The notes beneath the pieces were generated by a model. It was not told where the DNA came from and ran no database searches. It saw nothing but the letters and a program-made list of their open reading frames with translations. Shown here in pieces: positions 1 to 64,000 of a stretch of 64,000 bases of DNA. Origin of the DNA: Caecitellus pseudoparvulus (taxonomy: Eukaryota; Protista; Bigyra: Bicosoecida); contig CBFFRQ010000069.1 in assembly GCA_965644315.1 (NCBI GenBank), forward strand, positions 744,001 through 808,000. The letters run 5' to 3'. Numbering within the stretch: position 1 is the first letter of the stretch; each line of letters opens with the position of its first letter. A program made the position numbers and the translations under genes.

Positions 1-3000
1 CTCGCCCCCCGTCGTCGCCAGGGTGGGCACGGCGCCGGCAGTGGCGCCCAGGGCAGGGGACGCCGGCGGCACCAGGGCCACGCTCATGGCCGACCGCATG
101 AGGCCTCGGTACCCCTCCTCCAGCAACCAGGCATCCCCCAGCAGGGACCCCACCGCGTCGCTGACCATGCCCTGCGTGTCCCCCGACAGCAGGCGCCACA
201 CGGCCGTGTAGGCGCGGAAGCACTCACACAGAGTCATGGACACCTCCTCCAGGTCCCCCGGCAGGGCGCCGCGCCAGGGCTCGGAGGCCTGGATGGCGGC
301 ATCCCGCGCAGCCGCCGCCGCCTGCCGCGTGGCCGCCTCGATGGCGGGGTCCACCGCCGCCCCCGCGGATGCCAGGGACGCCAGGAGCTCCCCCTCCGCC
401 GCCTGGCCGGCCTGGGACGCCGCGACACAGCGCTGCGTCAGCTCCAGCAAGCGGTCCAGGATGTCGCCGTCGCGCAGGGAGGGCGCCGCCGCCGGCACGG
501 CGCGCATGAGGCCCCGCAGCAGCGCCACGAGCACCTCCCGTGGCCCCCGCTCCACGCGGGTCTTCACTTCGGCGTTCAGGGCCTTGAGCACGGCGTCACG
601 GGCCGTGCCCTCTGCGCCGGCGTCAGTGCCAGGCAGGCTGGGCGGCGTCCAGGCTTCCCCCGAGATGGCCATGTAGGTGGCGGTGAGTGCCACCGCCCCA
701 CTGCGCGCCACGGCGTCGTCCTTGTCCTCCACCAGGCGGATGAGGAGGGGCAGGACGGAGGCGCGCAGCAGGGTGGGCGGCACCTCCGACGCGATGCCCT
801 TCACCACCCGCCCAACACACTTGCGCACGGCGGGGGTGGGGTTGGTGCTCACACGGGTGAGGTGGGACAGGATGGGCCCCACCACCCGCGCACCCCCCGC
901 GGCGCCACACTGCAGCAGGGCCGCCTCCAGTGCCGGCACCTGCCGCTCGCTCCAGCCCCCCGACGTGTTCCCGATGGACACCAGCAGCTGGCGCAGGGCG
1001 TGGGACAGGCACACGCGGGGCAGGCAGGGCACGGACAGGACGCCGCCGCCCAGCACTGGCAGCAGGGCGGGCGCCAGCGCCACGCCGGGCGCCAGCAGCA
1101 CGGGCGCCTCCCCTGCCGAGCTGGGTGTGGGACGGCCCCCCCCCGTGGCGTCCCCCCCACACACCCACGCCACCTCCGGCACGAAGGACAGCCAGGCAAA
1201 GGCCTCGCCAGGCGGCACGACGATGCTGCCGGCGGCATCCCCACGGGGGAAGTCAGAGGCGGACACGCCAGACGAGGGGACACGGGCGCCGGCGCCGGTG
1301 TCCCCCCGCCCTCCCCCAGCAGCAGTGCCGTGACGGCCGAGGCACCGCCCTCCCCCACATCCTCGCCCAGACACACCAGGGCCAGGAGTGGCGACTTGAA
1401 GTACAGAGCAGGCACCTGCATCAACCGCTCCTCCTCCGGCAGCCACTGCAGGCCCAGGGCACGCATGAGCAGGGGGAAGGCGAACCACCCCGCGAACCCG
1501 CCGCCGAAGGTGCAGCAGAGGCCCCGCAGCAGGGCCGTGTACGCTGCCTGCGCCCGGCTCGCCACCTTGCTGTCGGTGGGCGTGCCCGCGGCAGCCTGCA
1601 GTACCTCGGGCAGGCCCTGCCGCACTAGCCACCGCAGGCCATCCCAACCCACTCGCACTTGGTGGGGGGTCACCGTGTCCCACTGCCCCCCCTCCTCGCC
1701 CCCCTTCCACACCTCCACCACTGCCGCCTGCTTCAGCAGGGCGTCCAGGACGCCGAAGCGCTGCACCAGCGCGTCACTGTCCACGGATGGCTCACCCGGG
1801 CGCAGCACGGGCGCAGCACTCTCAGCGCCTTCCCCTGGCACAGCGCCTCGCAGCCGCAGCTGGCCATCGGAGGCGCCCTCCCCCACAGCGCTGACACTGG
1901 CGCCCTCCGCCAGCAGCAGCAGGCGCAGGCGGGGCAGGGCGAAGCACAGTGCGGCACACATGAGCTCTGTGCGTGTGGCGGTGGCAGGGGTGACGGTGCG
2001 GGGGGTGGGCCCACGCCCCGCCCCGTGACTCATGCGGGAGGAGCCGCCCCCGAAGGACGCCGCACGTCCCCGCCCCGTGGAGGCGCCCCCGACACGGGAG
2101 GGCGTGGACCCGCCCCCCGCCGTGCCTTCGCCATCCACACCCTCCTCCTCCTCGTCCTCCTCCTCATCTTCCTCCTCGCCAAAGCCTGTGGCCGCCTCCT
2201 GGCCACCACACGCCAGGTCCAGCGCCTGCGGCAGTAGCTTGGACCACAGCATGCCGGCGGCATGGGCCCAGTCCACGAGCGCCGGCAGCAGCACCTGCGC
2301 CGCAATGTTCCACGGCGTCGCCTCGTCGTCCGGCGGCGCGCTGGAGCTGGGGTCCAGGGACAGCAGTGTGTGGGGGACACGCCCCCCTGCCGCCAGCGTC
2401 TGCGCGGCGCCGGGGTCCCCCCAGCTGACCCCCTGCGAGGCGGCGAAGGCCACGCCTGCTGCCAGGCACTCGGCAGGGGGGGTGTCGGCCGGCGGTGCCA
2501 GGAGCAAATGCCAGGCAACTTCTTCCACTTCGGCGAACTGCCGGCGCGCCGTGCCGTCCAGGGTGCCGCCCACCGCCCGCGCGGACAGCGTGCAGGCTGC
2601 CGCCGCGGCGCCAAACGCCACCGCCCCCCGCACGAGGGGCGCCTCGTCCTGCGCCAGACTCGGCATCTGGGCCAGGGCGGTGTCCAGTGCGGTCTGCGGC
2701 AGGTGTGGCACGAGGGCGCCCAGGCCCAGCGCCGCCAGGGCCCGCCGCTCGGGGACGTGGGAGGACACCAGGGACAGCAGGGGCGGCAGGAGCTCGTCTG
2801 CCACCCTGCTCTGGCCTGCCGGCCCCCCACCCCCCCCTTCACCCCCCTCCAGCCGGTCAGAGGCCAGGTGCTCCGCCACCCGCCGCACAGCAGCCAGGGT
2901 ATCCCGACGCTCTGGCGAGGAAGGCCGCTTGGACAGGGACAGTAGGGACGTGAACAGCTCCCGTCGCGCCTGGGGCGAAGTGTGTGTCATGGTGGCGGCA

Positions 3001-4206
3001 GCCAGCACCGGCGCCAGCTGCCGCCGGTGCTTCGCGCCCAGGGCGCGGCTGAGTGGGCCCACCCCCGCCATCACCGCCCGCAGCAAGGCGCCGTTGTCCA
3101 CGGCAGCGGTGTCCAGGACCCACTCCCCCGCGGGCTGTGGCGTGGGAGCCTCCGCCTCTGCCGCCGCTGCACCGTCCCCCGCCCCCGGGCGCACGGCAGC
3201 CGCCTCTGCAGCCGCCTTGGCCCGTCGCTCGGCTGCCACTGCCCGGGCCTCGGCCGCTGCAGCTGCCGCCACCGCCTCCTCCAGCTCCTGCCGCGTGGCG
3301 GCGAGGGCTCTCGCGTTGGCTGCCGCCTCAGCCGCCGCCGCCTGCACCTTGGCCAGGGGGCGTGCCTGCTGCCGGAACAGTGCCACGAGGGACAGCTGGG
3401 CCGGCACGTCGCGGTCCATGCCCCCTCGCTCCCCTGCCTCCCCCTCGAACGTCACGCTGGTCAGGCGGAAGCCCTCCTGCGACAGGTACGCCTGGATGAG
3501 GCCCCGCAGCGTCGCAGCTTCGGAGGCTGTGAGGGGCGCCACGTCAGGGGCCGCCTCCCCCTGGCCCTGCCCTGGCGAACCCTCCTCCTCCGAGGCAGCG
3601 CCGTCGCCGCCGCCCTGGGTGCTGCCCCTGCGAGCCGCCTCCAGCTCTGCCCGCAGGCCCGCCTGGGCGGACCGTGCAGCTGCCGCGGTGTTCAGGGCAT
3701 CGGCCAGGCGGGCCTCAAGGCGCGCCTTGTCTGCCACAGCCCCCCGCAGGCGGTACTCCAGCAGGCTGATGCGCTGGGAGCGCTCCTCCAGACCAGACAC
3801 CAGGCTGTCCCCGGCCAGGAAGGGCGAGGGCACGGAGGAGACGGGGGTGGGCGCCACCTGGTCCGGTGGCCCGGCGCTCTGCTGCATGGCGCTCGCAGCT
3901 CGCTCCAGCGCCGCCTCGGAGGAGAAGACGTCATTCAGAGCTGTCACGGTGTGGGCACCAGAGCTGGACTCCAGCAGCTCCTGGTGCAGCTCCAGCGCCG
4001 TGAGCAGGAACCGGTTGCGCAGCAAGAAGTCCGCCACGTTGGCAGCTTCCTCCCCCGAGTACGCTTGCTGCAAGGTGCGCCAGCGGAGGGATGTGCAGGC
4101 GCTCCTGCGAGGCAGACGCCAGGCCGGCACTCACACTACTCCAGTCCACTGACCCTGGCCCATCCCCGAACAGTGCGTCAATCTGGGCGCCGTGAGAGCC
4201 CTCCAT
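1..4206 (-). CDS. RELCH: RELCH/KIAA1468-like LisH, coiled-coil and HEAT-repeat protein (3' end runs off the window)
   Basis: Exon 1 (4206-4135, MEGSHGAQ...DWSS) splices in frame through a GTGAGT..TTGCAG intron (4134-4068) to QAYSGEEAANVADFLLRNRFLLTALELHQELLE. A second LisH-like segment LIQAYLSQEGFRLTSVTFEGE follows, then coiled coils and HEAT repeats (LAQDEAPLVRGAVA; LIRLVEDKDDAVAR). The frame shifts by 1 nt near 1300, and the HEAT-encoding frame continues toward position 1. Confidence 0.75.
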
Positions 4207-4530
4207 AACCCTGGCGTGGTAGCGTTTCGGGCAGTGAAACGCTGAGCCACCTCCCCTCTCGCCTCTCTACACGGCCACGTGCGCAGAAAGGGAGCCGACA
4301 CTGCAGTGTCTGGTAAAGTGCGGCGATTCGCGGCCCTGTGCACACGGTGCACCTCGGGGTAGAATGAATTTTGTCCCGACCAACTGGCACGCCGTGCGCA
4401 CCGGAGCTGCAGAGCTGCGCACGCCGCCACATTCAGGCCACCTGACGACACACCGGGCGACTGCTGCCTCACACACCCGCTGTTGCTGTGACAGTGTTGT
4501 GAGACCCTGCCTTCTGCACAGTAAGCAACC

Positions 4531-5858
4531 ATGAAGGGACTGCGCCTCGTGCTGTGCCTGGCAGTGGCTGCGCTGGCTGTGGCCATGGGCGAGGAGGACC
4601 TGTACGAAGGTGAGGGCTATTTCCCCCTGCGCCTGCAGGGGGGGCGACACTGCACGAGCGCCCTGTCCTCCTTGTGAAGTTTTGGGCGTCGCCCAGGACG
4701 CGCCCGCCAGCAAGATCAAGCGGGCGTACCGAAAGTTGAGCCTGAAGTACCACCCAGGTGAGGCGCTGCGTCAGAGCCGAGAGAACAGCGGCGCTGAGCC
4801 CCCCTCTCATGACTGCAACCCGCCTTGCTTGTGGTGCAGATAAGAACCCTGGGGATGAAGAGGCTGAGCGCAAGTTCCAGCAGGTGGCGCATGCGTACAA
4901 CGTGCGTCCGCCTCACCATGCAGTGGGAGGCTACACGTGTTGGCAAATTCCGCACCCCGCCGCCGCCACGCCCCGCCGCCACAGATCCTCTCTGACGAAG
5001 ACAAGCGCATCCTGTACGACACTGGGGGTGAAGATGCTGTTGCCGAGGCAGACAAGCAGGAGAATGCGCCAGCCAGCCCCTTCGGTGCGTGATCCCGTGC
5101 AGCGGACGCCGGCGACACTGCTGCACGACGCCTGGCGCTGGGTGCTGCTCGCAGACATGTTCTTCGGCGGGGGGGGGCAGCGACGCAACCAGAAGAAGGG
5201 GCAGGACATCCAAGCCGAGGTGGGCGTGACGCTGGAGGACATGTACAACGGGGGGGAGGTGTCTGCCCGCATCAGCCGCAACGTTGTGTGCCGGGGCTGT
5301 GCCAAAAAGCCTGGCTCGAAGAAGTGCCGCGGGTGTGGGCAGTGCCCCCCTGAGATCCGCATGGTCACGCGGCAGATGGCGCCGGGCTTCAACGTGCAGA
5401 TGCAGGAGGAAGTGCCCAGCAAGGAGAAGTGCAAGAACGAAGCCACGACGCTGACGGCGACGGTGGAGAAGGGCATGCCGCACGGCGAGCAGATCAAGTT
5501 CGAGCGCATGTCAGAGCAGCGCCCCGGCATGATCCCCGGCGACGTCATCTTCGTGCTGAAGCAGCGGGACCACGCGCTCTTCCGCCGGGACGGCAATGAC
5601 CTGCACGTGGACATGCACATCTCCCTGAAGGAGGCCCTGGTGGGCTTCACCAAGACCGTCAAGCAGCTGGATGGCCGGGAGGTGGTGGTGGAGTCCACCG
5701 GTGTTACGCGGCCGCACCAGGTGCGCACCATTCGGGGCGAGGGCATGCCCATCCACAACTTCCCCTCCCAGGCAGGGGACATGCACGTCAAGTTCTACGT
5801 GGACTTCCCAGCCCAGCTCAGCCCTGACCAGGTGGACAAGGTCAAGGAACTCTTCTAG
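4531..5858 (+). CDS. ER-lumenal DnaJ/Hsp40 co-chaperone (ERdj3/DNAJB11-like), 5 exons
   Basis: Signal peptide MKGLRLVLCLAVAALAVAMG. J domain (IKRAYRKLSLKYHP|DKNPGDEEAERKF, with HPD split by an intron), then a G/F stretch, Cys motifs (CRGC..CRGCGQC) and a DnaJ C-terminal domain (PGDVIF..FRRDGNDL..ISLKEALVGF..GEGMP). Introns at about 4610-4679, 4758-4839, 4902-4985 and 5086-5154. Confidence 0.9.
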
Positions 5859-6083
5859 GGGGCTCACTTCGCCGCCCCCCAATGCACTCCGTAGATAGGC
5901 CGGCACTCCCGCAGCTGCTGCGATAAGCGGCGGCAGCCACATCACACACCACTCGTCCCCTGCCAGTCCAACAGCAGGGCGCGTCGCCAAGGCGTGCCTT
6001 GACGCAGGCAGCCCGCAGGGCGAGGGCTGCGTGCACACAGGCGCAGGGCGCTCCGTCAAGACCAGCAGACACAGCCGGGCACC

Positions 6084-7344
6084 ATGCAGGCGCTGCAAGC
6101 TCTGCGCGAGAGCATTGTGGGCGGGCTGACGGTGAAGGAGGATGGGGACAAGCTCATTATCGGCGGGAAGCCCTATGGCAAGAAAACCCCGGTGCCCCTC
6201 AAGTCAAAGCTGCCAGTCACGCTGGGCGGACTTTGGCTGGTGGCAACCCACCCAAGCGCGTCCCACGCTGAGTTGAGGGCCTTAAGAGAGCAGCACGACG
6301 TTGGACGTTTGCCCGTTGTAACTGTCAGGAAAGATGTCGTGGCGTACCTGAAAGGCCAGTCCTCTGGAGAAGGCATCCTGCGAGCGGCAGTGTACGTGAT
6401 GAAACGCGAGTGGCACGCCCGCTCAGGGCGCCCACCCCAACACGCTGCCCCTCTCACACAGACAAGCAGACACATCAAGCGCACCAGTCTCTGCTGCAGC
6501 TGCAGCGGCAGGTGCAGGTTCCGGCGCCGCCGCGTCCCGCAGTGCCGTCGTGACACCCTTGGCCGAGCCTGACGCCGGGGCGGCGCCTGGTCCTGTGGGC
6601 TGGCACCCCCTCGCAGAGTCCATGGCCGTGGAGGTGCCCGTGCGCACGCGTGAGACGACCATGTGTGCGCCAGTGAACATCCGCCGCCAGTTGGAGGGCG
6701 TCCTGCGAGAGCTCGCGGACGGCGCTGGGGAGGGCAAGGGCACCAAGCGGGGCTTGTCGGGGGCGGCAGCCGCCAGCGACGCCAAGCGCTCCAAGAAGGT
6801 TGCATTCCTGGGCACGCCCATCATCATCGTGCCGGCCTTGGCCTCTTCCCTCATCAACATGCACAATGTGCGGCAGTTCCTGGAGGAGGGGCGGTACGTG
6901 TCCCCACAGCAGGCGCAGGCGGAGGCCGTCGCAGCCGGCGGTACCGGCGAAAAGCCCTCCATGCTCACCGTGCAGCACAAGGACTCCCGGGGGGTGCTGT
7001 GCGAGTACAAAGTCGTGGACAACCCGTGCAAGCTGGGGCGCGCAGGCTGGCTGCGTGTGGCGGCCGTGTTCGTGCTGGGGCCCAAGTGGCAGTTCACGGG
7101 GTGGAACTGGGCCCGCCCCGAGCGGGGTGACATGTCACCGCCCGAGATCTTCCGGCGGTGCCTGGCCTGCCACCTGCACTTCGTGGACGACCCCTACCAC
7201 GAGAACATCCCCAAGTGGTCCCTGCGCCTGCTGAACCTGGACCGTGCCCGCCGCCACATGGACGCCGTCACCGCCGGCAAGTTCTGGCGGGACCTGGATG
7301 AGTTCCTGCAAGCCAAGAAACCTGGCCTCCTCGCGCCGTCCTGA
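6084..7344 (+). CDS. CDC73: Cdc73/parafibromin, PAF1 complex subunit
   Basis: The C-terminal Ras-like Cdc73 domain is recognisable: TPIIIVPALASSLINMHNVRQFLEEGRYV, YKVVDNP, WLRVAAVFVLGPKWQFTGW, RHMD..FWRDLDEFL. The N-terminal part (ALQALRE..RKDVVAYLKG) is joined by an intron at about 6391-6500. Confidence 0.9.
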
Positions 7345-7352
7345 GCGGCACC

Positions 7353-7370
7353 CTGCTGCTGCTGCTGCTG
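7353..7370. repeat. (CTG)6 trinucleotide microsatellite between convergent stop codons
   Basis: ctgctgctgctgctgctg is read directly between the CDC73 stop (7344) and the transporter stop (7391). Confidence 0.8.
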
Positions 7371-7390
7371 CAATGCACCGTGTGGGCTGC

Positions 7391-8995
7391 TCACACAGGG
7401 TTCACGGACTGAGCGGGCGGCTGCAGGGGCAGCTTGGCAGCGCCCCCTCCCGTGGCGTCCAGGAGAGGCATGTGCTCAGGGCGCTGAGCAGGAGGCGCTG
7501 ACGATGGCGGGGGGGGAGGGCACACGCACACCGTGCACAGCGCCAGCACGCCCAGCGCCACGAGGCCCCCATACAGCGCCAGCAAGAAGGCAACGGAAGT
7601 CACCCCTTCGCAGGCGCTGGCATCTGTGTCCTGGCCGGCCAGGCTGGCCAGGTGCCACGTGCAGGGGATGCTGGTGTGTTTGGCGATGGAGAGGATGCCC
7701 ACCGCTGCCCCCGTGCCCAGCAGCTGGCTCAGCACCATGCAGGTGTTGGTGAGGCCAGCCAGGGTGGCGTGCTGCTCCGCCAGCGGTGACTGCCCCACGC
7801 CTATCTGCAGCAAGGGGAAGGCGTTGGTGCACAGCGCCGCAGGCAGCAGCCCCAGGAGGGCAGCTAGCACCAGGCTGCCCCACAGCGACTGCAGTGGGCC
7901 CACCGCCGTGCCGATGGCCACTGCGGCACCCACCACCACCGCCAGCACCAGCATGGAGCGGCGCCCCACCCAGGCGTTGACGGCAGGCAAGGCCACCCCC
8001 CAGCCCATGCTGGCCAGGGCAGTGACCGCCATGCCCGCCGCTCCCCACTGCACGGACACTGTGCCGCCCCCCGGGAACACGGCAGTGGACACCCACGCCG
8101 TCCAGTAAAAGGAGAGGGAGTTGTGCAGGAGCCAGCCCAGAAATGTGAGGCACATGACCCACTGCGCTCTGCGTGGCAGGGCGAACAGGGGGCCCACCTC
8201 TTCCCACAGCGCCTCCTGGCAGGTGGAGGCCGTCGCAGCGCCCGAGCGTTTCCAAGAGCAGGCCCACGACTGCCCCGAGGTCGCGCAGGCGATGGCCACC
8301 AGCACTGTGTTGGCCACCACGGCGGCAACAATGCACCCCTGCAGCTGCGTCGCGCCGGGCCAGGCGCCCTCCCAGGGAATGGCTGCGAAGCCCAGCCCGG
8401 CGATGCGCCCCACATCCAGCATGAAGGACACCAGCGCGTGGCCCTTGCTCTGCACTTCCTTCGCTGTGGCAGGGCTGCTGATGGCGCGCACCTTGGCCAG
8501 CATGATTGCCTGGGTGGGTGCCCCCATGACGTCGTGCGCCAGATCTGCGGCGCCGTACCCCACCAGCACTAGCCCCAGCAGCGCTGCTGGGTTCCCTTCG
8601 ACCAGCTGCGCCAGGGCCAGCATGACCAGGCCCACCACAGACATGACTTGCAGCCCCAACACAAACACCAGCATGGATGTTGATCTGTCCATCATCACGC
8701 CACACCCTGCAAGGCGCCAGGGGGGGGGCAGCGGGCTGCACGCGTTGCTCGCGAGCAGCGTCAAATTCCGCAACTCACCAGCATTCACAAACAGCCCCAC
8801 GCTGGGGTTCACCACCCACACCAGGCTAGCCAAGCTTGCGCTCACGCCGTGTTTCAGCAAAAATGGTATGAGAAGAGCCTCCCCCACAGACCAGCCAATG
8901 CTGGTCACAGTCCCTAAACATGCTGGGCCCAGCAGTGGCCGAAGCACAGTTTTCCAGTCTGACCTGCTGCTCGCAGGGTGGGCCCCAGCGAGCAT
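7391..8995 (-). CDS. MFS transporter, sucrose/H+ symporter-like (SUT/SLC45, GPH family)
   Basis: About 12 hydrophobic segments. The N-terminal IGWSVGEALLIPFLLKHGVSASLASLVWVVNPSVGLFV resembles SUT/SLC45 TM1-2, and further motifs include D-x-A-H-D-V-x-G-A-P and FLGWL..SFYWTAWV. Probable in-frame intron at about 8707-8779. Confidence 0.7.
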   Translation of the reverse strand: MLAGAHPASSRSDWKTVLRPLLGPACLGTVTSIGWSVGEALLIPFLLKHGVSASLASLVWVVNPSVGLFVNAGELRNLTLLASNACSPLPPPWRLAGCGVMMDRSTSMLVFVLGLQVMSVVGLVMLALAQLVEGNPAALLGLVLVGYGAADLAHDVMGAPTQAIMLAKVRAISSPATAKEVQSKGHALVSFMLDVGRIAGLGFAAIPWEGAWPGATQLQGCIVAAVVANTVLVAIACATSGQSWACSWKRSGAATASTCQEALWEEVGPLFALPRRAQWVMCLTFLGWLLHNSLSFYWTAWVSTAVFPGGGTVSVQWGAAGMAVTALASMGWGVALPAVNAWVGRRSMLVLAVVVGAAVAIGTAVGPLQSLWGSLVLAALLGLLPAALCTNAFPLLQIGVGQSPLAEQHATLAGLTNTCMVLSQLLGTGAAVGILSIAKHTSIPCTWHLASLAGQDTDASACEGVTSVAFLLALYGGLVALGVLALCTVCVCPPPPPSSAPPAQRPEHMPLLDATGGGAAKLPLQPPAQSVNPV

Positions 8996-9256
8996 CCTGC
9001 TGGGGGCGAAGTTAAAGGCGGCCGTCAGAGCGTGCAAGAGGCGACTACAGGGTGTTGGGGTGGTCTGTTTTGCGTATTTCTTGGCTCTGGGCTGTGTACT
9101 TCAAGAGCAGAAGAATTCACGCGTTGACGAGGAGATGTACGCTGAATTTATGCAGTTTTCCGAGCGTGTGTGGTTTCTGCGCTGTGCAGTTTTCCCTGTC
9201 GCTTCTTGTAGGGCTTAGCAGGGGTTCTAGCAACGGGAACAGCCGGTTTGCATTGC

Positions 9257-11321
9257 TCAAACCAGCCTGCTTGTAGCCGCCGCCAGCTGGCTTGCCAGCC
9301 ACGAGTTGACAGCTGCCTGCGTCTCTGCGTCTGACAAGCCGCCGAAGGATGAAGAGTTGCAAGGGCTCGCCAGGCTAGCTTTGGACGCGGCATGGGTAAT
9401 CAGCATGTTAAGGGTGCCATGCACAGCGTCTTGCAGCATCTCGTGCTGGTTCGTAGCTGGGCTGCGGGATGCCTGAGCAGTGTGAGAGTCACCGCCAAGG
9501 AGCTCTGGCTCCGGCGCCGGGTCTCGCTTGGAGGCTGGGAAAGCCGAGAATTCAGACGCAGAGGAGTCAGGGAGGGGGCGCACCACACTTGCAATTACGG
9601 AGCTGGGCGACGCTACGCCCCCCTGCACTGCCTGGTACGCCGACCTCTGCATCTCGTCGTCATAGCGCTGCAGGCTGCGGTGGTACAGCGCCAAGTAGTC
9701 GGGCAGGCCGCCAACGTCGTGCAGACCAGGAGTTGTGGGGCGGCGGAACAAAGGTGAGTACAGTGTGGGTGCTGGGGAGAATGGCCGCACTTCTGCCGGT
9801 ACAGGCTGCAGGCTGGAGTCAGTCGCCCGCCTCCGAGCCCGAGCACGCTGGTCCACCATGTCTTGCAGCGGGCTGAGGGGGACCTGCAGCTGGGCAGAGA
9901 GAGCTTCCCGCAGCTCGCGCTTTTCCTCAGCACGGCGGCCAGCCAGTCGCTCATCTGCGCGCTTCGCGCTGCAAAAGTCAAGCAAAACGCTCGGCTCTGC
10001 AGGTGCTCCTTCTCGGGCAGCCGCGTGCAGCCCTGTCGCGTGGCGCATGGCCGGGTACAGCTCGCAGAGGTGCTCTCGAGGCACAGAGGCGGCCATGAGG
10101 TTGGAGAGCTGTGCAGAAGCGTCCTCCTTGGCCTTGCGGGGCTTCCTGTATGCGCGTGTGAGGTTCTCAGCGTATGGAGAGGGGAGGGACTTTGCCCTCG
10201 GCCGCGTGCGGTAGCCGGCAGCCAGCACCTCGAACGGGGCCACCCGCGCGAGCCTCGCCTGGTCGGAAGGCAGCAGCGTCTCCGCCTTGCTGCGCACCCT
10301 CTCCTGCCTTGCACTCTCTCGGAGGCTTGCCGCAAGAGGAGAAGTGAGCGGGGCAGCCTGCATGGGCCGCCGTCTCGCCTGCACTGGCACCCTCGGGTGT
10401 GTCAGAGGGTGCAGTTTGCGTGCGTTCTCCGCAGCCTCCTGCTTCTCCACGAGATGGTCGTCATAGTCTTGCGCCACCTTGCGCAGAGGGGACAGGAACC
10501 CTCGAAGTTTTGGGGAGGAGAGGGGTGCCTGCATGGTCGCTTTCCGTAGTGCTTGGTGTGTCGCCGAGCGGGGTCGTGCTTGGCGGGGAGGCGGTGTCCA
10601 CGCCTCCTGTGGCAGGCCTTGCTCCTCCAAGGCAGGGTTGGGGCCAGGCCACGGCGCGCTCATCACAGTACTTGCGAGGTTCCGTGCTTTTTCCTGTGCC
10701 TCCAGCGCATTCTGCAGCCGCGCGCGCCCCTCCTCCTCAAGCTGGGCTGCCACCACTGGACTGGGGGCCAGGTGGGCCAGGAGGGAGAAGGCGCTCTCCA
10801 GGCCAGGAGTGTGGCTGGCCAACTCAGGGCTACGCGCCATGCGCAAAAGCCTCGGCATGAGCCCCGCCTCGGCACACTGGGCTTTAAACCGGGCAGCTTC
10901 GCCTGGCTTCATGAGGCTCAGTGAGTCCTCCAGCCAGGAGCAAGTCACAGTGAGCTGCCGCGCGTTTCCAGGTTGGGCGAGGAGGAATCCCTCCATCCCA
11001 GACTGCCCTGCGCAGCAGGCTGCCTGAATGACAGCCCACGCCACCTTTCGAACTGAAATGCGGGTGCTGCACTGCACCACTGAGAATAGTTCATGCAGCT
11101 GGCGGCACTGCGAGGAGTGGTTGGCGTGCTGGAGGTCGGCGTTTCAAGTTATGCCCGGTGCCGGGCGTCCAACCCACCTTGTCCTCTCGGGGACCCTGCA
11201 CAATTTCTTGAACAAGTTGCTTTGCACTTTTTCTGGTTGAAGGCTCCGCAGGGGTGGAGCGGCTGACTGCCTTGCCTGCCGCCCCACCATCCGCTGCTGG
11301 CCTTCGGGGTGAAGCTTGCAT
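9257..11321 (-). CDS. Hypothetical protein with an N-terminal helical/ARM-like segment and a low-complexity tail
   Basis: 607-codon ORF. An upstream exon (MQASPRR...GPREDK) splices GTGGGT..CGCAG in frame to CRQLHELFSVVQC. No family motif recognised. Confidence 0.6.
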
Positions 11322-11415
11322 TACTTTGGCCTTGGGAGACCACAAAGCACACGAACATGCACACGCATCTGGCGCCCACCAAGCGCAGCCAGCGAGCCCT
11401 CGTCAGAGAGCAGGA

Positions 11416-12499
11416 TCAACGCGGGTTTTGCGTTGGGAGGGAGAATGCGGGCAGACTGGCTTCAGCGTATGCCGCCTCTACTCGCTCTTGAATGCCACCC
11501 AGAAGGCTGTCCGCCATGCCTTGAGCGCCCCCCGAGAAGTTGCTCCATGTGAACCCCCGCTTGGGCGTGAAGTCCACGACGTCAACGTCCTCTTCGCTCT
11601 GCACGCCGACCTCCTGCAGGATGCCGCGTGGAAATGCACGGACATCGTCCGCCAAGCCCACTGACACGGCTTTTTGCCCGACAAAGACGCTGCCGTCGAA
11701 CAAGTCAACGACGCTCTCATCCTCGCCCTCTGCAGGGGCAGTGGCTGCCAGACGCTCACCACGCGCGGCTTGCACTGCCTTGATGAACTCCCCGTGCATG
11801 TGCTTGAGCATCTGCTGCCTCGTGTCCAGCTCCCCGTCTTGCGGCGGGCGGAACGGGTTGCCCAAGTCCTTGTGCTTTCCTGCAGTGAGAGTCTTCATCT
11901 CCACCCCGATGCTTTCCAGGGCTTTCGGGAAAAACGGCAGGAAGGTGATGACGCCAATGGAGCCCACGACGCTGAAGTCGTCCACGAAGATCTTGTCCGC
12001 GGCGCAAGCCAGGAAGTACCCCCCCGAAGCACCAGCATCCCTACGAAGACACAGCTCGTACACGCAACGTGCGCGAAGGCGGCACGCAGGGCGTGGCGTT
12101 GGCACTCACTCAATAAAGGCAACAACAGGCACACCGGTGGATTTGCTCTTGCCTCGGATGTGCTTGTACAGCAGGTTGCTCTGCACTGGGGAGCCACCCC
12201 CACTGTTGACAATGAGTGCAACAACGTCTGGTTTCTTGCCAGTCGACCACCAGCCTTTCTTGCCCTTGAATGCAGCGTCGATCTGTGCCTTGGCGTGGTG
12301 GCCTGCGTTTCGCGTGTCATTTCGCGCAGAAATACGCCACACACACCTGCTTCTCGTAGCGCTGAAAGTTGATGCGGGAGTTCACGCCATCCTGGGCTGC
12401 TTTGATGGCGCCATTGAAGCGAAGGGTGTGGACCACCGCCTTCGCAGCGCCCTTCCCGCTGCCGCCTCGAAACCAGGACTGGACGCGTGCAAGCGCCAT
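11416..12499 (-). CDS. Peptidase S49 family (SppA/SohB-like, single domain)
   Basis: The spliced product has VALIVNSGGGSPVQS, FIE|DAGASGGYFLACAADKIF..SVVGSIGV (catalytic Ser), TAGKHKD (catalytic Lys) and LFDGSVFVGQKAVSVGLAD. Two GT..AG introns. Confidence 0.9.
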
Positions 12500-12649
12500 G
12501 CTTGACGAGGTACTGTGGATTGTTGCGATCGCTTGATCGCTGCTTTGGGCACACAAAAGGGGAAGAGAAAGTTTTGAGATAGATTGTGTGAATTTGTTGC
12601 GTACTGCACGTGCCCTGCCAAGGTGCTGGCGGCGCTCCCGCAAGGGCCC

Positions 12650-15600
12650 TCAGTCCTCGTTCATGACATCCAGGACCAGCGCCGTGCCTCGCCAGATCCA
12701 ATGCTCAGAGGGCATCTGAGAGGGCAACTCCACGGACACGACATAGTTCGTACTGATGCCAGTCGTGCTCAGGGTCCCAGCTCGGGCCAGCGTCTTGTAC
12801 ACAGGACACACAAAGGCGCCTGGGGCCGTCGTGTGTTTGAGCGCGGGCAACATGCGCATGCGCGGGAGGGCCGAGTACACTTCGCCAGGCACCGGGTCTG
12901 CCAAGCCCTGCACTTCGTCGTTCCACTGCCCAGACTCCAGCCACAAACCGTTCACCATGACGCCGTCGTCAGCGGGCGCCCGGGGGCGGGGATCTCCTGG
13001 CCGTTCCCCCGCGTGCACGACGCCGGCGGCGGTGTAGAACGCGAACTCAAACTCCAAGTCGTTGATGGCGACCTGGTACTTGCGCGCGTGGCGCTGCAAG
13101 ACAGCAGTGAGGAAGCCCTGTGGGAAGAAGAAGGCGGGCAGCCAGTACTCCCGCATGTCCCCCATGCCGATCCAGCGGTCCATGAACTGCACGCGGCGGT
13201 TGAGGTCGGCGATCCACGATGCCAGCGGCCGCATGCTGGGGTATGCCACGTCCGCCCACACTGCAGGCACGCGGCCGTGCACCAGTGCTGCGTACATGGC
13301 TTCCAGTGCATCGGACATGGCCGCCTCCCCCAACAGCACTTTGCGCAGTGCCATCATGCTTTCGCGCATGGTGCTCAGCAGGAGGTTGAACTTCGTGGCC
13401 TCTTGCTGCAGCACGACGAGGAGGGAGTTCGGGGGCAGGGCATCCGCCTCCGCCGGCCCTGCCATGTCGGTGGCTGTGGCTGCTGCCGACGCCCCAGACG
13501 CTGCACTGGACGCACCCATGGAGCTGTACCTCCCCTCTTGTGACCCGACGCGGGAGGCAGCTCCACTGCGGCTGGCAGAGCCCTCTCGCAGAGCTGCCAT
13601 CTGGGCGGGCTTCAGCAGCACTGCCGACATGCGGCGGCTGCGTACAGGGCCGGAGCTGGCTGCAGAGCTGGCTCGGCGGGAGTGGTGTGCGCGGTGGCGG
13701 CTGCGACCTGCGCGTGGCGCGGCGACGGTGCTCTCTCGCACCTTGCGTGCCACAGCGGCGACATCTAGGGGGGCGGGCACCCGACTGCCCAGGTCGTTCA
13801 ACAGGCGCAACACCTCAGTGTCCGCGGCGTCGGCGCTAGCGGGGGGCAGGGACCCCGTGCTGTCCTTGCCCTCCCCTGCAGCAGCGCCGAGGGGGGTAGG
13901 CGCTGTGGAAGTGCCCGGTGCCCTGCCCTTGCGCCGGGCAGGGGAGGGCGGTGCTGCACCGCCACTCTTCTGACTGGCCAGGCCAGTGTCCAGTGCCGTG
14001 CGCAGGAGGTAGTCCGACTCAGACAGGCGGAAGGCCGCGTCGGCGTTCGGGTGCATGCCGAACACCTCAGTCTCGTCACGTGCTGGGAGGGTGGACAAGT
14101 ACTCCGCGATGCCGGACGCCGTCACATCCTTGGGGATGAAGTACTTGCCCGAGTCGGAGAGAAGGAACTCCGTGGACGTCACAGCCTTGGGCGTGAGCAC
14201 AGCCTTGAGCAGCGCCAGCAGCGTGCGCCTGTCCCAGTCATCTGTCACGCGCCCGCCGTAGTTAATGTGCCCCACCACGTACGTCAGGGCATCCCACGGC
14301 AGCGGCGTGCCGTCCTCGGACGACGCTTGCAGGGCGCGGTACAGCTCTTGCGGCGAGGCCGCCACGGCGGAGGAGCCGATGAACTTGCGGTCCGCCCTGG
14401 CACTGGGCGTGGGCGGCTCACCGTCCCCCGCGCCTTCCTGCCCTTCCTCCTCACTGTCGTATTCGGGGAGGGCATCCAGGGAGGCAGTCTCCCCTGCAGC
14501 CAGCGCCGCGCCTTGCAGCAAGTTCTGCAGCGTCTGCAGGCTGGTGTCGAGGTCGGAGTCGCTGAACTCGTACCGGATGTTCCATCCCAGCGCCCCGAAC
14601 TTGCGCCGCTCCTGCACCAAGGCGTGGAAGAAGGACAGCCCCACGCACAGGCGGCGCCACGCCATGCCCATGAAGTTCGTCGGGCCACCGTCGTCCGCCA
14701 GCCCCATGGACAGGTCAGCCTTGCTGCCCTTCAGGGATGCCTTGCTGCTGCCTGCGCGGCGCAGGTGCTTGCCGTCCTCCTTGCCCTCACTGCTGCCGGC
14801 GTCTGAGGCGTCAGAGTCCCCAGTCAGACTGCGCCGGCTGCCAGAACCAGGAGGCATGCGGGCGCGGGACCCTCGGGGGGACCGCGGCGGGGGCAGGTCG
14901 AAGGCCGCCAGCCGATGAGGCTTGATGAGCACTCCAAAGCTTCGCTGCATGTTGGCCCGGATGCCCTTCGGCGGCTCGTTCGTGATCTTGATGCCGTGCT
15001 GCAAGATGGAAGCAGGGAAGTACGGCGCAGGGAAGGACGTCAACCACAGGCGGAACTCCGCGTTGAGGGCATCGGGCGCCTTGCGGTGCCGGTCCAGCAG
15101 CCGGGCCAGGTCTGGCAGCCAGCTCTTGGCCAGGTGGCAGTTCTGCAGCAGCACCCAGTCGCCCTCCACGGCAGCGCGCTCGATGAGTCGAGCCGCGCGC
15201 TCGCCCTGCCCCTGGCCCAGTGCGATGACCTGCAGGCGTGCAGACATGCCCTTGCGGGCTGCGAACTCCAGCAGGCGCTGGGTGGGGTCGGCGCCTTGTG
15301 ACAGCACGAAGACGCAGGGCGTGACTGGCGACGTCTCCGTGAACACCTGCGCCAACGACACACCGGCGGGGGTCAGGTACGCCTCTCCCAGCGTGTCCCG
15401 CACAAGGCCTCCCAGCCCGAACACCAATTTGTCAGGCGCGAAGGCCTTGACAAGCAGCAGCTTCTGCAAGGTGCTGAGGTGGCCTTCGATGTCGTCCGGC
15501 AGCTTGGCCTCGTGTGGCGCAGGGGACAGGCGCCACAGCGCCCACTCGTGGTAGTTGTCCCGCACGTGGTTCTGCAGGAAGGCGAACTCAGGCACCTCCT

Positions 15601-18600
15601 CTGTCAGCTTGCAGATGAGGTCCCACCCGGCAGGCGGCAATGGGTTGCGCAGGGCAGCGACTTCGTCCTCGGTGAGAGGCATGGCCCCCTCCCCGCCCAG
15701 AAAGTCGTCTGGGTCGTACCGAAGGCTCGGGTTCAGAGGCTGCTCATCGCGGTTCATGACGCCGGCACCCCGCAGCAGCAAGCCCACTTCCCGTCGGGAC
15801 ACCTGGCCGCTGGTCTGCAGCAGGCGGCACGCCAGCAGCAGGGACAGCAGCAACTTGTCCTTCTCAAACAGGCCCCGCTGAATGTTGTCGTACACGATGG
15901 CAGACAGGCGGTCCACCTGTTCCGCCACCCGCCGCTCCAAGCCGTCGGCAGACAGGCCTGGGATGCCTTGGGTCAGGGCAGCGACGTTGATAGCCGCGGA
16001 GGCTCCAGCTTCTGAGGAGGCGTCCGAGTGCCCCCCCGTGCTGGCCCCTGACGCAGCCACCTTGCGGCTGGACGCAGGCTTCGCCCCCTTTCGCTTGCTG
16101 GCGCCGCTAGCAGCAGAAGCAGCAGAGGCTGGGCGCCCAGCGCCCTTGCCCCGGCTGGCGGCGTCCCGAGCAGCGGCAGCGGCAGCCACCGCCTCAGCGC
16201 CGTGCACGGACGGGTCAGTCAGGCACAAGTCAAAGAGGCGCGTGAAGTACTGCAGGGAGTACTGGTACATGGGGTCCACTGAGGCGAGCATGGTGACGAC
16301 GCTGTACAGCAGACTGCCTCGCTGCGCCAGGAGGCGGTACGTATCCCTGGCGGCAGATACAATGGCAGCGGTGGCCTCGGTGGCCTGCACGCGCTGCTCC
16401 ACGCGGGAGGCCTTTGTCTGTGCCGCCGACAGGTTCGCGATGAGGGCGGTGTTGTCCAGGATGTCCTCCCCAGCCTCCGCGATCTGGGCCAGGACGCTGT
16501 CCTCCAACGCCTGCAGCTGCTTGCGGTCGCCGGCAATGTCCATGAGGAGCTGGGAGGAGGTTGACTCCAGGTCAGGCCGTTCCTTGGCCACGGCTTGAGA
16601 CAGCAGCTGCTCCTCCAGGCCCCGAGAAGTGACTGTGAAGTTCACCAAGGACACCCGGATGCTGGTGTCAGGGAGGAAGTGAGGGTTGGGCTCCGACGTG
16701 CACATGTACAGGCGAAAGTTGCCGTCGTACGGGATGAGGCGGTCCCCCACCCGGATGCTGGCCTCTGCGCCATCCCGCACCACTGTTCGTGCCAGGACGT
16801 GCGCCATCACCGGCGGCAGCTTCGTGCCACACTCCTCCAGCAGCAGGGGCAAGCCCAGCCGGACGCACTTCTCCAGGGTCTGGGCCAGGTTCATGGGTCG
16901 GCCCGCGTGCGCCTTGAGCATGGCACTGCTGGCTGTGCCACCCGCGCGAGGGGACTCAGGCTCTGCCGCTTCGCCCACACCAGCCTTCGCCTCTGCGTGA
17001 CCAGACACCATGTCCACCACCTCCAAAGCCTCCCCAGCCATTGTGCGCACCCAATTCTTGCCTTGGCCCTGAGGGTCGATCATCAGCGGCCACCGCTGGG
17101 CCCGCGTCACGAGAAGGCCATTGGCAATGGAGGTGTCATCCTTTGGCAGGCCTGAGATCATCCAGTTGTTCACCTCCACGGGCGTGGCCAGCACATCCGG
17201 CAGCGAGAAGGTCGCGCTGCGAGGCAGCTTGTGTGAGTCGACTGCCGCTGCCCAGGCAGCCTGCATGCCGCCACGGAATTCCCCCGTGAACGGCCCCGAG
17301 TACACCACGTGCGCCGCAGCGAGCAGGACATCCCCCACGACCTGGCCCAGTGTGGATGCTCGCTCCTTGACACTTACACGCCACCTGGCGCCTGCGGAGG
17401 CCATGCCTGACAGCAGCTTCTCTGCACGCTGCAGCTGTGCCCGTGCACGAGCCTCCTCCGACTCCAGCCTGGCCTTCTCGGCCTGCTTCTCGGCACAAAG
17501 GGCTTGCAGGGCCTCCACCCGCGCGACGACACCGGCCAGCTGGCTTTGCTTCTCTTGCAGCGCCTCGTTGGCAATGGCCAGCTGGGCATTCATCTCCGCG
17601 ACACGGCGCTCTTTGGGAGCCACTTCCTGCTGCACCAGCACGAACTTCTCAACGGCGTGCACCCAGTTGCAAATGCTTAGGGCAGCGCTGGACACCGTCT
17701 CCATGGCCGAGGGTTGCATGGCAGGCAGGCGGGTGTACGTGGCCACCTTGCGCAGCATTTTGGACGTGACGCGGCGGGTGTCGTACAGCTCCAGGTCCTT
17801 CAGGAAGTTCCCGTGCACATTGCCAGCGGCAACGCCCTGCATCAGGCGCTTGCCGTTGTCCCAGCCAGGCTTTTCCTCGAACAGGACACAAACTGCCTCC
17901 ATCAGCGTCACGATTTGAGCGGGCGGGTTGTTGAAGGAGCGGAGGATGGTGAGTTTCGCAGGGTCCACCTGCTTCACAGCCTCCTGCGCCGCCAGCATCG
18001 CAGGCATGGCAATGTCCAGCTCTGCCTGGGCTTCTGCTTGCAGCGCCTCCACCTGCTGCTGCTGGGACAGAACAATGTCTGCCTCGGCGTCCACCTTCTC
18101 CCGCTCCCCTGCCACGACCTTCTGCTCGGCCTGCACCTTGGTGACCAGGGCGGCTGTCTCCTCAGCGCGCTGCTTCAACACTGGCTGCATCTCACCCAGC
18201 CGCGCCTGCAGTGTCGTCACAGCCTCCACTGTGTTGTCCAGCGTGCGGATGCCGTTCTGCAGGCGGTCCAGCGTCCCACGCTCCTCAGCGTACTTCTTGC
18301 CCAACAGGCGGTTGTACGCAGCCAGCAGGTCCAAGTAAGACCTGGGCGTGTTGTACACCTGGCGCTTTGTCGCAGCTGCGAACTGAGGGATGAAGGTGTC
18401 CACTGCGGAGTGCAGGTCCACACACGCCAGCACGACGTGGTGCCACAGCGGGTGGGCTGGGGCAGGCATGTGCACCGCGTGGTCGCCATCCTGCCCCACA
18501 CGGCCACCGATCTCAGCGGGGGACGGCAGAGTTAACGGCGCCAGCAGGCGCTCGCCCACGGATATCAGCGCCGCCCTAGGCCAGGGCATGAACCAGTCAA

Positions 18601-21600
18601 TGGTGCAGCAGTTCAGGAGGGAGGGGAACTGCCGCAGGCGCGTGCGCAGCTGGGCCCCCACGGGAGACATGCTCAGCACGACGTGCAGGTTGGCGCGCAC
18701 CCGTGCGATGAAGGCACGCTCAATATCGGCGGGGGAAGATGGCAGCGCAGGCCCGCTCGCCTCTGGGTCGCCACCGCCTGCTCCTGCAGGCATGTTGCCG
18801 TCTGGGCTGGGTGCCGGGGCGCCCTTGTCCAGCTTCTCAGCCAGACGCGACACAATTGCGTCCTGGTCCTCCTGGGCAAAGAGGCCGGGGATCTCCCCAG
18901 AGTTCAGCAGGCAGTTCAAGTCTTCCAGGATGGCCTCGTTCACGATCTGCGCGTCGCCCATGAGCAGCACACTGGGCGTGCCCTCCACACCAGCGGACAG
19001 CAGCAGGTCTTTCAGGTCCTCACGGAAGCTCTCCTGCCCCGCCGACCCACTCATATCTGGGCTGACGCAGTCACACCCGGAGATGAAGGCAGCCAGGCGT
19101 GTCAGGGAGGCCTTGCCTGACCCTGACACGCCCACCAAGAGGGCCGATCCACGGGGCATGGCCAGCACCCGGCAAATGCGCGCGACATGGGAGATGGCGT
19201 CTTCGAAGAACACCAAGTGTAGGGGGGCTGGGGAGCTGAGGTTGTACTCCTCCATGTAGCCGTCCATGAGTGCAGGCAGCTTGTGGGGGTTCTTGCAGTC
19301 CTCGTAGGCTGGGACGTCAGAGCCTGGGTGCAGCCAGTCCCCGAACAACAGTGGGCCGACACCGCCCACTGACGTGGGGGCTTCCCCCCCAACCCCTTCC
19401 AAGCTCTCGGCCCGCTCTGCAGCCCTCGCTGCACGGCCGGTGGCAGCACCCAGCGTCGCCTCCTCGCCGAACAAGCCCTCAACAGTCCACGGGAGGCGGA
19501 AGGATTTGTTGAGCTGGGACACCACCACACCCTGCAGCCACTCCAAGTCGTCCTCTGTTGTGAGGCGGTCTGCAAACACACGGCATGCTTCGTGCACCCA
19601 CAACCTCGCAACGTCAGAGGCAGAGCGGCACTGCTGAGGAGACGTCATGAGCAGGCCTTGTACGACGCGGGACACGTCCCGCAAGTTGAAGACGTAGTGG
19701 CTCTTGGACGGCGTCGGCTTCAGCTCCGAGCTGCACCTGAAGTACACGTGGATGGTGCTGGAGACGATGGAGCCCGCTGCAGCCCTGACTTCCGCAGAGA
19801 ACTTGGTTCCGAGGAAACCACTCACAATGGCGGAGAACATGGCAGACATGACGTCAGGGCCAGCCGTCGGCAGGCACAGCACAGAGCAGTGCCGCATGAA
19901 TCGCTCGGACAGCTCCCGCCGACCGCCACCCGGGGGAGCGCCCGCCACGACCAGTGCAGTGTCCTGCAGGTGGTTCCAGTGCAGGGAGGTCCTGTCATAC
20001 CAGCCGCCGTAGTCTGCCAGCTGCCGCAGCAGCTCAATGGGGGGCTGTGCGCCGTACTCCTCTGGCTTGGGCATGTTCACGTCATCCACGAAGACCACCG
20101 CACGGCGGCCCTCTGGCGCGCCAAAGCGCCCCTTGCGCTTGCGCTCCAGCTTGCCCTGCACCTGTGCCTGCACGCCACCCGAGCTGGTTTGGGCAGAGAA
20201 GGTGAGGGGGATCGCAGTGATAGGCACCGTGTGCCTGCCAGCACTTTCACCCAGCAGCGAGCCTTGGTGAGCCTTGGCAAGCGCGGAGGCTTTGCTCTGC
20301 GCTTCGGCAGCTGCCGCCGCAGCTCGTGCCTCTGCAGCCGCCGCTGCAGCCGCCTCGTCTTCTTCCTTGCCTTCCACACTGGCTTCGCTCACTGTGGACT
20401 GGCTGTCCCACGAGCGCACAGAGGCGGCATCGTCCCCCTTGCCCTCTGATGGCGCAGCCGCGGCACTGGCGCCCCCTGCTGCGGGCGCTTGCGGCACAGC
20501 CACAGCCACTGCTGAGCTCTCCTCATCATCGCCAACCTTCACGTCCTGGCCGGCCGCCTCTCGCAGGAGGGACGAAAGGAGCACTGACTTGCCCGTGCCA
20601 GTGGAGCCGGTCAAGAACACCGGTCGCATGGTCAGGGGAGCGACGGCCACCCCCAGCGGCCCGCCGCCCGCGTTGATGCCCATCCAGGAAAAGTCGAAGG
20701 CCCAGTCGCCGACGACACCAGGCAAGAAAGGCACATCCTGGTCAGCGGACGAGGGATCAGCTGGGTCGAAAGCGCCCTTCGTCAGCAGGCGCAGCGCCTG
20801 CTCCTCCCAAGGCAGCAGCCAAGGGTGCACCACCTTGCGCCCGGAGTCTACGTGCACAGCCTGCCGTGGAGCGTCGGGCTGCGCGCCTTTGGAGGACAGG
20901 CTGGCCTTGGACACGGACACCTTCATGTTGGGGCGTGTAGCACGCCTGCCTCTCGCGGCAGGGGCCGAGCCCGGCGGCGGCAGCCCTGCAAGCTCTGCGG
21001 CGGCGGCGCGTTCCTCCTCCAGTCGTGCCGTCTCAGCCTTCCAGTGGTGGTGCTCGGCCTGGTACCGTGCGATGACTGGCAGCAGCTGCCGGAGGGATTC
21101 AGTCTTGTCCATATTGATGCGGGGGGACAGCAGGAGGTAGTTCAGCACGTGCGCGTACCGAGTGGTGTCCACGGTGGGCACGATGATGCTGTGGAAAGGC
21201 AGCCCTGGCTCAAAGTTGAAGTGCGGCACCAGCTCACGCCACATGCGGAAGGTGCCGCCGTGCTCTACACCGCCCTGTGCGAGGGCGGGCGGCTGGGTGG
21301 AGATGTAGCAGTCAAAGACAGTGCCTGTGCCTGGCAGCCCCGACAGGTCCACGCCCGCCTTCTTCATGACGCCCCTGGTGAAGACGTCGAAGCCGCGCCA
21401 TGTGTCGGCGGTGGCTGTGGCGCCAAAGGACCACACGAAGGCCCACAGGAAGACACGGTCCACGAGCTTCACGGCAGGCTGCTCGTCATCAGGGATAGGC
21501 ACGCCCGCCCGGCGCAGGGCGGTGAGCATGATCTCCACCAGGGAGCACAGCGACGTGACCAGGGACAGGTGGGAGACGCTGACTGGCTGGTGATCCACGC

Positions 21601-24600
21601 CGTCCTGCATGTGGTTCAGCGCTGCCCCCACGACGCCCTTGAAGTTTGCCCACAGCTTGTGGCGCATGGGCGGCGTGGGCACAAGCGTCTGCATCAGCAG
21701 CGTGGACAGCCAAGACTGCACGACCGGTTGCCAGCCCAGGTCCTCTGGAGTCATGTACACGACGCCCAGGCGCGACACAGTCGCAGGGGAGGCTTGTTGT
21801 AGGTCTTGCACTTCGAAGAGCATGCGCATGCTTGGCTTAAGCTTGACACGCTCGCCGTTGGCGAGGTACAGCATCATGTTGTCATCCAGCACCGTGTTCA
21901 TGTTCTCGATCCACAGCGCGTCAATGGGGCCGTCAAACACAGTCCAGTGCTCAGCCTGGCTCTCAGAGGACACCACGGCGCGCATGATGGAGGCAGCCAA
22001 GCCATCGCTCCAGTCCTGTGTCAGCTCGTCGTACTTGCCGTACAGCTCCCCCATACTGATGGACTTGGGGTTCAGCTGCTTCACCTTCACAATGCTCCAC
22101 TCATCCCAGCGCGGGCCACTACCTTCACCTGTCAGGGCGTCCACTTCTCCGGCTTGCCCCCGAGGCGGCTTCACCAGCGACGTCGGCGGGGGCCCGCGCA
22201 TGGCAGGCCAGTTGGCCTCTGCCGCGTTCACACGGGTGATGGCCTTGGCCAGCGTGCTGTACGCAGTGGTCTTGCCAGAGGGAGGTCCCACGAGGGCCAC
22301 GCCGAAGCGCACCTTGAGTGTTTCCCGCAGCTGCACCACCTTGCGCACAAAGCGCTCCCTGGGCTGGCGACCGTCCTCCACCAACTGGTACTGGATGGCT
22401 TCTTTCAGCGCTTCTTCTTGGGCGTCAGGCACCTCTACGCCTGGGAACAGGTCTCCAACGATGGCATGGAAGAGCGGCAGGTCAGCTGCCAGGAACTTGG
22501 GCACATTGCTGTCCCGCATGGCGCGGATGAGGACGACGTCCTCGGGGAGCTCCGGGTTGCCACGCTTCAATGCGCCCGCCATGACCAGCACAGACTTCAC
22601 GGCACGCATGCCAAAGTCGTAGTGGCGCTGCTGTGACAGCTGCTCGGACGACAGCTTGTACAGCTTCACCATCTTCCGGGACAGGTTGGGCGCCGCGTCA
22701 AAGCCCTCTGCAAAGAGAATGATCTCCGCGATGAGGGCGTAGTCCGGCACCATCATGGCCACGGGGCGGAAGAACACCTTGAGGTTGTCGGGCAGCTCTG
22801 TGCGCCCCGCGTATCCAGGGTTCATCGTGGGAATGATCATGTGGGGCCGCAGAGTCATGGGCTCCCCCCCATTGAAGCTGAGGGTGGCAGCGCCGCTGAG
22901 GCGCGCAGTGCGCAGCTCCAGTAGCAGCTGAGCGATGACAGACAGCACTTCAATGTCGATGCGGTTGAACTCATCCAGCACACTCCACGCAGCGGACTGG
23001 GCGAGGCCAGAGAAGAGCTTTGCCATGTTGGCGTACGTGATCTGTTCGGAGCAATTCAGCACGATGCACTGAATGCCCAGGGCCTTGGCCAGGTCCTTGG
23101 AGGACTCCGTCTTCCCAGTGCCTGCAGGCCCCTGAGGGTTGGCGCCCAGCGCCAGGCGGAAGGCGCCAGTGATGGTCATCCAGCACCTGTCTGTGAGCGG
23201 CGTGATGACCAGGCGAGACGTTGCGCCCTCATACTCGAACTGGTAGTCCAGGTCAGTGTCGCTCTGGCGCACAATGCACGTGGAGTGTGTCGCACTCGCA
23301 TCGGTCTTGCCCCAGTAGAACCTGAGTTGCTGCTTCCAGGAGAAGGAGCTGATGGCTCGCACGTCTTCCTTCACCAACTGCATGACGATGTCACGGTTGT
23401 GCACCTCGGTAGTAAGCAGAGACACGACAATTTTGCGCTGCAACTTCGTCAGGGGGCCCCGCACGAGGGCGGTGAGGCCCTCCAACCCTCGCACTTGGGT
23501 GCAATACCACGCGGCTAGGGCCAGGCGGGGGTCAGTTGGGATGATGCGCATGGACGCCTCGGCGTCCGCCTCCGCGACGGACGCCTCATCTGTCGCCAAG
23601 CCAAGCACAGCGGACACCTCGGGCAGCAGGTCCATGTTGGAGGGGATGCCACCCACGCCAGCCAGCTGGGCCGCCTTGTTTGACTCCAGCACCGTGGCTG
23701 CCAGACCCACGGGGAGGTCCTGCCCAGCAGTCAGCTCAGCGGCTGCCTGGATGGCAGCCTCTGTGCCTTGCGTGAAGCGGATCTGGGCCGCTGCACAGAC
23801 GGCCTGTGCTGGGAGGGGCAAGCTCTCTGCGCCGCCAGCGCCCTGCACAGCCCACTCAGCACGCGCAGCGGAGAAGTCCCGGGCCAGTTTCACCTCCCAT
23901 GAGGCCTCCTCCTCCACTGCAGCTTCCGTTGCGCGCCCGCGGCGCCCTCTGCGACCACGGCGCCGCCTGCGCCCCTCGTCCTTTCCCCGCAACTTGCGCT
24001 GCAGGGTGCCCATCTCCAGATTGGACAGCAGTTCATGGGCGGAGGTCAGGTCTGAGAGGGTGGGGTAGGCGACGAGGGCATCTGAGAAGGCCTTGCGCAC
24101 TGCCGCTCGCATGGCGCCTTCGAGGGCTTCCAGCCACACTTCGGGGGCATCGCGGGCTTTCAAGTTGGGGCCAAGGGGCACGACCTCCCCTTCCGACGAC
24201 TCCATGGCCAGGACATCGTAGCCGGCGCCCAGCGCTTCGTGAAAGTGCAGCTTCGCAATGTTGTCGAAGAGCTTCAGCAGGTGCTGCACGACGGCTCGAG
24301 GGTTGGTCGAGGCAGCGGCGAGGATGTGCAGCAAGTCACCGTCCGAGAGGAAGTAGAAGCGGGGAAAGGCCCGGCGCTTCGACTCCATGTACGAGTCCAG
24401 CCCGCGCTGCACGAACTCCAGGCGCTCGATGTACCGCGCCAAGTCCTTTGCAAGGCCAGGCGTCTTCTCGCACATGCGCCGGGCGTTGGGCGTCTGGTTC
24501 ACTTTCCGGGTGAGCTCTCGGAAGTCCCCATCTACCTTCTTGAAAGTTGTGTACTCTGTGTTCAGGTTGCGCTGGATGTCCTGCGCCATGAAAATGGGGA

Positions 24601-27600
24601 AGAGGGTCATCCATGACTTCTGGCAGGCAGCCCACACTTCGATGACCGTCTGCAGCTCCGCCAAGGCATCGTACAGGGGCTGCACCTGCGTCTTGATGGG
24701 CTTCACGTAGCGGGACGACATGATGGTGTGCAGCATAACGAACGACTCGTCTAGGTTGGTTTGAATGTCATCCCACCCCGTGAGGATGAAGGCAGACCGC
24801 GGTGCGTACTTGAAGGGCTGGGTGGTGAAGGTGACGTCCTCCCACCGCGCCTCCAGTGTGCGCAGCATCTGTAGCAGGATGCGCTCCTGAGTGGCTTCAG
24901 ATGCCACACGAGAGAGCTCCCCAGCCTTGCTCACGACGCCCATGTCCACCAGCTCCCGCAATGTCAGGGCCGTTGCCGCCTGCAAGTCTTGGCCAAACGT
25001 CGTGGTGAGCTGGGCCCAGTGGCGCTCTTCCAGCGCCTCACACCGCAGATCAGCCACGACGGGGATGAGCAGGCGGAAGTGGTTCACCGAGGCCTTGAAT
25101 GCCTCCAACACACCGGTGTCTGCCAGGGCGTCAGCTGCAGCGCGCTCCACTGCAATGGCTGTGCGTACAAACGAAGTGACGACCTCCCCGAAGTCAGCCG
25201 GGTCCAGCGCCCAAACGACACTGTCCAGCAGCTCTTCCCGCTTGGCGTTCCAGTCTGCCACGCCCTGCCACAGCTTCAACTTTGTCCCCACGTCCCGCTC
25301 TAGGTGGTCCAAGGATTCGAAGGGAGTCACTGACAGCTTCAGCGTGCGCTGGTACCGCTGGTACTCGGCTGCTTGCTGCTGCATGGCGGCCACATTGGCG
25401 GCCAAGTCTGTCAGGAATGCAACTGCCTCGGCAGGGTCAGCTTCAGCGTCATACACGATGGGTGCGTCAGCAGTGGTGCGGGTCTCGTTCACCATGGACC
25501 GCAACTTGGGCACCTTCAGGTCCAGCTCCCGTGCGTACAGGCCATTGTTTGCCTCTGCACTGCCCTCCACCTCGTGCATGCGGGTGCGCAGTCGGCTGTA
25601 CTTCTCCTGCATGACCTTCAGCTCCATGGTGGCTTGGTCAGACAGCAGTTGCCCGGATGGGTCTTCCTTCTGCAGGAGGATGAAGAGCTCTGCTACGTAG
25701 GCCTCCCGCTCCCGCCACACGTCCAAGCGGTCAGTCGCCTCACCCCACGCTTCCATGAGGGCCACGTACTGGGATACGTCCTTGACCCCGCGGCCCATCT
25801 TGGCTTCGCTCACGCTCAGCTGAGCCAAAAGCACCTCGTTGCGGTCTTGGGCGATGGGCGGCAGGAGCTCCAGCAGAGTGCTGCAGCACTGCTGTGGCGT
25901 CGGCTGCAAGGCGGCCTTGAGGCCAGAGCTGTCCAGGCGCAGCAGCCCGACGAATTTGTCGGCGGGCATGAGAGCGAGGCGGGCCTCCTGCCGCGCGTGC
26001 TTGGCCAGCATGCGCTGCAGGGTGTGGGGTGTCAGCCCATCCACAGTGTGCCGCATCAGGTGCTGCAGAATGCGCAGGTTGCTGCGTGCTGTCAGGCGGA
26101 ATGGCTGCAGCACGCGGCACGCGTCCCTGGCCTGCTCGAAGGCCGCTTCCAGGCTCTCCAGGATGTCATCACTGACTCGCTGGAACTCTGGGGTCCGCAA
26201 GATGAGGGACTCGACGTCCAGGGAGCCCGGCCGCGGCACTCCCACACCCTCGCCCCCCTCTGGTGATTCGTCGCGCGTCACAGTGTGCAGCGGCTCGAAC
26301 ACTTCGTGGTACACGAGGCGAGTGGAGGAGGCGGAGATGGCTTTCACGGCGGCGGCAATGACCCCTTCCACGCTCTGCTTGAAAGAGGCTGTGCGAGGGT
26401 GGAAGAGTAAGCCAGTGGTGCTGGAGGTGCCTGGCCCGCCCGGCAAGTTGCGCCGCCTCACGGGCAGGTGCTTGGTGAGGAAGTCAGGCACCTCACCCGG
26501 CGTGAACTGGGGCTTGGTATCTTTAGCACGGGGAGATGTGGCGGCCCCAGGCCGGGGGCGGGGCGAGGAAGCCCTTGGCGACCGCTGGCCAGCCTTGGCA
26601 GTGGCAGCCGCGGCCCCTTCCTCCTCTGGCGGAGTCACTGTCAAGGTTGACGGCAGCGTGTATCCAGCTGCCAGCAAGGCTGCCGCCTCCTCTTCGTCAT
26701 CCGACGCCTCTGCGTCATACTCCCTGAGCCACGGCTGGCGCTCCAGCTTGCCTTGCCGCCGGCGGTCCCTGCGCCTCATTTGCTCCGGCGTCTCGGACAT
26801 GAAATCCCGCCGGTGAGGAGGCTTGGCCTGCGCATCCTCGTCGTGGGCGAACTCCCCCATGCCCAAGTCCGCATGCACCTCTACCATGAACAAGGCATGC
26901 ACGTCTGCCACCTCGTCGGCACTGGCGCTGTACCCTCGCGCCGTTGTCAGGGCCTTCAGGCGATACTCAGCAGTGTACCTCTCAGGCAGCATGACGTCCC
27001 GCAGAGCACCCGCACTGCGCACTCCCAGAGACTGCAGAGCATCCAGCATGAGGAAGTCACATGTGCGAACAAAGCGCAGGAGGTGCCGGCTCATCCGGCG
27101 AATGGCAGCCTGTTCGGAGTACGTGATGTGGTGCTGACCGGACAGGCCAGCGACGTCCACGCCGCCTGTGGCGGACTCCACATCCAGCACTGGGACTCGT
27201 TTACCTGCCCTAACGGCAGCAGTGGCTGCTGCCGACGCTTGGCGCCTGGCAGTGGCGGTGGCTTGGTGAGCTGCCCCTGCCGCACCGGGCACCACTCCCG
27301 GCACGGCGGTGCCCGTGCCGTACAGCGTCAGGTCTGCCGAGACACTGTACGGCGCGATGGCGGGGGATGTTCCCCCCGACACAGCGCCTGTGAAGCCGTG
27401 CTCTGTCAGGAAGTCCCGCATGGCCAGGTCACAGGCCCGACGCACCAGCGTGCGCACTTCGTGCGTGAACGTCTGCAGTTCCTCGCTGATGGCGGCACGG
27501 CAGCGCTCCTGTTGAGACACAAACTCTGACAAGGCATAGGTTGTGTTGGGGTCGATGTTGAACAGGTTCATCTTGCTCAGCTTTGTGTCGATCTTCTTCT

Positions 27601-28636
27601 TCAAGGTCTTGAGACAAGCCGACGTGGCCGGCTGCACGATGAACAGGCGCTGCTTGACTCGCTTGCGGGCGGCACGAAGCTTCCGCTGTCTTAGCAGCTT
27701 TGACCACGCCTTGAAGATGCGCCACTTCTTGTACTTCTGGAAGAAAGGCAGCTGCGAGAGCGGGGGGGAGCGGGCGTTGGTGTCGCGGCGACATCGAAAC
27801 GCTCGCAGGCCAGCGCCACGCACTGTCAGGATCGTGTGGAAGAGGAAATACTCCCGCTCAAACTCATCAATAGTCAAGTACTCAATGGTGCCGTCTGGGT
27901 GTGAGAAGGTCAGGCCTGCAGCACTCAGGGTGATGCAGGAGGCTGAGTCCACGGACAAGGGGTCAGCCACCTCCAAGTCGTACATGGAGCCAGCCTTGGG
28001 CTGCAAGTACACAAAGGAGTTGCCTTCCAGGTGGCTGATGTGAAAACTGGGATCCTGTTGCAGGACTTCCATGAACGACGGCAGCGTATGAGCCGCTGCT
28101 TGCTTAGCAGTCAGCAGGGTTGCCTTGCCAACCTTGCCGGGGGCGTTTCCTGCGCCAAACGCCGCACTGCTTGACGGCGGAGAGGGCACCTTGCGCTCCG
28201 CCGCGCCGCCCGCGGAAGCTGCATGCACAGCTGTACCATCCTGTGTACGCAGCCGCCCTCTTCGAGTGGAATGCGTGACTGACGGCGCCTGGGCGCTGTC
28301 TGGGATGGACGCCGGCGGGGCGGTTGGTCGCCGCGAAAGCCCTAAGTAAGACATGCTGGGCGAGGTCATTTTCTTCCCCCGCATGCTGAATGGCAGTGGT
28401 CTCCGCGGGGTCAGCTCATCACCTGGGGCCATTTTCACCTTGCTCATGTTCAAACGAGGCACGGACACGCCCAAAGACGCGGAGCTGGAGCCTGACTCGG
28501 CGGCGCCTGGCTTGCGAGCCGACAGTTGCAGGCGTGACTGCAATGCGCTGCGCTGGGCTGCGTGTGCTCGCCGGTCCTCCTCAGCCCATTCCTCCACAGG
28601 GCCGGGTCGGGGAGAAGAGGGGAACGGCGCAGCCAT
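12650..28636 (-). CDS. Axonemal inner-arm dynein heavy chain (single-headed, DNAH6-like)
   Basis: 5328-codon ORF with FPRFYFLSDGDLL, AAA1 GPAGTGKTESSKDLAKALG and LDEFNRIDIEVLSVIAQ, LSQQRHYDFGMRAVKSVL, AAA3 GSTGTGKS, AAA4 GVSGSGKASL, a stalk coiled coil, RWPLMIDPQGQ, WVLLQNCHL, HINYGGRVTDDWDRR and a C-terminal YKTLARAGTLSTTG. One probable in-frame intron at 27752-27823. Confidence 0.95.
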   Translation of the reverse strand: MAAPFPSSPRPGPVEEWAEEDRRAHAAQRSALQSRLQLSARKPGAAESGSSSASLGVSVPRLNMSKVKMAPGDELTPRRPLPFSMRGKKMTSPSMSYLGLSRRPTAPPASIPDSAQAPSVTHSTRRGRLRTQDGTAVHAASAGGAAERKVPSPPSSSAAFGAGNAPGKVGKATLLTAKQAAAHTLPSFMEVLQQDPSFHISHLEGNSFVYLQPKAGSMYDLEVADPLSVDSASCITLSAAGLTFSHPDGTIEYLTIDEFEREYFLFHTILTVRGAGLRAFRCRRDTNARSPPLSQLPFFQKYKKWRIFKAWSKLLRQRKLRAARKRVKQRLFIVQPATSACLKTLKKKIDTKLSKMNLFNIDPNTTYALSEFVSQQERCRAAISEELQTFTHEVRTLVRRACDLAMRDFLTEHGFTGAVSGGTSPAIAPYSVSADLTLYGTGTAVPGVVPGAAGAAHQATATARRQASAAATAAVRAGKRVPVLDVESATGGVDVAGLSGQHHITYSEQAAIRRMSRHLLRFVRTCDFLMLDALQSLGVRSAGALRDVMLPERYTAEYRLKALTTARGYSASADEVADVHALFMVEVHADLGMGEFAHDEDAQAKPPHRRDFMSETPEQMRRRDRRRQGKLERQPWLREYDAEASDDEEEAAALLAAGYTLPSTLTVTPPEEEGAAAATAKAGQRSPRASSPRPRPGAATSPRAKDTKPQFTPGEVPDFLTKHLPVRRRNLPGGPGTSSTTGLLFHPRTASFKQSVEGVIAAAVKAISASSTRLVYHEVFEPLHTVTRDESPEGGEGVGVPRPGSLDVESLILRTPEFQRVSDDILESLEAAFEQARDACRVLQPFRLTARSNLRILQHLMRHTVDGLTPHTLQRMLAKHARQEARLALMPADKFVGLLRLDSSGLKAALQPTPQQCCSTLLELLPPIAQDRNEVLLAQLSVSEAKMGRGVKDVSQYVALMEAWGEATDRLDVWREREAYVAELFILLQKEDPSGQLLSDQATMELKVMQEKYSRLRTRMHEVEGSAEANNGLYARELDLKVPKLRSMVNETRTTADAPIVYDAEADPAEAVAFLTDLAANVAAMQQQAAEYQRYQRTLKLSVTPFESLDHLERDVGTKLKLWQGVADWNAKREELLDSVVWALDPADFGEVVTSFVRTAIAVERAAADALADTGVLEAFKASVNHFRLLIPVVADLRCEALEERHWAQLTTTFGQDLQAATALTLRELVDMGVVSKAGELSRVASEATQERILLQMLRTLEARWEDVTFTTQPFKYAPRSAFILTGWDDIQTNLDESFVMLHTIMSSRYVKPIKTQVQPLYDALAELQTVIEVWAACQKSWMTLFPIFMAQDIQRNLNTEYTTFKKVDGDFRELTRKVNQTPNARRMCEKTPGLAKDLARYIERLEFVQRGLDSYMESKRRAFPRFYFLSDGDLLHILAAASTNPRAVVQHLLKLFDNIAKLHFHEALGAGYDVLAMESSEGEVVPLGPNLKARDAPEVWLEALEGAMRAAVRKAFSDALVAYPTLSDLTSAHELLSNLEMGTLQRKLRGKDEGRRRRRGRRGRRGRATEAAVEEEASWEVKLARDFSAARAEWAVQGAGGAESLPLPAQAVCAAAQIRFTQGTEAAIQAAAELTAGQDLPVGLAATVLESNKAAQLAGVGGIPSNMDLLPEVSAVLGLATDEASVAEADAEASMRIIPTDPRLALAAWYCTQVRGLEGLTALVRGPLTKLQRKIVVSLLTTEVHNRDIVMQLVKEDVRAISSFSWKQQLRFYWGKTDASATHSTCIVRQSDTDLDYQFEYEGATSRLVITPLTDRCWMTITGAFRLALGANPQGPAGTGKTESSKDLAKALGIQCIVLNCSEQITYANMAKLFSGLAQSAAWSVLDEFNRIDIEVLSVIAQLLLELRTARLSGAATLSFNGGEPMTLRPHMIIPTMNPGYAGRTELPDNLKVFFRPVAMMVPDYALIAEIILFAEGFDAAPNLSRKMVKLYKLSSEQLSQQRHYDFGMRAVKSVLVMAGALKRGNPELPEDVVLIRAMRDSNVPKFLAADLPLFHAIVGDLFPGVEVPDAQEEALKEAIQYQLVEDGRQPRERFVRKVVQLRETLKVRFGVALVGPPSGKTTAYSTLAKAITRVNAAEANWPAMRGPPPTSLVKPPRGQAGEVDALTGEGSGPRWDEWSIVKVKQLNPKSISMGELYGKYDELTQDWSDGLAASIMRAVVSSESQAEHWTVFDGPIDALWIENMNTVLDDNMMLYLANGERVKLKPSMRMLFEVQDLQQASPATVSRLGVVYMTPEDLGWQPVVQSWLSTLLMQTLVPTPPMRHKLWANFKGVVGAALNHMQDGVDHQPVSVSHLSLVTSLCSLVEIMLTALRRAGVPIPDDEQPAVKLVDRVFLWAFVWSFGATATADTWRGFDVFTRGVMKKAGVDLSGLPGTGTVFDCYISTQPPALAQGGVEHGGTFRMWRELVPHFNFEPGLPFHSIIVPTVDTTRYAHVLNYLLLSPRINMDKTESLRQLLPVIARYQAEHHHWKAETARLEEERAAAAELAGLPPPGSAPAARGRRATRPNMKVSVSKASLSSKGAQPDAPRQAVHVDSGRKVVHPWLLPWEEQALRLLTKGAFDPADPSSADQDVPFLPGVVGDWAFDFSWMGINAGGGPLGVAVAPLTMRPVFLTGSTGTGKSVLLSSLLREAAGQDVKVGDDEESSAVAVAVPQAPAAGGASAAAAPSEGKGDDAASVRSWDSQSTVSEASVEGKEEDEAAAAAAAEARAAAAAAEAQSKASALAKAHQGSLLGESAGRHTVPITAIPLTFSAQTSSGGVQAQVQGKLERKRKGRFGAPEGRRAVVFVDDVNMPKPEEYGAQPPIELLRQLADYGGWYDRTSLHWNHLQDTALVVAGAPPGGGRRELSERFMRHCSVLCLPTAGPDVMSAMFSAIVSGFLGTKFSAEVRAAAGSIVSSTIHVYFRCSSELKPTPSKSHYVFNLRDVSRVVQGLLMTSPQQCRSASDVARLWVHEACRVFADRLTTEDDLEWLQGVVVSQLNKSFRLPWTVEGLFGEEATLGAATGRAARAAERAESLEGVGGEAPTSVGGVGPLLFGDWLHPGSDVPAYEDCKNPHKLPALMDGYMEEYNLSSPAPLHLVFFEDAISHVARICRVLAMPRGSALLVGVSGSGKASLTRLAAFISGCDCVSPDMSGSAGQESFREDLKDLLLSAGVEGTPSVLLMGDAQIVNEAILEDLNCLLNSGEIPGLFAQEDQDAIVSRLAEKLDKGAPAPSPDGNMPAGAGGGDPEASGPALPSSPADIERAFIARVRANLHVVLSMSPVGAQLRTRLRQFPSLLNCCTIDWFMPWPRAALISVGERLLAPLTLPSPAEIGGRVGQDGDHAVHMPAPAHPLWHHVVLACVDLHSAVDTFIPQFAAATKRQVYNTPRSYLDLLAAYNRLLGKKYAEERGTLDRLQNGIRTLDNTVEAVTTLQARLGEMQPVLKQRAEETAALVTKVQAEQKVVAGEREKVDAEADIVLSQQQQVEALQAEAQAELDIAMPAMLAAQEAVKQVDPAKLTILRSFNNPPAQIVTLMEAVCVLFEEKPGWDNGKRLMQGVAAGNVHGNFLKDLELYDTRRVTSKMLRKVATYTRLPAMQPSAMETVSSAALSICNWVHAVEKFVLVQQEVAPKERRVAEMNAQLAIANEALQEKQSQLAGVVARVEALQALCAEKQAEKARLESEEARARAQLQRAEKLLSGMASAGARWRVSVKERASTLGQVVGDVLLAAAHVVYSGPFTGEFRGGMQAAWAAAVDSHKLPRSATFSLPDVLATPVEVNNWMISGLPKDDTSIANGLLVTRAQRWPLMIDPQGQGKNWVRTMAGEALEVVDMVSGHAEAKAGVGEAAEPESPRAGGTASSAMLKAHAGRPMNLAQTLEKCVRLGLPLLLEECGTKLPPVMAHVLARTVVRDGAEASIRVGDRLIPYDGNFRLYMCTSEPNPHFLPDTSIRVSLVNFTVTSRGLEEQLLSQAVAKERPDLESTSSQLLMDIAGDRKQLQALEDSVLAQIAEAGEDILDNTALIANLSAAQTKASRVEQRVQATEATAAIVSAARDTYRLLAQRGSLLYSVVTMLASVDPMYQYSLQYFTRLFDLCLTDPSVHGAEAVAAAAAARDAASRGKGAGRPASAASAASGASKRKGAKPASSRKVAASGASTGGHSDASSEAGASAAINVAALTQGIPGLSADGLERRVAEQVDRLSAIVYDNIQRGLFEKDKLLLSLLLACRLLQTSGQVSRREVGLLLRGAGVMNRDEQPLNPSLRYDPDDFLGGEGAMPLTEDEVAALRNPLPPAGWDLICKLTEEVPEFAFLQNHVRDNYHEWALWRLSPAPHEAKLPDDIEGHLSTLQKLLLVKAFAPDKLVFGLGGLVRDTLGEAYLTPAGVSLAQVFTETSPVTPCVFVLSQGADPTQRLLEFAARKGMSARLQVIALGQGQGERAARLIERAAVEGDWVLLQNCHLAKSWLPDLARLLDRHRKAPDALNAEFRLWLTSFPAPYFPASILQHGIKITNEPPKGIRANMQRSFGVLIKPHRLAAFDLPPPRSPRGSRARMPPGSGSRRSLTGDSDASDAGSSEGKEDGKHLRRAGSSKASLKGSKADLSMGLADDGGPTNFMGMAWRRLCVGLSFFHALVQERRKFGALGWNIRYEFSDSDLDTSLQTLQNLLQGAALAAGETASLDALPEYDSEEEGQEGAGDGEPPTPSARADRKFIGSSAVAASPQELYRALQASSEDGTPLPWDALTYVVGHINYGGRVTDDWDRRTLLALLKAVLTPKAVTSTEFLLSDSGKYFIPKDVTASGIAEYLSTLPARDETEVFGMHPNADAAFRLSESDYLLRTALDTGLASQKSGGAAPPSPARRKGRAPGTSTAPTPLGAAAGEGKDSTGSLPPASADAADTEVLRLLNDLGSRVPAPLDVAAVARKVRESTVAAPRAGRSRHRAHHSRRASSAASSGPVRSRRMSAVLLKPAQMAALREGSASRSGAASRVGSQEGRYSSMGASSAASGASAAATATDMAGPAEADALPPNSLLVVLQQEATKFNLLLSTMRESMMALRKVLLGEAAMSDALEAMYAALVHGRVPAVWADVAYPSMRPLASWIADLNRRVQFMDRWIGMGDMREYWLPAFFFPQGFLTAVLQRHARKYQVAINDLEFEFAFYTAAGVVHAGERPGDPRPRAPADDGVMVNGLWLESGQWNDEVQGLADPVPGEVYSALPRMRMLPALKHTTAPGAFVCPVYKTLARAGTLSTTGISTNYVVSVELPSQMPSEHWIWRGTALVLDVMNED

Positions 28637-29047
28637 CCTCCCTTGCTGTGCCGCGTGCAGGGAGCAGTGAGGGCGCAGACTCGCTTGTCGTGTGTGAGCA
28701 AGTGTGGGATGCGTGTGAACTCAGGGTTCAGGATGAAGCCCTTGCACCGTCTCTTTGCGCGCCGGAGTTGCTGTTTTAGGATTCTCCTCTCGGGTTGTAT
28801 GGGTGGATGTCAGAGGGGGGGCCTGGCTGTGTGTGGACGGCCCCTCGAGCAAAGCCAGTCTGTCGTGAAGCCTGCGGTGCAGCACACTCAGCGCCTGGCC
28901 ACTCTACTGACATTGCCTGAACGCTGATGAACTCGTTCTTTTCAAAGTCGTGTGCTCTTCCCTGGCCGCCGGCCCCTGCCGTACCTCCCGTTGGTTTGGG
29001 CAATCAGTGGTGCTACACTTCACCACGCCTTGGGCGGTTTTGCAAGG

Positions 29048-30037
29048 ATGGCTGACCAAGACGATGATGGCTTCTTGTGGGAGGACACCATCGACGAAGA
29101 CTTGCAGCGCAAAGTTCTTGAAACTGCCGATGAAGTTGAAGCGCAGGCCAAAGCCGCAAAAGGCAGCACTTTGACGGCTGCTTTCGAGGCGCGAGTGGCG
29201 CAAGGCAAGGCATCAAAGCACCGCCACGGCAGCGACAGGGGCAGGCAGCAGAGGGACCACAAGCGCGGAGAGCCCAGGCACAGAGGTAGTGCTGGGGATG
29301 GCGTCCACGGCAGACCCAAGCACCGCGGGCAATCGAGGCAGGGCAAGCTTACGGTGAGCGGCGGTGCCCAGCCCAGGCACCAGGCTGCATCGCACCACGG
29401 CAGCGGAGAGAGCCGGAAGCACAAGGGGCACAGGGGGGCTGAGCCCACTGACCGCAGTGTGCGTACCACCAGTGTCAAGGCGCAAGGCATCTCTACGAGC
29501 GTGCCAGTGCTGTCTGACAGCGACTCGGACGGCAGCGCACCCGCAGCCCGAGCGGCGACCAGCAAGTCCCAAGTACCTCGCAGCACCTTGTCTGCCGAAG
29601 AGCGGGCTGCCATGACACCAGCCCAGGCAGCAGCAGCTGCGATGGCGGCAGCAGCTGATCGGATGGAGCGGTTCCAGGCAGCGCAGGCGAAACGTGGGGG
29701 GAAGCCTGCACGGCAGGGGCAGCCGCCCCGAGAGCGCCGGCCTCGTGGCGGCTCTCGTGACGATGCCCACAAGCCCATGGACCAGAGAGCGTACCCAGTG
29801 AAGGCAAAGAAGCTGCCTCGGACAAAGGCGAAGGGGAAGGCAGCGGACCAGTCACCCGAGAAGCCAAAGGCTGCGTCTCCACCTAAACCGGCACTGAATC
29901 TCAAAGAGATGGACACCTCTGTGCCGATCATGTCAGATTCCGATTCAGACAGCAGCGACGGCGGCCACAACGGGTCTGTGGGGGCGGGAGGGGGTGTTGG
30001 AGCAGGCCCGTCCATTGCCAAGGCCGCTGAGGAGTAG
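29048..30037 (+). CDS. Hypothetical basic, low-complexity protein (possibly exon 1 of a larger gene together with 30447-31214)
   Basis: ATG at 29048 (MADQDDDGFLWED...). The ORF is K/R/H-rich and has two PxxSDSDSD motifs. Confidence 0.55.
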   Translation: MADQDDDGFLWEDTIDEDLQRKVLETADEVEAQAKAAKGSTLTAAFEARVAQGKASKHRHGSDRGRQQRDHKRGEPRHRGSAGDGVHGRPKHRGQSRQGKLTVSGGAQPRHQAASHHGSGESRKHKGHRGAEPTDRSVRTTSVKAQGISTSVPVLSDSDSDGSAPAARAATSKSQVPRSTLSAEERAAMTPAQAAAAAMAAAADRMERFQAAQAKRGGKPARQGQPPRERRPRGGSRDDAHKPMDQRAYPVKAKKLPRTKAKGKAADQSPEKPKAASPPKPALNLKEMDTSVPIMSDSDSDSSDGGHNGSVGAGGGVGAGPSIAKAAEE

Positions 30038-30248
30038 TTGCGTGCTCTCCTACTCGCTCTCAAGCTAGCGCCTTTGCTGCACCTCGAGCCGAGAGCCTTT
30101 CCGTCCTATTCTAGTGTCAAGGATCGCGCACAGTGCGTCCGAGTTCGCCAATGTTTGTCACACCTGCGGGGGCGGCGCGTGCCAGCCGCAACTGCCTGGG
30201 ACTTGGAAGCGGTGCTGGACTCGGCGTGGTCACTCCCAAGCCAGTTCT

Positions 30249-30263
30249 GGGGGGGGGGGGGGG
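30249..30263 (+). repeat. G15 homopolymer
   Basis: A run of 15 G is read directly in the non-coding gap. Confidence 0.8.
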
Positions 30264-30446
30264 CTGGCGATGCCAGGCACTTTGCCACGACCATAAATAC
30301 AACTATACATGAACACATGTTCCCCCTCAGGAATTCTCTGACGCTTCAACTCCCCAGTTCACACGCTCACCACTCTGGCCCGACCATTGCCACGCCAACT
30401 CACACACGAGGAACTGCTCGCGCAGACAGGCTCTTGAAGCTCCGCC

Positions 30447-31214
30447 ATGGAGTTTGCGACGTCCAATCCTGCCAACTTTGATTCTGATGATACCGAGTCA
30501 GACTCAGGAGAGCAGCGGCCTGCCGTGCGGCAGTCAGCACCCGAAGCACGAGGCAGTGCTGGCGTTGGTGGCGCAAGTGGTGGAGCTGAAGCCCCAGCAC
30601 AAACAGCTGCCGGGGACGTGACAGCTTCAGGCGTGGCGACTCGTGAACGCTTTGAAGGTGCAACAAGTCAGCCCATCATGTCAGACAGCGACTCCGATGA
30701 GGGAGACGTCGCCGCGGACGAGGCTGCTAGGGCTGTGGTGGAGCGTGTGCAGCACGAGGCCGCACAACATCGCTTGCTGGAGGAGCCCGAGCTGACCATG
30801 GAGGAGGAGCTGCTGATGAATTTGGCAGCCGTCATGGACGAAGATAGAGCTGCTGGGTTCGACTCTGCGGACGAGTTCTTCGAGAGTGTGGGTGGCTCCA
30901 CTCACGCGATTGGCTTTAACCAGGACGGTGGTGCGCAGGCCGCCGCCTTTGACGAGGTTTCCTTCCCGACGGCTTTATTCGGCTCGGAGCCTGGGTGGAG
31001 TCAGAGTGCAGGTGCTGCAGCCCCATCAGGGCCGATGGCGCCGCCCTCTACTTGGGGCTATGCCCCGCCTCCCATGGGATACGCAGCGTGGGGAATCCCG
31101 GCGCCACAGTTCAGCGCTCCCGTCGCAGCCGCCCCACCAGTGGTCACTGCACCAGCCTCGAGACCCCGCAAGCCGTTGGTTTTCAACACCAATGCGAGGC
31201 CGTTCGATGGGTAA
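30447..31214 (+). CDS. Hypothetical acidic protein ending in a PAM2-like motif
   Basis: 255-aa ORF with a PIMSDSDSD motif, an acidic helix, a Pro/Tyr-rich segment and a C-terminal LVFNTNARPFDG. Confidence 0.55.
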   Translation: MEFATSNPANFDSDDTESDSGEQRPAVRQSAPEARGSAGVGGASGGAEAPAQTAAGDVTASGVATRERFEGATSQPIMSDSDSDEGDVAADEAARAVVERVQHEAAQHRLLEEPELTMEEELLMNLAAVMDEDRAAGFDSADEFFESVGGSTHAIGFNQDGGAQAAAFDEVSFPTALFGSEPGWSQSAGAAAPSGPMAPPSTWGYAPPPMGYAAWGIPAPQFSAPVAAAPPVVTAPASRPRKPLVFNTNARPFDG

Positions 31215-31424
31215 ACGATTGTGTGGGCTTGCGCCAACACAGGACGACACGCAGAGCCCATCCCAGGACAATTTTGTACTCACACGGCATCCGTTGCCTT
31301 TCCTAAGCTAATGCACACTTTTCAGCACTGGTCTGTGGGCTGCCCCATCCGTGCCCACACTGCAGCGCTTGTTTCCACGTGCTGTGGCTCCCTCGCAGTC
31401 GCATGCGGCAGGCTTCCACCTTCC

Positions 31425-33188
31425 ATGGCAGACTCCCACCCGGAGGATTTCTTGGGCCTGCAGCACGCCCAGGCAGGCACCGGGTCATCAAAACCATGCG
31501 AAAAAACCCGCGTTGGCACTGCAGAGTTCGAAGGGGGTGCTTTCTCAGAGCAAGACGAGGTTCGCGCTGAGCACGGGGTCCCGGCTGGCGCAGGCAGCTG
31601 CACGCATGCCCGACTAGCGGGCGGTGCCGTTGGTGCAGGCGACAGTAAAAGGTGCACAGGCTTTGAGCTCCAGGAAGGAGGGACTGCCTCCACTGCTGCG
31701 GGTGCCTCTTTGCCTTCCTTGGCCCTGGCCCAGTCGCGCACTGGTGAGTCGGCCTTCCTCCCCAGTCCCTTGGCCCGCAAGCGGCCAAAGGCGAGCCGTT
31801 CGTCATCGCCAGGTGATGTGACAGAAAACGAGGAGCAGATCCTGTCAGTCTTTCAGAGTGCGAGGGGTTCCGCCGCCCCCGCGGGGTTGTCAACTATTCT
31901 GAAGTTGAAGGTGCGCCTTCTGCCGTCGTTGCACCCACTCTTCACAACCGTGCGGGACTTGGTGCTCACCCTGGCCAGCATGGCCCGACGCACAGTGCTG
32001 AGAGTGGAGGGAGAGAGCGTGTCAAGTACCTCTGATGAATGGCTCGTGCTGCCTGAGCTGTCATCCTCGCTGCAAGCTGCGGGGCTCTTGCCAGAGCAGG
32101 TGCAGTCCAAGCGCACAGTTGTTTTGAAGCTCCGAGTCGTTTTCGGAGGGGTGCTGCCAGACCCCCCTCAGGCTGTGCCTGTCGTTCCAACACCCAAGGC
32201 CTTCCACCACCGCCCACTAGGAGCTCCGCTCAACGGCCACTCCGGGCCACGGCGAGCTGCTGGGGCCAGCGACGGACATGTGTCCGGCACTGCTGATAGC
32301 CTTGCGACCGGAGATGCCAGCAGTGCCCACCAAGCCCTCACAGAGCTTCCCGCAGCATGCATGTCAGTGGCCCAATCGTGGAGTGCGCGTGTGTGGGACT
32401 TGGACCGGCGGCTGGCGCTGCCAGTCCACCAGCCGAGCCTCACAGCAGTGATCAACGCAGTGCCATGGCAAGCCTTGTTGCAGCCTGAACAGGCTGGTGG
32501 CAGTGCCCCCCTCTGTGGCGTGCTGCTATTTGCAGTGAGCGTGTCCAAGGCACCCCTGGGCTTGGAGCTTGGCTGTGAGGTGTGGCCTCAGGCGGAGCAG
32601 CTACCGCAGCTGGCGGCAGCGTGGGTGGCGACGCACCCCGGCAGCTGCTCCGCGCTGTGTCCTGAGCAGTCTTCGCCCTGGGACGCTACAACAGCGTCCT
32701 TCCTCCCCACACCAACTGACCCGACTACAGCATACTTCCTTGCGAAATCCCGCGCGGGCATCGCAGCGGAGGCAGTGATGGTGCACAGCGTGCATGTTGC
32801 TCCGCTGCACGTCGTGCACGTTCAAGCCCTCACTGCCGCCTCGCCCTTGCGCGGCATTGTGCGCAATGGAGACGTCTTGGTGGCTCATGGGCGCCAAGCT
32901 TCATCCGCTGCTTGGCCTCAGCACGAGGCTGCCGCTGACAGCAGCATAGGCGCCGAGCTGTCTCGAACCTGCATAGACGGCACTGTCACCCTGCTGTTTC
33001 AGCGCTTTGTGGGGCACGCCGACGCGGCCGCTGCGACAGCAGAGCACATCACTGGCATGTCCATGCAAGGGCTTGGGGTCGGTGGCGAGGGCGGCGTCCA
33101 GTGCAGCGTGCTTGCAGCTTGTGCTGACCAGGCTGCAGCTGTGGCGGCCGTGGAGCAGCACCTAAGCACCGTCTGCGGCGAGGCATGA
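31425..33188 (+). CDS. Hypothetical protein with a possible degenerate, split PDZ-like domain
   Basis: Long ORF, with a plausible ATG at 31425. Motifs: SVSKAPLGLEL ... VHVQALTAASPLRGIVRNGDVLVAHG ... VTLLFQR. Confidence 0.5.
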   Translation: MADSHPEDFLGLQHAQAGTGSSKPCEKTRVGTAEFEGGAFSEQDEVRAEHGVPAGAGSCTHARLAGGAVGAGDSKRCTGFELQEGGTASTAAGASLPSLALAQSRTGESAFLPSPLARKRPKASRSSSPGDVTENEEQILSVFQSARGSAAPAGLSTILKLKVRLLPSLHPLFTTVRDLVLTLASMARRTVLRVEGESVSSTSDEWLVLPELSSSLQAAGLLPEQVQSKRTVVLKLRVVFGGVLPDPPQAVPVVPTPKAFHHRPLGAPLNGHSGPRRAAGASDGHVSGTADSLATGDASSAHQALTELPAACMSVAQSWSARVWDLDRRLALPVHQPSLTAVINAVPWQALLQPEQAGGSAPLCGVLLFAVSVSKAPLGLELGCEVWPQAEQLPQLAAAWVATHPGSCSALCPEQSSPWDATTASFLPTPTDPTTAYFLAKSRAGIAAEAVMVHSVHVAPLHVVHVQALTAASPLRGIVRNGDVLVAHGRQASSAAWPQHEAAADSSIGAELSRTCIDGTVTLLFQRFVGHADAAAATAEHITGMSMQGLGVGGEGGVQCSVLAACADQAAAVAAVEQHLSTVCGEA

Positions 33189-33222
33189 ACCCCGCCAACG
33201 AGGGGGCAACTCCGTGAATTTC

Positions 33223-34417
33223 TCATTTGGGTGAAACAAAGAGGGAGTCTGTGCGCATGCGGTCCGTCGCAGCCACGAGGCCGTCAATGAGACCCGGCTC
33301 CGAGTCACTGTGCCCCGCGTCAAACACGAACTGCAGAGTGGAGTGCGGCAGGCGCTTGTGCAGCTCCAGAGCGGCGCGTGGGCGGCAGACGATGTCCTGG
33401 CGCCCGTGCACGATGGCGGTGGGGATGTGCTCGATCCTGTCTGTGTGGCGCAGCAGCCAGGGGAGGTTGCCGTCCAGGCTGCCTGGGCCGATGTTCTGCA
33501 CAGGCGGCTTGGCCGGCGCGAACGTGGGCGGCGCGCCTGCTTTGTCGGACGCAGAGCCGTCCTCCTCATCTGGGCCAGGAAAGAAGCAGGCGTGTTTGAA
33601 GTACCACGTCTCAGCCCGGGCAAAGGGCAGGACGAAGGCGTCGTCCTTCAGCAGCTCTTCCAGGGCAGCGGCAGGCGCCTGCTTCAGGGTGGAAATGGAC
33701 ACCTCCCACCGCACGAATTCACGGGCAGCCGGCAGGGCCACCGCGAGGTCTTCCGAATTCACCCGGGTGCAGTAGGCCGCCAGCAGGGAGTGCCGCTCAC
33801 AGGCTGGGATGTGCCCCGCGTACGCTTCCCACGCGTCTGGGTACATCTCAGAGGCTCCGCCCTGTTCAAACAGCCACGCCATGCTGTCCCCATCGCCCAC
33901 GAACACGCCGCGCAGGACCAAGCTGCCGACGCGGTCAGGGTGGCACACAGCGTACGACAGGGACAGGCAGCTGCCCCAGGAGCCGCCCATGACCACGTGC
34001 CACTTATCCACGCCCAAGTGCTCACGCAGCTTCTCCAGGTCTTCCACCAAGTGCCACGTGGTGTTGTCCTGCATGAGGCCGTTGGGCTTGCTGCGGTTCG
34101 CGCCGCGCTGGTCGTAGAGGACGATTTTGTAGAAGTCAGGGTCAGCGTACCGGCGCATGCGGGGGGAGCAGCCAGCGCCAGGACCGCCGTGGTTCAGCAC
34201 GATGGCTGGCCCGGCAGCGTTACCGCACACTTCATAGTACAGCTCATGCTTGTCAGAGACCTTCAGATATCCGGTCTCGAATGGCTCACATGCAGGGTCT
34301 GTACATGCGCGCGTGCACGCCGCGTGAGGCACTGCTTGCTGCATTGGCGTGGTGCGGAAAAAGCCACGCACACAGCTCGCGTCGGGCGGCACTCGTCTCA
34401 GAGCTGGCAGCGGCCAT
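33223..34417 (-). CDS. pip: Proline iminopeptidase (peptidase S33, alpha/beta hydrolase)
   Basis: Splicing gives MAAASSETSAARREL|YPACEPFETGYLKVSDKHELYYE. Motifs: HGGPGAG, YDQRGANRS, GGSWGS (nucleophile Ser), HGRQDIVC (Asp) and DAGHS (His). Confidence 0.95.
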
Positions 34418-34866
34418 GGTGGGCGTGGGAGGCACGGATGTATCTGCATGTTTCAGTCGGCGGGAGTGAGTAGCTGCGCTTGCCCCGGCTTTGACGTGGG
34501 GTGCCACGCACCGCTGACGAGTTGAGGTTGGCCCAACTGCTCCAAAACCTGGCTGAGAAGCAGAAGCCGAAGCACTTGGGGTGCAACAAGTCCGTCGAAA
34601 ATACTTGGTTCAGATGGATGTGCCGCCAGGTCATGCGAAGGTTTGTTGTTTTGGCTAGCTAGTAGCTACTGCTGCGTGCGCCTCGCACGGCCAGCATCGC
34701 ATAGCTGCGAGGAAGACACACCGCGGCGCCACATTCCAATACCCGAACCATCTCGTTCGCGCCCGCTCATGCGCTGGCATGCGAGAGGTTGAGGAAAGCC
34801 TCGAGCGCCCCGCGGCAGTGGACGGCGAGACGGTGATCACGCTCCCTGTTGTGAGAGCCCAGCAAC
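34418..34866. promoter_or_regulatory. Probable bidirectional promoter region (pip / SET-cyclin-CDK fusion)
   Basis: About 450 nt separate the divergent start codons. Inferred from gene layout only. Confidence 0.4.
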
Positions 34867-37800
34867 ATGGCGACCAGCGTCGTGCTTGACGCGGCGCAGC
34901 ACAAGCGGCGACTGTTGTCCGAGAGCGCGCAGTATGAGACAGTGACTGAGCTGATTTACACAGCCCGCGACCGCAAGGCCTTGACACAGGAGCAGGCAGA
35001 GGAGATGAGCTGTGCCTGTAAGCTGCAGGAGGGTGAAGGGCCCATTTGCTGCTCTGAGCAGTGTGTGAACTTCTCCAGCCGGACAGAGTGCCCCCTAGGA
35101 ACCTGCAGCAAGAAGCGGTGCTGCAACAAGCGGTTTCAGCGCCAGGCGTGGGCAAACGTGGAGAAGTTCGCCGTCCGTTGCATGCGTGTGGTCCAGCTCA
35201 AAAACCGCACTTCCGCACAAGCGCCCTCCTTTGCCCTTGCAGACGGATGACAAGGGCCACGGCGTGCGGACGCTGCAAGAACTGAAGAAAGGGGACTTCA
35301 TCATGGAGTATGTTGGGGAGGTGATCTCGGAGGAGGAGTACAAGGCGCGCATGACCCAATACTTTGCTCAGGTGAGGCAGCGGGCCTGCCCCAAGCAGCA
35401 TTGCGGCGCTCAGCACTGGCACCCTCCCCATCGCACAGGGCCGCATGCACTTCTACATGATGTCTCTAGGGGCAGGGGAGTACATCGATGCTGCCTTGCG
35501 TGGCAATGCCATGCGCTTCTTGAACCACTCCTGCTCATCCAACGTGCAGACGGAGGTGTGGCAGGTGGGGCCAGAGGAGCGCGTGGGCGTCTTTGCCACG
35601 GCAGACATCCCGGCAGGCACCGAGCTGACGCTGGACTACCAGTGGCAACGTGTGGGGCACAACCGCGTCCCGTGTCGTTGTGGTGCCCCCAATTGCCGTG
35701 CCTTCCTCGGCGCCACAGAGGAGGGCTTGCAGGCCAGTGTCCCCCTAGCCGTGCCCCCGGGCCCATTCGTGGCCCCCACCGCTGCTGTGAAGCAGGCAGG
35801 GCACGGCTTGGACGACTGCTTCCTGCAGGTTTGGCTGCCCCTTGCAGCTGCCGAGGCGTACCAAGCGGGCAGCAACAGGCGAGAGTGCCTGCTGCCTGGT
35901 CTGCAAGACATGACCCCTGCCGGCGCGACATGGGCTGCTTTGGCCTCTGCTGCCACCCCTCCACCACCGGCGCCCCAAGGCGCCCCTCACGAGGGCTTCC
36001 ATGCCGGCGGAGGAGGCATGGGGGGGTGGTTCCTTGGGAAGGTCCTGGCCTTCGACGAGGTGGCTGGAACCCACCGCGTGCAGGTGCTGGCTAGCCAGCG
36101 GTGGGTGACCCTGCACCTGCAGGGGGGCGTGTCACCGTCCACGGCCGCCACCGATGCGACATGGCCCTGGCTGTTGTTGGACTCACCCGCTGCAGCGGTG
36201 CGGGTGGCAGCCACGGCACCCGTGACCTCTGCCGCAGATGAGCCGGCCCCTGCCGATTTGGCAACACCCGCTGGGGAGGAAGCTGGGTCTGGCCCAGCAG
36301 GGGAGGGCCAGAGTGCCACGCACCAAGCCGTGGGCAGTGCTTCAGCCCTGCAGGCCTGGTCGGGGGGCTCTCGCAGCCTGGATGCTGCGGCACTGGCTGA
36401 CTCGGCTGTGCGCATGAGTGAGTGGCATGCCTCCCAGGCCGCCCAAGCCGCCCAGGCAGCGGAGCAGGCCCAAGAAGAGAGGCTGCGGGCCGAGGTGGCT
36501 GCACAAGCCCTGCAGCAGCGCCTGCACATGTCCGCTTCGGCGCTGGACGGGGAGGGGGACGTAACCATTGGTGGCGGCTACAGCAGCAGGGACGCCTTCG
36601 CAGCATATGCTCAGCAGCAAGCGGCTGAGCAAGCCGCCGCTGCGGCAGATGCCGCCGTTGCCGCCCAAGAGGCTGAGGCTGCCGCCGCAGCCGCCCGCAA
36701 GCGCAAGCGGGAGCAACGCCGACAGGAGAAGAAACAGGAGGCGTCACAGCGCAAGGCCGACCGCAAAGTGATGAAGGCGGCCGCACGGGCGGCGCGCAAA
36801 GCGGGGGCTGGCGCAGTGCGCTCTGCCACCCTGACTGCCGTGGGCAGCAAGTCCAAACCCAAGTTTAGGCCCGCGCCTGGCACGCTACTCCCTCTGCCCG
36901 TCTCTGTGGAAGACTTGGAGGCGAACGAAGGGCGCCTGCCAGATATCATGGCAGACCACAACGAAGACGCAGCCATGCCTGCCTTTGGCCTCAGCGCGCC
37001 CTTTGTGCCAAGCTGGCGCATGACGTTGGCGGAAGCGGTGAACAGCACCCCAGCGAGGGCCAGCGGCCTGGGGCCCGCAGAGGAGCAGCGACTGCGCCGG
37101 GCGTGCATTGCTCTGACCATTCGGGCCGGGGCTGCAGCCCGTGCGCCACTGCCGCTCCTCTTGCACGCCGCAGTGCTGGTGGTGAGGGGGACCAGCTTGC
37201 GCTCGCCGGCGGGACTTCAGCCGCGAGCAACTGCAGCGGCAGCTCTGCACTTCGCAGGCGCCGCATCACACCAGCACGCCTTGGGCAAGGCTGCAGCTGC
37301 GTGGCACGCAGCGCGGGCAGCTCTGCGTGCCAGCACACCTGAGGGGCAGTGGGGGCCGCTATGGGAGTGCGCAGTGGAGGCCACCACCCCCGTGTCCCCT
37401 GGGCAGGCAGTGCAGTCAGCAGTGCACTTCGCAGCGGAAGTGGGCAGGGTGAGCACCGCCCAGCAGGCCCTGTCCTTGGCCCTGCGCCTTGACACGGGCT
37501 GCGCTGACCTGAGCCACCTCCTCGTTACCGGATTGGCTTCGGCAGTGGACAGGCCAGCCCTACAGTCTGCGTTGCAGAGTGCCACAGAGGCTTCAGCGCT
37601 CAAGCACATGGCTGCTGCAGCCTTGCTCATGCTGGAAGGCCAAGGTGGCATTGCAGCCGCTGTGGCGTCCAGTCTGGGCGGGCAGGCTGTGGACTCTGTT
37701 TCTGCCTTGCTCGGCGTCCCGCTGCCCGCCGGCGCGAAGCAAGCATACACCGTGGCTGCCAAGTCCGGGGACTGGGCGCCCCTGGCATCTTTCGTGCAAG

Positions 37801-40607
37801 AAGTGGCAAACGCAGACGCTTGGGCAGGTGGGCTGCAGCTTGGCGTTTTCGAGGCTATCCTAAGCATGGCTGTGCACGTGTGCGGGTTGGCCGACCTGGC
37901 TGTGGCGCCCCACAACTTCATGCTGCACACTCCACCAGCTTGGGCTGTTGGCGTCGCCTACTGCACCCTGGCGCACCTGCAGAGCATGGCAGGGCTGGCC
38001 CAGGACACACTGCCTTGGACGGCCCCCTTTCCTTCAGAGCCGCAGTTCATGTGGCTGGCGCCAGTGGGAGGCATGCCGCCTGCAACCGCTCTGTACCCGT
38101 GCACCAACAAGCGGGCGGCTGCAGCAGCCACTTCAGCGGCAAGGAAAGCTGCCCGCTCGCCGCAGTGCGTGGCAGTGAAGGCGCCTGCAAAGCCGGATCG
38201 GGTGGGCGGCCTGTCCAAGGCACGGGAAGCACTGGCTTCCGCCCCCCAGCGAGTGGACGTCCTCGACGCTGCCTGGGCGGCAGCCACCATCGCTGCCACA
38301 TTCATGCGCACAGATGGCCTGCCGGGTGGTTCGTCTCCGAACCTTGGCGTGTCGGCAGTGACTTTGGCGGTTGCCGCGCCGGGGGGCTCGTCAGACCTGC
38401 TGGCACAACCGCCCCAGGAGTGGGGTGTCGAGCCTGGCGCGCTACCCACAGCACCAGCGCTGGCGGCGGCTGCGCGACGCATGTTGGAGGAGGCACTGGG
38501 CGGCGAGGAGCCTGACGGCGACCCCTTCGCGCAGGCCTTGGAGGCAGCATGCCAACGCCCAGGCCTACCACGCTCCGACGATGGCCAGGCCCAGACGTTC
38601 CTCACCAGGGCAGCGGATCCCCTGGCGGCGCCACGCACTGCTCGTGAGTTCCACTTCCTTGATCAGCTGGCGCCTGGGTGGTTTGTCGCCCGGGACTTGC
38701 GGTTTGGCCACAGCACCTTGCTAGGCGATGCACCCGGCTCCTCTGCAGCCCCTGCGCGGTCCCGTCTGGTCCTGCTTCAGCAGCTCCCTCGCTCGCCAGC
38801 ACCAGCTCAGGCTACCGAGTCTGTGGCAGACGCCGACTCAGCTGCAGCTGAGCCCGACCAGCTGCTTGAAGCAGCGAGCCCTCCAGGAGGTATGCCGCGC
38901 CTTTCGGATAGCGAAGCTGCTGCCACGACGATAATGGGCGACCAAGCGGCGGCCTTCGCACAGCTGAAGGCCGCACACGGCTTTTTGGGCGAGATGGTGA
39001 AGGGCGACGCCGCACCGCAGATGGCAGCCCACCCGCTGCAGACCGCCAGCATGACTGCACCCAGCGCCAAGCGCCCTCGTGGGGAGGGCGAGGTAGGCTC
39101 ACCCCAGTGGGCTGTGCCCCCCGGCGCGTCGCTGCGTGATGCCAGCTCAGAAGGCGTCACTGCTATCGCAGGGTGTGGCGTGGGCACTGTGCCAGCCCTG
39201 CGTCGCAACCCACATGTGTCTGCTCCTCTGGAGCTGGTGCTCGGGCGTGGTCTCGTTGAAGCAGTGGGCGGACACGGCCCAGGGAGTGGCGTACAGGCGC
39301 CCCCGCCCAGTCTCCAAGCCTTCTTCGCTGCGCCGCAGTCGCAAGGTGGGGCTGCAGGGCAACTCATCGCTGGACTAGGCCAAGCAGAGCTTCAAGAGGA
39401 CTCGTACCTCGTGTACGAATACTCGGCACACACCCTTGCAGGGCTGGCTGCTGCGCGTGTGCACCTAAGCTTGGGACAGCTGCAGCGTGTGGGGTACCAG
39501 TTGCTGCGGGGCGTCGTGCGCTTGCATCAGCAGGGACTGCTGTTTGGTTGTTTGAGTCCGGATGCAGTGGGGCTCACCCGGGATGGGCTGGTGAAGGCGC
39601 TGCCTCCGCAGGGCATGCTGTGGGATTGGGATGTCAAGACGCAGCAAGGCTTGATGAAGGAGGTGGCTGGAGGTGCCACCCGCGCTGGGCGCGACGCCCT
39701 CAGCCGTCTGCCTGAGCCAGGACAAGGCGTGCAGCCAGATTTGTTGCCGCCCCACGCCCTACAGTGCTTGGCACCAGAGCTGCTGCTCGGGTGCAGTATG
39801 CCCTTCCCGTCATCGGACGCATGGAGTGTGGGGTGCACTTTGGCTGCCATGGCGTTGGGGCGCCCCCTCTTCCCCGGCAACACCGCCCAAGAGGTGTTGG
39901 AGTCCATCTCGGTGTTGGTAGGGCCTGTCCTCAAGCGCTGGCCTGCGGCCAAGTACTTGCCACTCTCCAAGCTAGCCTCGGTGGCACACCAGGCGCGCAC
40001 AGCGGCCAAAGCTTCAGCTCCGTCCGGCGCCCTGCCCCGGCTAGAAGAGACCCTGCGCAGCGCTGGCATGCCCAAGGCGCTCGTCAAATTACTGCGTGAG
40101 CTGTTGAACTTGGACCCCACTGCCCGTCCGGATGCGCGCAGTGCCCTGGCCGGCGCCTTCTTCAAGGAGTTCGTGCCGTTGGCCCAGCCAGCCCTTGCGC
40201 GGTGGGAGGGCGACGTTGGCACTCACATCGCAGGCACGGTGCTGCTGCCAGGCAGCCGATCTGAGAGCTTGATCACACCCACTACCTTCCGGGCGTCGTT
40301 GCCCTACTCGAAAGCAGAGTTCCCTGATGTCCCTCCACACAACGAAGGTGGGGAGGTTCCGCCTGATGCACCCCCCGTAGCACTTGCTGGGGCAGAGGGC
40401 GTCCCCAAGGGGGTCGGGGATGTGGACCCCTTTCCGTACTTGAGACCATGCCTGCTGAACCGTGGCGATCCGCTGGCGGTGGCAGCCGCACGCAGCGCGG
40501 AAGCAGCCGCTGCGGCGCTGCCCACCGCCCAATCTGGCTCTGGAGGTGCAGCTGCGGCTGCGGTGACGGACGCCCCTTTTGTTGCTTTCTCTGCTTTCAG
40601 GGGGTGA
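34867..40607 (+). CDS. Multidomain fusion: AWS-SET-postSET (Set2/ASH1-type histone methyltransferase), Tudor-like domain, cyclin T/K-like region and CDK9/12-like pseudokinase
   Basis: Three exons (introns 35173-35242 and 35372-35438). The last exon is one uninterrupted 1720-codon ORF. AWS Cys cluster; SET motifs KGHGVRT..FIMEYVGEVI..YIDA..GNAMRFLNHSC..ELTLDY; postSET CRCGAPNCRAFLG; cyclin-like WRMT..NSTPARASGL..EEQRLRR; kinase-like YLVYEYSAHTLAGL..APELLLG..DAWSVGC..PLFPGN..LLNLDPTARP. Confidence 0.85.
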
Positions 40608-40610
40608 CGC

Positions 40611-40618
40611 AATGCATT
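40611..40618. promoter_or_regulatory. Candidate bidirectional 3'-end processing element AATGCATT
   Basis: The palindrome lies between convergent stops at 40607 and 40638. The same octamer occurs at 42038-42045 and 54002-54009. Function is inferred. Confidence 0.4.
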
Positions 40619-40637
40619 GGCGGTGACGTAGCCTGCA

Positions 40638-41818
40638 TCACCGGGCTTCGCCTGCTGCTGCGGCATACTTGGCAGCGATGCTGTCCACCAGGGCCAGCTC
40701 TGCTTGAGCCGTGGCCAGCTCTTCCTGAGCAGCCTCGAGCCCGAACTTCGTCTGGCCACCCTTCACAGCAGCGAACTCGTTGACGATGTCAGTCAGCATC
40801 AGCACGCGGGTGCGAAGCTCGTCGTGCCCGTCCTCTGCATCCCATCCGTTCTCCGCCACCCATTGCTCCTCCTCAGGCGTCAACTCGACACTCGCTCCAC
40901 CTGCAAAGGTGCCAGCGGATCCCTGCTCCAGCAGATCTCCAACTTCCGCGGCAGTCAACTCGCCACGTTGATAGGCGGCAAGACGCAGCTTGGCGTCCAG
41001 GCCCTCGGGCGTGTCCTTCAGAGTCCACGAGCGCTTGGCCTTGGCCTTCAAGCCTTTGTAGCGCGGGTCAGTGGGGAAGCCAGGCTGTGTGTAGAATGCC
41101 TCTTCGTTGGGTGCAGAGGCAGCAGCGCCGCCTTGCAGCCCGTTGCCGAGGCCGAAACCTCGGGGCCGGTGGTGTGAGAGGTTCGGCGTGTGCACGAAAT
41201 CCTTGGCCATGTGGCCCAAGTTGCGCTCGTACGTAGCATCGGTGTGTTGCAGAAGCTGGGCTGGCTTGTACTTGTGCGTATCACCAGCGGTGGTCTGGGG
41301 AGGAAGCAGGGCAGCGCCGCGTGCCAGGGGGCCCAGTCAGGTGACCCCCGCCGTCAGCGCGCAGGCTGGCGTCTCGCACCACTCACGGCAGTTGGGGGCG
41401 TGTCTGTGGTGTGGTGCAGCCACAGGTGCCACTCTGCTGGCACGATGCTGGGATCAGCCTCGTAAAATGACGGGTTGCCAGCCAGCTCAACCCAGCGGTG
41501 TTGCCCTGCACAGCACCAGTGAGCGGGGTGTGGCCCTGGTGCCTCACAGGGCATGCTAGCTTCAGCGACTCACCGTGGGGGTAGTCCTTTGTGTTCTCAA
41601 AGTACTTGTTCCCCAGTGAATCCACGCCTGCGCAAGCCAGCGAGCGAGCAAGGCTCGTGCACCAGCAGCACAATTCCGCACCTGCCCCTCACTGCGTGCC
41701 GGCTGGGGGACTCACCAATGAGCGTTCCGAACTTGAGAGTTCGCTGCTGGTACAGCTTCCAGAAGGTACCCACCACACCGAACTCCTTGAAGGCACGAAG
41801 GAAGTTGCCGTGAGACAT
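40638..41818 (-). CDS. NDUFA12: Complex I accessory subunit NDUFA12 (B17.2) with a long C-terminal extension, 4 exons
   Basis: The spliced product reads ...KFGTLIG|VDSLGNKYFENTKDYPH|GQHRWVELAG..VPAEWHLWLHHTTDTPP. It continues in frame through a GTGAGT..CCCAG intron into HTPNLSHHRPRG... and on to the stop at 40638. Confidence 0.9.
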
Positions 41819-42052
41819 CGTGCCACTCTTGCTGCGATGTGGAGTGTGTGGAGCAGCTCAGCAAAGCACAGCGCCGAGTGAGTGCGTGCAGCGCAGAGAG
41901 TGCCGCACTTGTCGAAAGGCGAACGAAGGAGCACACATGTCAGCGTTGTGCACTGGCTGTGGAGTTTGTATTCCGGCGTTCCCTGTCCCCCGAGCCTCAG
42001 GACGGCGCTGGGGCTGTCCCGCACCCGGCAAAGCAGGAATGCATTGAGCACG

Positions 42053-45000
42053 TCACTCGCCCTTGAGAAGGCGCTGAAGGGCATCAAAGCCACCCTGAGC
42101 AAGGCCTTCCTGGGAGCTGCGCACCGCCAGTCGGGCGCCGTTGAAGCCCTCCTTGAGCTTCAGCTCCACGAGCATGTCGCCAGCATCACCACCCTCGGGT
42201 GCGAGGGTCTTGGCCGAGGCCAGCATGGTGAGCATGCCGTCCCCCAGCTCCCGCTGGCCAAGCACCTTCACGTTGGCAGCATTCAAGGTACTGCTGACTG
42301 TCGAAGCGTCGGCGGACGCGAGGCCTCGCACGGTGGCCTCGACATTGCTGGCTTCTGCAGCGGCCCACGCCGCTTGGAAGCCACCACCCCCAACGCCGCC
42401 ACCGGGCACCAAGATCGCCTCCACACGCAGGGGGACCTTAAAGATGAACTGCACGCGGGAGGTGTTGTCTCGCAGGGCGACGTCCAGTGTCGCTGACAGC
42501 GGGAAGCCGGTGGCGCGCTCAGCTTTCGGGACAAGGTCAACGAGCACCGAGCCGCTCGCGCCCGAGGCCACACCGCCGAAAGAAGCGGTGGGCAGGCTGG
42601 GCGACAGGCCAAAGGTGTTCTTGTTGACAGCAACGGCCACCTTGTCAACGGAGGAGCTTTGCGTGTTGTGGATGCCAATGGCCAGGGTGGCGCCGGTGCC
42701 AACGCTGCCTGGGACGATGCCGGCGTGGATGCGCAGGCCGTTGGCGTCGCTAACCACGGGCATGGTGAGCGGGTCCACGGCACCAGGGGCTGCAGGTGGC
42801 GAGGCAGCGGCGGAGCCGCCGACAGAAGCTGTGGGGGCGCCCATGATGCCCAGAATGTCATCGTCATCCTCCTCAGCAGCTGCAGCACCGCCCCCGCTCG
42901 GCGAGCCGCCGTCTTCTTCGTAGTACAGCTCTTCCTCGTCGTCATCCTCTTCTTCCTCAAACGTGCCTGCATCCCGGCGCTTCACGAAGGAGTCAGGCGG
43001 CTTGTGGAAGACACTGGCCAAGGAGGACAGGTTGGAGATGAGCTCGCCCAGCAGCTCCCTCCCGAAGACGTTCGTGTCATCGTGGATGACGGGCTTCTCA
43101 GCCAACACGACTGCCTTGGCGGCATCCCGATCAGCGGTCAGGAGGCGCCAGTAGATGTACCCACGGTCGCGCAGGTCTGGGTTGTCAGACTCCTCGGCTG
43201 CCATGGCAAGGACTGCTTCGACCAAATCCTCTGCCTCGGGGTTGACGAGGAACAGCTTCACGACGGCGGTGAGCAGGGCCAGCTGCACCTGCGCCGGCTC
43301 GTCGTGGAAGCCATCCACGAACGCATCCAGCAAGTCATCAGCGTTCTCAATGCGAGCAGCGTACTCGCCAATGATCCAAATCATGCTGGCCTTGGCTTCT
43401 GGCTCATCCAGGCTCTCCAAGTTGTCACAAAGGGCGGAGATGACAGCCTCATACCGGTTGGGGTACTTGCGGAAGATGTCCTTGATGACGACGATGGCCT
43501 CCTGCACGACGTAGTTCACCTTGGTGTCAATGAGCGTCAGCAGCACCTGCAGGCACTTCTCAGCTGCCTTCTCCAGCTTAATGGCGCAGCGGCCGATGGT
43601 GCGGACTGCGCGGCGCACGTACTCCACGTCAACCTGCGTGGCGTACTCTTTCAGCTCTGACAGGACGTTCTCCACGTTGCGGTCGTTGACCAGCTGCACG
43701 AGGATCTCCAACTTCTCCATCTTCACGTAGATGGGGTCGTTGTACTTGCAGAAGAAGACCTTGATCTTGTTCGTGAGCAGGAAGGGCTCCTTCTGCACGA
43801 CCAGGCTGATGTTGCGCAGCGCGACGTACTGGATCTCAGGCTGCGGGCTCTGAGCCAGGGTGACCAAGGGGGGCGCCAGCTTGCGGCGGTAGGAAGCCAA
43901 GGCTTCCTCCCCACCGATGCTCTCCATGTACAGCAGCACGATCTTGACGGCGCTGAGCACGACGGCGGAGTTCTGGTGAGCCAGGCGGGGCAGCACGCGC
44001 TCAATGATGGTCTCAGCCTCGCGAGCATCTGCAGGCGTGTACAGCTGCGCGAGGGCATCGAGGATGTAAACTTGCCCCCACTCTGTGCACTCGTTCAGGG
44101 CAGCCAGCAGCTTCTGCAGGGTAGTGGGCGGGATGTCGAAGATGGTGTGGCTTGGGTAACTCAGCTGAATCTCGCTGAGCGCTGCCACAGCGTTTGCCAC
44201 CACTGTGGGGTTGGGGTCATTCAGCAGCTCTTGCAGCAAGGTGAGGAAGCCGTGGTCCCGGACGAGAGAAGGGGAGATGTCGTGCAGCTTGGCAACACAG
44301 ATGGCTGCGGTCTTGCGCACGTAGGGGTCCTCATCCGACAGTGCCTTCTTCAGTGGCCCGTCCAGGTACTCGGTGATGCGCTCGACACGGATGCACCCCA
44401 TGGTTCGCACGGCCAGAGCGCGGATGAGGGGGTTGTGGTGGGAAGCGTCCTGCGCAGAGGCGCCTCCAGTGCTCCTTGCACTCGCGCCTTCGTCGTCTGG
44501 CCGCGAAGCACACACTCACCGTCACGAAGGCATTCACAGCCAAGATGGCCAAGTCAGGATTGCTCTTGGCGTAGTTGATCAGGTACAGGTACACGAGTTT
44601 CTTGACCTCCAGGTTGTCTGGAGTTTCAGGCGCAAGCGTGGCGTTTCGCCGTGAACCTTGTGCTGATGCCTGGCGGAGACGCACCCATCTTAATGCAGTT
44701 CAGGACATCCATGAATACCCCCGACATGTCCTTTCCGACTGTCAGTCCGGCAATCACCTGTGGCCGCATCGAAGCGTACAACGTGTTGGTGCAGCGCGAA
44801 GGGCCGTGAGGCAGCGTCAATACCGCTCCAGCCACCCAAGCCCGGTGAGCCCGGGGCCACCGTGCAGGGACCAGGGGCATCACTGACCTTTTTCACGGCG
44901 TCCTTCTTGACATGGAGGTCGGTGGAGGCCAGCTCCGCCTTGAGCTCCCCAACTTCCCCTGCATGAGGCAAGTGGCGTGGTGGTGGAGACGCCGTGCAGG

Positions 45001-45122
45001 GGCGGGCTGCCGGCTGGCCACGGCGGCGCTCAGCGTTCGCACTCACCCTTCTTCGAGCTGCTGAAGAACTTCGCATCAGAGCCTGCCTTGCTGGCCTTTC
45101 GGCGGCCGAACAGGGCCTGCAT
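42053..45122 (-). CDS. AP-1/AP-2 adaptor complex beta subunit (beta-adaptin)
   Basis: Spliced N-terminus: [12 protein letters not shown]|[16 protein letters not shown]|[12 protein letters not shown]..|[32 protein letters not shown]. Then [65 protein letters not shown], an acidic hinge and an ear domain. Confidence 0.95.
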
Positions 45123-45410
45123 TGCTCCCTTGTGCAGCGGAGGCAGAAGCACAGCACCAGCGCGAGGCGTGCAAGGGCGCCTGGCGTCCGCCTGAAGTGT
45201 CCCTCAGCTGCAAGCAGCGGCAGGTTCAGGCAAAGCACTGGGTTGGTCAACGGATGAATGGCGTGCATTCCTGTGTTTGTGTGGAAAGTGCTCCTTGAGG
45301 GTGGGCTGCCTGCAGCCGACTCAGACTCGGCCTGCATAGCAAATTCGGACGTCTCAACGAGACTGCGCTTTTGCTCAGTCGGCGCTCCTAATAGACTTGA
45401 CGGATATGTC

Positions 45411-47063
45411 ATGGCGTCTCGCTCCTCCGTGCCCCGTCCGGGAGGTGTGCAATCGGGCAAGCGTGGTGGTTCACCTGCGCCCAGCGTGACCGGGCCGGCC
45501 TGGGCTCCAGCTGCGCTCTACTCAGCGCTGGGAATCACCTGTGTTGGTATCGGGTATGGGATTTACAAGATGATGCAGGCAAGTGTGCAGCGCGCAAGTC
45601 CTGAGGCACACACAGAGAGTCCTCGCGCGTGCGGCACGAGGTGCCCAGCGACTGTGCGCGAAACGCTGGCAAGAAACGTTGTTGGCGAGGGCACCCCGAG
45701 CCGGGCAGTGATGCAGGCGCCACCTGAAGCTGCGCGAGTCTTCAAATCGATCAAGGGTGATGTTGGAGACCGCTTCCGACTTGTGGGCTTCCTTGGCCAA
45801 GGCCTGACCAGCTTCGTATTTCTCGTGCAGGAATCGGTGCCGGGCGTTGGCAGTGCAACTCGTGCGTTGAAGGTGATTCCGAAGGCCGGCAGGGCACAGG
45901 AGGGTGATCACCTGCTTGAGCTGGTTCGTCAAGAGACTGCAGTGCTCAGCAGCTTGAATCACCGCCACGTCATCAAAGTGTATGACTGGTTGGAGACGCC
46001 TGCACACATCGTCATCGTCATGGAGCATGCTGCAGGCGGGGAGCTATATGACAGCATAGTTGAGCACCAGAAGACAGGAGGATACACCGAAGAAACTGTT
46101 CGGCGTGTGTTGCAGCAGGTCATAGCAGCGGTGCAGTATGTACACGCCCACGGAGTGTTGCACCGGGACATCAAGCCGGAGAACATCCTCCTTACAACCA
46201 CAAACTTGGAGCGCGCCGACGTGAAGCTGTGCGACTTTGGCCTGGCCAAACTGTTCACGCGGGCCTTGGAGCGGAGCTCTGGGGTGGATGAGGGCGCCAT
46301 CCCTCCGCCCCTCGCGCCTGCGAAGGCGCCCTTGACCCGGGCCAGCACGATGTGTGGCAGTGAGAACTACGTCGCGCCGGAGGTATCCACAGGTGCTTAC
46401 GGCAAGGAATGTGACCTGTTCAGTGTCGGGGTTGTGGCCTTTGCCATGCTGAGTGGCAGCTTGCCCGATGATGATGACATCCTCGAAGCGTCGGGCATCC
46501 AGGGGGGAGCCACAGACGTCCACTACAGGCAGTGGTGTGTTGGTCGCCAGCCCCACCCCCTGCCGGAGCCTTCCCAGCACCTCGCACAAGTCAGTGGTGT
46601 GCAACGTGAGGGGAGCTCGCGATGTGTGATGGATGTGCCGCCCTTCCGCCCGGAGGCACTCTTTGAGCGTGAGGCGCGATGGGATGCGGTGTCTCCTGGG
46701 GCAAAGGATCTCGTCGCTCGATTGCTGCGAGTGGACCCCCGCTGGCGCATCACTGCTCAAGAGGCGTTGGAGCATGCCTGGCTTGCGGCCGAGTCCTGGG
46801 CAGAGGCGGCCGCGAGTGGATCACGTCGAAGCAGGCATGGCATCTCGCGCCAGCGCAAATCCCCCGCCTTGAGTCCCGCCCTGAGCCCCTCTCTGGCGTC
46901 AAGGGGAGGAGGCAGCGGCGCAGCTGCACCGCCCCCTCTGTCTTTGGGCGACGGTGCACTCAAGCCCGGGGCACCTTCATCTCCTGCCACGCTGAGCTTC
47001 CCTAACGGCGCCATTACAGAGCACGTAGCTGTGCGCAGGATCCCGCAGACGCCTGCGACTTAG
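45411..47063 (+). CDS. CAMK-group Ser/Thr protein kinase with an N-terminal hydrophobic anchor
   Basis: LGQGLTSFV, RALKVIPK, alphaC Glu, IVMEHAAGGELYD, VLHRDIKPENIL, VKLCDFGLA, CGSENYVAPE, DLFSVGV and WDAVSPGAKDLVARLLRVDP..RITAQEALEHAW. The start is uncertain (45258 or 45411). Confidence 0.9.
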   Translation: MASRSSVPRPGGVQSGKRGGSPAPSVTGPAWAPAALYSALGITCVGIGYGIYKMMQASVQRASPEAHTESPRACGTRCPATVRETLARNVVGEGTPSRAVMQAPPEAARVFKSIKGDVGDRFRLVGFLGQGLTSFVFLVQESVPGVGSATRALKVIPKAGRAQEGDHLLELVRQETAVLSSLNHRHVIKVYDWLETPAHIVIVMEHAAGGELYDSIVEHQKTGGYTEETVRRVLQQVIAAVQYVHAHGVLHRDIKPENILLTTTNLERADVKLCDFGLAKLFTRALERSSGVDEGAIPPPLAPAKAPLTRASTMCGSENYVAPEVSTGAYGKECDLFSVGVVAFAMLSGSLPDDDDILEASGIQGGATDVHYRQWCVGRQPHPLPEPSQHLAQVSGVQREGSSRCVMDVPPFRPEALFEREARWDAVSPGAKDLVARLLRVDPRWRITAQEALEHAWLAAESWAEAAASGSRRSRHGISRQRKSPALSPALSPSLASRGGGSGAAAPPPLSLGDGALKPGAPSSPATLSFPNGAITEHVAVRRIPQTPAT

Positions 47064-47073
47064 TACAACCGCT

Positions 47074-49390
47074 TCATTCGTGCATTGCATGTGTTGCATG
47101 GGGCTTGACAGGGCCCAACGTGGCCCTCACCTCGGCGATGGCCGCCGAGGCATCCCGGATGGCGAGGGCCACCTCCCTTGGCTTGGCAGGGCTGTCTGCA
47201 GCACTGTGCCTTGCTGGTGGGGGCGCATGCAGCTGGAGGCTAGTGGGTGGTGCCTGTGTCGGCTTCGGGGGAGACCGCGTCGTGGGGTGCCATGACTGAA
47301 CGGCCTCGCGTGCCTGGTTTTGGCGGGAGCGCACCGCCGCGTCGGCGGCGAAGGCAGCTGCCGTGGACTGCCGAGTGGCGCCACCGCTCCCGCTCTGTTG
47401 CGCTGGCGGGCGAGCCTCCGTGCTCAAATTCGGTCCCCAGCTGGCACTCCACGGTGCTGCCTCCGGCCGCAGGGGTGCACCCTGCCCAGCGTACGGGTGG
47501 CGCAGTGCTGGTCTGACGTAGCCCTGTGCAGGGTTGTACCCAGCCACACGGGGCACAGAGTCACCCCCTTGGTTTGGTGAGTGCTCACGCTGTCGATGCT
47601 GCTGGTGAGGTGAGGGGAGCATGAAGTGGTGCTGAGGGGACCTACTCTGTGTGGAGTTGGGGGGGGCAGGGCGGGCAGAAGGCGGAGGGGGAGTGAATGC
47701 AGCATGCGATGGAGCCCCCGCTGGCTTTGTGGCGCTTTCATGCGCTGGGGGTGAACCGCCTGTCGGTCGGCCGCGGGCGCCGTCGGAATCCACGCTCCCT
47801 TGCTCTGAGTGAGAGGTTGGGCTGGGCGCCGCTTTGGAGGTTGCCAGCACGTCCACTTGGCGCTCCAGGTCCTGGAGGTGGCGCGCTGAGCGGGACGTGG
47901 ACACATCCAGCTGGCCCTGCAACTCAAGTGCTCGCCGGGTGCTCTCAGCCAGGCGCATACGGAGGTCTGCGATGACCGCCGCATCCCTGGAGTACCCTTC
48001 ATGAGTTCGAGGGGGTGACACGCCTGGCATGGGCGCTAGCGCTGCCTTCGTGGCCTCTGTAGGCACGATGGCAGTTTCTGTACCTTTTCCGGGGGATGGG
48101 CTGTTTCCTCCCTGCACGGGCCGCTTGCCAGGCTGGTGCTTTGTAGTGCCCTCCCAAGGCTTCCGGGACTCCTCCCACACTGCCACGGCGGCCTCCGCAG
48201 CCGAGGCACGACCCTGTGCCGCCTGCACCTCAACTTTCGCAGCAGAGAGCGCCTGTGCCAGTTCTTGGCGTTGCTCATCCAGCCCTTCAGCCCGCTTGGT
48301 GGCGGCAGCAGTGGCTTCCTTCTCCGCTGCCAGGGCTGCTTGAAGCTCGCTGGCTTTTTCTCGCGCCGCAGCGAGCTCTGCTCTGCACGTGGCCAGGGCA
48401 AGCTCACTCTCGTTGCGGGCTGCAGTTTCCCTGGCTGCCTCAGCCTTGGCCTCTTTGATATCTGCCTGCAGTCCCCGCAGCTTCGTCGCCAGCTCAGCTA
48501 CTTTCTTGGCCGCCATCTCTCGGGAGGCTGAGTCCGAGCCGAGCTTGCGCTGTGCCGCCAGGACTTCCTCATGGGCTTCCTGAGCTTCAGCCCGTGCTCG
48601 AGCAGTGGCCTTCTCAGCAGTGGCAGCAGCGGCCTGGGCGGCAGCCGTGTCGGCGCGGGACACGGCTGCTTCATGGTGAGACGCTTGCGCAGCTGCGCGG
48701 GCCTCATCCGCTTCCTCTCGAGCAGCTTGAACTCGGGCGCGCTCCGTTTCGAGCTGCGACTGCAAGTCATGAATGCTCTGCTCCTGCTCTGAGATGGTGC
48801 GCTGGTGCTCCCGAGTGAGTTCGTCCGCCACATCATGCATGGCGGCCAGAATGTGAGTGGACGCAGCAATGTCATCCCCTGCATCGGTCGGGGTTTCCAC
48901 GCCCAACTCTCGGAGAGTGTAGCTGCACTTTGCCCGACTTGCAAGGAAAGCTCTGAGCACAGACCCTGCGTTCTCGCTCGCCAACGCCAGCTCTTCCTGT
49001 GGCATGGGGCAAGGACAGGTGCTAGCCGTCGCCGCGACGCTGCACACCACGCCAGGCAGGACCTACCTCCCAAGCTGCTGGGACACCCTTGGAGGCGACT
49101 AGCTCCTCCAGTTTCGCAATGTAGTGCTTCAGTCCACGTGTGGCTTGAAGGGAGCACGTGGCGTGCGCGTTGTACGTGGCGAGAACCAAGCGCAGCAGCC
49201 CTGGCGTGCTGAGTGGCGCAGCTGCACTGGCCCGGGACAGATCCAGCGTGTCCTGCTGCGCAACAGGGGACGCCTCGCCATCCCATCCGCCGCCCTCATC
49301 GCTATCATCCCTGGCATGGATGTGGCTGAGATACGCAGGGTCCACGGCGCCTTCCCAAGCAGGTGGCGTGGACCGGTGTCGGCCTGCCAT
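47074..49390 (-). CDS. Hypothetical long coiled-coil protein with a Pro/Ser-rich tail
   Basis: An exon MAGRHRSTPP..AAWE splices GTAGGT..CACAG (49066-48997) into a 658-codon ORF with an extended A/E/K/Q heptad pattern. Confidence 0.65.
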
Positions 49391-49537
49391 GGTCTTTCGC
49401 GAAGTGGTCAGGGTGTTTGGCCGAGGCGACCTCACCGTGCAGCGACGCAGCTGCCACTAGGAAAGGATCAGCAAGCCTGCATTACATGGGGGGCTTCAAA
49501 GGTGTATGTTTGTGTTCAATGATGGCAAATGCCGCCG

Positions 49538-51646
49538 TCAAGCTTGCTCAGCCGTAGCCACGCGATTGAAGGCCTGCACCCACTGCTCCATGGCCTCCTG
49601 CGTGCCAGCTTGCAAGTACATCTCCCGCCCACCAGCCGCCACCATGAAGCGTGCTGGCTTCTGAGGCTTGGGCTGGGCCATCGCGCTGGCGAAGTTGGCC
49701 AGAGGCATGCATCCCTTGGGTGCCGCACTTGGCAGCCTGTTGGGGTCTTCCTTGAAGTACGTGAGGCATGGCTCTTCTACGCCAGGGTGGGGCAGCTTCC
49801 CCTCACACGGAACGCTAAGCACACAATACCGCCGCTTCCAGGTCTTGCGCAAGCGGCCCCGTTTGAACAGCCAGCCATGCAGCACCACCTTCGCCTGTCT
49901 CGGAGAGGGTGGGGAGGAGCCGTGAAAGGGCCTGCCGGCAGGAGGGGCGCGCGTCCTAATAAACTCACGAGAGTTTGTGCCCACTGTGCACATTTCAATG
50001 GGTCTGTAGATGGCACTGCCATGCTCCGACTGGCTCCCCGTGCGACGATGGAGCTGAGGGTGCCTTCTGAGACAGCCGAGTCGGCTCGGCCATGTGGCGA
50101 GCCGCCTGGGCTGTCAGTGCCCGACGCCTTTGCGAGCTTCAGGAACGCCATTTTTGGGCTTTTGAATGGTGGCAACGCAGAAGTCTCCAGGGCCTTCCAT
50201 GGGATGCGCTCTGGCAAGCTGCTTGGACTGAGCCACGCATGCTTCTGCGGTTTGCGGTGAGGTGTGAAGGTCTCAGCCTGCGGCTGAAGAGGGGGCGCAA
50301 TGCACGCACCAGAAGACCCCGCATGGATGGGCGCTCGCCATCAGCCTTTGTCAGGCCTGCACGGAAAAATGCGTAGGCGCCGTCCGACATGCAGGGTGGC
50401 TTGGGCGGTAGCGGGTCGTGCTCGATGGCAGCGAAGAGGTCCATTGGGTTGGATGCCGAGGCCCCGAAGGGCACTTGCCCCGTGAGAAGCGTCCACAGAG
50501 TCACACACAGCGCCCATACGTCTGCTTTGTATCCGTCAAAGGCGGGGGCTGTGAGGGCGTCAAGTGGGGGTGTTGCGGCACTCCGCCTCCGCTGCACCAG
50601 GGGTGCTGGACGCACCGGAACACTCAGCAGAGCTCAAGAACTGAAATGTGCCCTCAGTGCCCCGCAACCTGCACTGCAGGTCGTCTGGGTCCGGTTCCAG
50701 GGCTGCTACATGGGCGGCGATGCGCGCCTCAGCGGCAGCGATGTCCCCTCCTCCTTCCACGGTCTCAGCGACTGTGTCCAATGCTTGGGCCATGGCTTGG
50801 GCAGCTTTGACGGCCGTCGCATCATGAGCGACCCCCCAGTCACCGACCTTCACCACGCCCTCCGCGCTGACGAAGAGGTTGTCAGGTTTGATGTCCCGGT
50901 GCACGATGTGCAGCTCGTGGGCGTGCGCGAGGCCCCGCGCAGCGTCCCTGCCAATCTGCTGCACCAGAGGCTCGGGGAGAGTCCCGCCTGTCAAGGCGCT
51001 GATAAAGCGATGAGCGTCCTCATCATACTCCATCACCACTCCGCCCGACACGAATTCCAGCACTGCAAGCGCGGGGCGATGCAGAGGTGCCATGCAAGCC
51101 CGGGCGAAACGCCCACGCAACGCACCGTAGTACAAATCGTCGCTGCCAGGGGCGTCAATCGCCCCCAGCAAGCAGACTAGATTCTCATGCTTGCCTAGAC
51201 GGCTCATGATAGAGAATTCAGACTCAACCTTGTCCAGGGCAGTTGTTACAGTCATGCCACCCGAGGTGCTGTCGCGGTGGACATCTCGCTTGCGCGACAG
51301 CTGGCTCTTTGAGAAGCACTTGACTGCCTGCATGACAGTTGGCGGGCAGGAGAGGCGTGTTGCGGCACATGTGCGCTGCATGCACCTGCTCCGCGGCACT
51401 AACGACGGGAGAGACTCCCTGCTGAGCCTCAGCCAATGCTACAGTCGCGAAGGCGCCCTTGCCGAGGTGCCGCGCAAAAGTCAGCCCGTTGATCTGCAGC
51501 TGGCCTGAGCTAGAAAGCTGCTCCTGCTGGTGGTCCTGCACAAAGGGAATGCTGATCCTGCCGGCCTCCCCTTCGCCAGAGGCTTGCTCGGCGACGTGGC
51601 TTGACAGGCCTTCAGCGCCTCCAGCTGGCCCAGCCGCAGCGGCCAT
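49538..51646 (-). CDS. CAMKK/GRIK/Elm1-like protein kinase with a C-terminal PH domain (multi-exon)
   Basis: LGKGAFATVALA, AVKCFSKSQLSRKR..TALDKVESEFSIM, HENLVCL..IDAPGSDDLY, VHRDIKPDNL, VKVGDWGVA, GTEGTFQF and FDGYKADVWALCVTL. In-frame splices lead to VVLHGWLFKRGRLRKTWKRRYCVL...YLQAGTQEAMEQWVQAF (PH domain). Confidence 0.8.
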
Positions 51647-52235
51647 GTGCGCTTTGAAGCATGCGTGGCGCCCCTGCTCAGCTGCTTTGCAGTCACTGGG
51701 CAGCACAAGGGAAGCATGCGATGGAGTACAGACAAAGGCTCAAGGTTGGGTAAGAAGGCCCGCATCGCTGTGTCTGGGTGGTGGGGCAGGTTTGACGCAA
51801 GCGTGCTTTTTGCCTACACCTGCCCTGCTCCGAGTGCTGACGTTGGGCGCGGCTCATGCCACGCAATAAAAACCGTGCGATGGCAATGCTGCCGTCCAGG
51901 CAAGCGCAGAACACTCGCTCCAAAGCGAGGCCATGTGTCTGAGTGCGTCGTCCTGCCCAAGCCTGGGCGCCTGCACCGCAGCCCCAACGTGCGTGCAAGG
52001 CACGAACCAGCACACCGCGCCTGCATCTCGGCGGAGGTTGCCAAGCACCACTGTGTGCTGCCAAGAGGTAGGGGGTATCAAAGTTCCACTTGCCTGACCC
52101 GAAGTCATCCAGAACACGCTCTCATCGGAGGTGAAAGGCCTTGTGACAAGTGGGTGTGTTTCCAGGTCACGCTGCGACCTTTCGTGAACGACACACGCAG
52201 CCCTCTGAGTCAGGGGCTTGGGCGCAAGCGCGACC

Positions 52236-53978
52236 ATGTCAACTGAATCCAGCTCCACTTCAGAGTCATACACAACATCTGACTCCAGCGACTACTCTGA
52301 CGATGAGTTTGAGACGCCGGACGATGAGGGTGGGCTCGCAGAGCCTGGCCCCACCACCCGCCCAGGCGCCGCGGAACGACAAGGGATGTCGAGGAACGCC
52401 CTCCCACAGCCACAGAGCGCTTCGGTTCAGGCAGAGGATGATGAAGTCGACGCTCGCGTCGTCGGCACTGGCGATAGTCTGACCATTGCAGCGTGGGACG
52501 CCGGCGACGCAGAGGGCATGGGGGACTCCCTGCCTTGCGGCATCCAGCCCGAGCCGCGCCCAGGGGGCAGCTTCCGCAGCCTGGGCAGCGCAAGCACCCC
52601 ACGGCGCAGGGGAGAGCTGGAAGAGCGCAAGCACATGGCGTTCATAAAGGCACTGTCCAGCATGAGCCTGCGCTCTGGCGCAGCAGCGCCGCCTGGGATG
52701 CGCACCCCCGCAGCGGAGGGAGCCGACGACAGCCCCTCGGAGGACGGACACCGGCGGTCACCACGCCGCAGGCGTCGGCGCCGCCGAAAACCAAGGACCA
52801 AGGCACAATTGGCAGGCGGCAGCGCTCGCCCAGCGTCTGCGCTGCCAGCTCTGCAGCGCCACGAGAAGGCGGGGGGGGCGCCGCACCCTCCTCGGCGCCT
52901 GCCAGAGCGAAACGTGCCTTCCCACAAGCCAGGAACTCTGCCCGCGTACGTCGCGGCGCGGAAGGAACAGCTTGGCATGCCTGCCCCTGATGATGGCGGG
53001 GACGTGTCGGACACACCCCTGCCGAAAGGCAAGGTGGCTTCCCGGGTGGACGCCCGTTGGCGCCGTGAACTCATTCCCTTCGGTTCTGAGACGGGAGATG
53101 CCCTGCGCAAGTGGCTGGACCGCACGCAAGGCGAAGCTAAGCGCCGGGGTCGGAGGGAGCGCTTGCAACGCCAGTGCACGGCGCACAGCCAGCGCATGTA
53201 CGACAAGCTCCTGCGAATGTCGGAGGAAGCAGATGACGAAGAGGGTGCGCCCCATGCAGCGGACACGGCAGGCTCCGACGTTGTCTGGGCACATGACCGC
53301 CATGGCTTGCCTTCTCCTGGACCTAATGCCTACCATGCTGAGCGGGAGGGTGCTGACAGAGCGGCAACCGCACAAGCCTTCCCCTGGCAGGGCCACTCCC
53401 AGGGTCGTGGCCGAACCCGGCCACACAGCGCCTCGGCAGCGAGCACTCATCTTCGAGGACGAGGTGGCGGCCACGCCTTTAACCACAGGGCACCACATGC
53501 ATCCAGGCAGGCACCAAGGCAAACGGCACGCCCGTCCACTGCTGTAGCACCTCGACGGGGGGGTCACCTGCCCTCCTCCACACCCGGCGCTGCCCCGTCT
53601 CGCTCCAACCAGGAGAGCAAAGCGCAGGGTGACTCAACTCTCCCGCGTGGTGTGGCTGAGAAGCTTCCCTCCTTGGCGCCCACCGCACCGCAGCTTGTCA
53701 GCGCCCGGCGCCCGCCCCTAAACCCAGACCTGGACCCGGCGGTCTGTGCGTCCGCACCGTCGGACCCCATGCAGCAGCCAGCCAAACCGCCCAAGCCGCT
53801 GCCCAAGAGCAGGCATGCGCTGCAGATGAAGCTAGACAGCATGCTCCAAGATAAACAGGGGCTGCCCCATCCCCTGCAGCCCAAGCGGCCGCCTTGTGAG
53901 GAGGCTGGACGCAGCGCCGTACAGGCGAGTCGAAGGCGGCCACGCCGCAAGGGGCGCAAACTGAAGGCAAGGAGGTAG
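52236..53978 (+). CDS. Hypothetical disordered protein with an acidic N-terminus and Arg-rich NLS-like tracts
   Basis: An ORF of about 580 codons from the ATG at 52236. No family motif recognised. Confidence 0.55.
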   Translation: MSTESSSTSESYTTSDSSDYSDDEFETPDDEGGLAEPGPTTRPGAAERQGMSRNALPQPQSASVQAEDDEVDARVVGTGDSLTIAAWDAGDAEGMGDSLPCGIQPEPRPGGSFRSLGSASTPRRRGELEERKHMAFIKALSSMSLRSGAAAPPGMRTPAAEGADDSPSEDGHRRSPRRRRRRRRKPRTKAQLAGGSARPASALPALQRHEKAGGAPHPPRRLPERNVPSHKPGTLPAYVAARKEQLGMPAPDDGGDVSDTPLPKGKVASRVDARWRRELIPFGSETGDALRKWLDRTQGEAKRRGRRERLQRQCTAHSQRMYDKLLRMSEEADDEEGAPHAADTAGSDVVWAHDRHGLPSPGPNAYHAEREGADRAATAQAFPWQGHSQGRGRTRPHSASAASTHLRGRGGGHAFNHRAPHASRQAPRQTARPSTAVAPRRGGHLPSSTPGAAPSRSNQESKAQGDSTLPRGVAEKLPSLAPTAPQLVSARRPPLNPDLDPAVCASAPSDPMQQPAKPPKPLPKSRHALQMKLDSMLQDKQGLPHPLQPKRPPCEEAGRSAVQASRRRPRRKGRKLKARR

Positions 53979-54031
53979 ACAGCAGGCAGGGCTGGGCGGG
54001 AAATGCATTGTCCACACTTCACACGGCGCGT

Positions 54032-56087
54032 CTAGCCCGTGGCGGCAGCGGCGGCGGTGCCTGCACCCCCCTCTGCCGCACACTTGGGGCACGCACAGTC
54101 AAAGCCGTAGTGGGCCAGCGCCGCCCTGCGCCCTTGGAAGGAGTCTTCGTTCTCCACGTAGCTCATAAGCAGTGGCTCTCCCTCACCGATGTCCCGTGTC
54201 GCCGTGACTGCCACTCGGCGAGTGAAGAAGGGGTACTCCACCTCCACGTTCGGTTCGCAGGAGTGGTCCATGGTGCTGGCCACGGGCATCAGCGCCATGC
54301 CGCTCATGAAGGGGAACTCCTCTTCCTCATCGCTGTCATCATCGCTCTCCTCCTCCTCTTCTTCGCTCTCTTCACCGGATTCACTCCCCTCCTCCTCCTC
54401 CTCCGCTAGCTCCTCCTCGTGAGCCATCCGGCGCATCTCCCGACGCTGCGCCTTGGCTTCACCGATGGCTTCCCGCGCTGGCCAAAACGCGGCCGCAGCA
54501 GTGGACAGCATGTCAGCTGTCTGGCCCTCCAGAGGCGGTAGCTCGCCCTCCAGCAGCCCCACGTACGAGTGAATAGGGTTCATGATCTGCGGCCGGGAGC
54601 GGCAGTGCGAGCGGGTCGTGGTATGCCGGGCAGTCCAGGCCTGGGTGAAGCGCGACACACCTTCACAGCCATGACATTGAGCTCAAAGGCGCCCATGATG
54701 TCGCCCAGGAAGGGCAGTGAGAAGAGCCTGGCCAGCTCCGCCGGCGGGGGGGCGGGCAGGTCAGCCGGTGCCTGCTCCACGAACACCGCCTTCATGACGG
54801 CCAAGACGTCTGTGCAGGTCTGCTGCATGGCCAGCACCATGGCCTCCTCACTCCACGTGCTGTCTGCCTTTTCCTCTGCAGGCGTGCCGGCCAGGACGAC
54901 GTCCCACCACGGCGCACGGTGCAGGGCGCGATAGGGCAGCACTGCCGAGCTCATGTCCCCGCCATTTGACCGCCATGTGCTGAGGATGTGCGCGTACACC
55001 TTGGCAGCCATGAAAAACACTTCGTTTTCACCTGAGATGCGGGGGGGGGGAAGGGGGTGTGTGGCAGGGCAGGCGCCGCCCCTCGCTACCAGACTCACGC
55101 TGGCAAATGGAGTGCAGCAGCTCCACAGCGTTGATGGACACCAACTCATCGACGGCAGCACCAGCGGGGGCGCTCTCCTGCCCCACCCCTGGCGCCGACG
55201 CGCCCGGCTCCGAGACGGCGGCGGCAGCAGAGGCAGAGGAGGAGGGGGGCAGTGGGGGCGGGGGGACGCTCCCCCCTGCGCCAGCCGCTGGCGCCTGCGA
55301 AGCGCCCGGCCCACCTTCTTCCTGGTCCTCCTCTGCATCTTGCCCTGGGGGTGGCACCATGCCAAGGATGACGGGCGCCACCGCCTCCTCTGGCATGATG
55401 TATGCCACTGGGCACAGCTGCCGGTGGTACTGCTGCCAAGCCTTGCGGCGGCAAGCATCGCCACAGTACTGGGTGTGGCAAAACCAGCAGCCAACTTGCC
55501 CAGGGCAGTAAGGTGAGAGGGGGTCCACGCCAGGCAGGCTGGGGACGGCGTCCGCCTCGGGCAGCAGGCACATGGGCTCTAGCCCAGGCACGCCAGGGGG
55601 GGGCTGCACCGTGGCCAGAGCGCGCACCTGGGACTGGAGGCAGCCGATGAAACGGTGGCACTGTGGGGGAGGGGGGAGACGCAGGTGAGATCCTCGACAC
55701 CGCCTAGGAGGGCACGGGTTGGCGGCGTTCTCGCACATGATCGCAGCATTGAGCCACAGTCTGTGCAGGGAGGTGGGAGGGGGACCCCAGTGAGGCAAGG
55801 CGGCAAAAGCTGGGAGACTTGGAACAAACCTTGTTCTTGTATGTCTGCATGCTCACAAGGGGCACGTCAAACAGCACCGTGTCCCCCTTTGGAACGGGCC
55901 TGCTCGCCAGCATGCGCTTCTGCCCCGTTGCCTCGTCAAACTGCACGGCGAAGCCTTGGTAAGCTGGGGGCAGGCGTGTGCGCAGCGCTGCATAGTACCG
56001 CTCCCCCTCCGCCGTGGGAAGCGGATCGAAGAGGTCACCGCTCTCAGACCCAGAGGGGGCCGATTCGCCTGGGACGGCAGCAGCCAT
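54032..56087 (-). CDS. SMYD-type (split SET plus MYND zinc finger) lysine methyltransferase-like protein, resembling SMYD5
   Basis: KRMLASRPVPKGDTVLFDVPLVS; CCDH|CHRF..CWFCHTQYCGDACRRKAWQQYHRQLC; FELN; DHSCEPN..ATRDIGEGEPLLMSYV..YGFDCACPKC. Several GT..AG introns. Confidence 0.85.
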
Positions 56088-56326
56088 TTTCCGCACGTGG
56101 AGCAATTTCCGCAAGGGCCGGAAAGGGGGGCGATGAAAGGGCTCGGAAGCGCAGATCTGGCTGCAAGGGGCGCCCTGGGGCATTGAAGGGAGTGTTTCAT
56201 ATTTTAAGTTACTCTGTCAATCACGCGTCCTCTCTTTTCTGCTCTACACGAACCTCACTTGCCTCGACGGGCCAGCTTGTGCACCCAAAAGGAGCCGGGC
56301 CCTTCACCTCCCAGCACACCAACGCC

Positions 56327-57412
56327 ATGGCAGCAGCAGCAGCAGCCTTGCCCCGCATTGGATGGATTGGAACGGGTATCATGGGTCGGTGAGTGGGATG
56401 CGGAGGCAGAGCAGCGTGGCGGCTTCAGCAGCCCACGTGTGAGGGCCACCACGCCATGTGCTGCACCGTCGATACGTGCCCTGCAGGTGGATGTGCCAGC
56501 ACCTCATCGAAGCGGGTTACACAGCCACCGTGTACAACCGCACTGTGAGCAAGTGCGACCCCCTCAAGGCGCTGGGGGCGACTGTGCGTTCCGCTCACCG
56601 TGTCAGAGCCGCTGCTGCACCCTGCTTCACTGCGCTGGCCGTGGGCCTCCCTGCTCACTGCTCAGGTAGCCTCCTCGCCAGGAGAGGTAGCTGCTGCGTC
56701 TGACATCGTCTTCTCCATTGTGGGGTACCCTGAGGATGTCAAGCAGGTGTTGCTGGGGCAGGACGGCGCCCTGGCCAAGCTGGCCCCAGGCGGCATTCTT
56801 GTAGACATGACCACCTCCACGCCCAGCCTGGCAGTGGAGGTGGCAGAGGCGGCTACGAAGGCAGGCTGCTTTTCTGTGGATGCACCAGTGTCAGGGGGTG
56901 ATGTGGGGGCCAAGGAAGCACGCCTGGCCATCATGGTGGGGGGCGCCAAAGAAGCCGTCGCGAAGGTGATGCCCATGTTTGAGCTGATGGGGAAGAATAT
57001 CAACCACATGGGCCCTCCGGGAGCCGGCCAGAACACGAAGATGGTGAACCAAATCCTGATTTCCTCCGGCATGATCGCCCTGTGCGAGGCGCTGCTGTAC
57101 GCTCACAAGGCTGGCTTGGACGAGGAGCAGGTCATCAAGGCGGTTTCCACGGGGGCGGCGGGGAGTTGGTCTCTCTCCAACTACGGGCCACGCATCGTGA
57201 ACCGAGACTTTGAGCCGGGTTTCATGGTCAAGCACTACCTTAAGGACCTTGGCATCGCCCTGGATGAAGCCAAGGCCATGAACCTGTCCTTGCCCGGCCT
57301 GGCGTTGGCGAACCAGCTGTACCTTGCCGTCCAGGCGCAGGGTGGTGCGGAGAAGGGCACTCAGGCCCTCATGAAGGCGCTTGAGACACTGAACGCCGTT
57401 GAGCGTGCGTGA
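56327..57412 (+). CDS. 3-hydroxyisobutyrate dehydrogenase-like (beta-hydroxyacid dehydrogenase family, NAD(P)-dependent)
   Basis: RIGWIGTGIMG Rossmann motif, VYNRT, VDMTTS, DAPVSGGDVGA, GAGQNTKMVNQ (catalytic Lys) and FEPGFMVKHYLKDLGIAL. Introns at 56389-56487 and 56584-56666. Confidence 0.92.
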
Positions 57413-57943
57413 GACAAATTCACACCAGTGCACTCTTCCTGGACCCTCTCGCTGTGCTTGTCAATGTCAGAGGGGTGCTGTGCACGCCCAGTGTTCAGGG
57501 AGCCTTGCATCATGGGCAAGACTGCACGCACGCGGCCTGGCGTTGCAGGCACTGCAAGGTCGGTCAGCTTCTCAAAGCGCTCCGCCAGCGTTGCATTCCA
57601 ACCACACTGCGCAAGCAAGGAAATTCAAGGGCTTGCTGTGCGAGAAGAGGTGCTGCCGAGCCTTTCCCCGCCCCTGATGAGAGCTGGCCACTCTGCCTTG
57701 CTGCAGCCTGGCAAAGAAAACGCAGCACCGAGTCAAGCACCGCCCACCACTCCAAGCCGCGGGAAGGCACTTGCATTGGGGCAATCCATGTCTCCTCCAC
57801 ATACTCAACACAAGACTGGTGCCCTTTTTGGACGGACACTTCGCTGTCCACCGACTCCCCGGTCGGTGCGGGAACACGTCACAACGTAAGACCCCTCCAC
57901 GCCCACCTTCGCACGCGCCGCGCCCCACCTCCCTCGCAGCGGA

Positions 57944-58656
57944 TGGCGCGCCTGCGTGCTGCAGCTGTTTTGGCGAGGCAAAGGCGTGAAGGTGCTGCGC
58001 CATCCCTTTGTGGCTCAAGTCCGCCTGCCTCTGGACAGCTGAGCAAGAGGGCCCTGTCGCCGCCTGCTGCCTGTGTCCGAAATCACGCTCCCCCTGAGAA
58101 GGCAGAGCAAGTCATAGACTCCACTTCTACAGAGGCATCTCCTGCAGACCTCCTCATTTCCCTGCATTCCCACACAGTCTCGGGACCTCAGCTAGATGGG
58201 TGGGTGCCGTCATGGCCTGCGGCTGAGCCTGACAAAACACGACCAGAATGGTCCCCAGCGCAGTTGGGTGGCATGCATGGACGGGAGTTCCTGGTGACCG
58301 AGGATGCAGAGGCGCCGCGAGATGCGGACAGGGGCATCAGTGGAGCTCCGCTGACGCAGGAACAAGCCCGTGCATTCCAGGGCTTCAGCCTGCTCTATCT
58401 TGACGCAGGGCAAGGCACTGCCTCAGCTCCATCGCAGGGCAGCCCCAATGCGCGCTTGCCTACCCTCCTCAAGAATCCCAAGGACTCAGCAAAGTCGTCA
58501 CACTTGCTACCCTGCGCACAGAAGAGCATGCTGGGCGGCCAGGCAGTAGCTGATTGGCTGCAGCTGTGCCGTTCGGGAGAGCGGCAAAGCAAGCGCGCCC
58601 GCGCGGAGAGCGTCACTGCCCGTTCTACGCCACGGAAGAGGCGGACCCAGCGATAG
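57944..58656 (+). CDS. Possible hypothetical protein
   Basis: An open frame from the ATG at 57944 ends 20 nt from the convergent GATase stop, with a basic C-terminus. No motif recognised. Confidence 0.35.
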
Positions 58657-58675
58657 AGACCACCCTCTGCACGCA

Positions 58676-59637
58676 TCAGCCCCTGAAGAAGCTTCGCAGA
58701 AATGAGAGCAGCTGTGTGTGCCCTGACACTGTCTCCAGCTGGCTCCTTACGTCTTCAGGAGTCTGGCTCGCCTCATCCAGCTCACCAACAACATCTGGGT
58801 AAATCTTTGCCATCATATCATCAACGTTGAACTCTGGATGACCTTGCAAGGCGATTGCTGTGCAAATGCAGGGCAGACGACAGTGCTGGCTGACTGCTCG
58901 CGGTGTCGGGGAGCCATTCCAACCTCTGTGGCCGACAGAACGCACCTGAATCCCCCACCGAAAACATCTCATGCTCGCAGGACGGAGAACTTGCCAGAAG
59001 GACCGCTTGCTCGGGGAGCTTCAGCACGCAGTCTCCATGTGTTTCCAGCAAGCGGTACTCAGGAGCAGGCGCCTCCTTTGGGCCGTGCCAATGGTGCTCG
59101 GCATCGAAGCCAGGTGCAGTCAGCAAGCTGGGCGTTCCAACTACAGCTTCGGTCTTGAAAACAAACTTTCCATGCGGGTTTGGACCCGATGCACCACCTA
59201 GCGCAACAGCAAGCAGCTGCGCACCGAAGCACACCGCCAGGAGCTTTGGCCTACGGCCACCCTCTGGGAGCTCACCACGAACCACCTTCTGAACAAAGCA
59301 CTGCAAATCCTGCATCCAAGGAGCATCTTCAAGAATCCCATGGTGCGATCCCGTCAAGATGATGCCATGGAAGGTGAACGGGTCAGCTGGGAGCCTCTCT
59401 CCGCGAGCAAGCTGCACCAGCGTCCACTCATCGCCGTCTGCTTGCATCACCTGCGTCCACAGCTGTTCATGTCCCTGCCACTGCGCCTCATCTTCATTGT
59501 CCACAACAACTGTGCGGGAGGGTGGAGGTCAGCATGCCTCTGGTTTGCCTCGCAGGTTAGAGTTTGGCCGTCTGATGCACATCAATTTCCGCAGACCACG
59601 CACGAAATGCCCGCTTTGTAGCATCGTCTGCAGCCAT
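58676..59637 (-). CDS. Class I glutamine amidotransferase-like protein (stand-alone; GMP-synthase/gamma-glutamyl peptidase-like)
   Basis: Splicing gives MAADDATKRAF|LVVDNED. Motifs: GIILTGS, LLAVCFGAQLLAVALGG (nucleophile Cys), ETHGDCV and ALQGHPEF (His-x-Glu). Two introns. Confidence 0.88.
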
Positions 59638-59778
59638 CGTTGCAGGTTACTGGCAAACCTCGAATTGAATTTGGAAGCGTTTCATACCACTGCTGCGTGT
59701 GGGGTGGCTTTTGACCCTCCCTACGTCTCCATGCGTCATGGTCTTGAGCTGGACCACACATCCGTGAAGCGAATGTGC

Positions 59779-60927
59779 TCAGGCCTGCTCCTCCTCAGAG
59801 CTGCTGCCCTCATCTGCACTGCTGTCATCGTCAGAGCTGGAGGAGTCATCACTGCTCTGCGAGGTGCTGGAGGAGGCATCCAGAGGCTGCGCGCCGTGCA
59901 GTGGGACATGCTGCAAGAAGCCTTCCTGGCGAACGTGCCGAATGCACTGCAGGATGATGCTGTTCTCCTTGCGCATCTCGCCTGCAAGGAGCTTGCGCAA
60001 CAGGCTCGTGCGGTGCATGCGAGCAGCTCGACCCCGGCCCCGTCCCCCCCGTGCCGAGTCCCGCTGGTTCCCGAGCCGTGAGCCAGCAGCACCAGCAGTG
60101 GTGTGACTGGCGTCTCTACCGCGAGGATTGGGACGAGCCCGCTTGGCCCCTGGCCGCACTTGGTCCTGACCCGCACCACCACCTTGTGACGCAGAGGCAG
60201 GTGGGGCCTTTTCTGCAACCTGAGTCGCCTTTGCGCTCCCTTCGCAGTCATCACTGTCAGAGTAGTCCACCAAGCCGGCAGGCTGGCTTGGACTGGGCGG
60301 CCGGGGCCTCTTGCTGCTGCCCATGAGCCCCTGGTCGGTCGCGGGCACCACCTCCCCGCGAGCTGCTCGATCACATGCATCCTGCAGCTGGGCAGCCTGG
60401 TTGGCCTTGGTGGGGTACCGCCGCCGCCGCGCCGCGATCCACTTGTCCACCTCCGCCTGGTCATTCCCTACGCTGAACGCGTACCGGTACTTGTGCGGGA
60501 CCAGCTGCATGAGGTTTGCCGGGACTCGCACAGAGTCTGACGCTTGTTGCTTGCTGCCGGACCTCCCACGCCCCTTTGCCGAGCCCCTTCCCCTGCCTGC
60601 CGACGCGGCTTTGGCCAGAGGAGCTGGCTGCTTCCACCCTCGAGCTGGAGCTGTGGGTGCTGCGGTGCCGGCAGCCTGCAAGCCCGGCTGCCAGACACCG
60701 GGGCGAGGCTGGGAGTGGGAGTGTGCAGCCATGGCTGCCTGTGCCGCAGCCAGCGCTGCCTGGCGCTGCTGGGCCAGAGTGCTGCTTGCCGTGGATGGTG
60801 CTGAGTGAGGAGCTTGAGAGTGCGCCAGAACACTCTGGCTTGCGCTCATCGGCGCCTGGTGAGATGGAGCAAAGCCAGGATGTGCATACTGGTATGAAGG
60901 GTAGTAATGGTATTGGTGAGGGTTCAT
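59779..60927 (-). CDS. NUFIP1: NUFIP1/Rsa1-like box C/D snoRNP assembly factor
   Basis: DQAEVDKWIAARRRRYPTKAN (the conserved PEP-like motif) and a C-terminal SLLRKLLAGEMRKENSIILQCIRHVRQEGF. Confidence 0.8.
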   Translation of the reverse strand: MNPHQYHYYPSYQYAHPGFAPSHQAPMSASQSVLAHSQAPHSAPSTASSTLAQQRQAALAAAQAAMAAHSHSQPRPGVWQPGLQAAGTAAPTAPARGWKQPAPLAKAASAGRGRGSAKGRGRSGSKQQASDSVRVPANLMQLVPHKYRYAFSVGNDQAEVDKWIAARRRRYPTKANQAAQLQDACDRAARGEVVPATDQGLMGSSKRPRPPSPSQPAGLVDYSDSDDCEGSAKATQVAEKAPPASASQGGGAGQDQVRPGAKRARPNPRGRDASHTTAGAAGSRLGNQRDSARGGRGRGRAARMHRTSLLRKLLAGEMRKENSIILQCIRHVRQEGFLQHVPLHGAQPLDASSSTSQSSDDSSSSDDDSSADEGSSSEEEQA

Positions 60928-61577
60928 GGTACGAAACAGACCAGCTGAGAGGCGCTGAAAACTCAACGGTGGCAATGCAATTTCCGCAAGAGACACCTGC
61001 CTATGCCTGCGCTACCCCTGGGATCAAGGGCACTTCGTGGCAGGAAAGTAGATCTGTGTGCAATCAGGCGGTGGGTCCGGGTGCAAGCCGCAGCAAGCTG
61101 GGATAGTCTCGTGAATTTGGCTCGCGTGTCGTGTCGCATGCTGTGCAACGGAGCAGCTGCATCGACACGAGGCGCAGGCGTCTGCACTTGCAAGCCCTGG
61201 TCAAATGCCTGGAATCCAAACACATTCACGCGTGATTCCGTTGCAAGGAGCCTTGCCTGCTGCGTCGACTCGACTGCAGCGCCTTGAAGTGACTTCCCTT
61301 GCTGCAGCGTCTGTCGGCGCGTTTCTCCTGAAACGCCACCATTGCCCGCCGCCGCCACTCGTGCTGAACCTGCTGTCTTGCGACTGGAAGCAGCTTCGCG
61401 GCATATCCAGTGGTACACACTAGCGGAGGCAGGTGGTCACCTGAGTCAGGTTCGCCGCGCGTCAGCATACAGCTGCACTTCGTCCACTCGAGTGCGGAGC
61501 GTGCCATTCTTTGCGGCTGCTTAACTGAGCCCCAGAGGCGCTGAGACGGCAGCACACCCACAGGCTTCATTTCGACC

Positions 61578-64000
61578 ATGAGGACCATGCAGCTTCGCCT
61601 GCTGCCAGCCGCACTGCTCGCGGTGTACGTGACGCTTTGTCTGCATCTCCCTTCAGCGCTCTCGTCATCGCCTTGAGTGCTGCTCCAAGACAGCAACGAA
61701 CTGCCCTCGCCATGTGCACTTCGCAGGGTGGCTGTACCCTTAGTTAGAGCACAGTGTCCTGCAGGGTATGAGTGCTCCACGGGCTCAGAGGTTGTGTGCA
61801 CCGCCGGCACATACTCGCTGGAAGGTAAGTCCGCACCCGTTCACACCCAGTCACTGGGCGCTGCTCACAAGTGGCAGGGAGCTCCCTCGCGAGGCCTACC
61901 CGCCATATGGGGTTGATAGGCACATTCTGCGTGCTTTCTGGCTCTTTCGGCCCTGGGCCGCCTTCTTTTCGTGCTGCCCGAGTTGTAACTTCGTTGGTTC
62001 GGACTGCAGCAGAGCCCCCAAAAGGGCGCCATTTACGCTTTGGAATGGTGCCCTGTCTTGTCCGGCGTAGCAGTAGAAGGTGTGCATTTTACATGCATGC
62101 CGTGTGCGCCGATTTTCCTTGTTCTGTGCCCTGACCTGTGGCCGTTGCACGATGTCGCTGTGCGGCGCAAGCATGCACGCTCGCCGCACCCCCCTTGCCG
62201 CAGGAATGGACGCCTGCATCACTTGCCCTGCAGGGGCTTCATGTGGCAGTCTTTCTTCTGCGCCAGTCCCGTGTACTGCAGGCACGTTCTCGCAAGGCGG
62301 TGCCGTGGCCTGCACTGGCTGCCCTGCTGGCCTGTACACTCAGCTCACGGGGCAGGCTGCTTGCCAGCTGTGCCCGGAAGGGCATCAATGCTTCAACCCC
62401 TCGGCGGCCCCCGATGCCTGCCCTGCAGGCACATTTGCGCCTGCTGGCTCATTCCTGTGCCAAGCTTGCCCTGCAGGCAAGTACTCTGACTCCACTGGGT
62501 CTGACGCTTGCACCGTGTGCCCGGCAGGATCACAGTGTGCAGACGCAACGTCCAGCCCGACCTCTTGTACGGCTGGCAGGTACAGCGCCGCCGGGTCCAT
62601 CGCCTGTGCCTTGTGTACATACGGTACACGTTCCTCGTCGGACTTCACGCACTGCGAGCCGTGCCCGGCAGGCAGCGCGTGCTCTGACCCGCTTGTCGCG
62701 CCGGTGGCGTGTGGGGCCGGGTACTACTCCCTGCAAGGCAACGACAATGGGTGCCTTCCTTGTCCAGCAGGGACATTTTGCCCCTCAACTTCCTCCAGCC
62801 CCGTCGCCTGTGCTGAAGGCACCTTCTCCTTGGGAGCCTCTGACAGCTGCACGCCTTGCACGGCTGGCTTTGAGTGCCTGGACCCGGCTTCGCCACCCGT
62901 GGCGTGCCCCAACGGCTTCTATTCAGAAGCGGGTGACATGCGGTGCCGAGTCTGCCCCGCTGGCTTCGCGTGCGCCACCCCGGCCACGTCCCCTGCTCTC
63001 TGTGCACCAGGAACGTATGCACTTGCAGGCTCCACCTCCTGCCAGGCGTGCCCCCCAGGGGAGGCCTGCCCGTCAGCCGCCGTACCACCGCAAGTGTGCC
63101 CTCCTGGTACACACTCTGGCGCATCCGCCACCGCCTGCACGCCGTGCCCAGTGGGCCAGTACTGCCCAGTGCCAGCACAGGCGCCTGTGGACTGCCCAGC
63201 GGGCTCATTCTCCTTGGGTGCGGCGCTCACGTGCACCCCTTGTCCCCCTGGACACTCCTGCGCCACACCAGGAGATGCACCTGTGCCCTGCTCCCCGGGT
63301 ACTTTCGCTACAAGTGGTGCGACTGCCTGCACATCTTGCACCGCTGGGTATTTCTGCCCCAGCACGGGCAACAATCAGCAAGTCGAGTGTCCCCTCGGCA
63401 CATACTCCACTGGAGGGGCTGCTGTGTGCACAGCTTGCCCGTCTGGCCGTGCATGTGCCTCTACTTCATCCTCTACCTCGACAGCATGCCCTCCAGGGCG
63501 CTACTCCGTCGGAGGGCAGGCGTCATGTACACTATGCCCGCCCGGCTACGAGTGCCCTGATGAGCATGGGAATTCTCGAGCGCCTTGCCCGCCTGGGACG
63601 TACTCAGAGGGGGGAGAGGCGTCCTGCATCACATGCCCAGCTGGCTCAGCTTGTCCATTCGTCACATCCTCTGCCAGAATCACGTGTGGTGATGGCTTTT
63701 ACATTTCCCCCGACTCCTCCAAGTGCCTGCAATGCCCGGCTGGCTTCTCATGCTCCTCGGGTGCCCTGGGCACTGCTTGCCCTATCGGCACGTACTCTGT
63801 GGCGGGGCAAGCTAGCTGCACTGACTGCCCTGCGGGGTACCGCTGCTTCTCAACGGATGCCCCTGTGCTGGCTGTTTGCCCTCCGGGCTCGTACTCTGCC
63901 GCAGGCGAAGCAGATTGCACACCCTGCCCAGGCGGCTCTAGCTGTGAGAATCCGGCAGGAACTCCACAAGCGTGCCCTGCGGGCAAGTACGCACCTGAGG
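61578..64000 (+). CDS. Secreted or cell-surface Cys-rich repeat protein (GCC2/GCC3, ephrin-receptor-like repeats); 3' end runs off the window
   Basis: Spliced signal peptide MRTMQLRLLPAALLAV|VAVPLVRAQ, followed by tandem CPAGxxC...CxAG(T/Y/K)(Y/F)S...CxxC units. The exon from 62204 stays open to the end of the window. Confidence 0.85.

Follow-up and report, generated by a model that had tools for sequence, protein, structure and literature searches.

In known systems, the link between CDKs and Set2 is catalytic, so a dead kinase cannot supply it. Judelson and Ah-Fong (2010; PMC3019232) noted in Phytophthora a protein that joins a methyltransferase to a CDK-like kinase without activity, and considered it confined to that genus. 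This protein, PITG_14137, comprises 1,501 amino acids and belongs to class CMGC/CDK/CRK7, with human CHED as its best match (PMC3019232). The paragraph on it in that paper lists the SET domain and kinase alone, mentions no cyclin or Tudor domain, and gives no function. Polypeptides that join a CDK-like kinase and a cyclin, as here, are known from oomycetes, ciliates and Theileria (PMC3019232) and also from large DNA viruses (Atlas clusters), and no SET domain is present in any of the listed ones; those of oomycetes are CDK2-like, place the kinase before the cyclin, and are probably inactive, with a single Asp-to-Asn change (PMC3019232). How H3K36me3 is targeted to transcribed genes in stramenopiles has been stated to be unclear (PMC10013772). 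P. sojae lacks an SRI-bearing KMT3, and ~50% of its H3K36me3 is left after knockout of PsKMT3 (PMC10013772). In the diatom P. tricornutum, H3K36me3 is 3'-biased on active genes (PMC10421102).

We analyzed a 64,000-nt stretch of the Caecitellus pseudoparvulus genome (CBFFRQ010000069.1:744,001-808,000), called here the window; coordinates are those within the window, all features lie on the + strand, and the product of the fusion gene is referred to as the window protein. Three exons encode ~1,867 amino acids, arranged as a Set2/SETD2-like AWS-SET-postSET core, a Tudor-like domain, a degenerate cyclin K/T box and a CDK12/9-like pseudokinase. Each exon of the spliced model was searched separately. 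Exon 1 (34867..35172) encodes the N-terminus, the Cys-rich AWS (pre-SET) region (Pfam AWS, E 0.004) and the first SET residues, and it matches five relatives in tblastn searches (E 6e-34 to 2e-9), the closest of which stop at the same junction. Exon 2 (35243..35371) encodes the N-terminal half of the SET domain with its GxG and EYVGE motifs (Pfam SET, E 1.6e-5). The two short 5' introns and single long exon of the initial annotation were borne out: both introns (35173..35242, 70 nt; 35372..35438, 67 nt) are GT-AG and in phase 0, the first coincides with a tblastn gap in relatives L002, L004, L073 and L057, and the second break is also kept in relatives. The third exon (35439-40607) is a stop-free single frame of 1,722 codons that alone encodes the C-terminal half of SET, the Tudor-like domain, the cyclin and the kinase. 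As had been argued, the fusion is thus independent of splicing, and on the evidence of the reading frame it is genuine. Between the Tudor-like domain and the cyclin lies a putative, probably helical Ala/Gln-rich linker (36400..36890) that is conserved in four homologues and includes a basic stretch resembling an NLS as well as a basic motif that is itself conserved. The C-terminal tail (40179..40607), followed by the stop codon, contains a DPFP motif (40425) that is kept in homologues P0002-P0005 and P0011.

The SET domain shares with Set2/SETD2 (KMT3A) its AWS-SET-postSET core, intact catalytic motifs and best profile matches. Its C-terminal half and post-SET region (35439..35711), which contain the NHSC, LDYQW and CxCxxxxC motifs, match Pfam SET with an E of 3e-13 and, as best PDB match, SETD2 with an E of 2e-27, in agreement with the Set2-type assignment made initially. 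The features of the KMT3 (Set2/NSD/ASH1) class are present, namely AWS-SET-postSET, NHSC, the catalytic Tyr and the post-SET Cys residues. A family SET profile scored 198-195 bits against Set2/SETD2, 190 against NSD1, 182 against ASH1L and 124 against KMT2; K36 enzymes as a group scored 175-198 bits and other SET classes at most 124, while the margin of SETD2 over NSD1 was only 5-8 bits. In a tree that contained no NSD/ASH1 references, the family grouped with SRI-bearing Set2 proteins (91/88), apart from the PHD-bearing KMT3 of the same genome. A SETD2-like motif follows the catalytic Tyr. The Phe/Tyr switch residue is Leu in the window protein; among homologues it is Phe in 44 of 47 and Leu in 3 of 47. 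The window protein differs from Set2/SETD2 in having a Tudor-like domain, cyclin and pseudokinase instead of SRI and WW domains, neither of which was found in it by Pfam search, as the initial annotation had noted. We found no SRI on a SET gene in the genome, where the sole SRI-like match (E 0.013) is on a different contig with no SET match nearby.

The Tudor-like domain (35760..36179), which is interrupted by a ~60-amino-acid insertion, was absent from the earlier sequence-only reading. A family profile gave one significant PDB match, to the RDM15 Tudor (7DE9; E 1.8e-11), and Pfam PTM_DIR17_Tudor matched weakly in 5 of 16 family members. The RDM15 Tudor binds H3K4me1 through a cage of W616, Y623 and Y641 with D643 and D645 (PMC8184781). 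These positions are L, F, V, A and a gap in the window protein, which has mostly lost the cage; they are W, F, Y, D and D in P0010, the sole homologue in which the full cage survives. The plant H3K36 methyltransferase SDG8/ASHH2 carries an H3K4me1 reader, a CW domain whose fold differs from that of this Tudor.

The cyclin-like region had been placed at about 37014-37990. We assign a degenerate cyclin K/T-like region to 36990..37990, in which profiles support the first box (~36990-37500) and a second box is presumed to follow. As a single sequence, the region gave no match in PDB, Pfam or the ESM Atlas, so profiles were required. A profile of four close homologues matched cyclin T1/T2 in 13 of 13 PDB matches (best E 0.003), and an independent profile of two distant homologues matched the window cyclin at the expected place with 9.1 bits, compared to a maximum of 4.2 in 500 shuffles. 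The N-terminal W-x-F...P-S motif of cyclin K/T is present along with the first box. In Pfam, Cyclin_N matched homologue P0010 with an E of 1e-4 and homologue P0056 above the Pfam cut-off. The CDK-binding Lys of helix 3 and Glu of helix 5 are lost in P0001-P0004, and P0009, P0010 and every diatom row retain them. Compared profile to profile, the cyclins of the window's subclade and of diatoms matched weakly (E 0.025), and the connection is made via P0009 and P0010. A single-sequence AlphaFold model of the window region was unusable (pLDDT 45), and its fold search was uninformative, with no cyclin match. We identified no free cyclin K/T in this genome, which has one weak H/T/K-type locus.

The pseudokinase, which contains large N-lobe insertions, extends over 38634..40178; the initial annotation had started it at about 39140, and alignment moves this boundary ~500 bp upstream. 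Its status as a pseudokinase was supported by the alignment: the Gly-rich loop, catalytic Lys, alphaC Glu, HRD and DFG are each lost or eroded, with Gln in place of the beta3 Lys (near 38780), no alphaC Glu (near 38955), FGC in place of HRD (39543) and no DFG (near 39600), while APE is retained (39771). HRD is missing in all 53 fused kinases aligned, and DFG is missing from the kinase domain of the family. The C-lobe matches Pfam with an E of 5e-12 and Cdc2-like kinases, CDK9 and CDK12 with E values ranging from 1e-15 to 1e-12. A family profile built without active CDKs scored 176 bits against CDK12/13 and ~152 against CDK2/5/9. The fused kinases formed one clade (SH-aLRT 95) within a CDK9/10/11/12 group (94), apart from CDK1/2 and not separated from CDK10/11, in a quick tree with long branches that leaves the sister group within CDK9-12 unsettled. 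The placement among transcriptional CDKs proposed at first is thereby upheld. Of the proposed CDK9/12 and cyclin T/K identities, the transcriptional type stands, and profile scores suggest a refinement: the kinase looks nearer to CDK12/13 than to CDK9, and the cyclin nearer to K than to T, with a less eroded homologue matching cyclin K at E 2e-5 and cyclin T at E 2e-4. CDK12/13-cyclin K and P-TEFb (CDK9-cyclin T), the nearest solved relatives of these parts, consist of two separate active subunits, whereas the window protein has both in one chain, cyclin before kinase, dead and attached to a methyltransferase.

Close relatives of the window gene have the same domain order, 41-44% identity, the same introns and synteny, and the order recurs in P0002-P0005, P0009-P0011 and ~90 diatom proteins, including transcript-derived ones. 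It thus extends beyond close relatives to several distant proteins. Between two relatives, differences in the cyclin and kinase reach ~0.5 at third codon positions, compared to 0.11-0.12 at second positions; by this measure, both regions are under purifying selection. In diatoms, both CDK-binding residues of the cyclin (Lys and Glu) and those of the alphaC loop are invariant although the active site is dead, and extra beta-alpha domains with no Pfam match flank the cyclin. For the cyclin-to-kinase segment (847 residues) of a diatom orthologue, AlphaFold returned a pLDDT of 84.9 and a pTM of 0.88, a value that does not give the position of the cyclin. The kinase part of this model has a CDK fold (Z 23-24), and a further region, all-helical and about as large as a cyclin, is modelled with confidence; the fold-search lists were filled by the kinase. 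The segment is predicted to form one rigid unit.

When P0010 was used to look for homologues, all proteins returned were ordinary Set2 proteins. Sequence searches retrieved no orthologue from oomycetes or brown algae. Like the window protein, PITG_14137 combines an N-terminal histone-lysine methyltransferase and an inactive CDK-like kinase in one chain. Outside its middle part, PITG_14137, inspected by eye, shows AWS-SET-postSET followed by the Tudor-like stretch of the family, and its kinase bears the family's LQxWP and alphaC motifs; judged by eye only, it is very probably an orthologue. The initial annotation knew of no description of this architecture. Our literature search, whose coverage largely excluded subscription journals, found only the 2010 Phytophthora paragraph on a SET-pseudokinase fusion. 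The fusion of SET to a dead CDK was thus already known, and we found no mention of the cyclin, the Tudor-like domain or the wide range. Taken together, the alignments and profiles suggest a stramenopile-wide family that joins a SET domain with intact catalytic motifs to its own dead transcriptional CDK-cyclin pair.

We infer that a dead CDK-cyclin scaffold, assembled in cis, substitutes for SRI by tethering the SET domain to Pol II during elongation, a docking role that the initial annotation had suggested, and we give this reading an even chance. The cyclin would fold back onto the pseudokinase N-lobe, comparable to cyclin K on CDK12, and the dead pair would bind some component of the Pol II elongation complex, which may be the phospho-CTD, Spt5/Spt6 or a factor that binds cyclin K/T. 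The binding surfaces would be inherited from CDK12/9-cyclin K/T, SRI thereby being replaced; the tethered SET would write H3K36me3 across transcribed genes, and phosphorylation would be supplied by a separate, intact CDK9/12. The Tudor may ancestrally have read methyl-lysine, in an H3K4me1-like manner, and then eroded in the window's lineage. An intact CDK9/12-like kinase is also encoded in the genome. RPB1 in this genome has 25 YSPTSPA heptads, so loss of its CTD is excluded as the reason for the fusion. Across stramenopiles, Set2 may be coupled to transcription by a captured dead CDK12/9-cyclin K/T pair that docks in cis, not by SRI, a tentative proposal that we rate somewhat short of an even chance and that would explain both why H3K36me3 persists in Phytophthora once PsKMT3 is knocked out and why diatoms carry the gene-body mark. 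Several points count against docking. In the window's subclade, the Lys and Glu of the cyclin, the Glu of alphaC and most Tudor cage residues are gone, and the model of the window cyclin was unusable. The known link between CDKs and Set2 is catalytic, SETD2 leads NSD1 by a small margin in a family whose tree had no NSD/ASH1 references, and a second K36-type SET in the genome (locus L065) could be the main H3K36me3 writer.

Several other readings were weighed against docking. Association with splicing and 3'-end factors has a precedent in CDK12/13-cyclin K or CDK11-cyclin L. A real H3K36 methyltransferase could likewise be targeted by its dead pair through non-Pol II partners, whether splicing or 3'-end factors, sequence-specific regulators or, with the Tudor, chromatin. 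This is unlikely in our estimation, yet it has points in its favor: the kinase is nearest CDK12/13 and the tree leaves it unseparated from CDK10/11, the beta-alpha domains around the diatom cyclin could bind RNA or protein, and the Tudor resembles an H3K4me1 reader (PMC8184781). It fits poorly, however, with the lack of any SRI-bearing SET found in the genome and with the elongation-like pattern of diatom H3K36me3 (PMC10421102), which needs some link to Pol II. The module may instead act mainly as a built-in regulator or stabilizer that gates or stabilizes SET, analogous to the Set2 autoinhibitory domain, and not in recruitment. The apparently rigid, self-contained module and the strong erosion and long insertions tolerated in the window's subclade would fit such a structural role, but the long low-complexity linker between SET and cyclin and the CDK-cyclin-type interface kept across diatoms, which suggests a conserved binding surface, make it improbable.

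The SET domain itself could be an NSD/ASH1-type H3K36me1/2 enzyme or act mainly on non-histone substrates (CTD lysines, elongation factors or tubulin), with the PHD-bearing KMT3 making the bulk of H3K36me3. The small score margin of SETD2 over NSD1, the Leu at the switch position in the window's subclade and the production of about half of P. sojae H3K36me3 by PsKMT3 (PMC10013772) are consistent with this. We nonetheless consider it rather improbable in view of the Phe in most homologues, the motif after the catalytic Tyr and the grouping with SRI-bearing Set2. That the fusion arose from assembly or annotation, or that its domains are expressed separately, is hardly credible in the face of the single open frame, near-identical proteins in three independent assemblies, and the same fusion in ~100 further proteins, transcript assemblies among them.

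The fusion family presents a concrete candidate for how H3K36me3 is aimed in stramenopiles, one amenable to tests in laboratory diatoms. If the docking reading is true, the family would be a natural example of a rare situation, in which a pseudo-CDK stays with its cyclin as a scaffold, and the docking role of CDK12/9-cyclin K/T would be separated from its kinase role.

Two GT-AG introns of 70 and 67 nt delimit exons 1 and 2 of the fusion gene (window 34867-35172 and 35243-35371, + strand), and exon 3 (35439-40607, +) is a single stop-free frame of 1,722 codons, for a spliced product of ≈1,867 aa. In Pfam searches run on each exon of the fusion protein separately, exon 1 gave a weak AWS match, exon 2 matched the N-terminal half of the SET domain, and exon 3 carried the C-terminal half of SET and the kinase. 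The genome is 30.6 Mb and intron-poor, with ≈64% GC in this stretch, and the relatives of the fusion gene suggest that it belongs to a stramenopile. The initial annotation, which proposed two short 5' introns followed by one long open exon that holds the fused domains, is borne out: both intron positions are common to the window gene and its relatives, which carry the same fusion. On sequence grounds, the fusion is real and widely conserved.

A whole-length search returned three close homologues (41-44% identity) and the distant P0005. The close homologues share two downstream neighbours, whose synteny with the fusion gene holds in three relatives: a small convergent gene (window 40638-41219, −; no Pfam match, 65% identical in relatives) and AP beta-adaptin (42053-44515, −). 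NDUFA12-like N-terminal exons, judged by eye, lie upstream of the small gene. Also in the window are an alpha/beta hydrolase gene, proline iminopeptidase-like by eye, that lies ≈400 bp upstream of the fusion gene and is transcribed divergently from it (33223-34449, −), and a dynein heavy chain whose 5,328 aa are encoded without a break in the frame (12650-28636, −).

When two of the close homologues were compared across the cyclin and kinase, third codon positions differed by ≈50% and second positions by 11-12%, implying that both domains are under purifying selection. A cyclin-kinase profile searched against 1.8 billion representatives ranked the distant homologues P0009, P0010, and P0011 straight after the close relatives and before ordinary CDKs, and also retrieved P0018 and the diatom protein P0056. 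The order AWS, SET, Cyclin_N, Pkinase occurs in P0010 and P0056, and AWS and SET exons were located upstream in P0009. P0056 as query matched ≈90 proteins, the majority with SET plus kinase, including full-length MMETSP transcript products and proteins of Seminavis robusta, Epithemia clementina, Mayamaea pseudoterrestris, Amphora coffeaeformis, and Discostella pseudostelligera. On either side of the cyclin, diatom orthologues have additional conserved beta-alpha domains (P0056:465-880; P0210 ≈1315-1400) that lack a Pfam match and are possibly KH-like. In ESM Atlas feature space, the P0010 cyclin-kinase segment (440-1170) lies close to clusters of kinase-cyclin fusions from large DNA viruses and oomycetes.

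Single-sequence tools gave no match in the window cyclin region, because it is too eroded. A four-sequence cyclin profile matched only cyclin T chains in the PDB (best E 0.003) and, at the same place in the protein, P0009 (E 8e-6) and P0010 (E 6e-5). A profile from P0009 and P0010 alone scored the window protein at 9.1 bits against a shuffle maximum of 4.2. These matches support, at the sequence level, the earlier assignment of a cyclin T/K-like middle region; the P0010 cyclin ranked K (2e-5), T (2e-4), C (0.05), and L (0.4). The conserved Lys and Glu by which cyclins A, T, and K grip the CDK are retained in P0009, P0010, and every diatom row; the window protein and its close relatives have lost both.

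For the kinase part of exon 3, the matches are Cdc2-like kinases, CDK9, and CDK12. A kinase is present where it had been placed (≈39140-40170), but alignment moves its N-lobe start to ≈38634, with long insertions. The window kinase has lost its beta3 Lys and alphaC Glu as well as HRD and DFG, and HRD is absent from all 53 homologues, in agreement with the proposed catalytic inactivity. A kinase profile built without active CDKs scored CDK12/13 highest (176 bits, compared to ≈152 for CDK2/5/9). In a quick tree, whose long branches limit trust, all ten fused kinases formed one clade (SH-aLRT 95) inside the CDK9/10/11/12 group, which points to a single origin and fits the annotated transcriptional-CDK affinity. 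AlphaFold2 modeling of the Epithemia cyclin-to-kinase segment (847 aa, 74-row alignment) gave pLDDT 84.9 and pTM 0.88. Because so high a pTM spans several domains, the model implies that they hold fixed relative positions, although pTM does not give the cyclin pose itself. The modeled kinase matches CDKs, with CDK12 first (Foldseek) and Z 23-24 for CDK3 and CDK9 (VIA).

The SET piece of exon 3 best matches SETD2 (E 2e-27), and the SET catalytic motifs and post-SET cysteines are all intact. Family SET profile scores were highest for Set2/SETD2 (198-195 bits), followed by NSD1 (190), ASH1L (182), and KMT2 (124), as expected of the Set2-type core recognized initially. Fused SETs clustered with SRI-bearing Set2 (91/88), away from the genome's other K36-type AWS-SET gene, L065 (L065:666-2138, −, G000:C49). 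Since this tree contained no NSD or ASH1 references, orthology to Set2 is probable rather than established. At the Phe/Tyr switch, 44 homologues have Phe, the window's subclade has Leu, and L065, whose AWS-SET and downstream PHD finger resemble the PsKMT3 layout, has Tyr. L063 and L064 (G000:C42 and C67), long open frames with an E(z)-like SET, suggest two PRC2 catalytic paralogues. After post-SET, all aligned members have a conserved beta-rich segment, whose profile gave one significant PDB match, the RDM15 Tudor (7DE9; E 1.8e-11). RDM15 Tudor binds H3K4me1 via W616/Y623/Y641 and D643/D645 (PMC8184781); P0010 keeps an equivalent cage, whereas the window protein has one cage aromatic left and a ≈60-aa insertion.

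Elsewhere in the genome, RPB1 (L060:1693-7008, −, G000:C69) has a CTD of 25 YSPTSPA heptads, which retain Ser2 and Ser5 but carry Ala in place of Ser7 almost throughout. The genome also encodes CDK10- and CDK11-like kinases and an intact kinase of CDK9/12-like type, and searches identified no free cyclin K/T. The sole SRI-like match in a genome search (L074:1078-2112, −, G000:C18; E 0.013, below cut-off, low-complexity) is on a different contig from the fusion gene, with no SET match nearby, and is a possible separate CTD reader. Other loci encode a protein of 1,688 aa that combines an F-box-like stretch with a cyclin split in two by a very long disordered region (L028:2478-7544, −, G000:C62), and a 1,697-nt 18S rRNA in a tandem array (L031:1501-3197, G000:C81).

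The initial annotation knew of no description of this architecture. However, SET plus a dead CDK was noted once, in three sentences on PITG_14137: Judelson and Ah-Fong (2010; PMC3019232) reported it from Phytophthora alone, as an inactive CDK-like kinase to which a histone-lysine methyltransferase is fused N-terminally. That paper's supplement classes it as CDK/CRK7 and contains, by eye, a Tudor-like stretch and kinase motifs like those of the fusion family. PITG_14137 was named in no further paper of the largely open-access literature searched. No description seems to exist of the cyclin K/T and Tudor parts, of the family's spread over diatoms and other lineages, or of the predicted rigid module. 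A diatom H3K36me3 study does not mention a kinase (PMC10421102), and the PsKMT3 study reported no SRI and ≈50% residual H3K36me3 and called the mechanism unclear (PMC10013772). SETD2 normally relies on SRI-CTD and Spt6 contacts (PMC12572195). Judged by the defining features of those families, the fusion protein falls outside canonical Set2, CDK, and cyclin. It would instead act like a Set2 in which a dead CDK12-cyclin K pair, built in as a scaffold, takes the place of SRI, a reading that we consider evenly poised between right and wrong.
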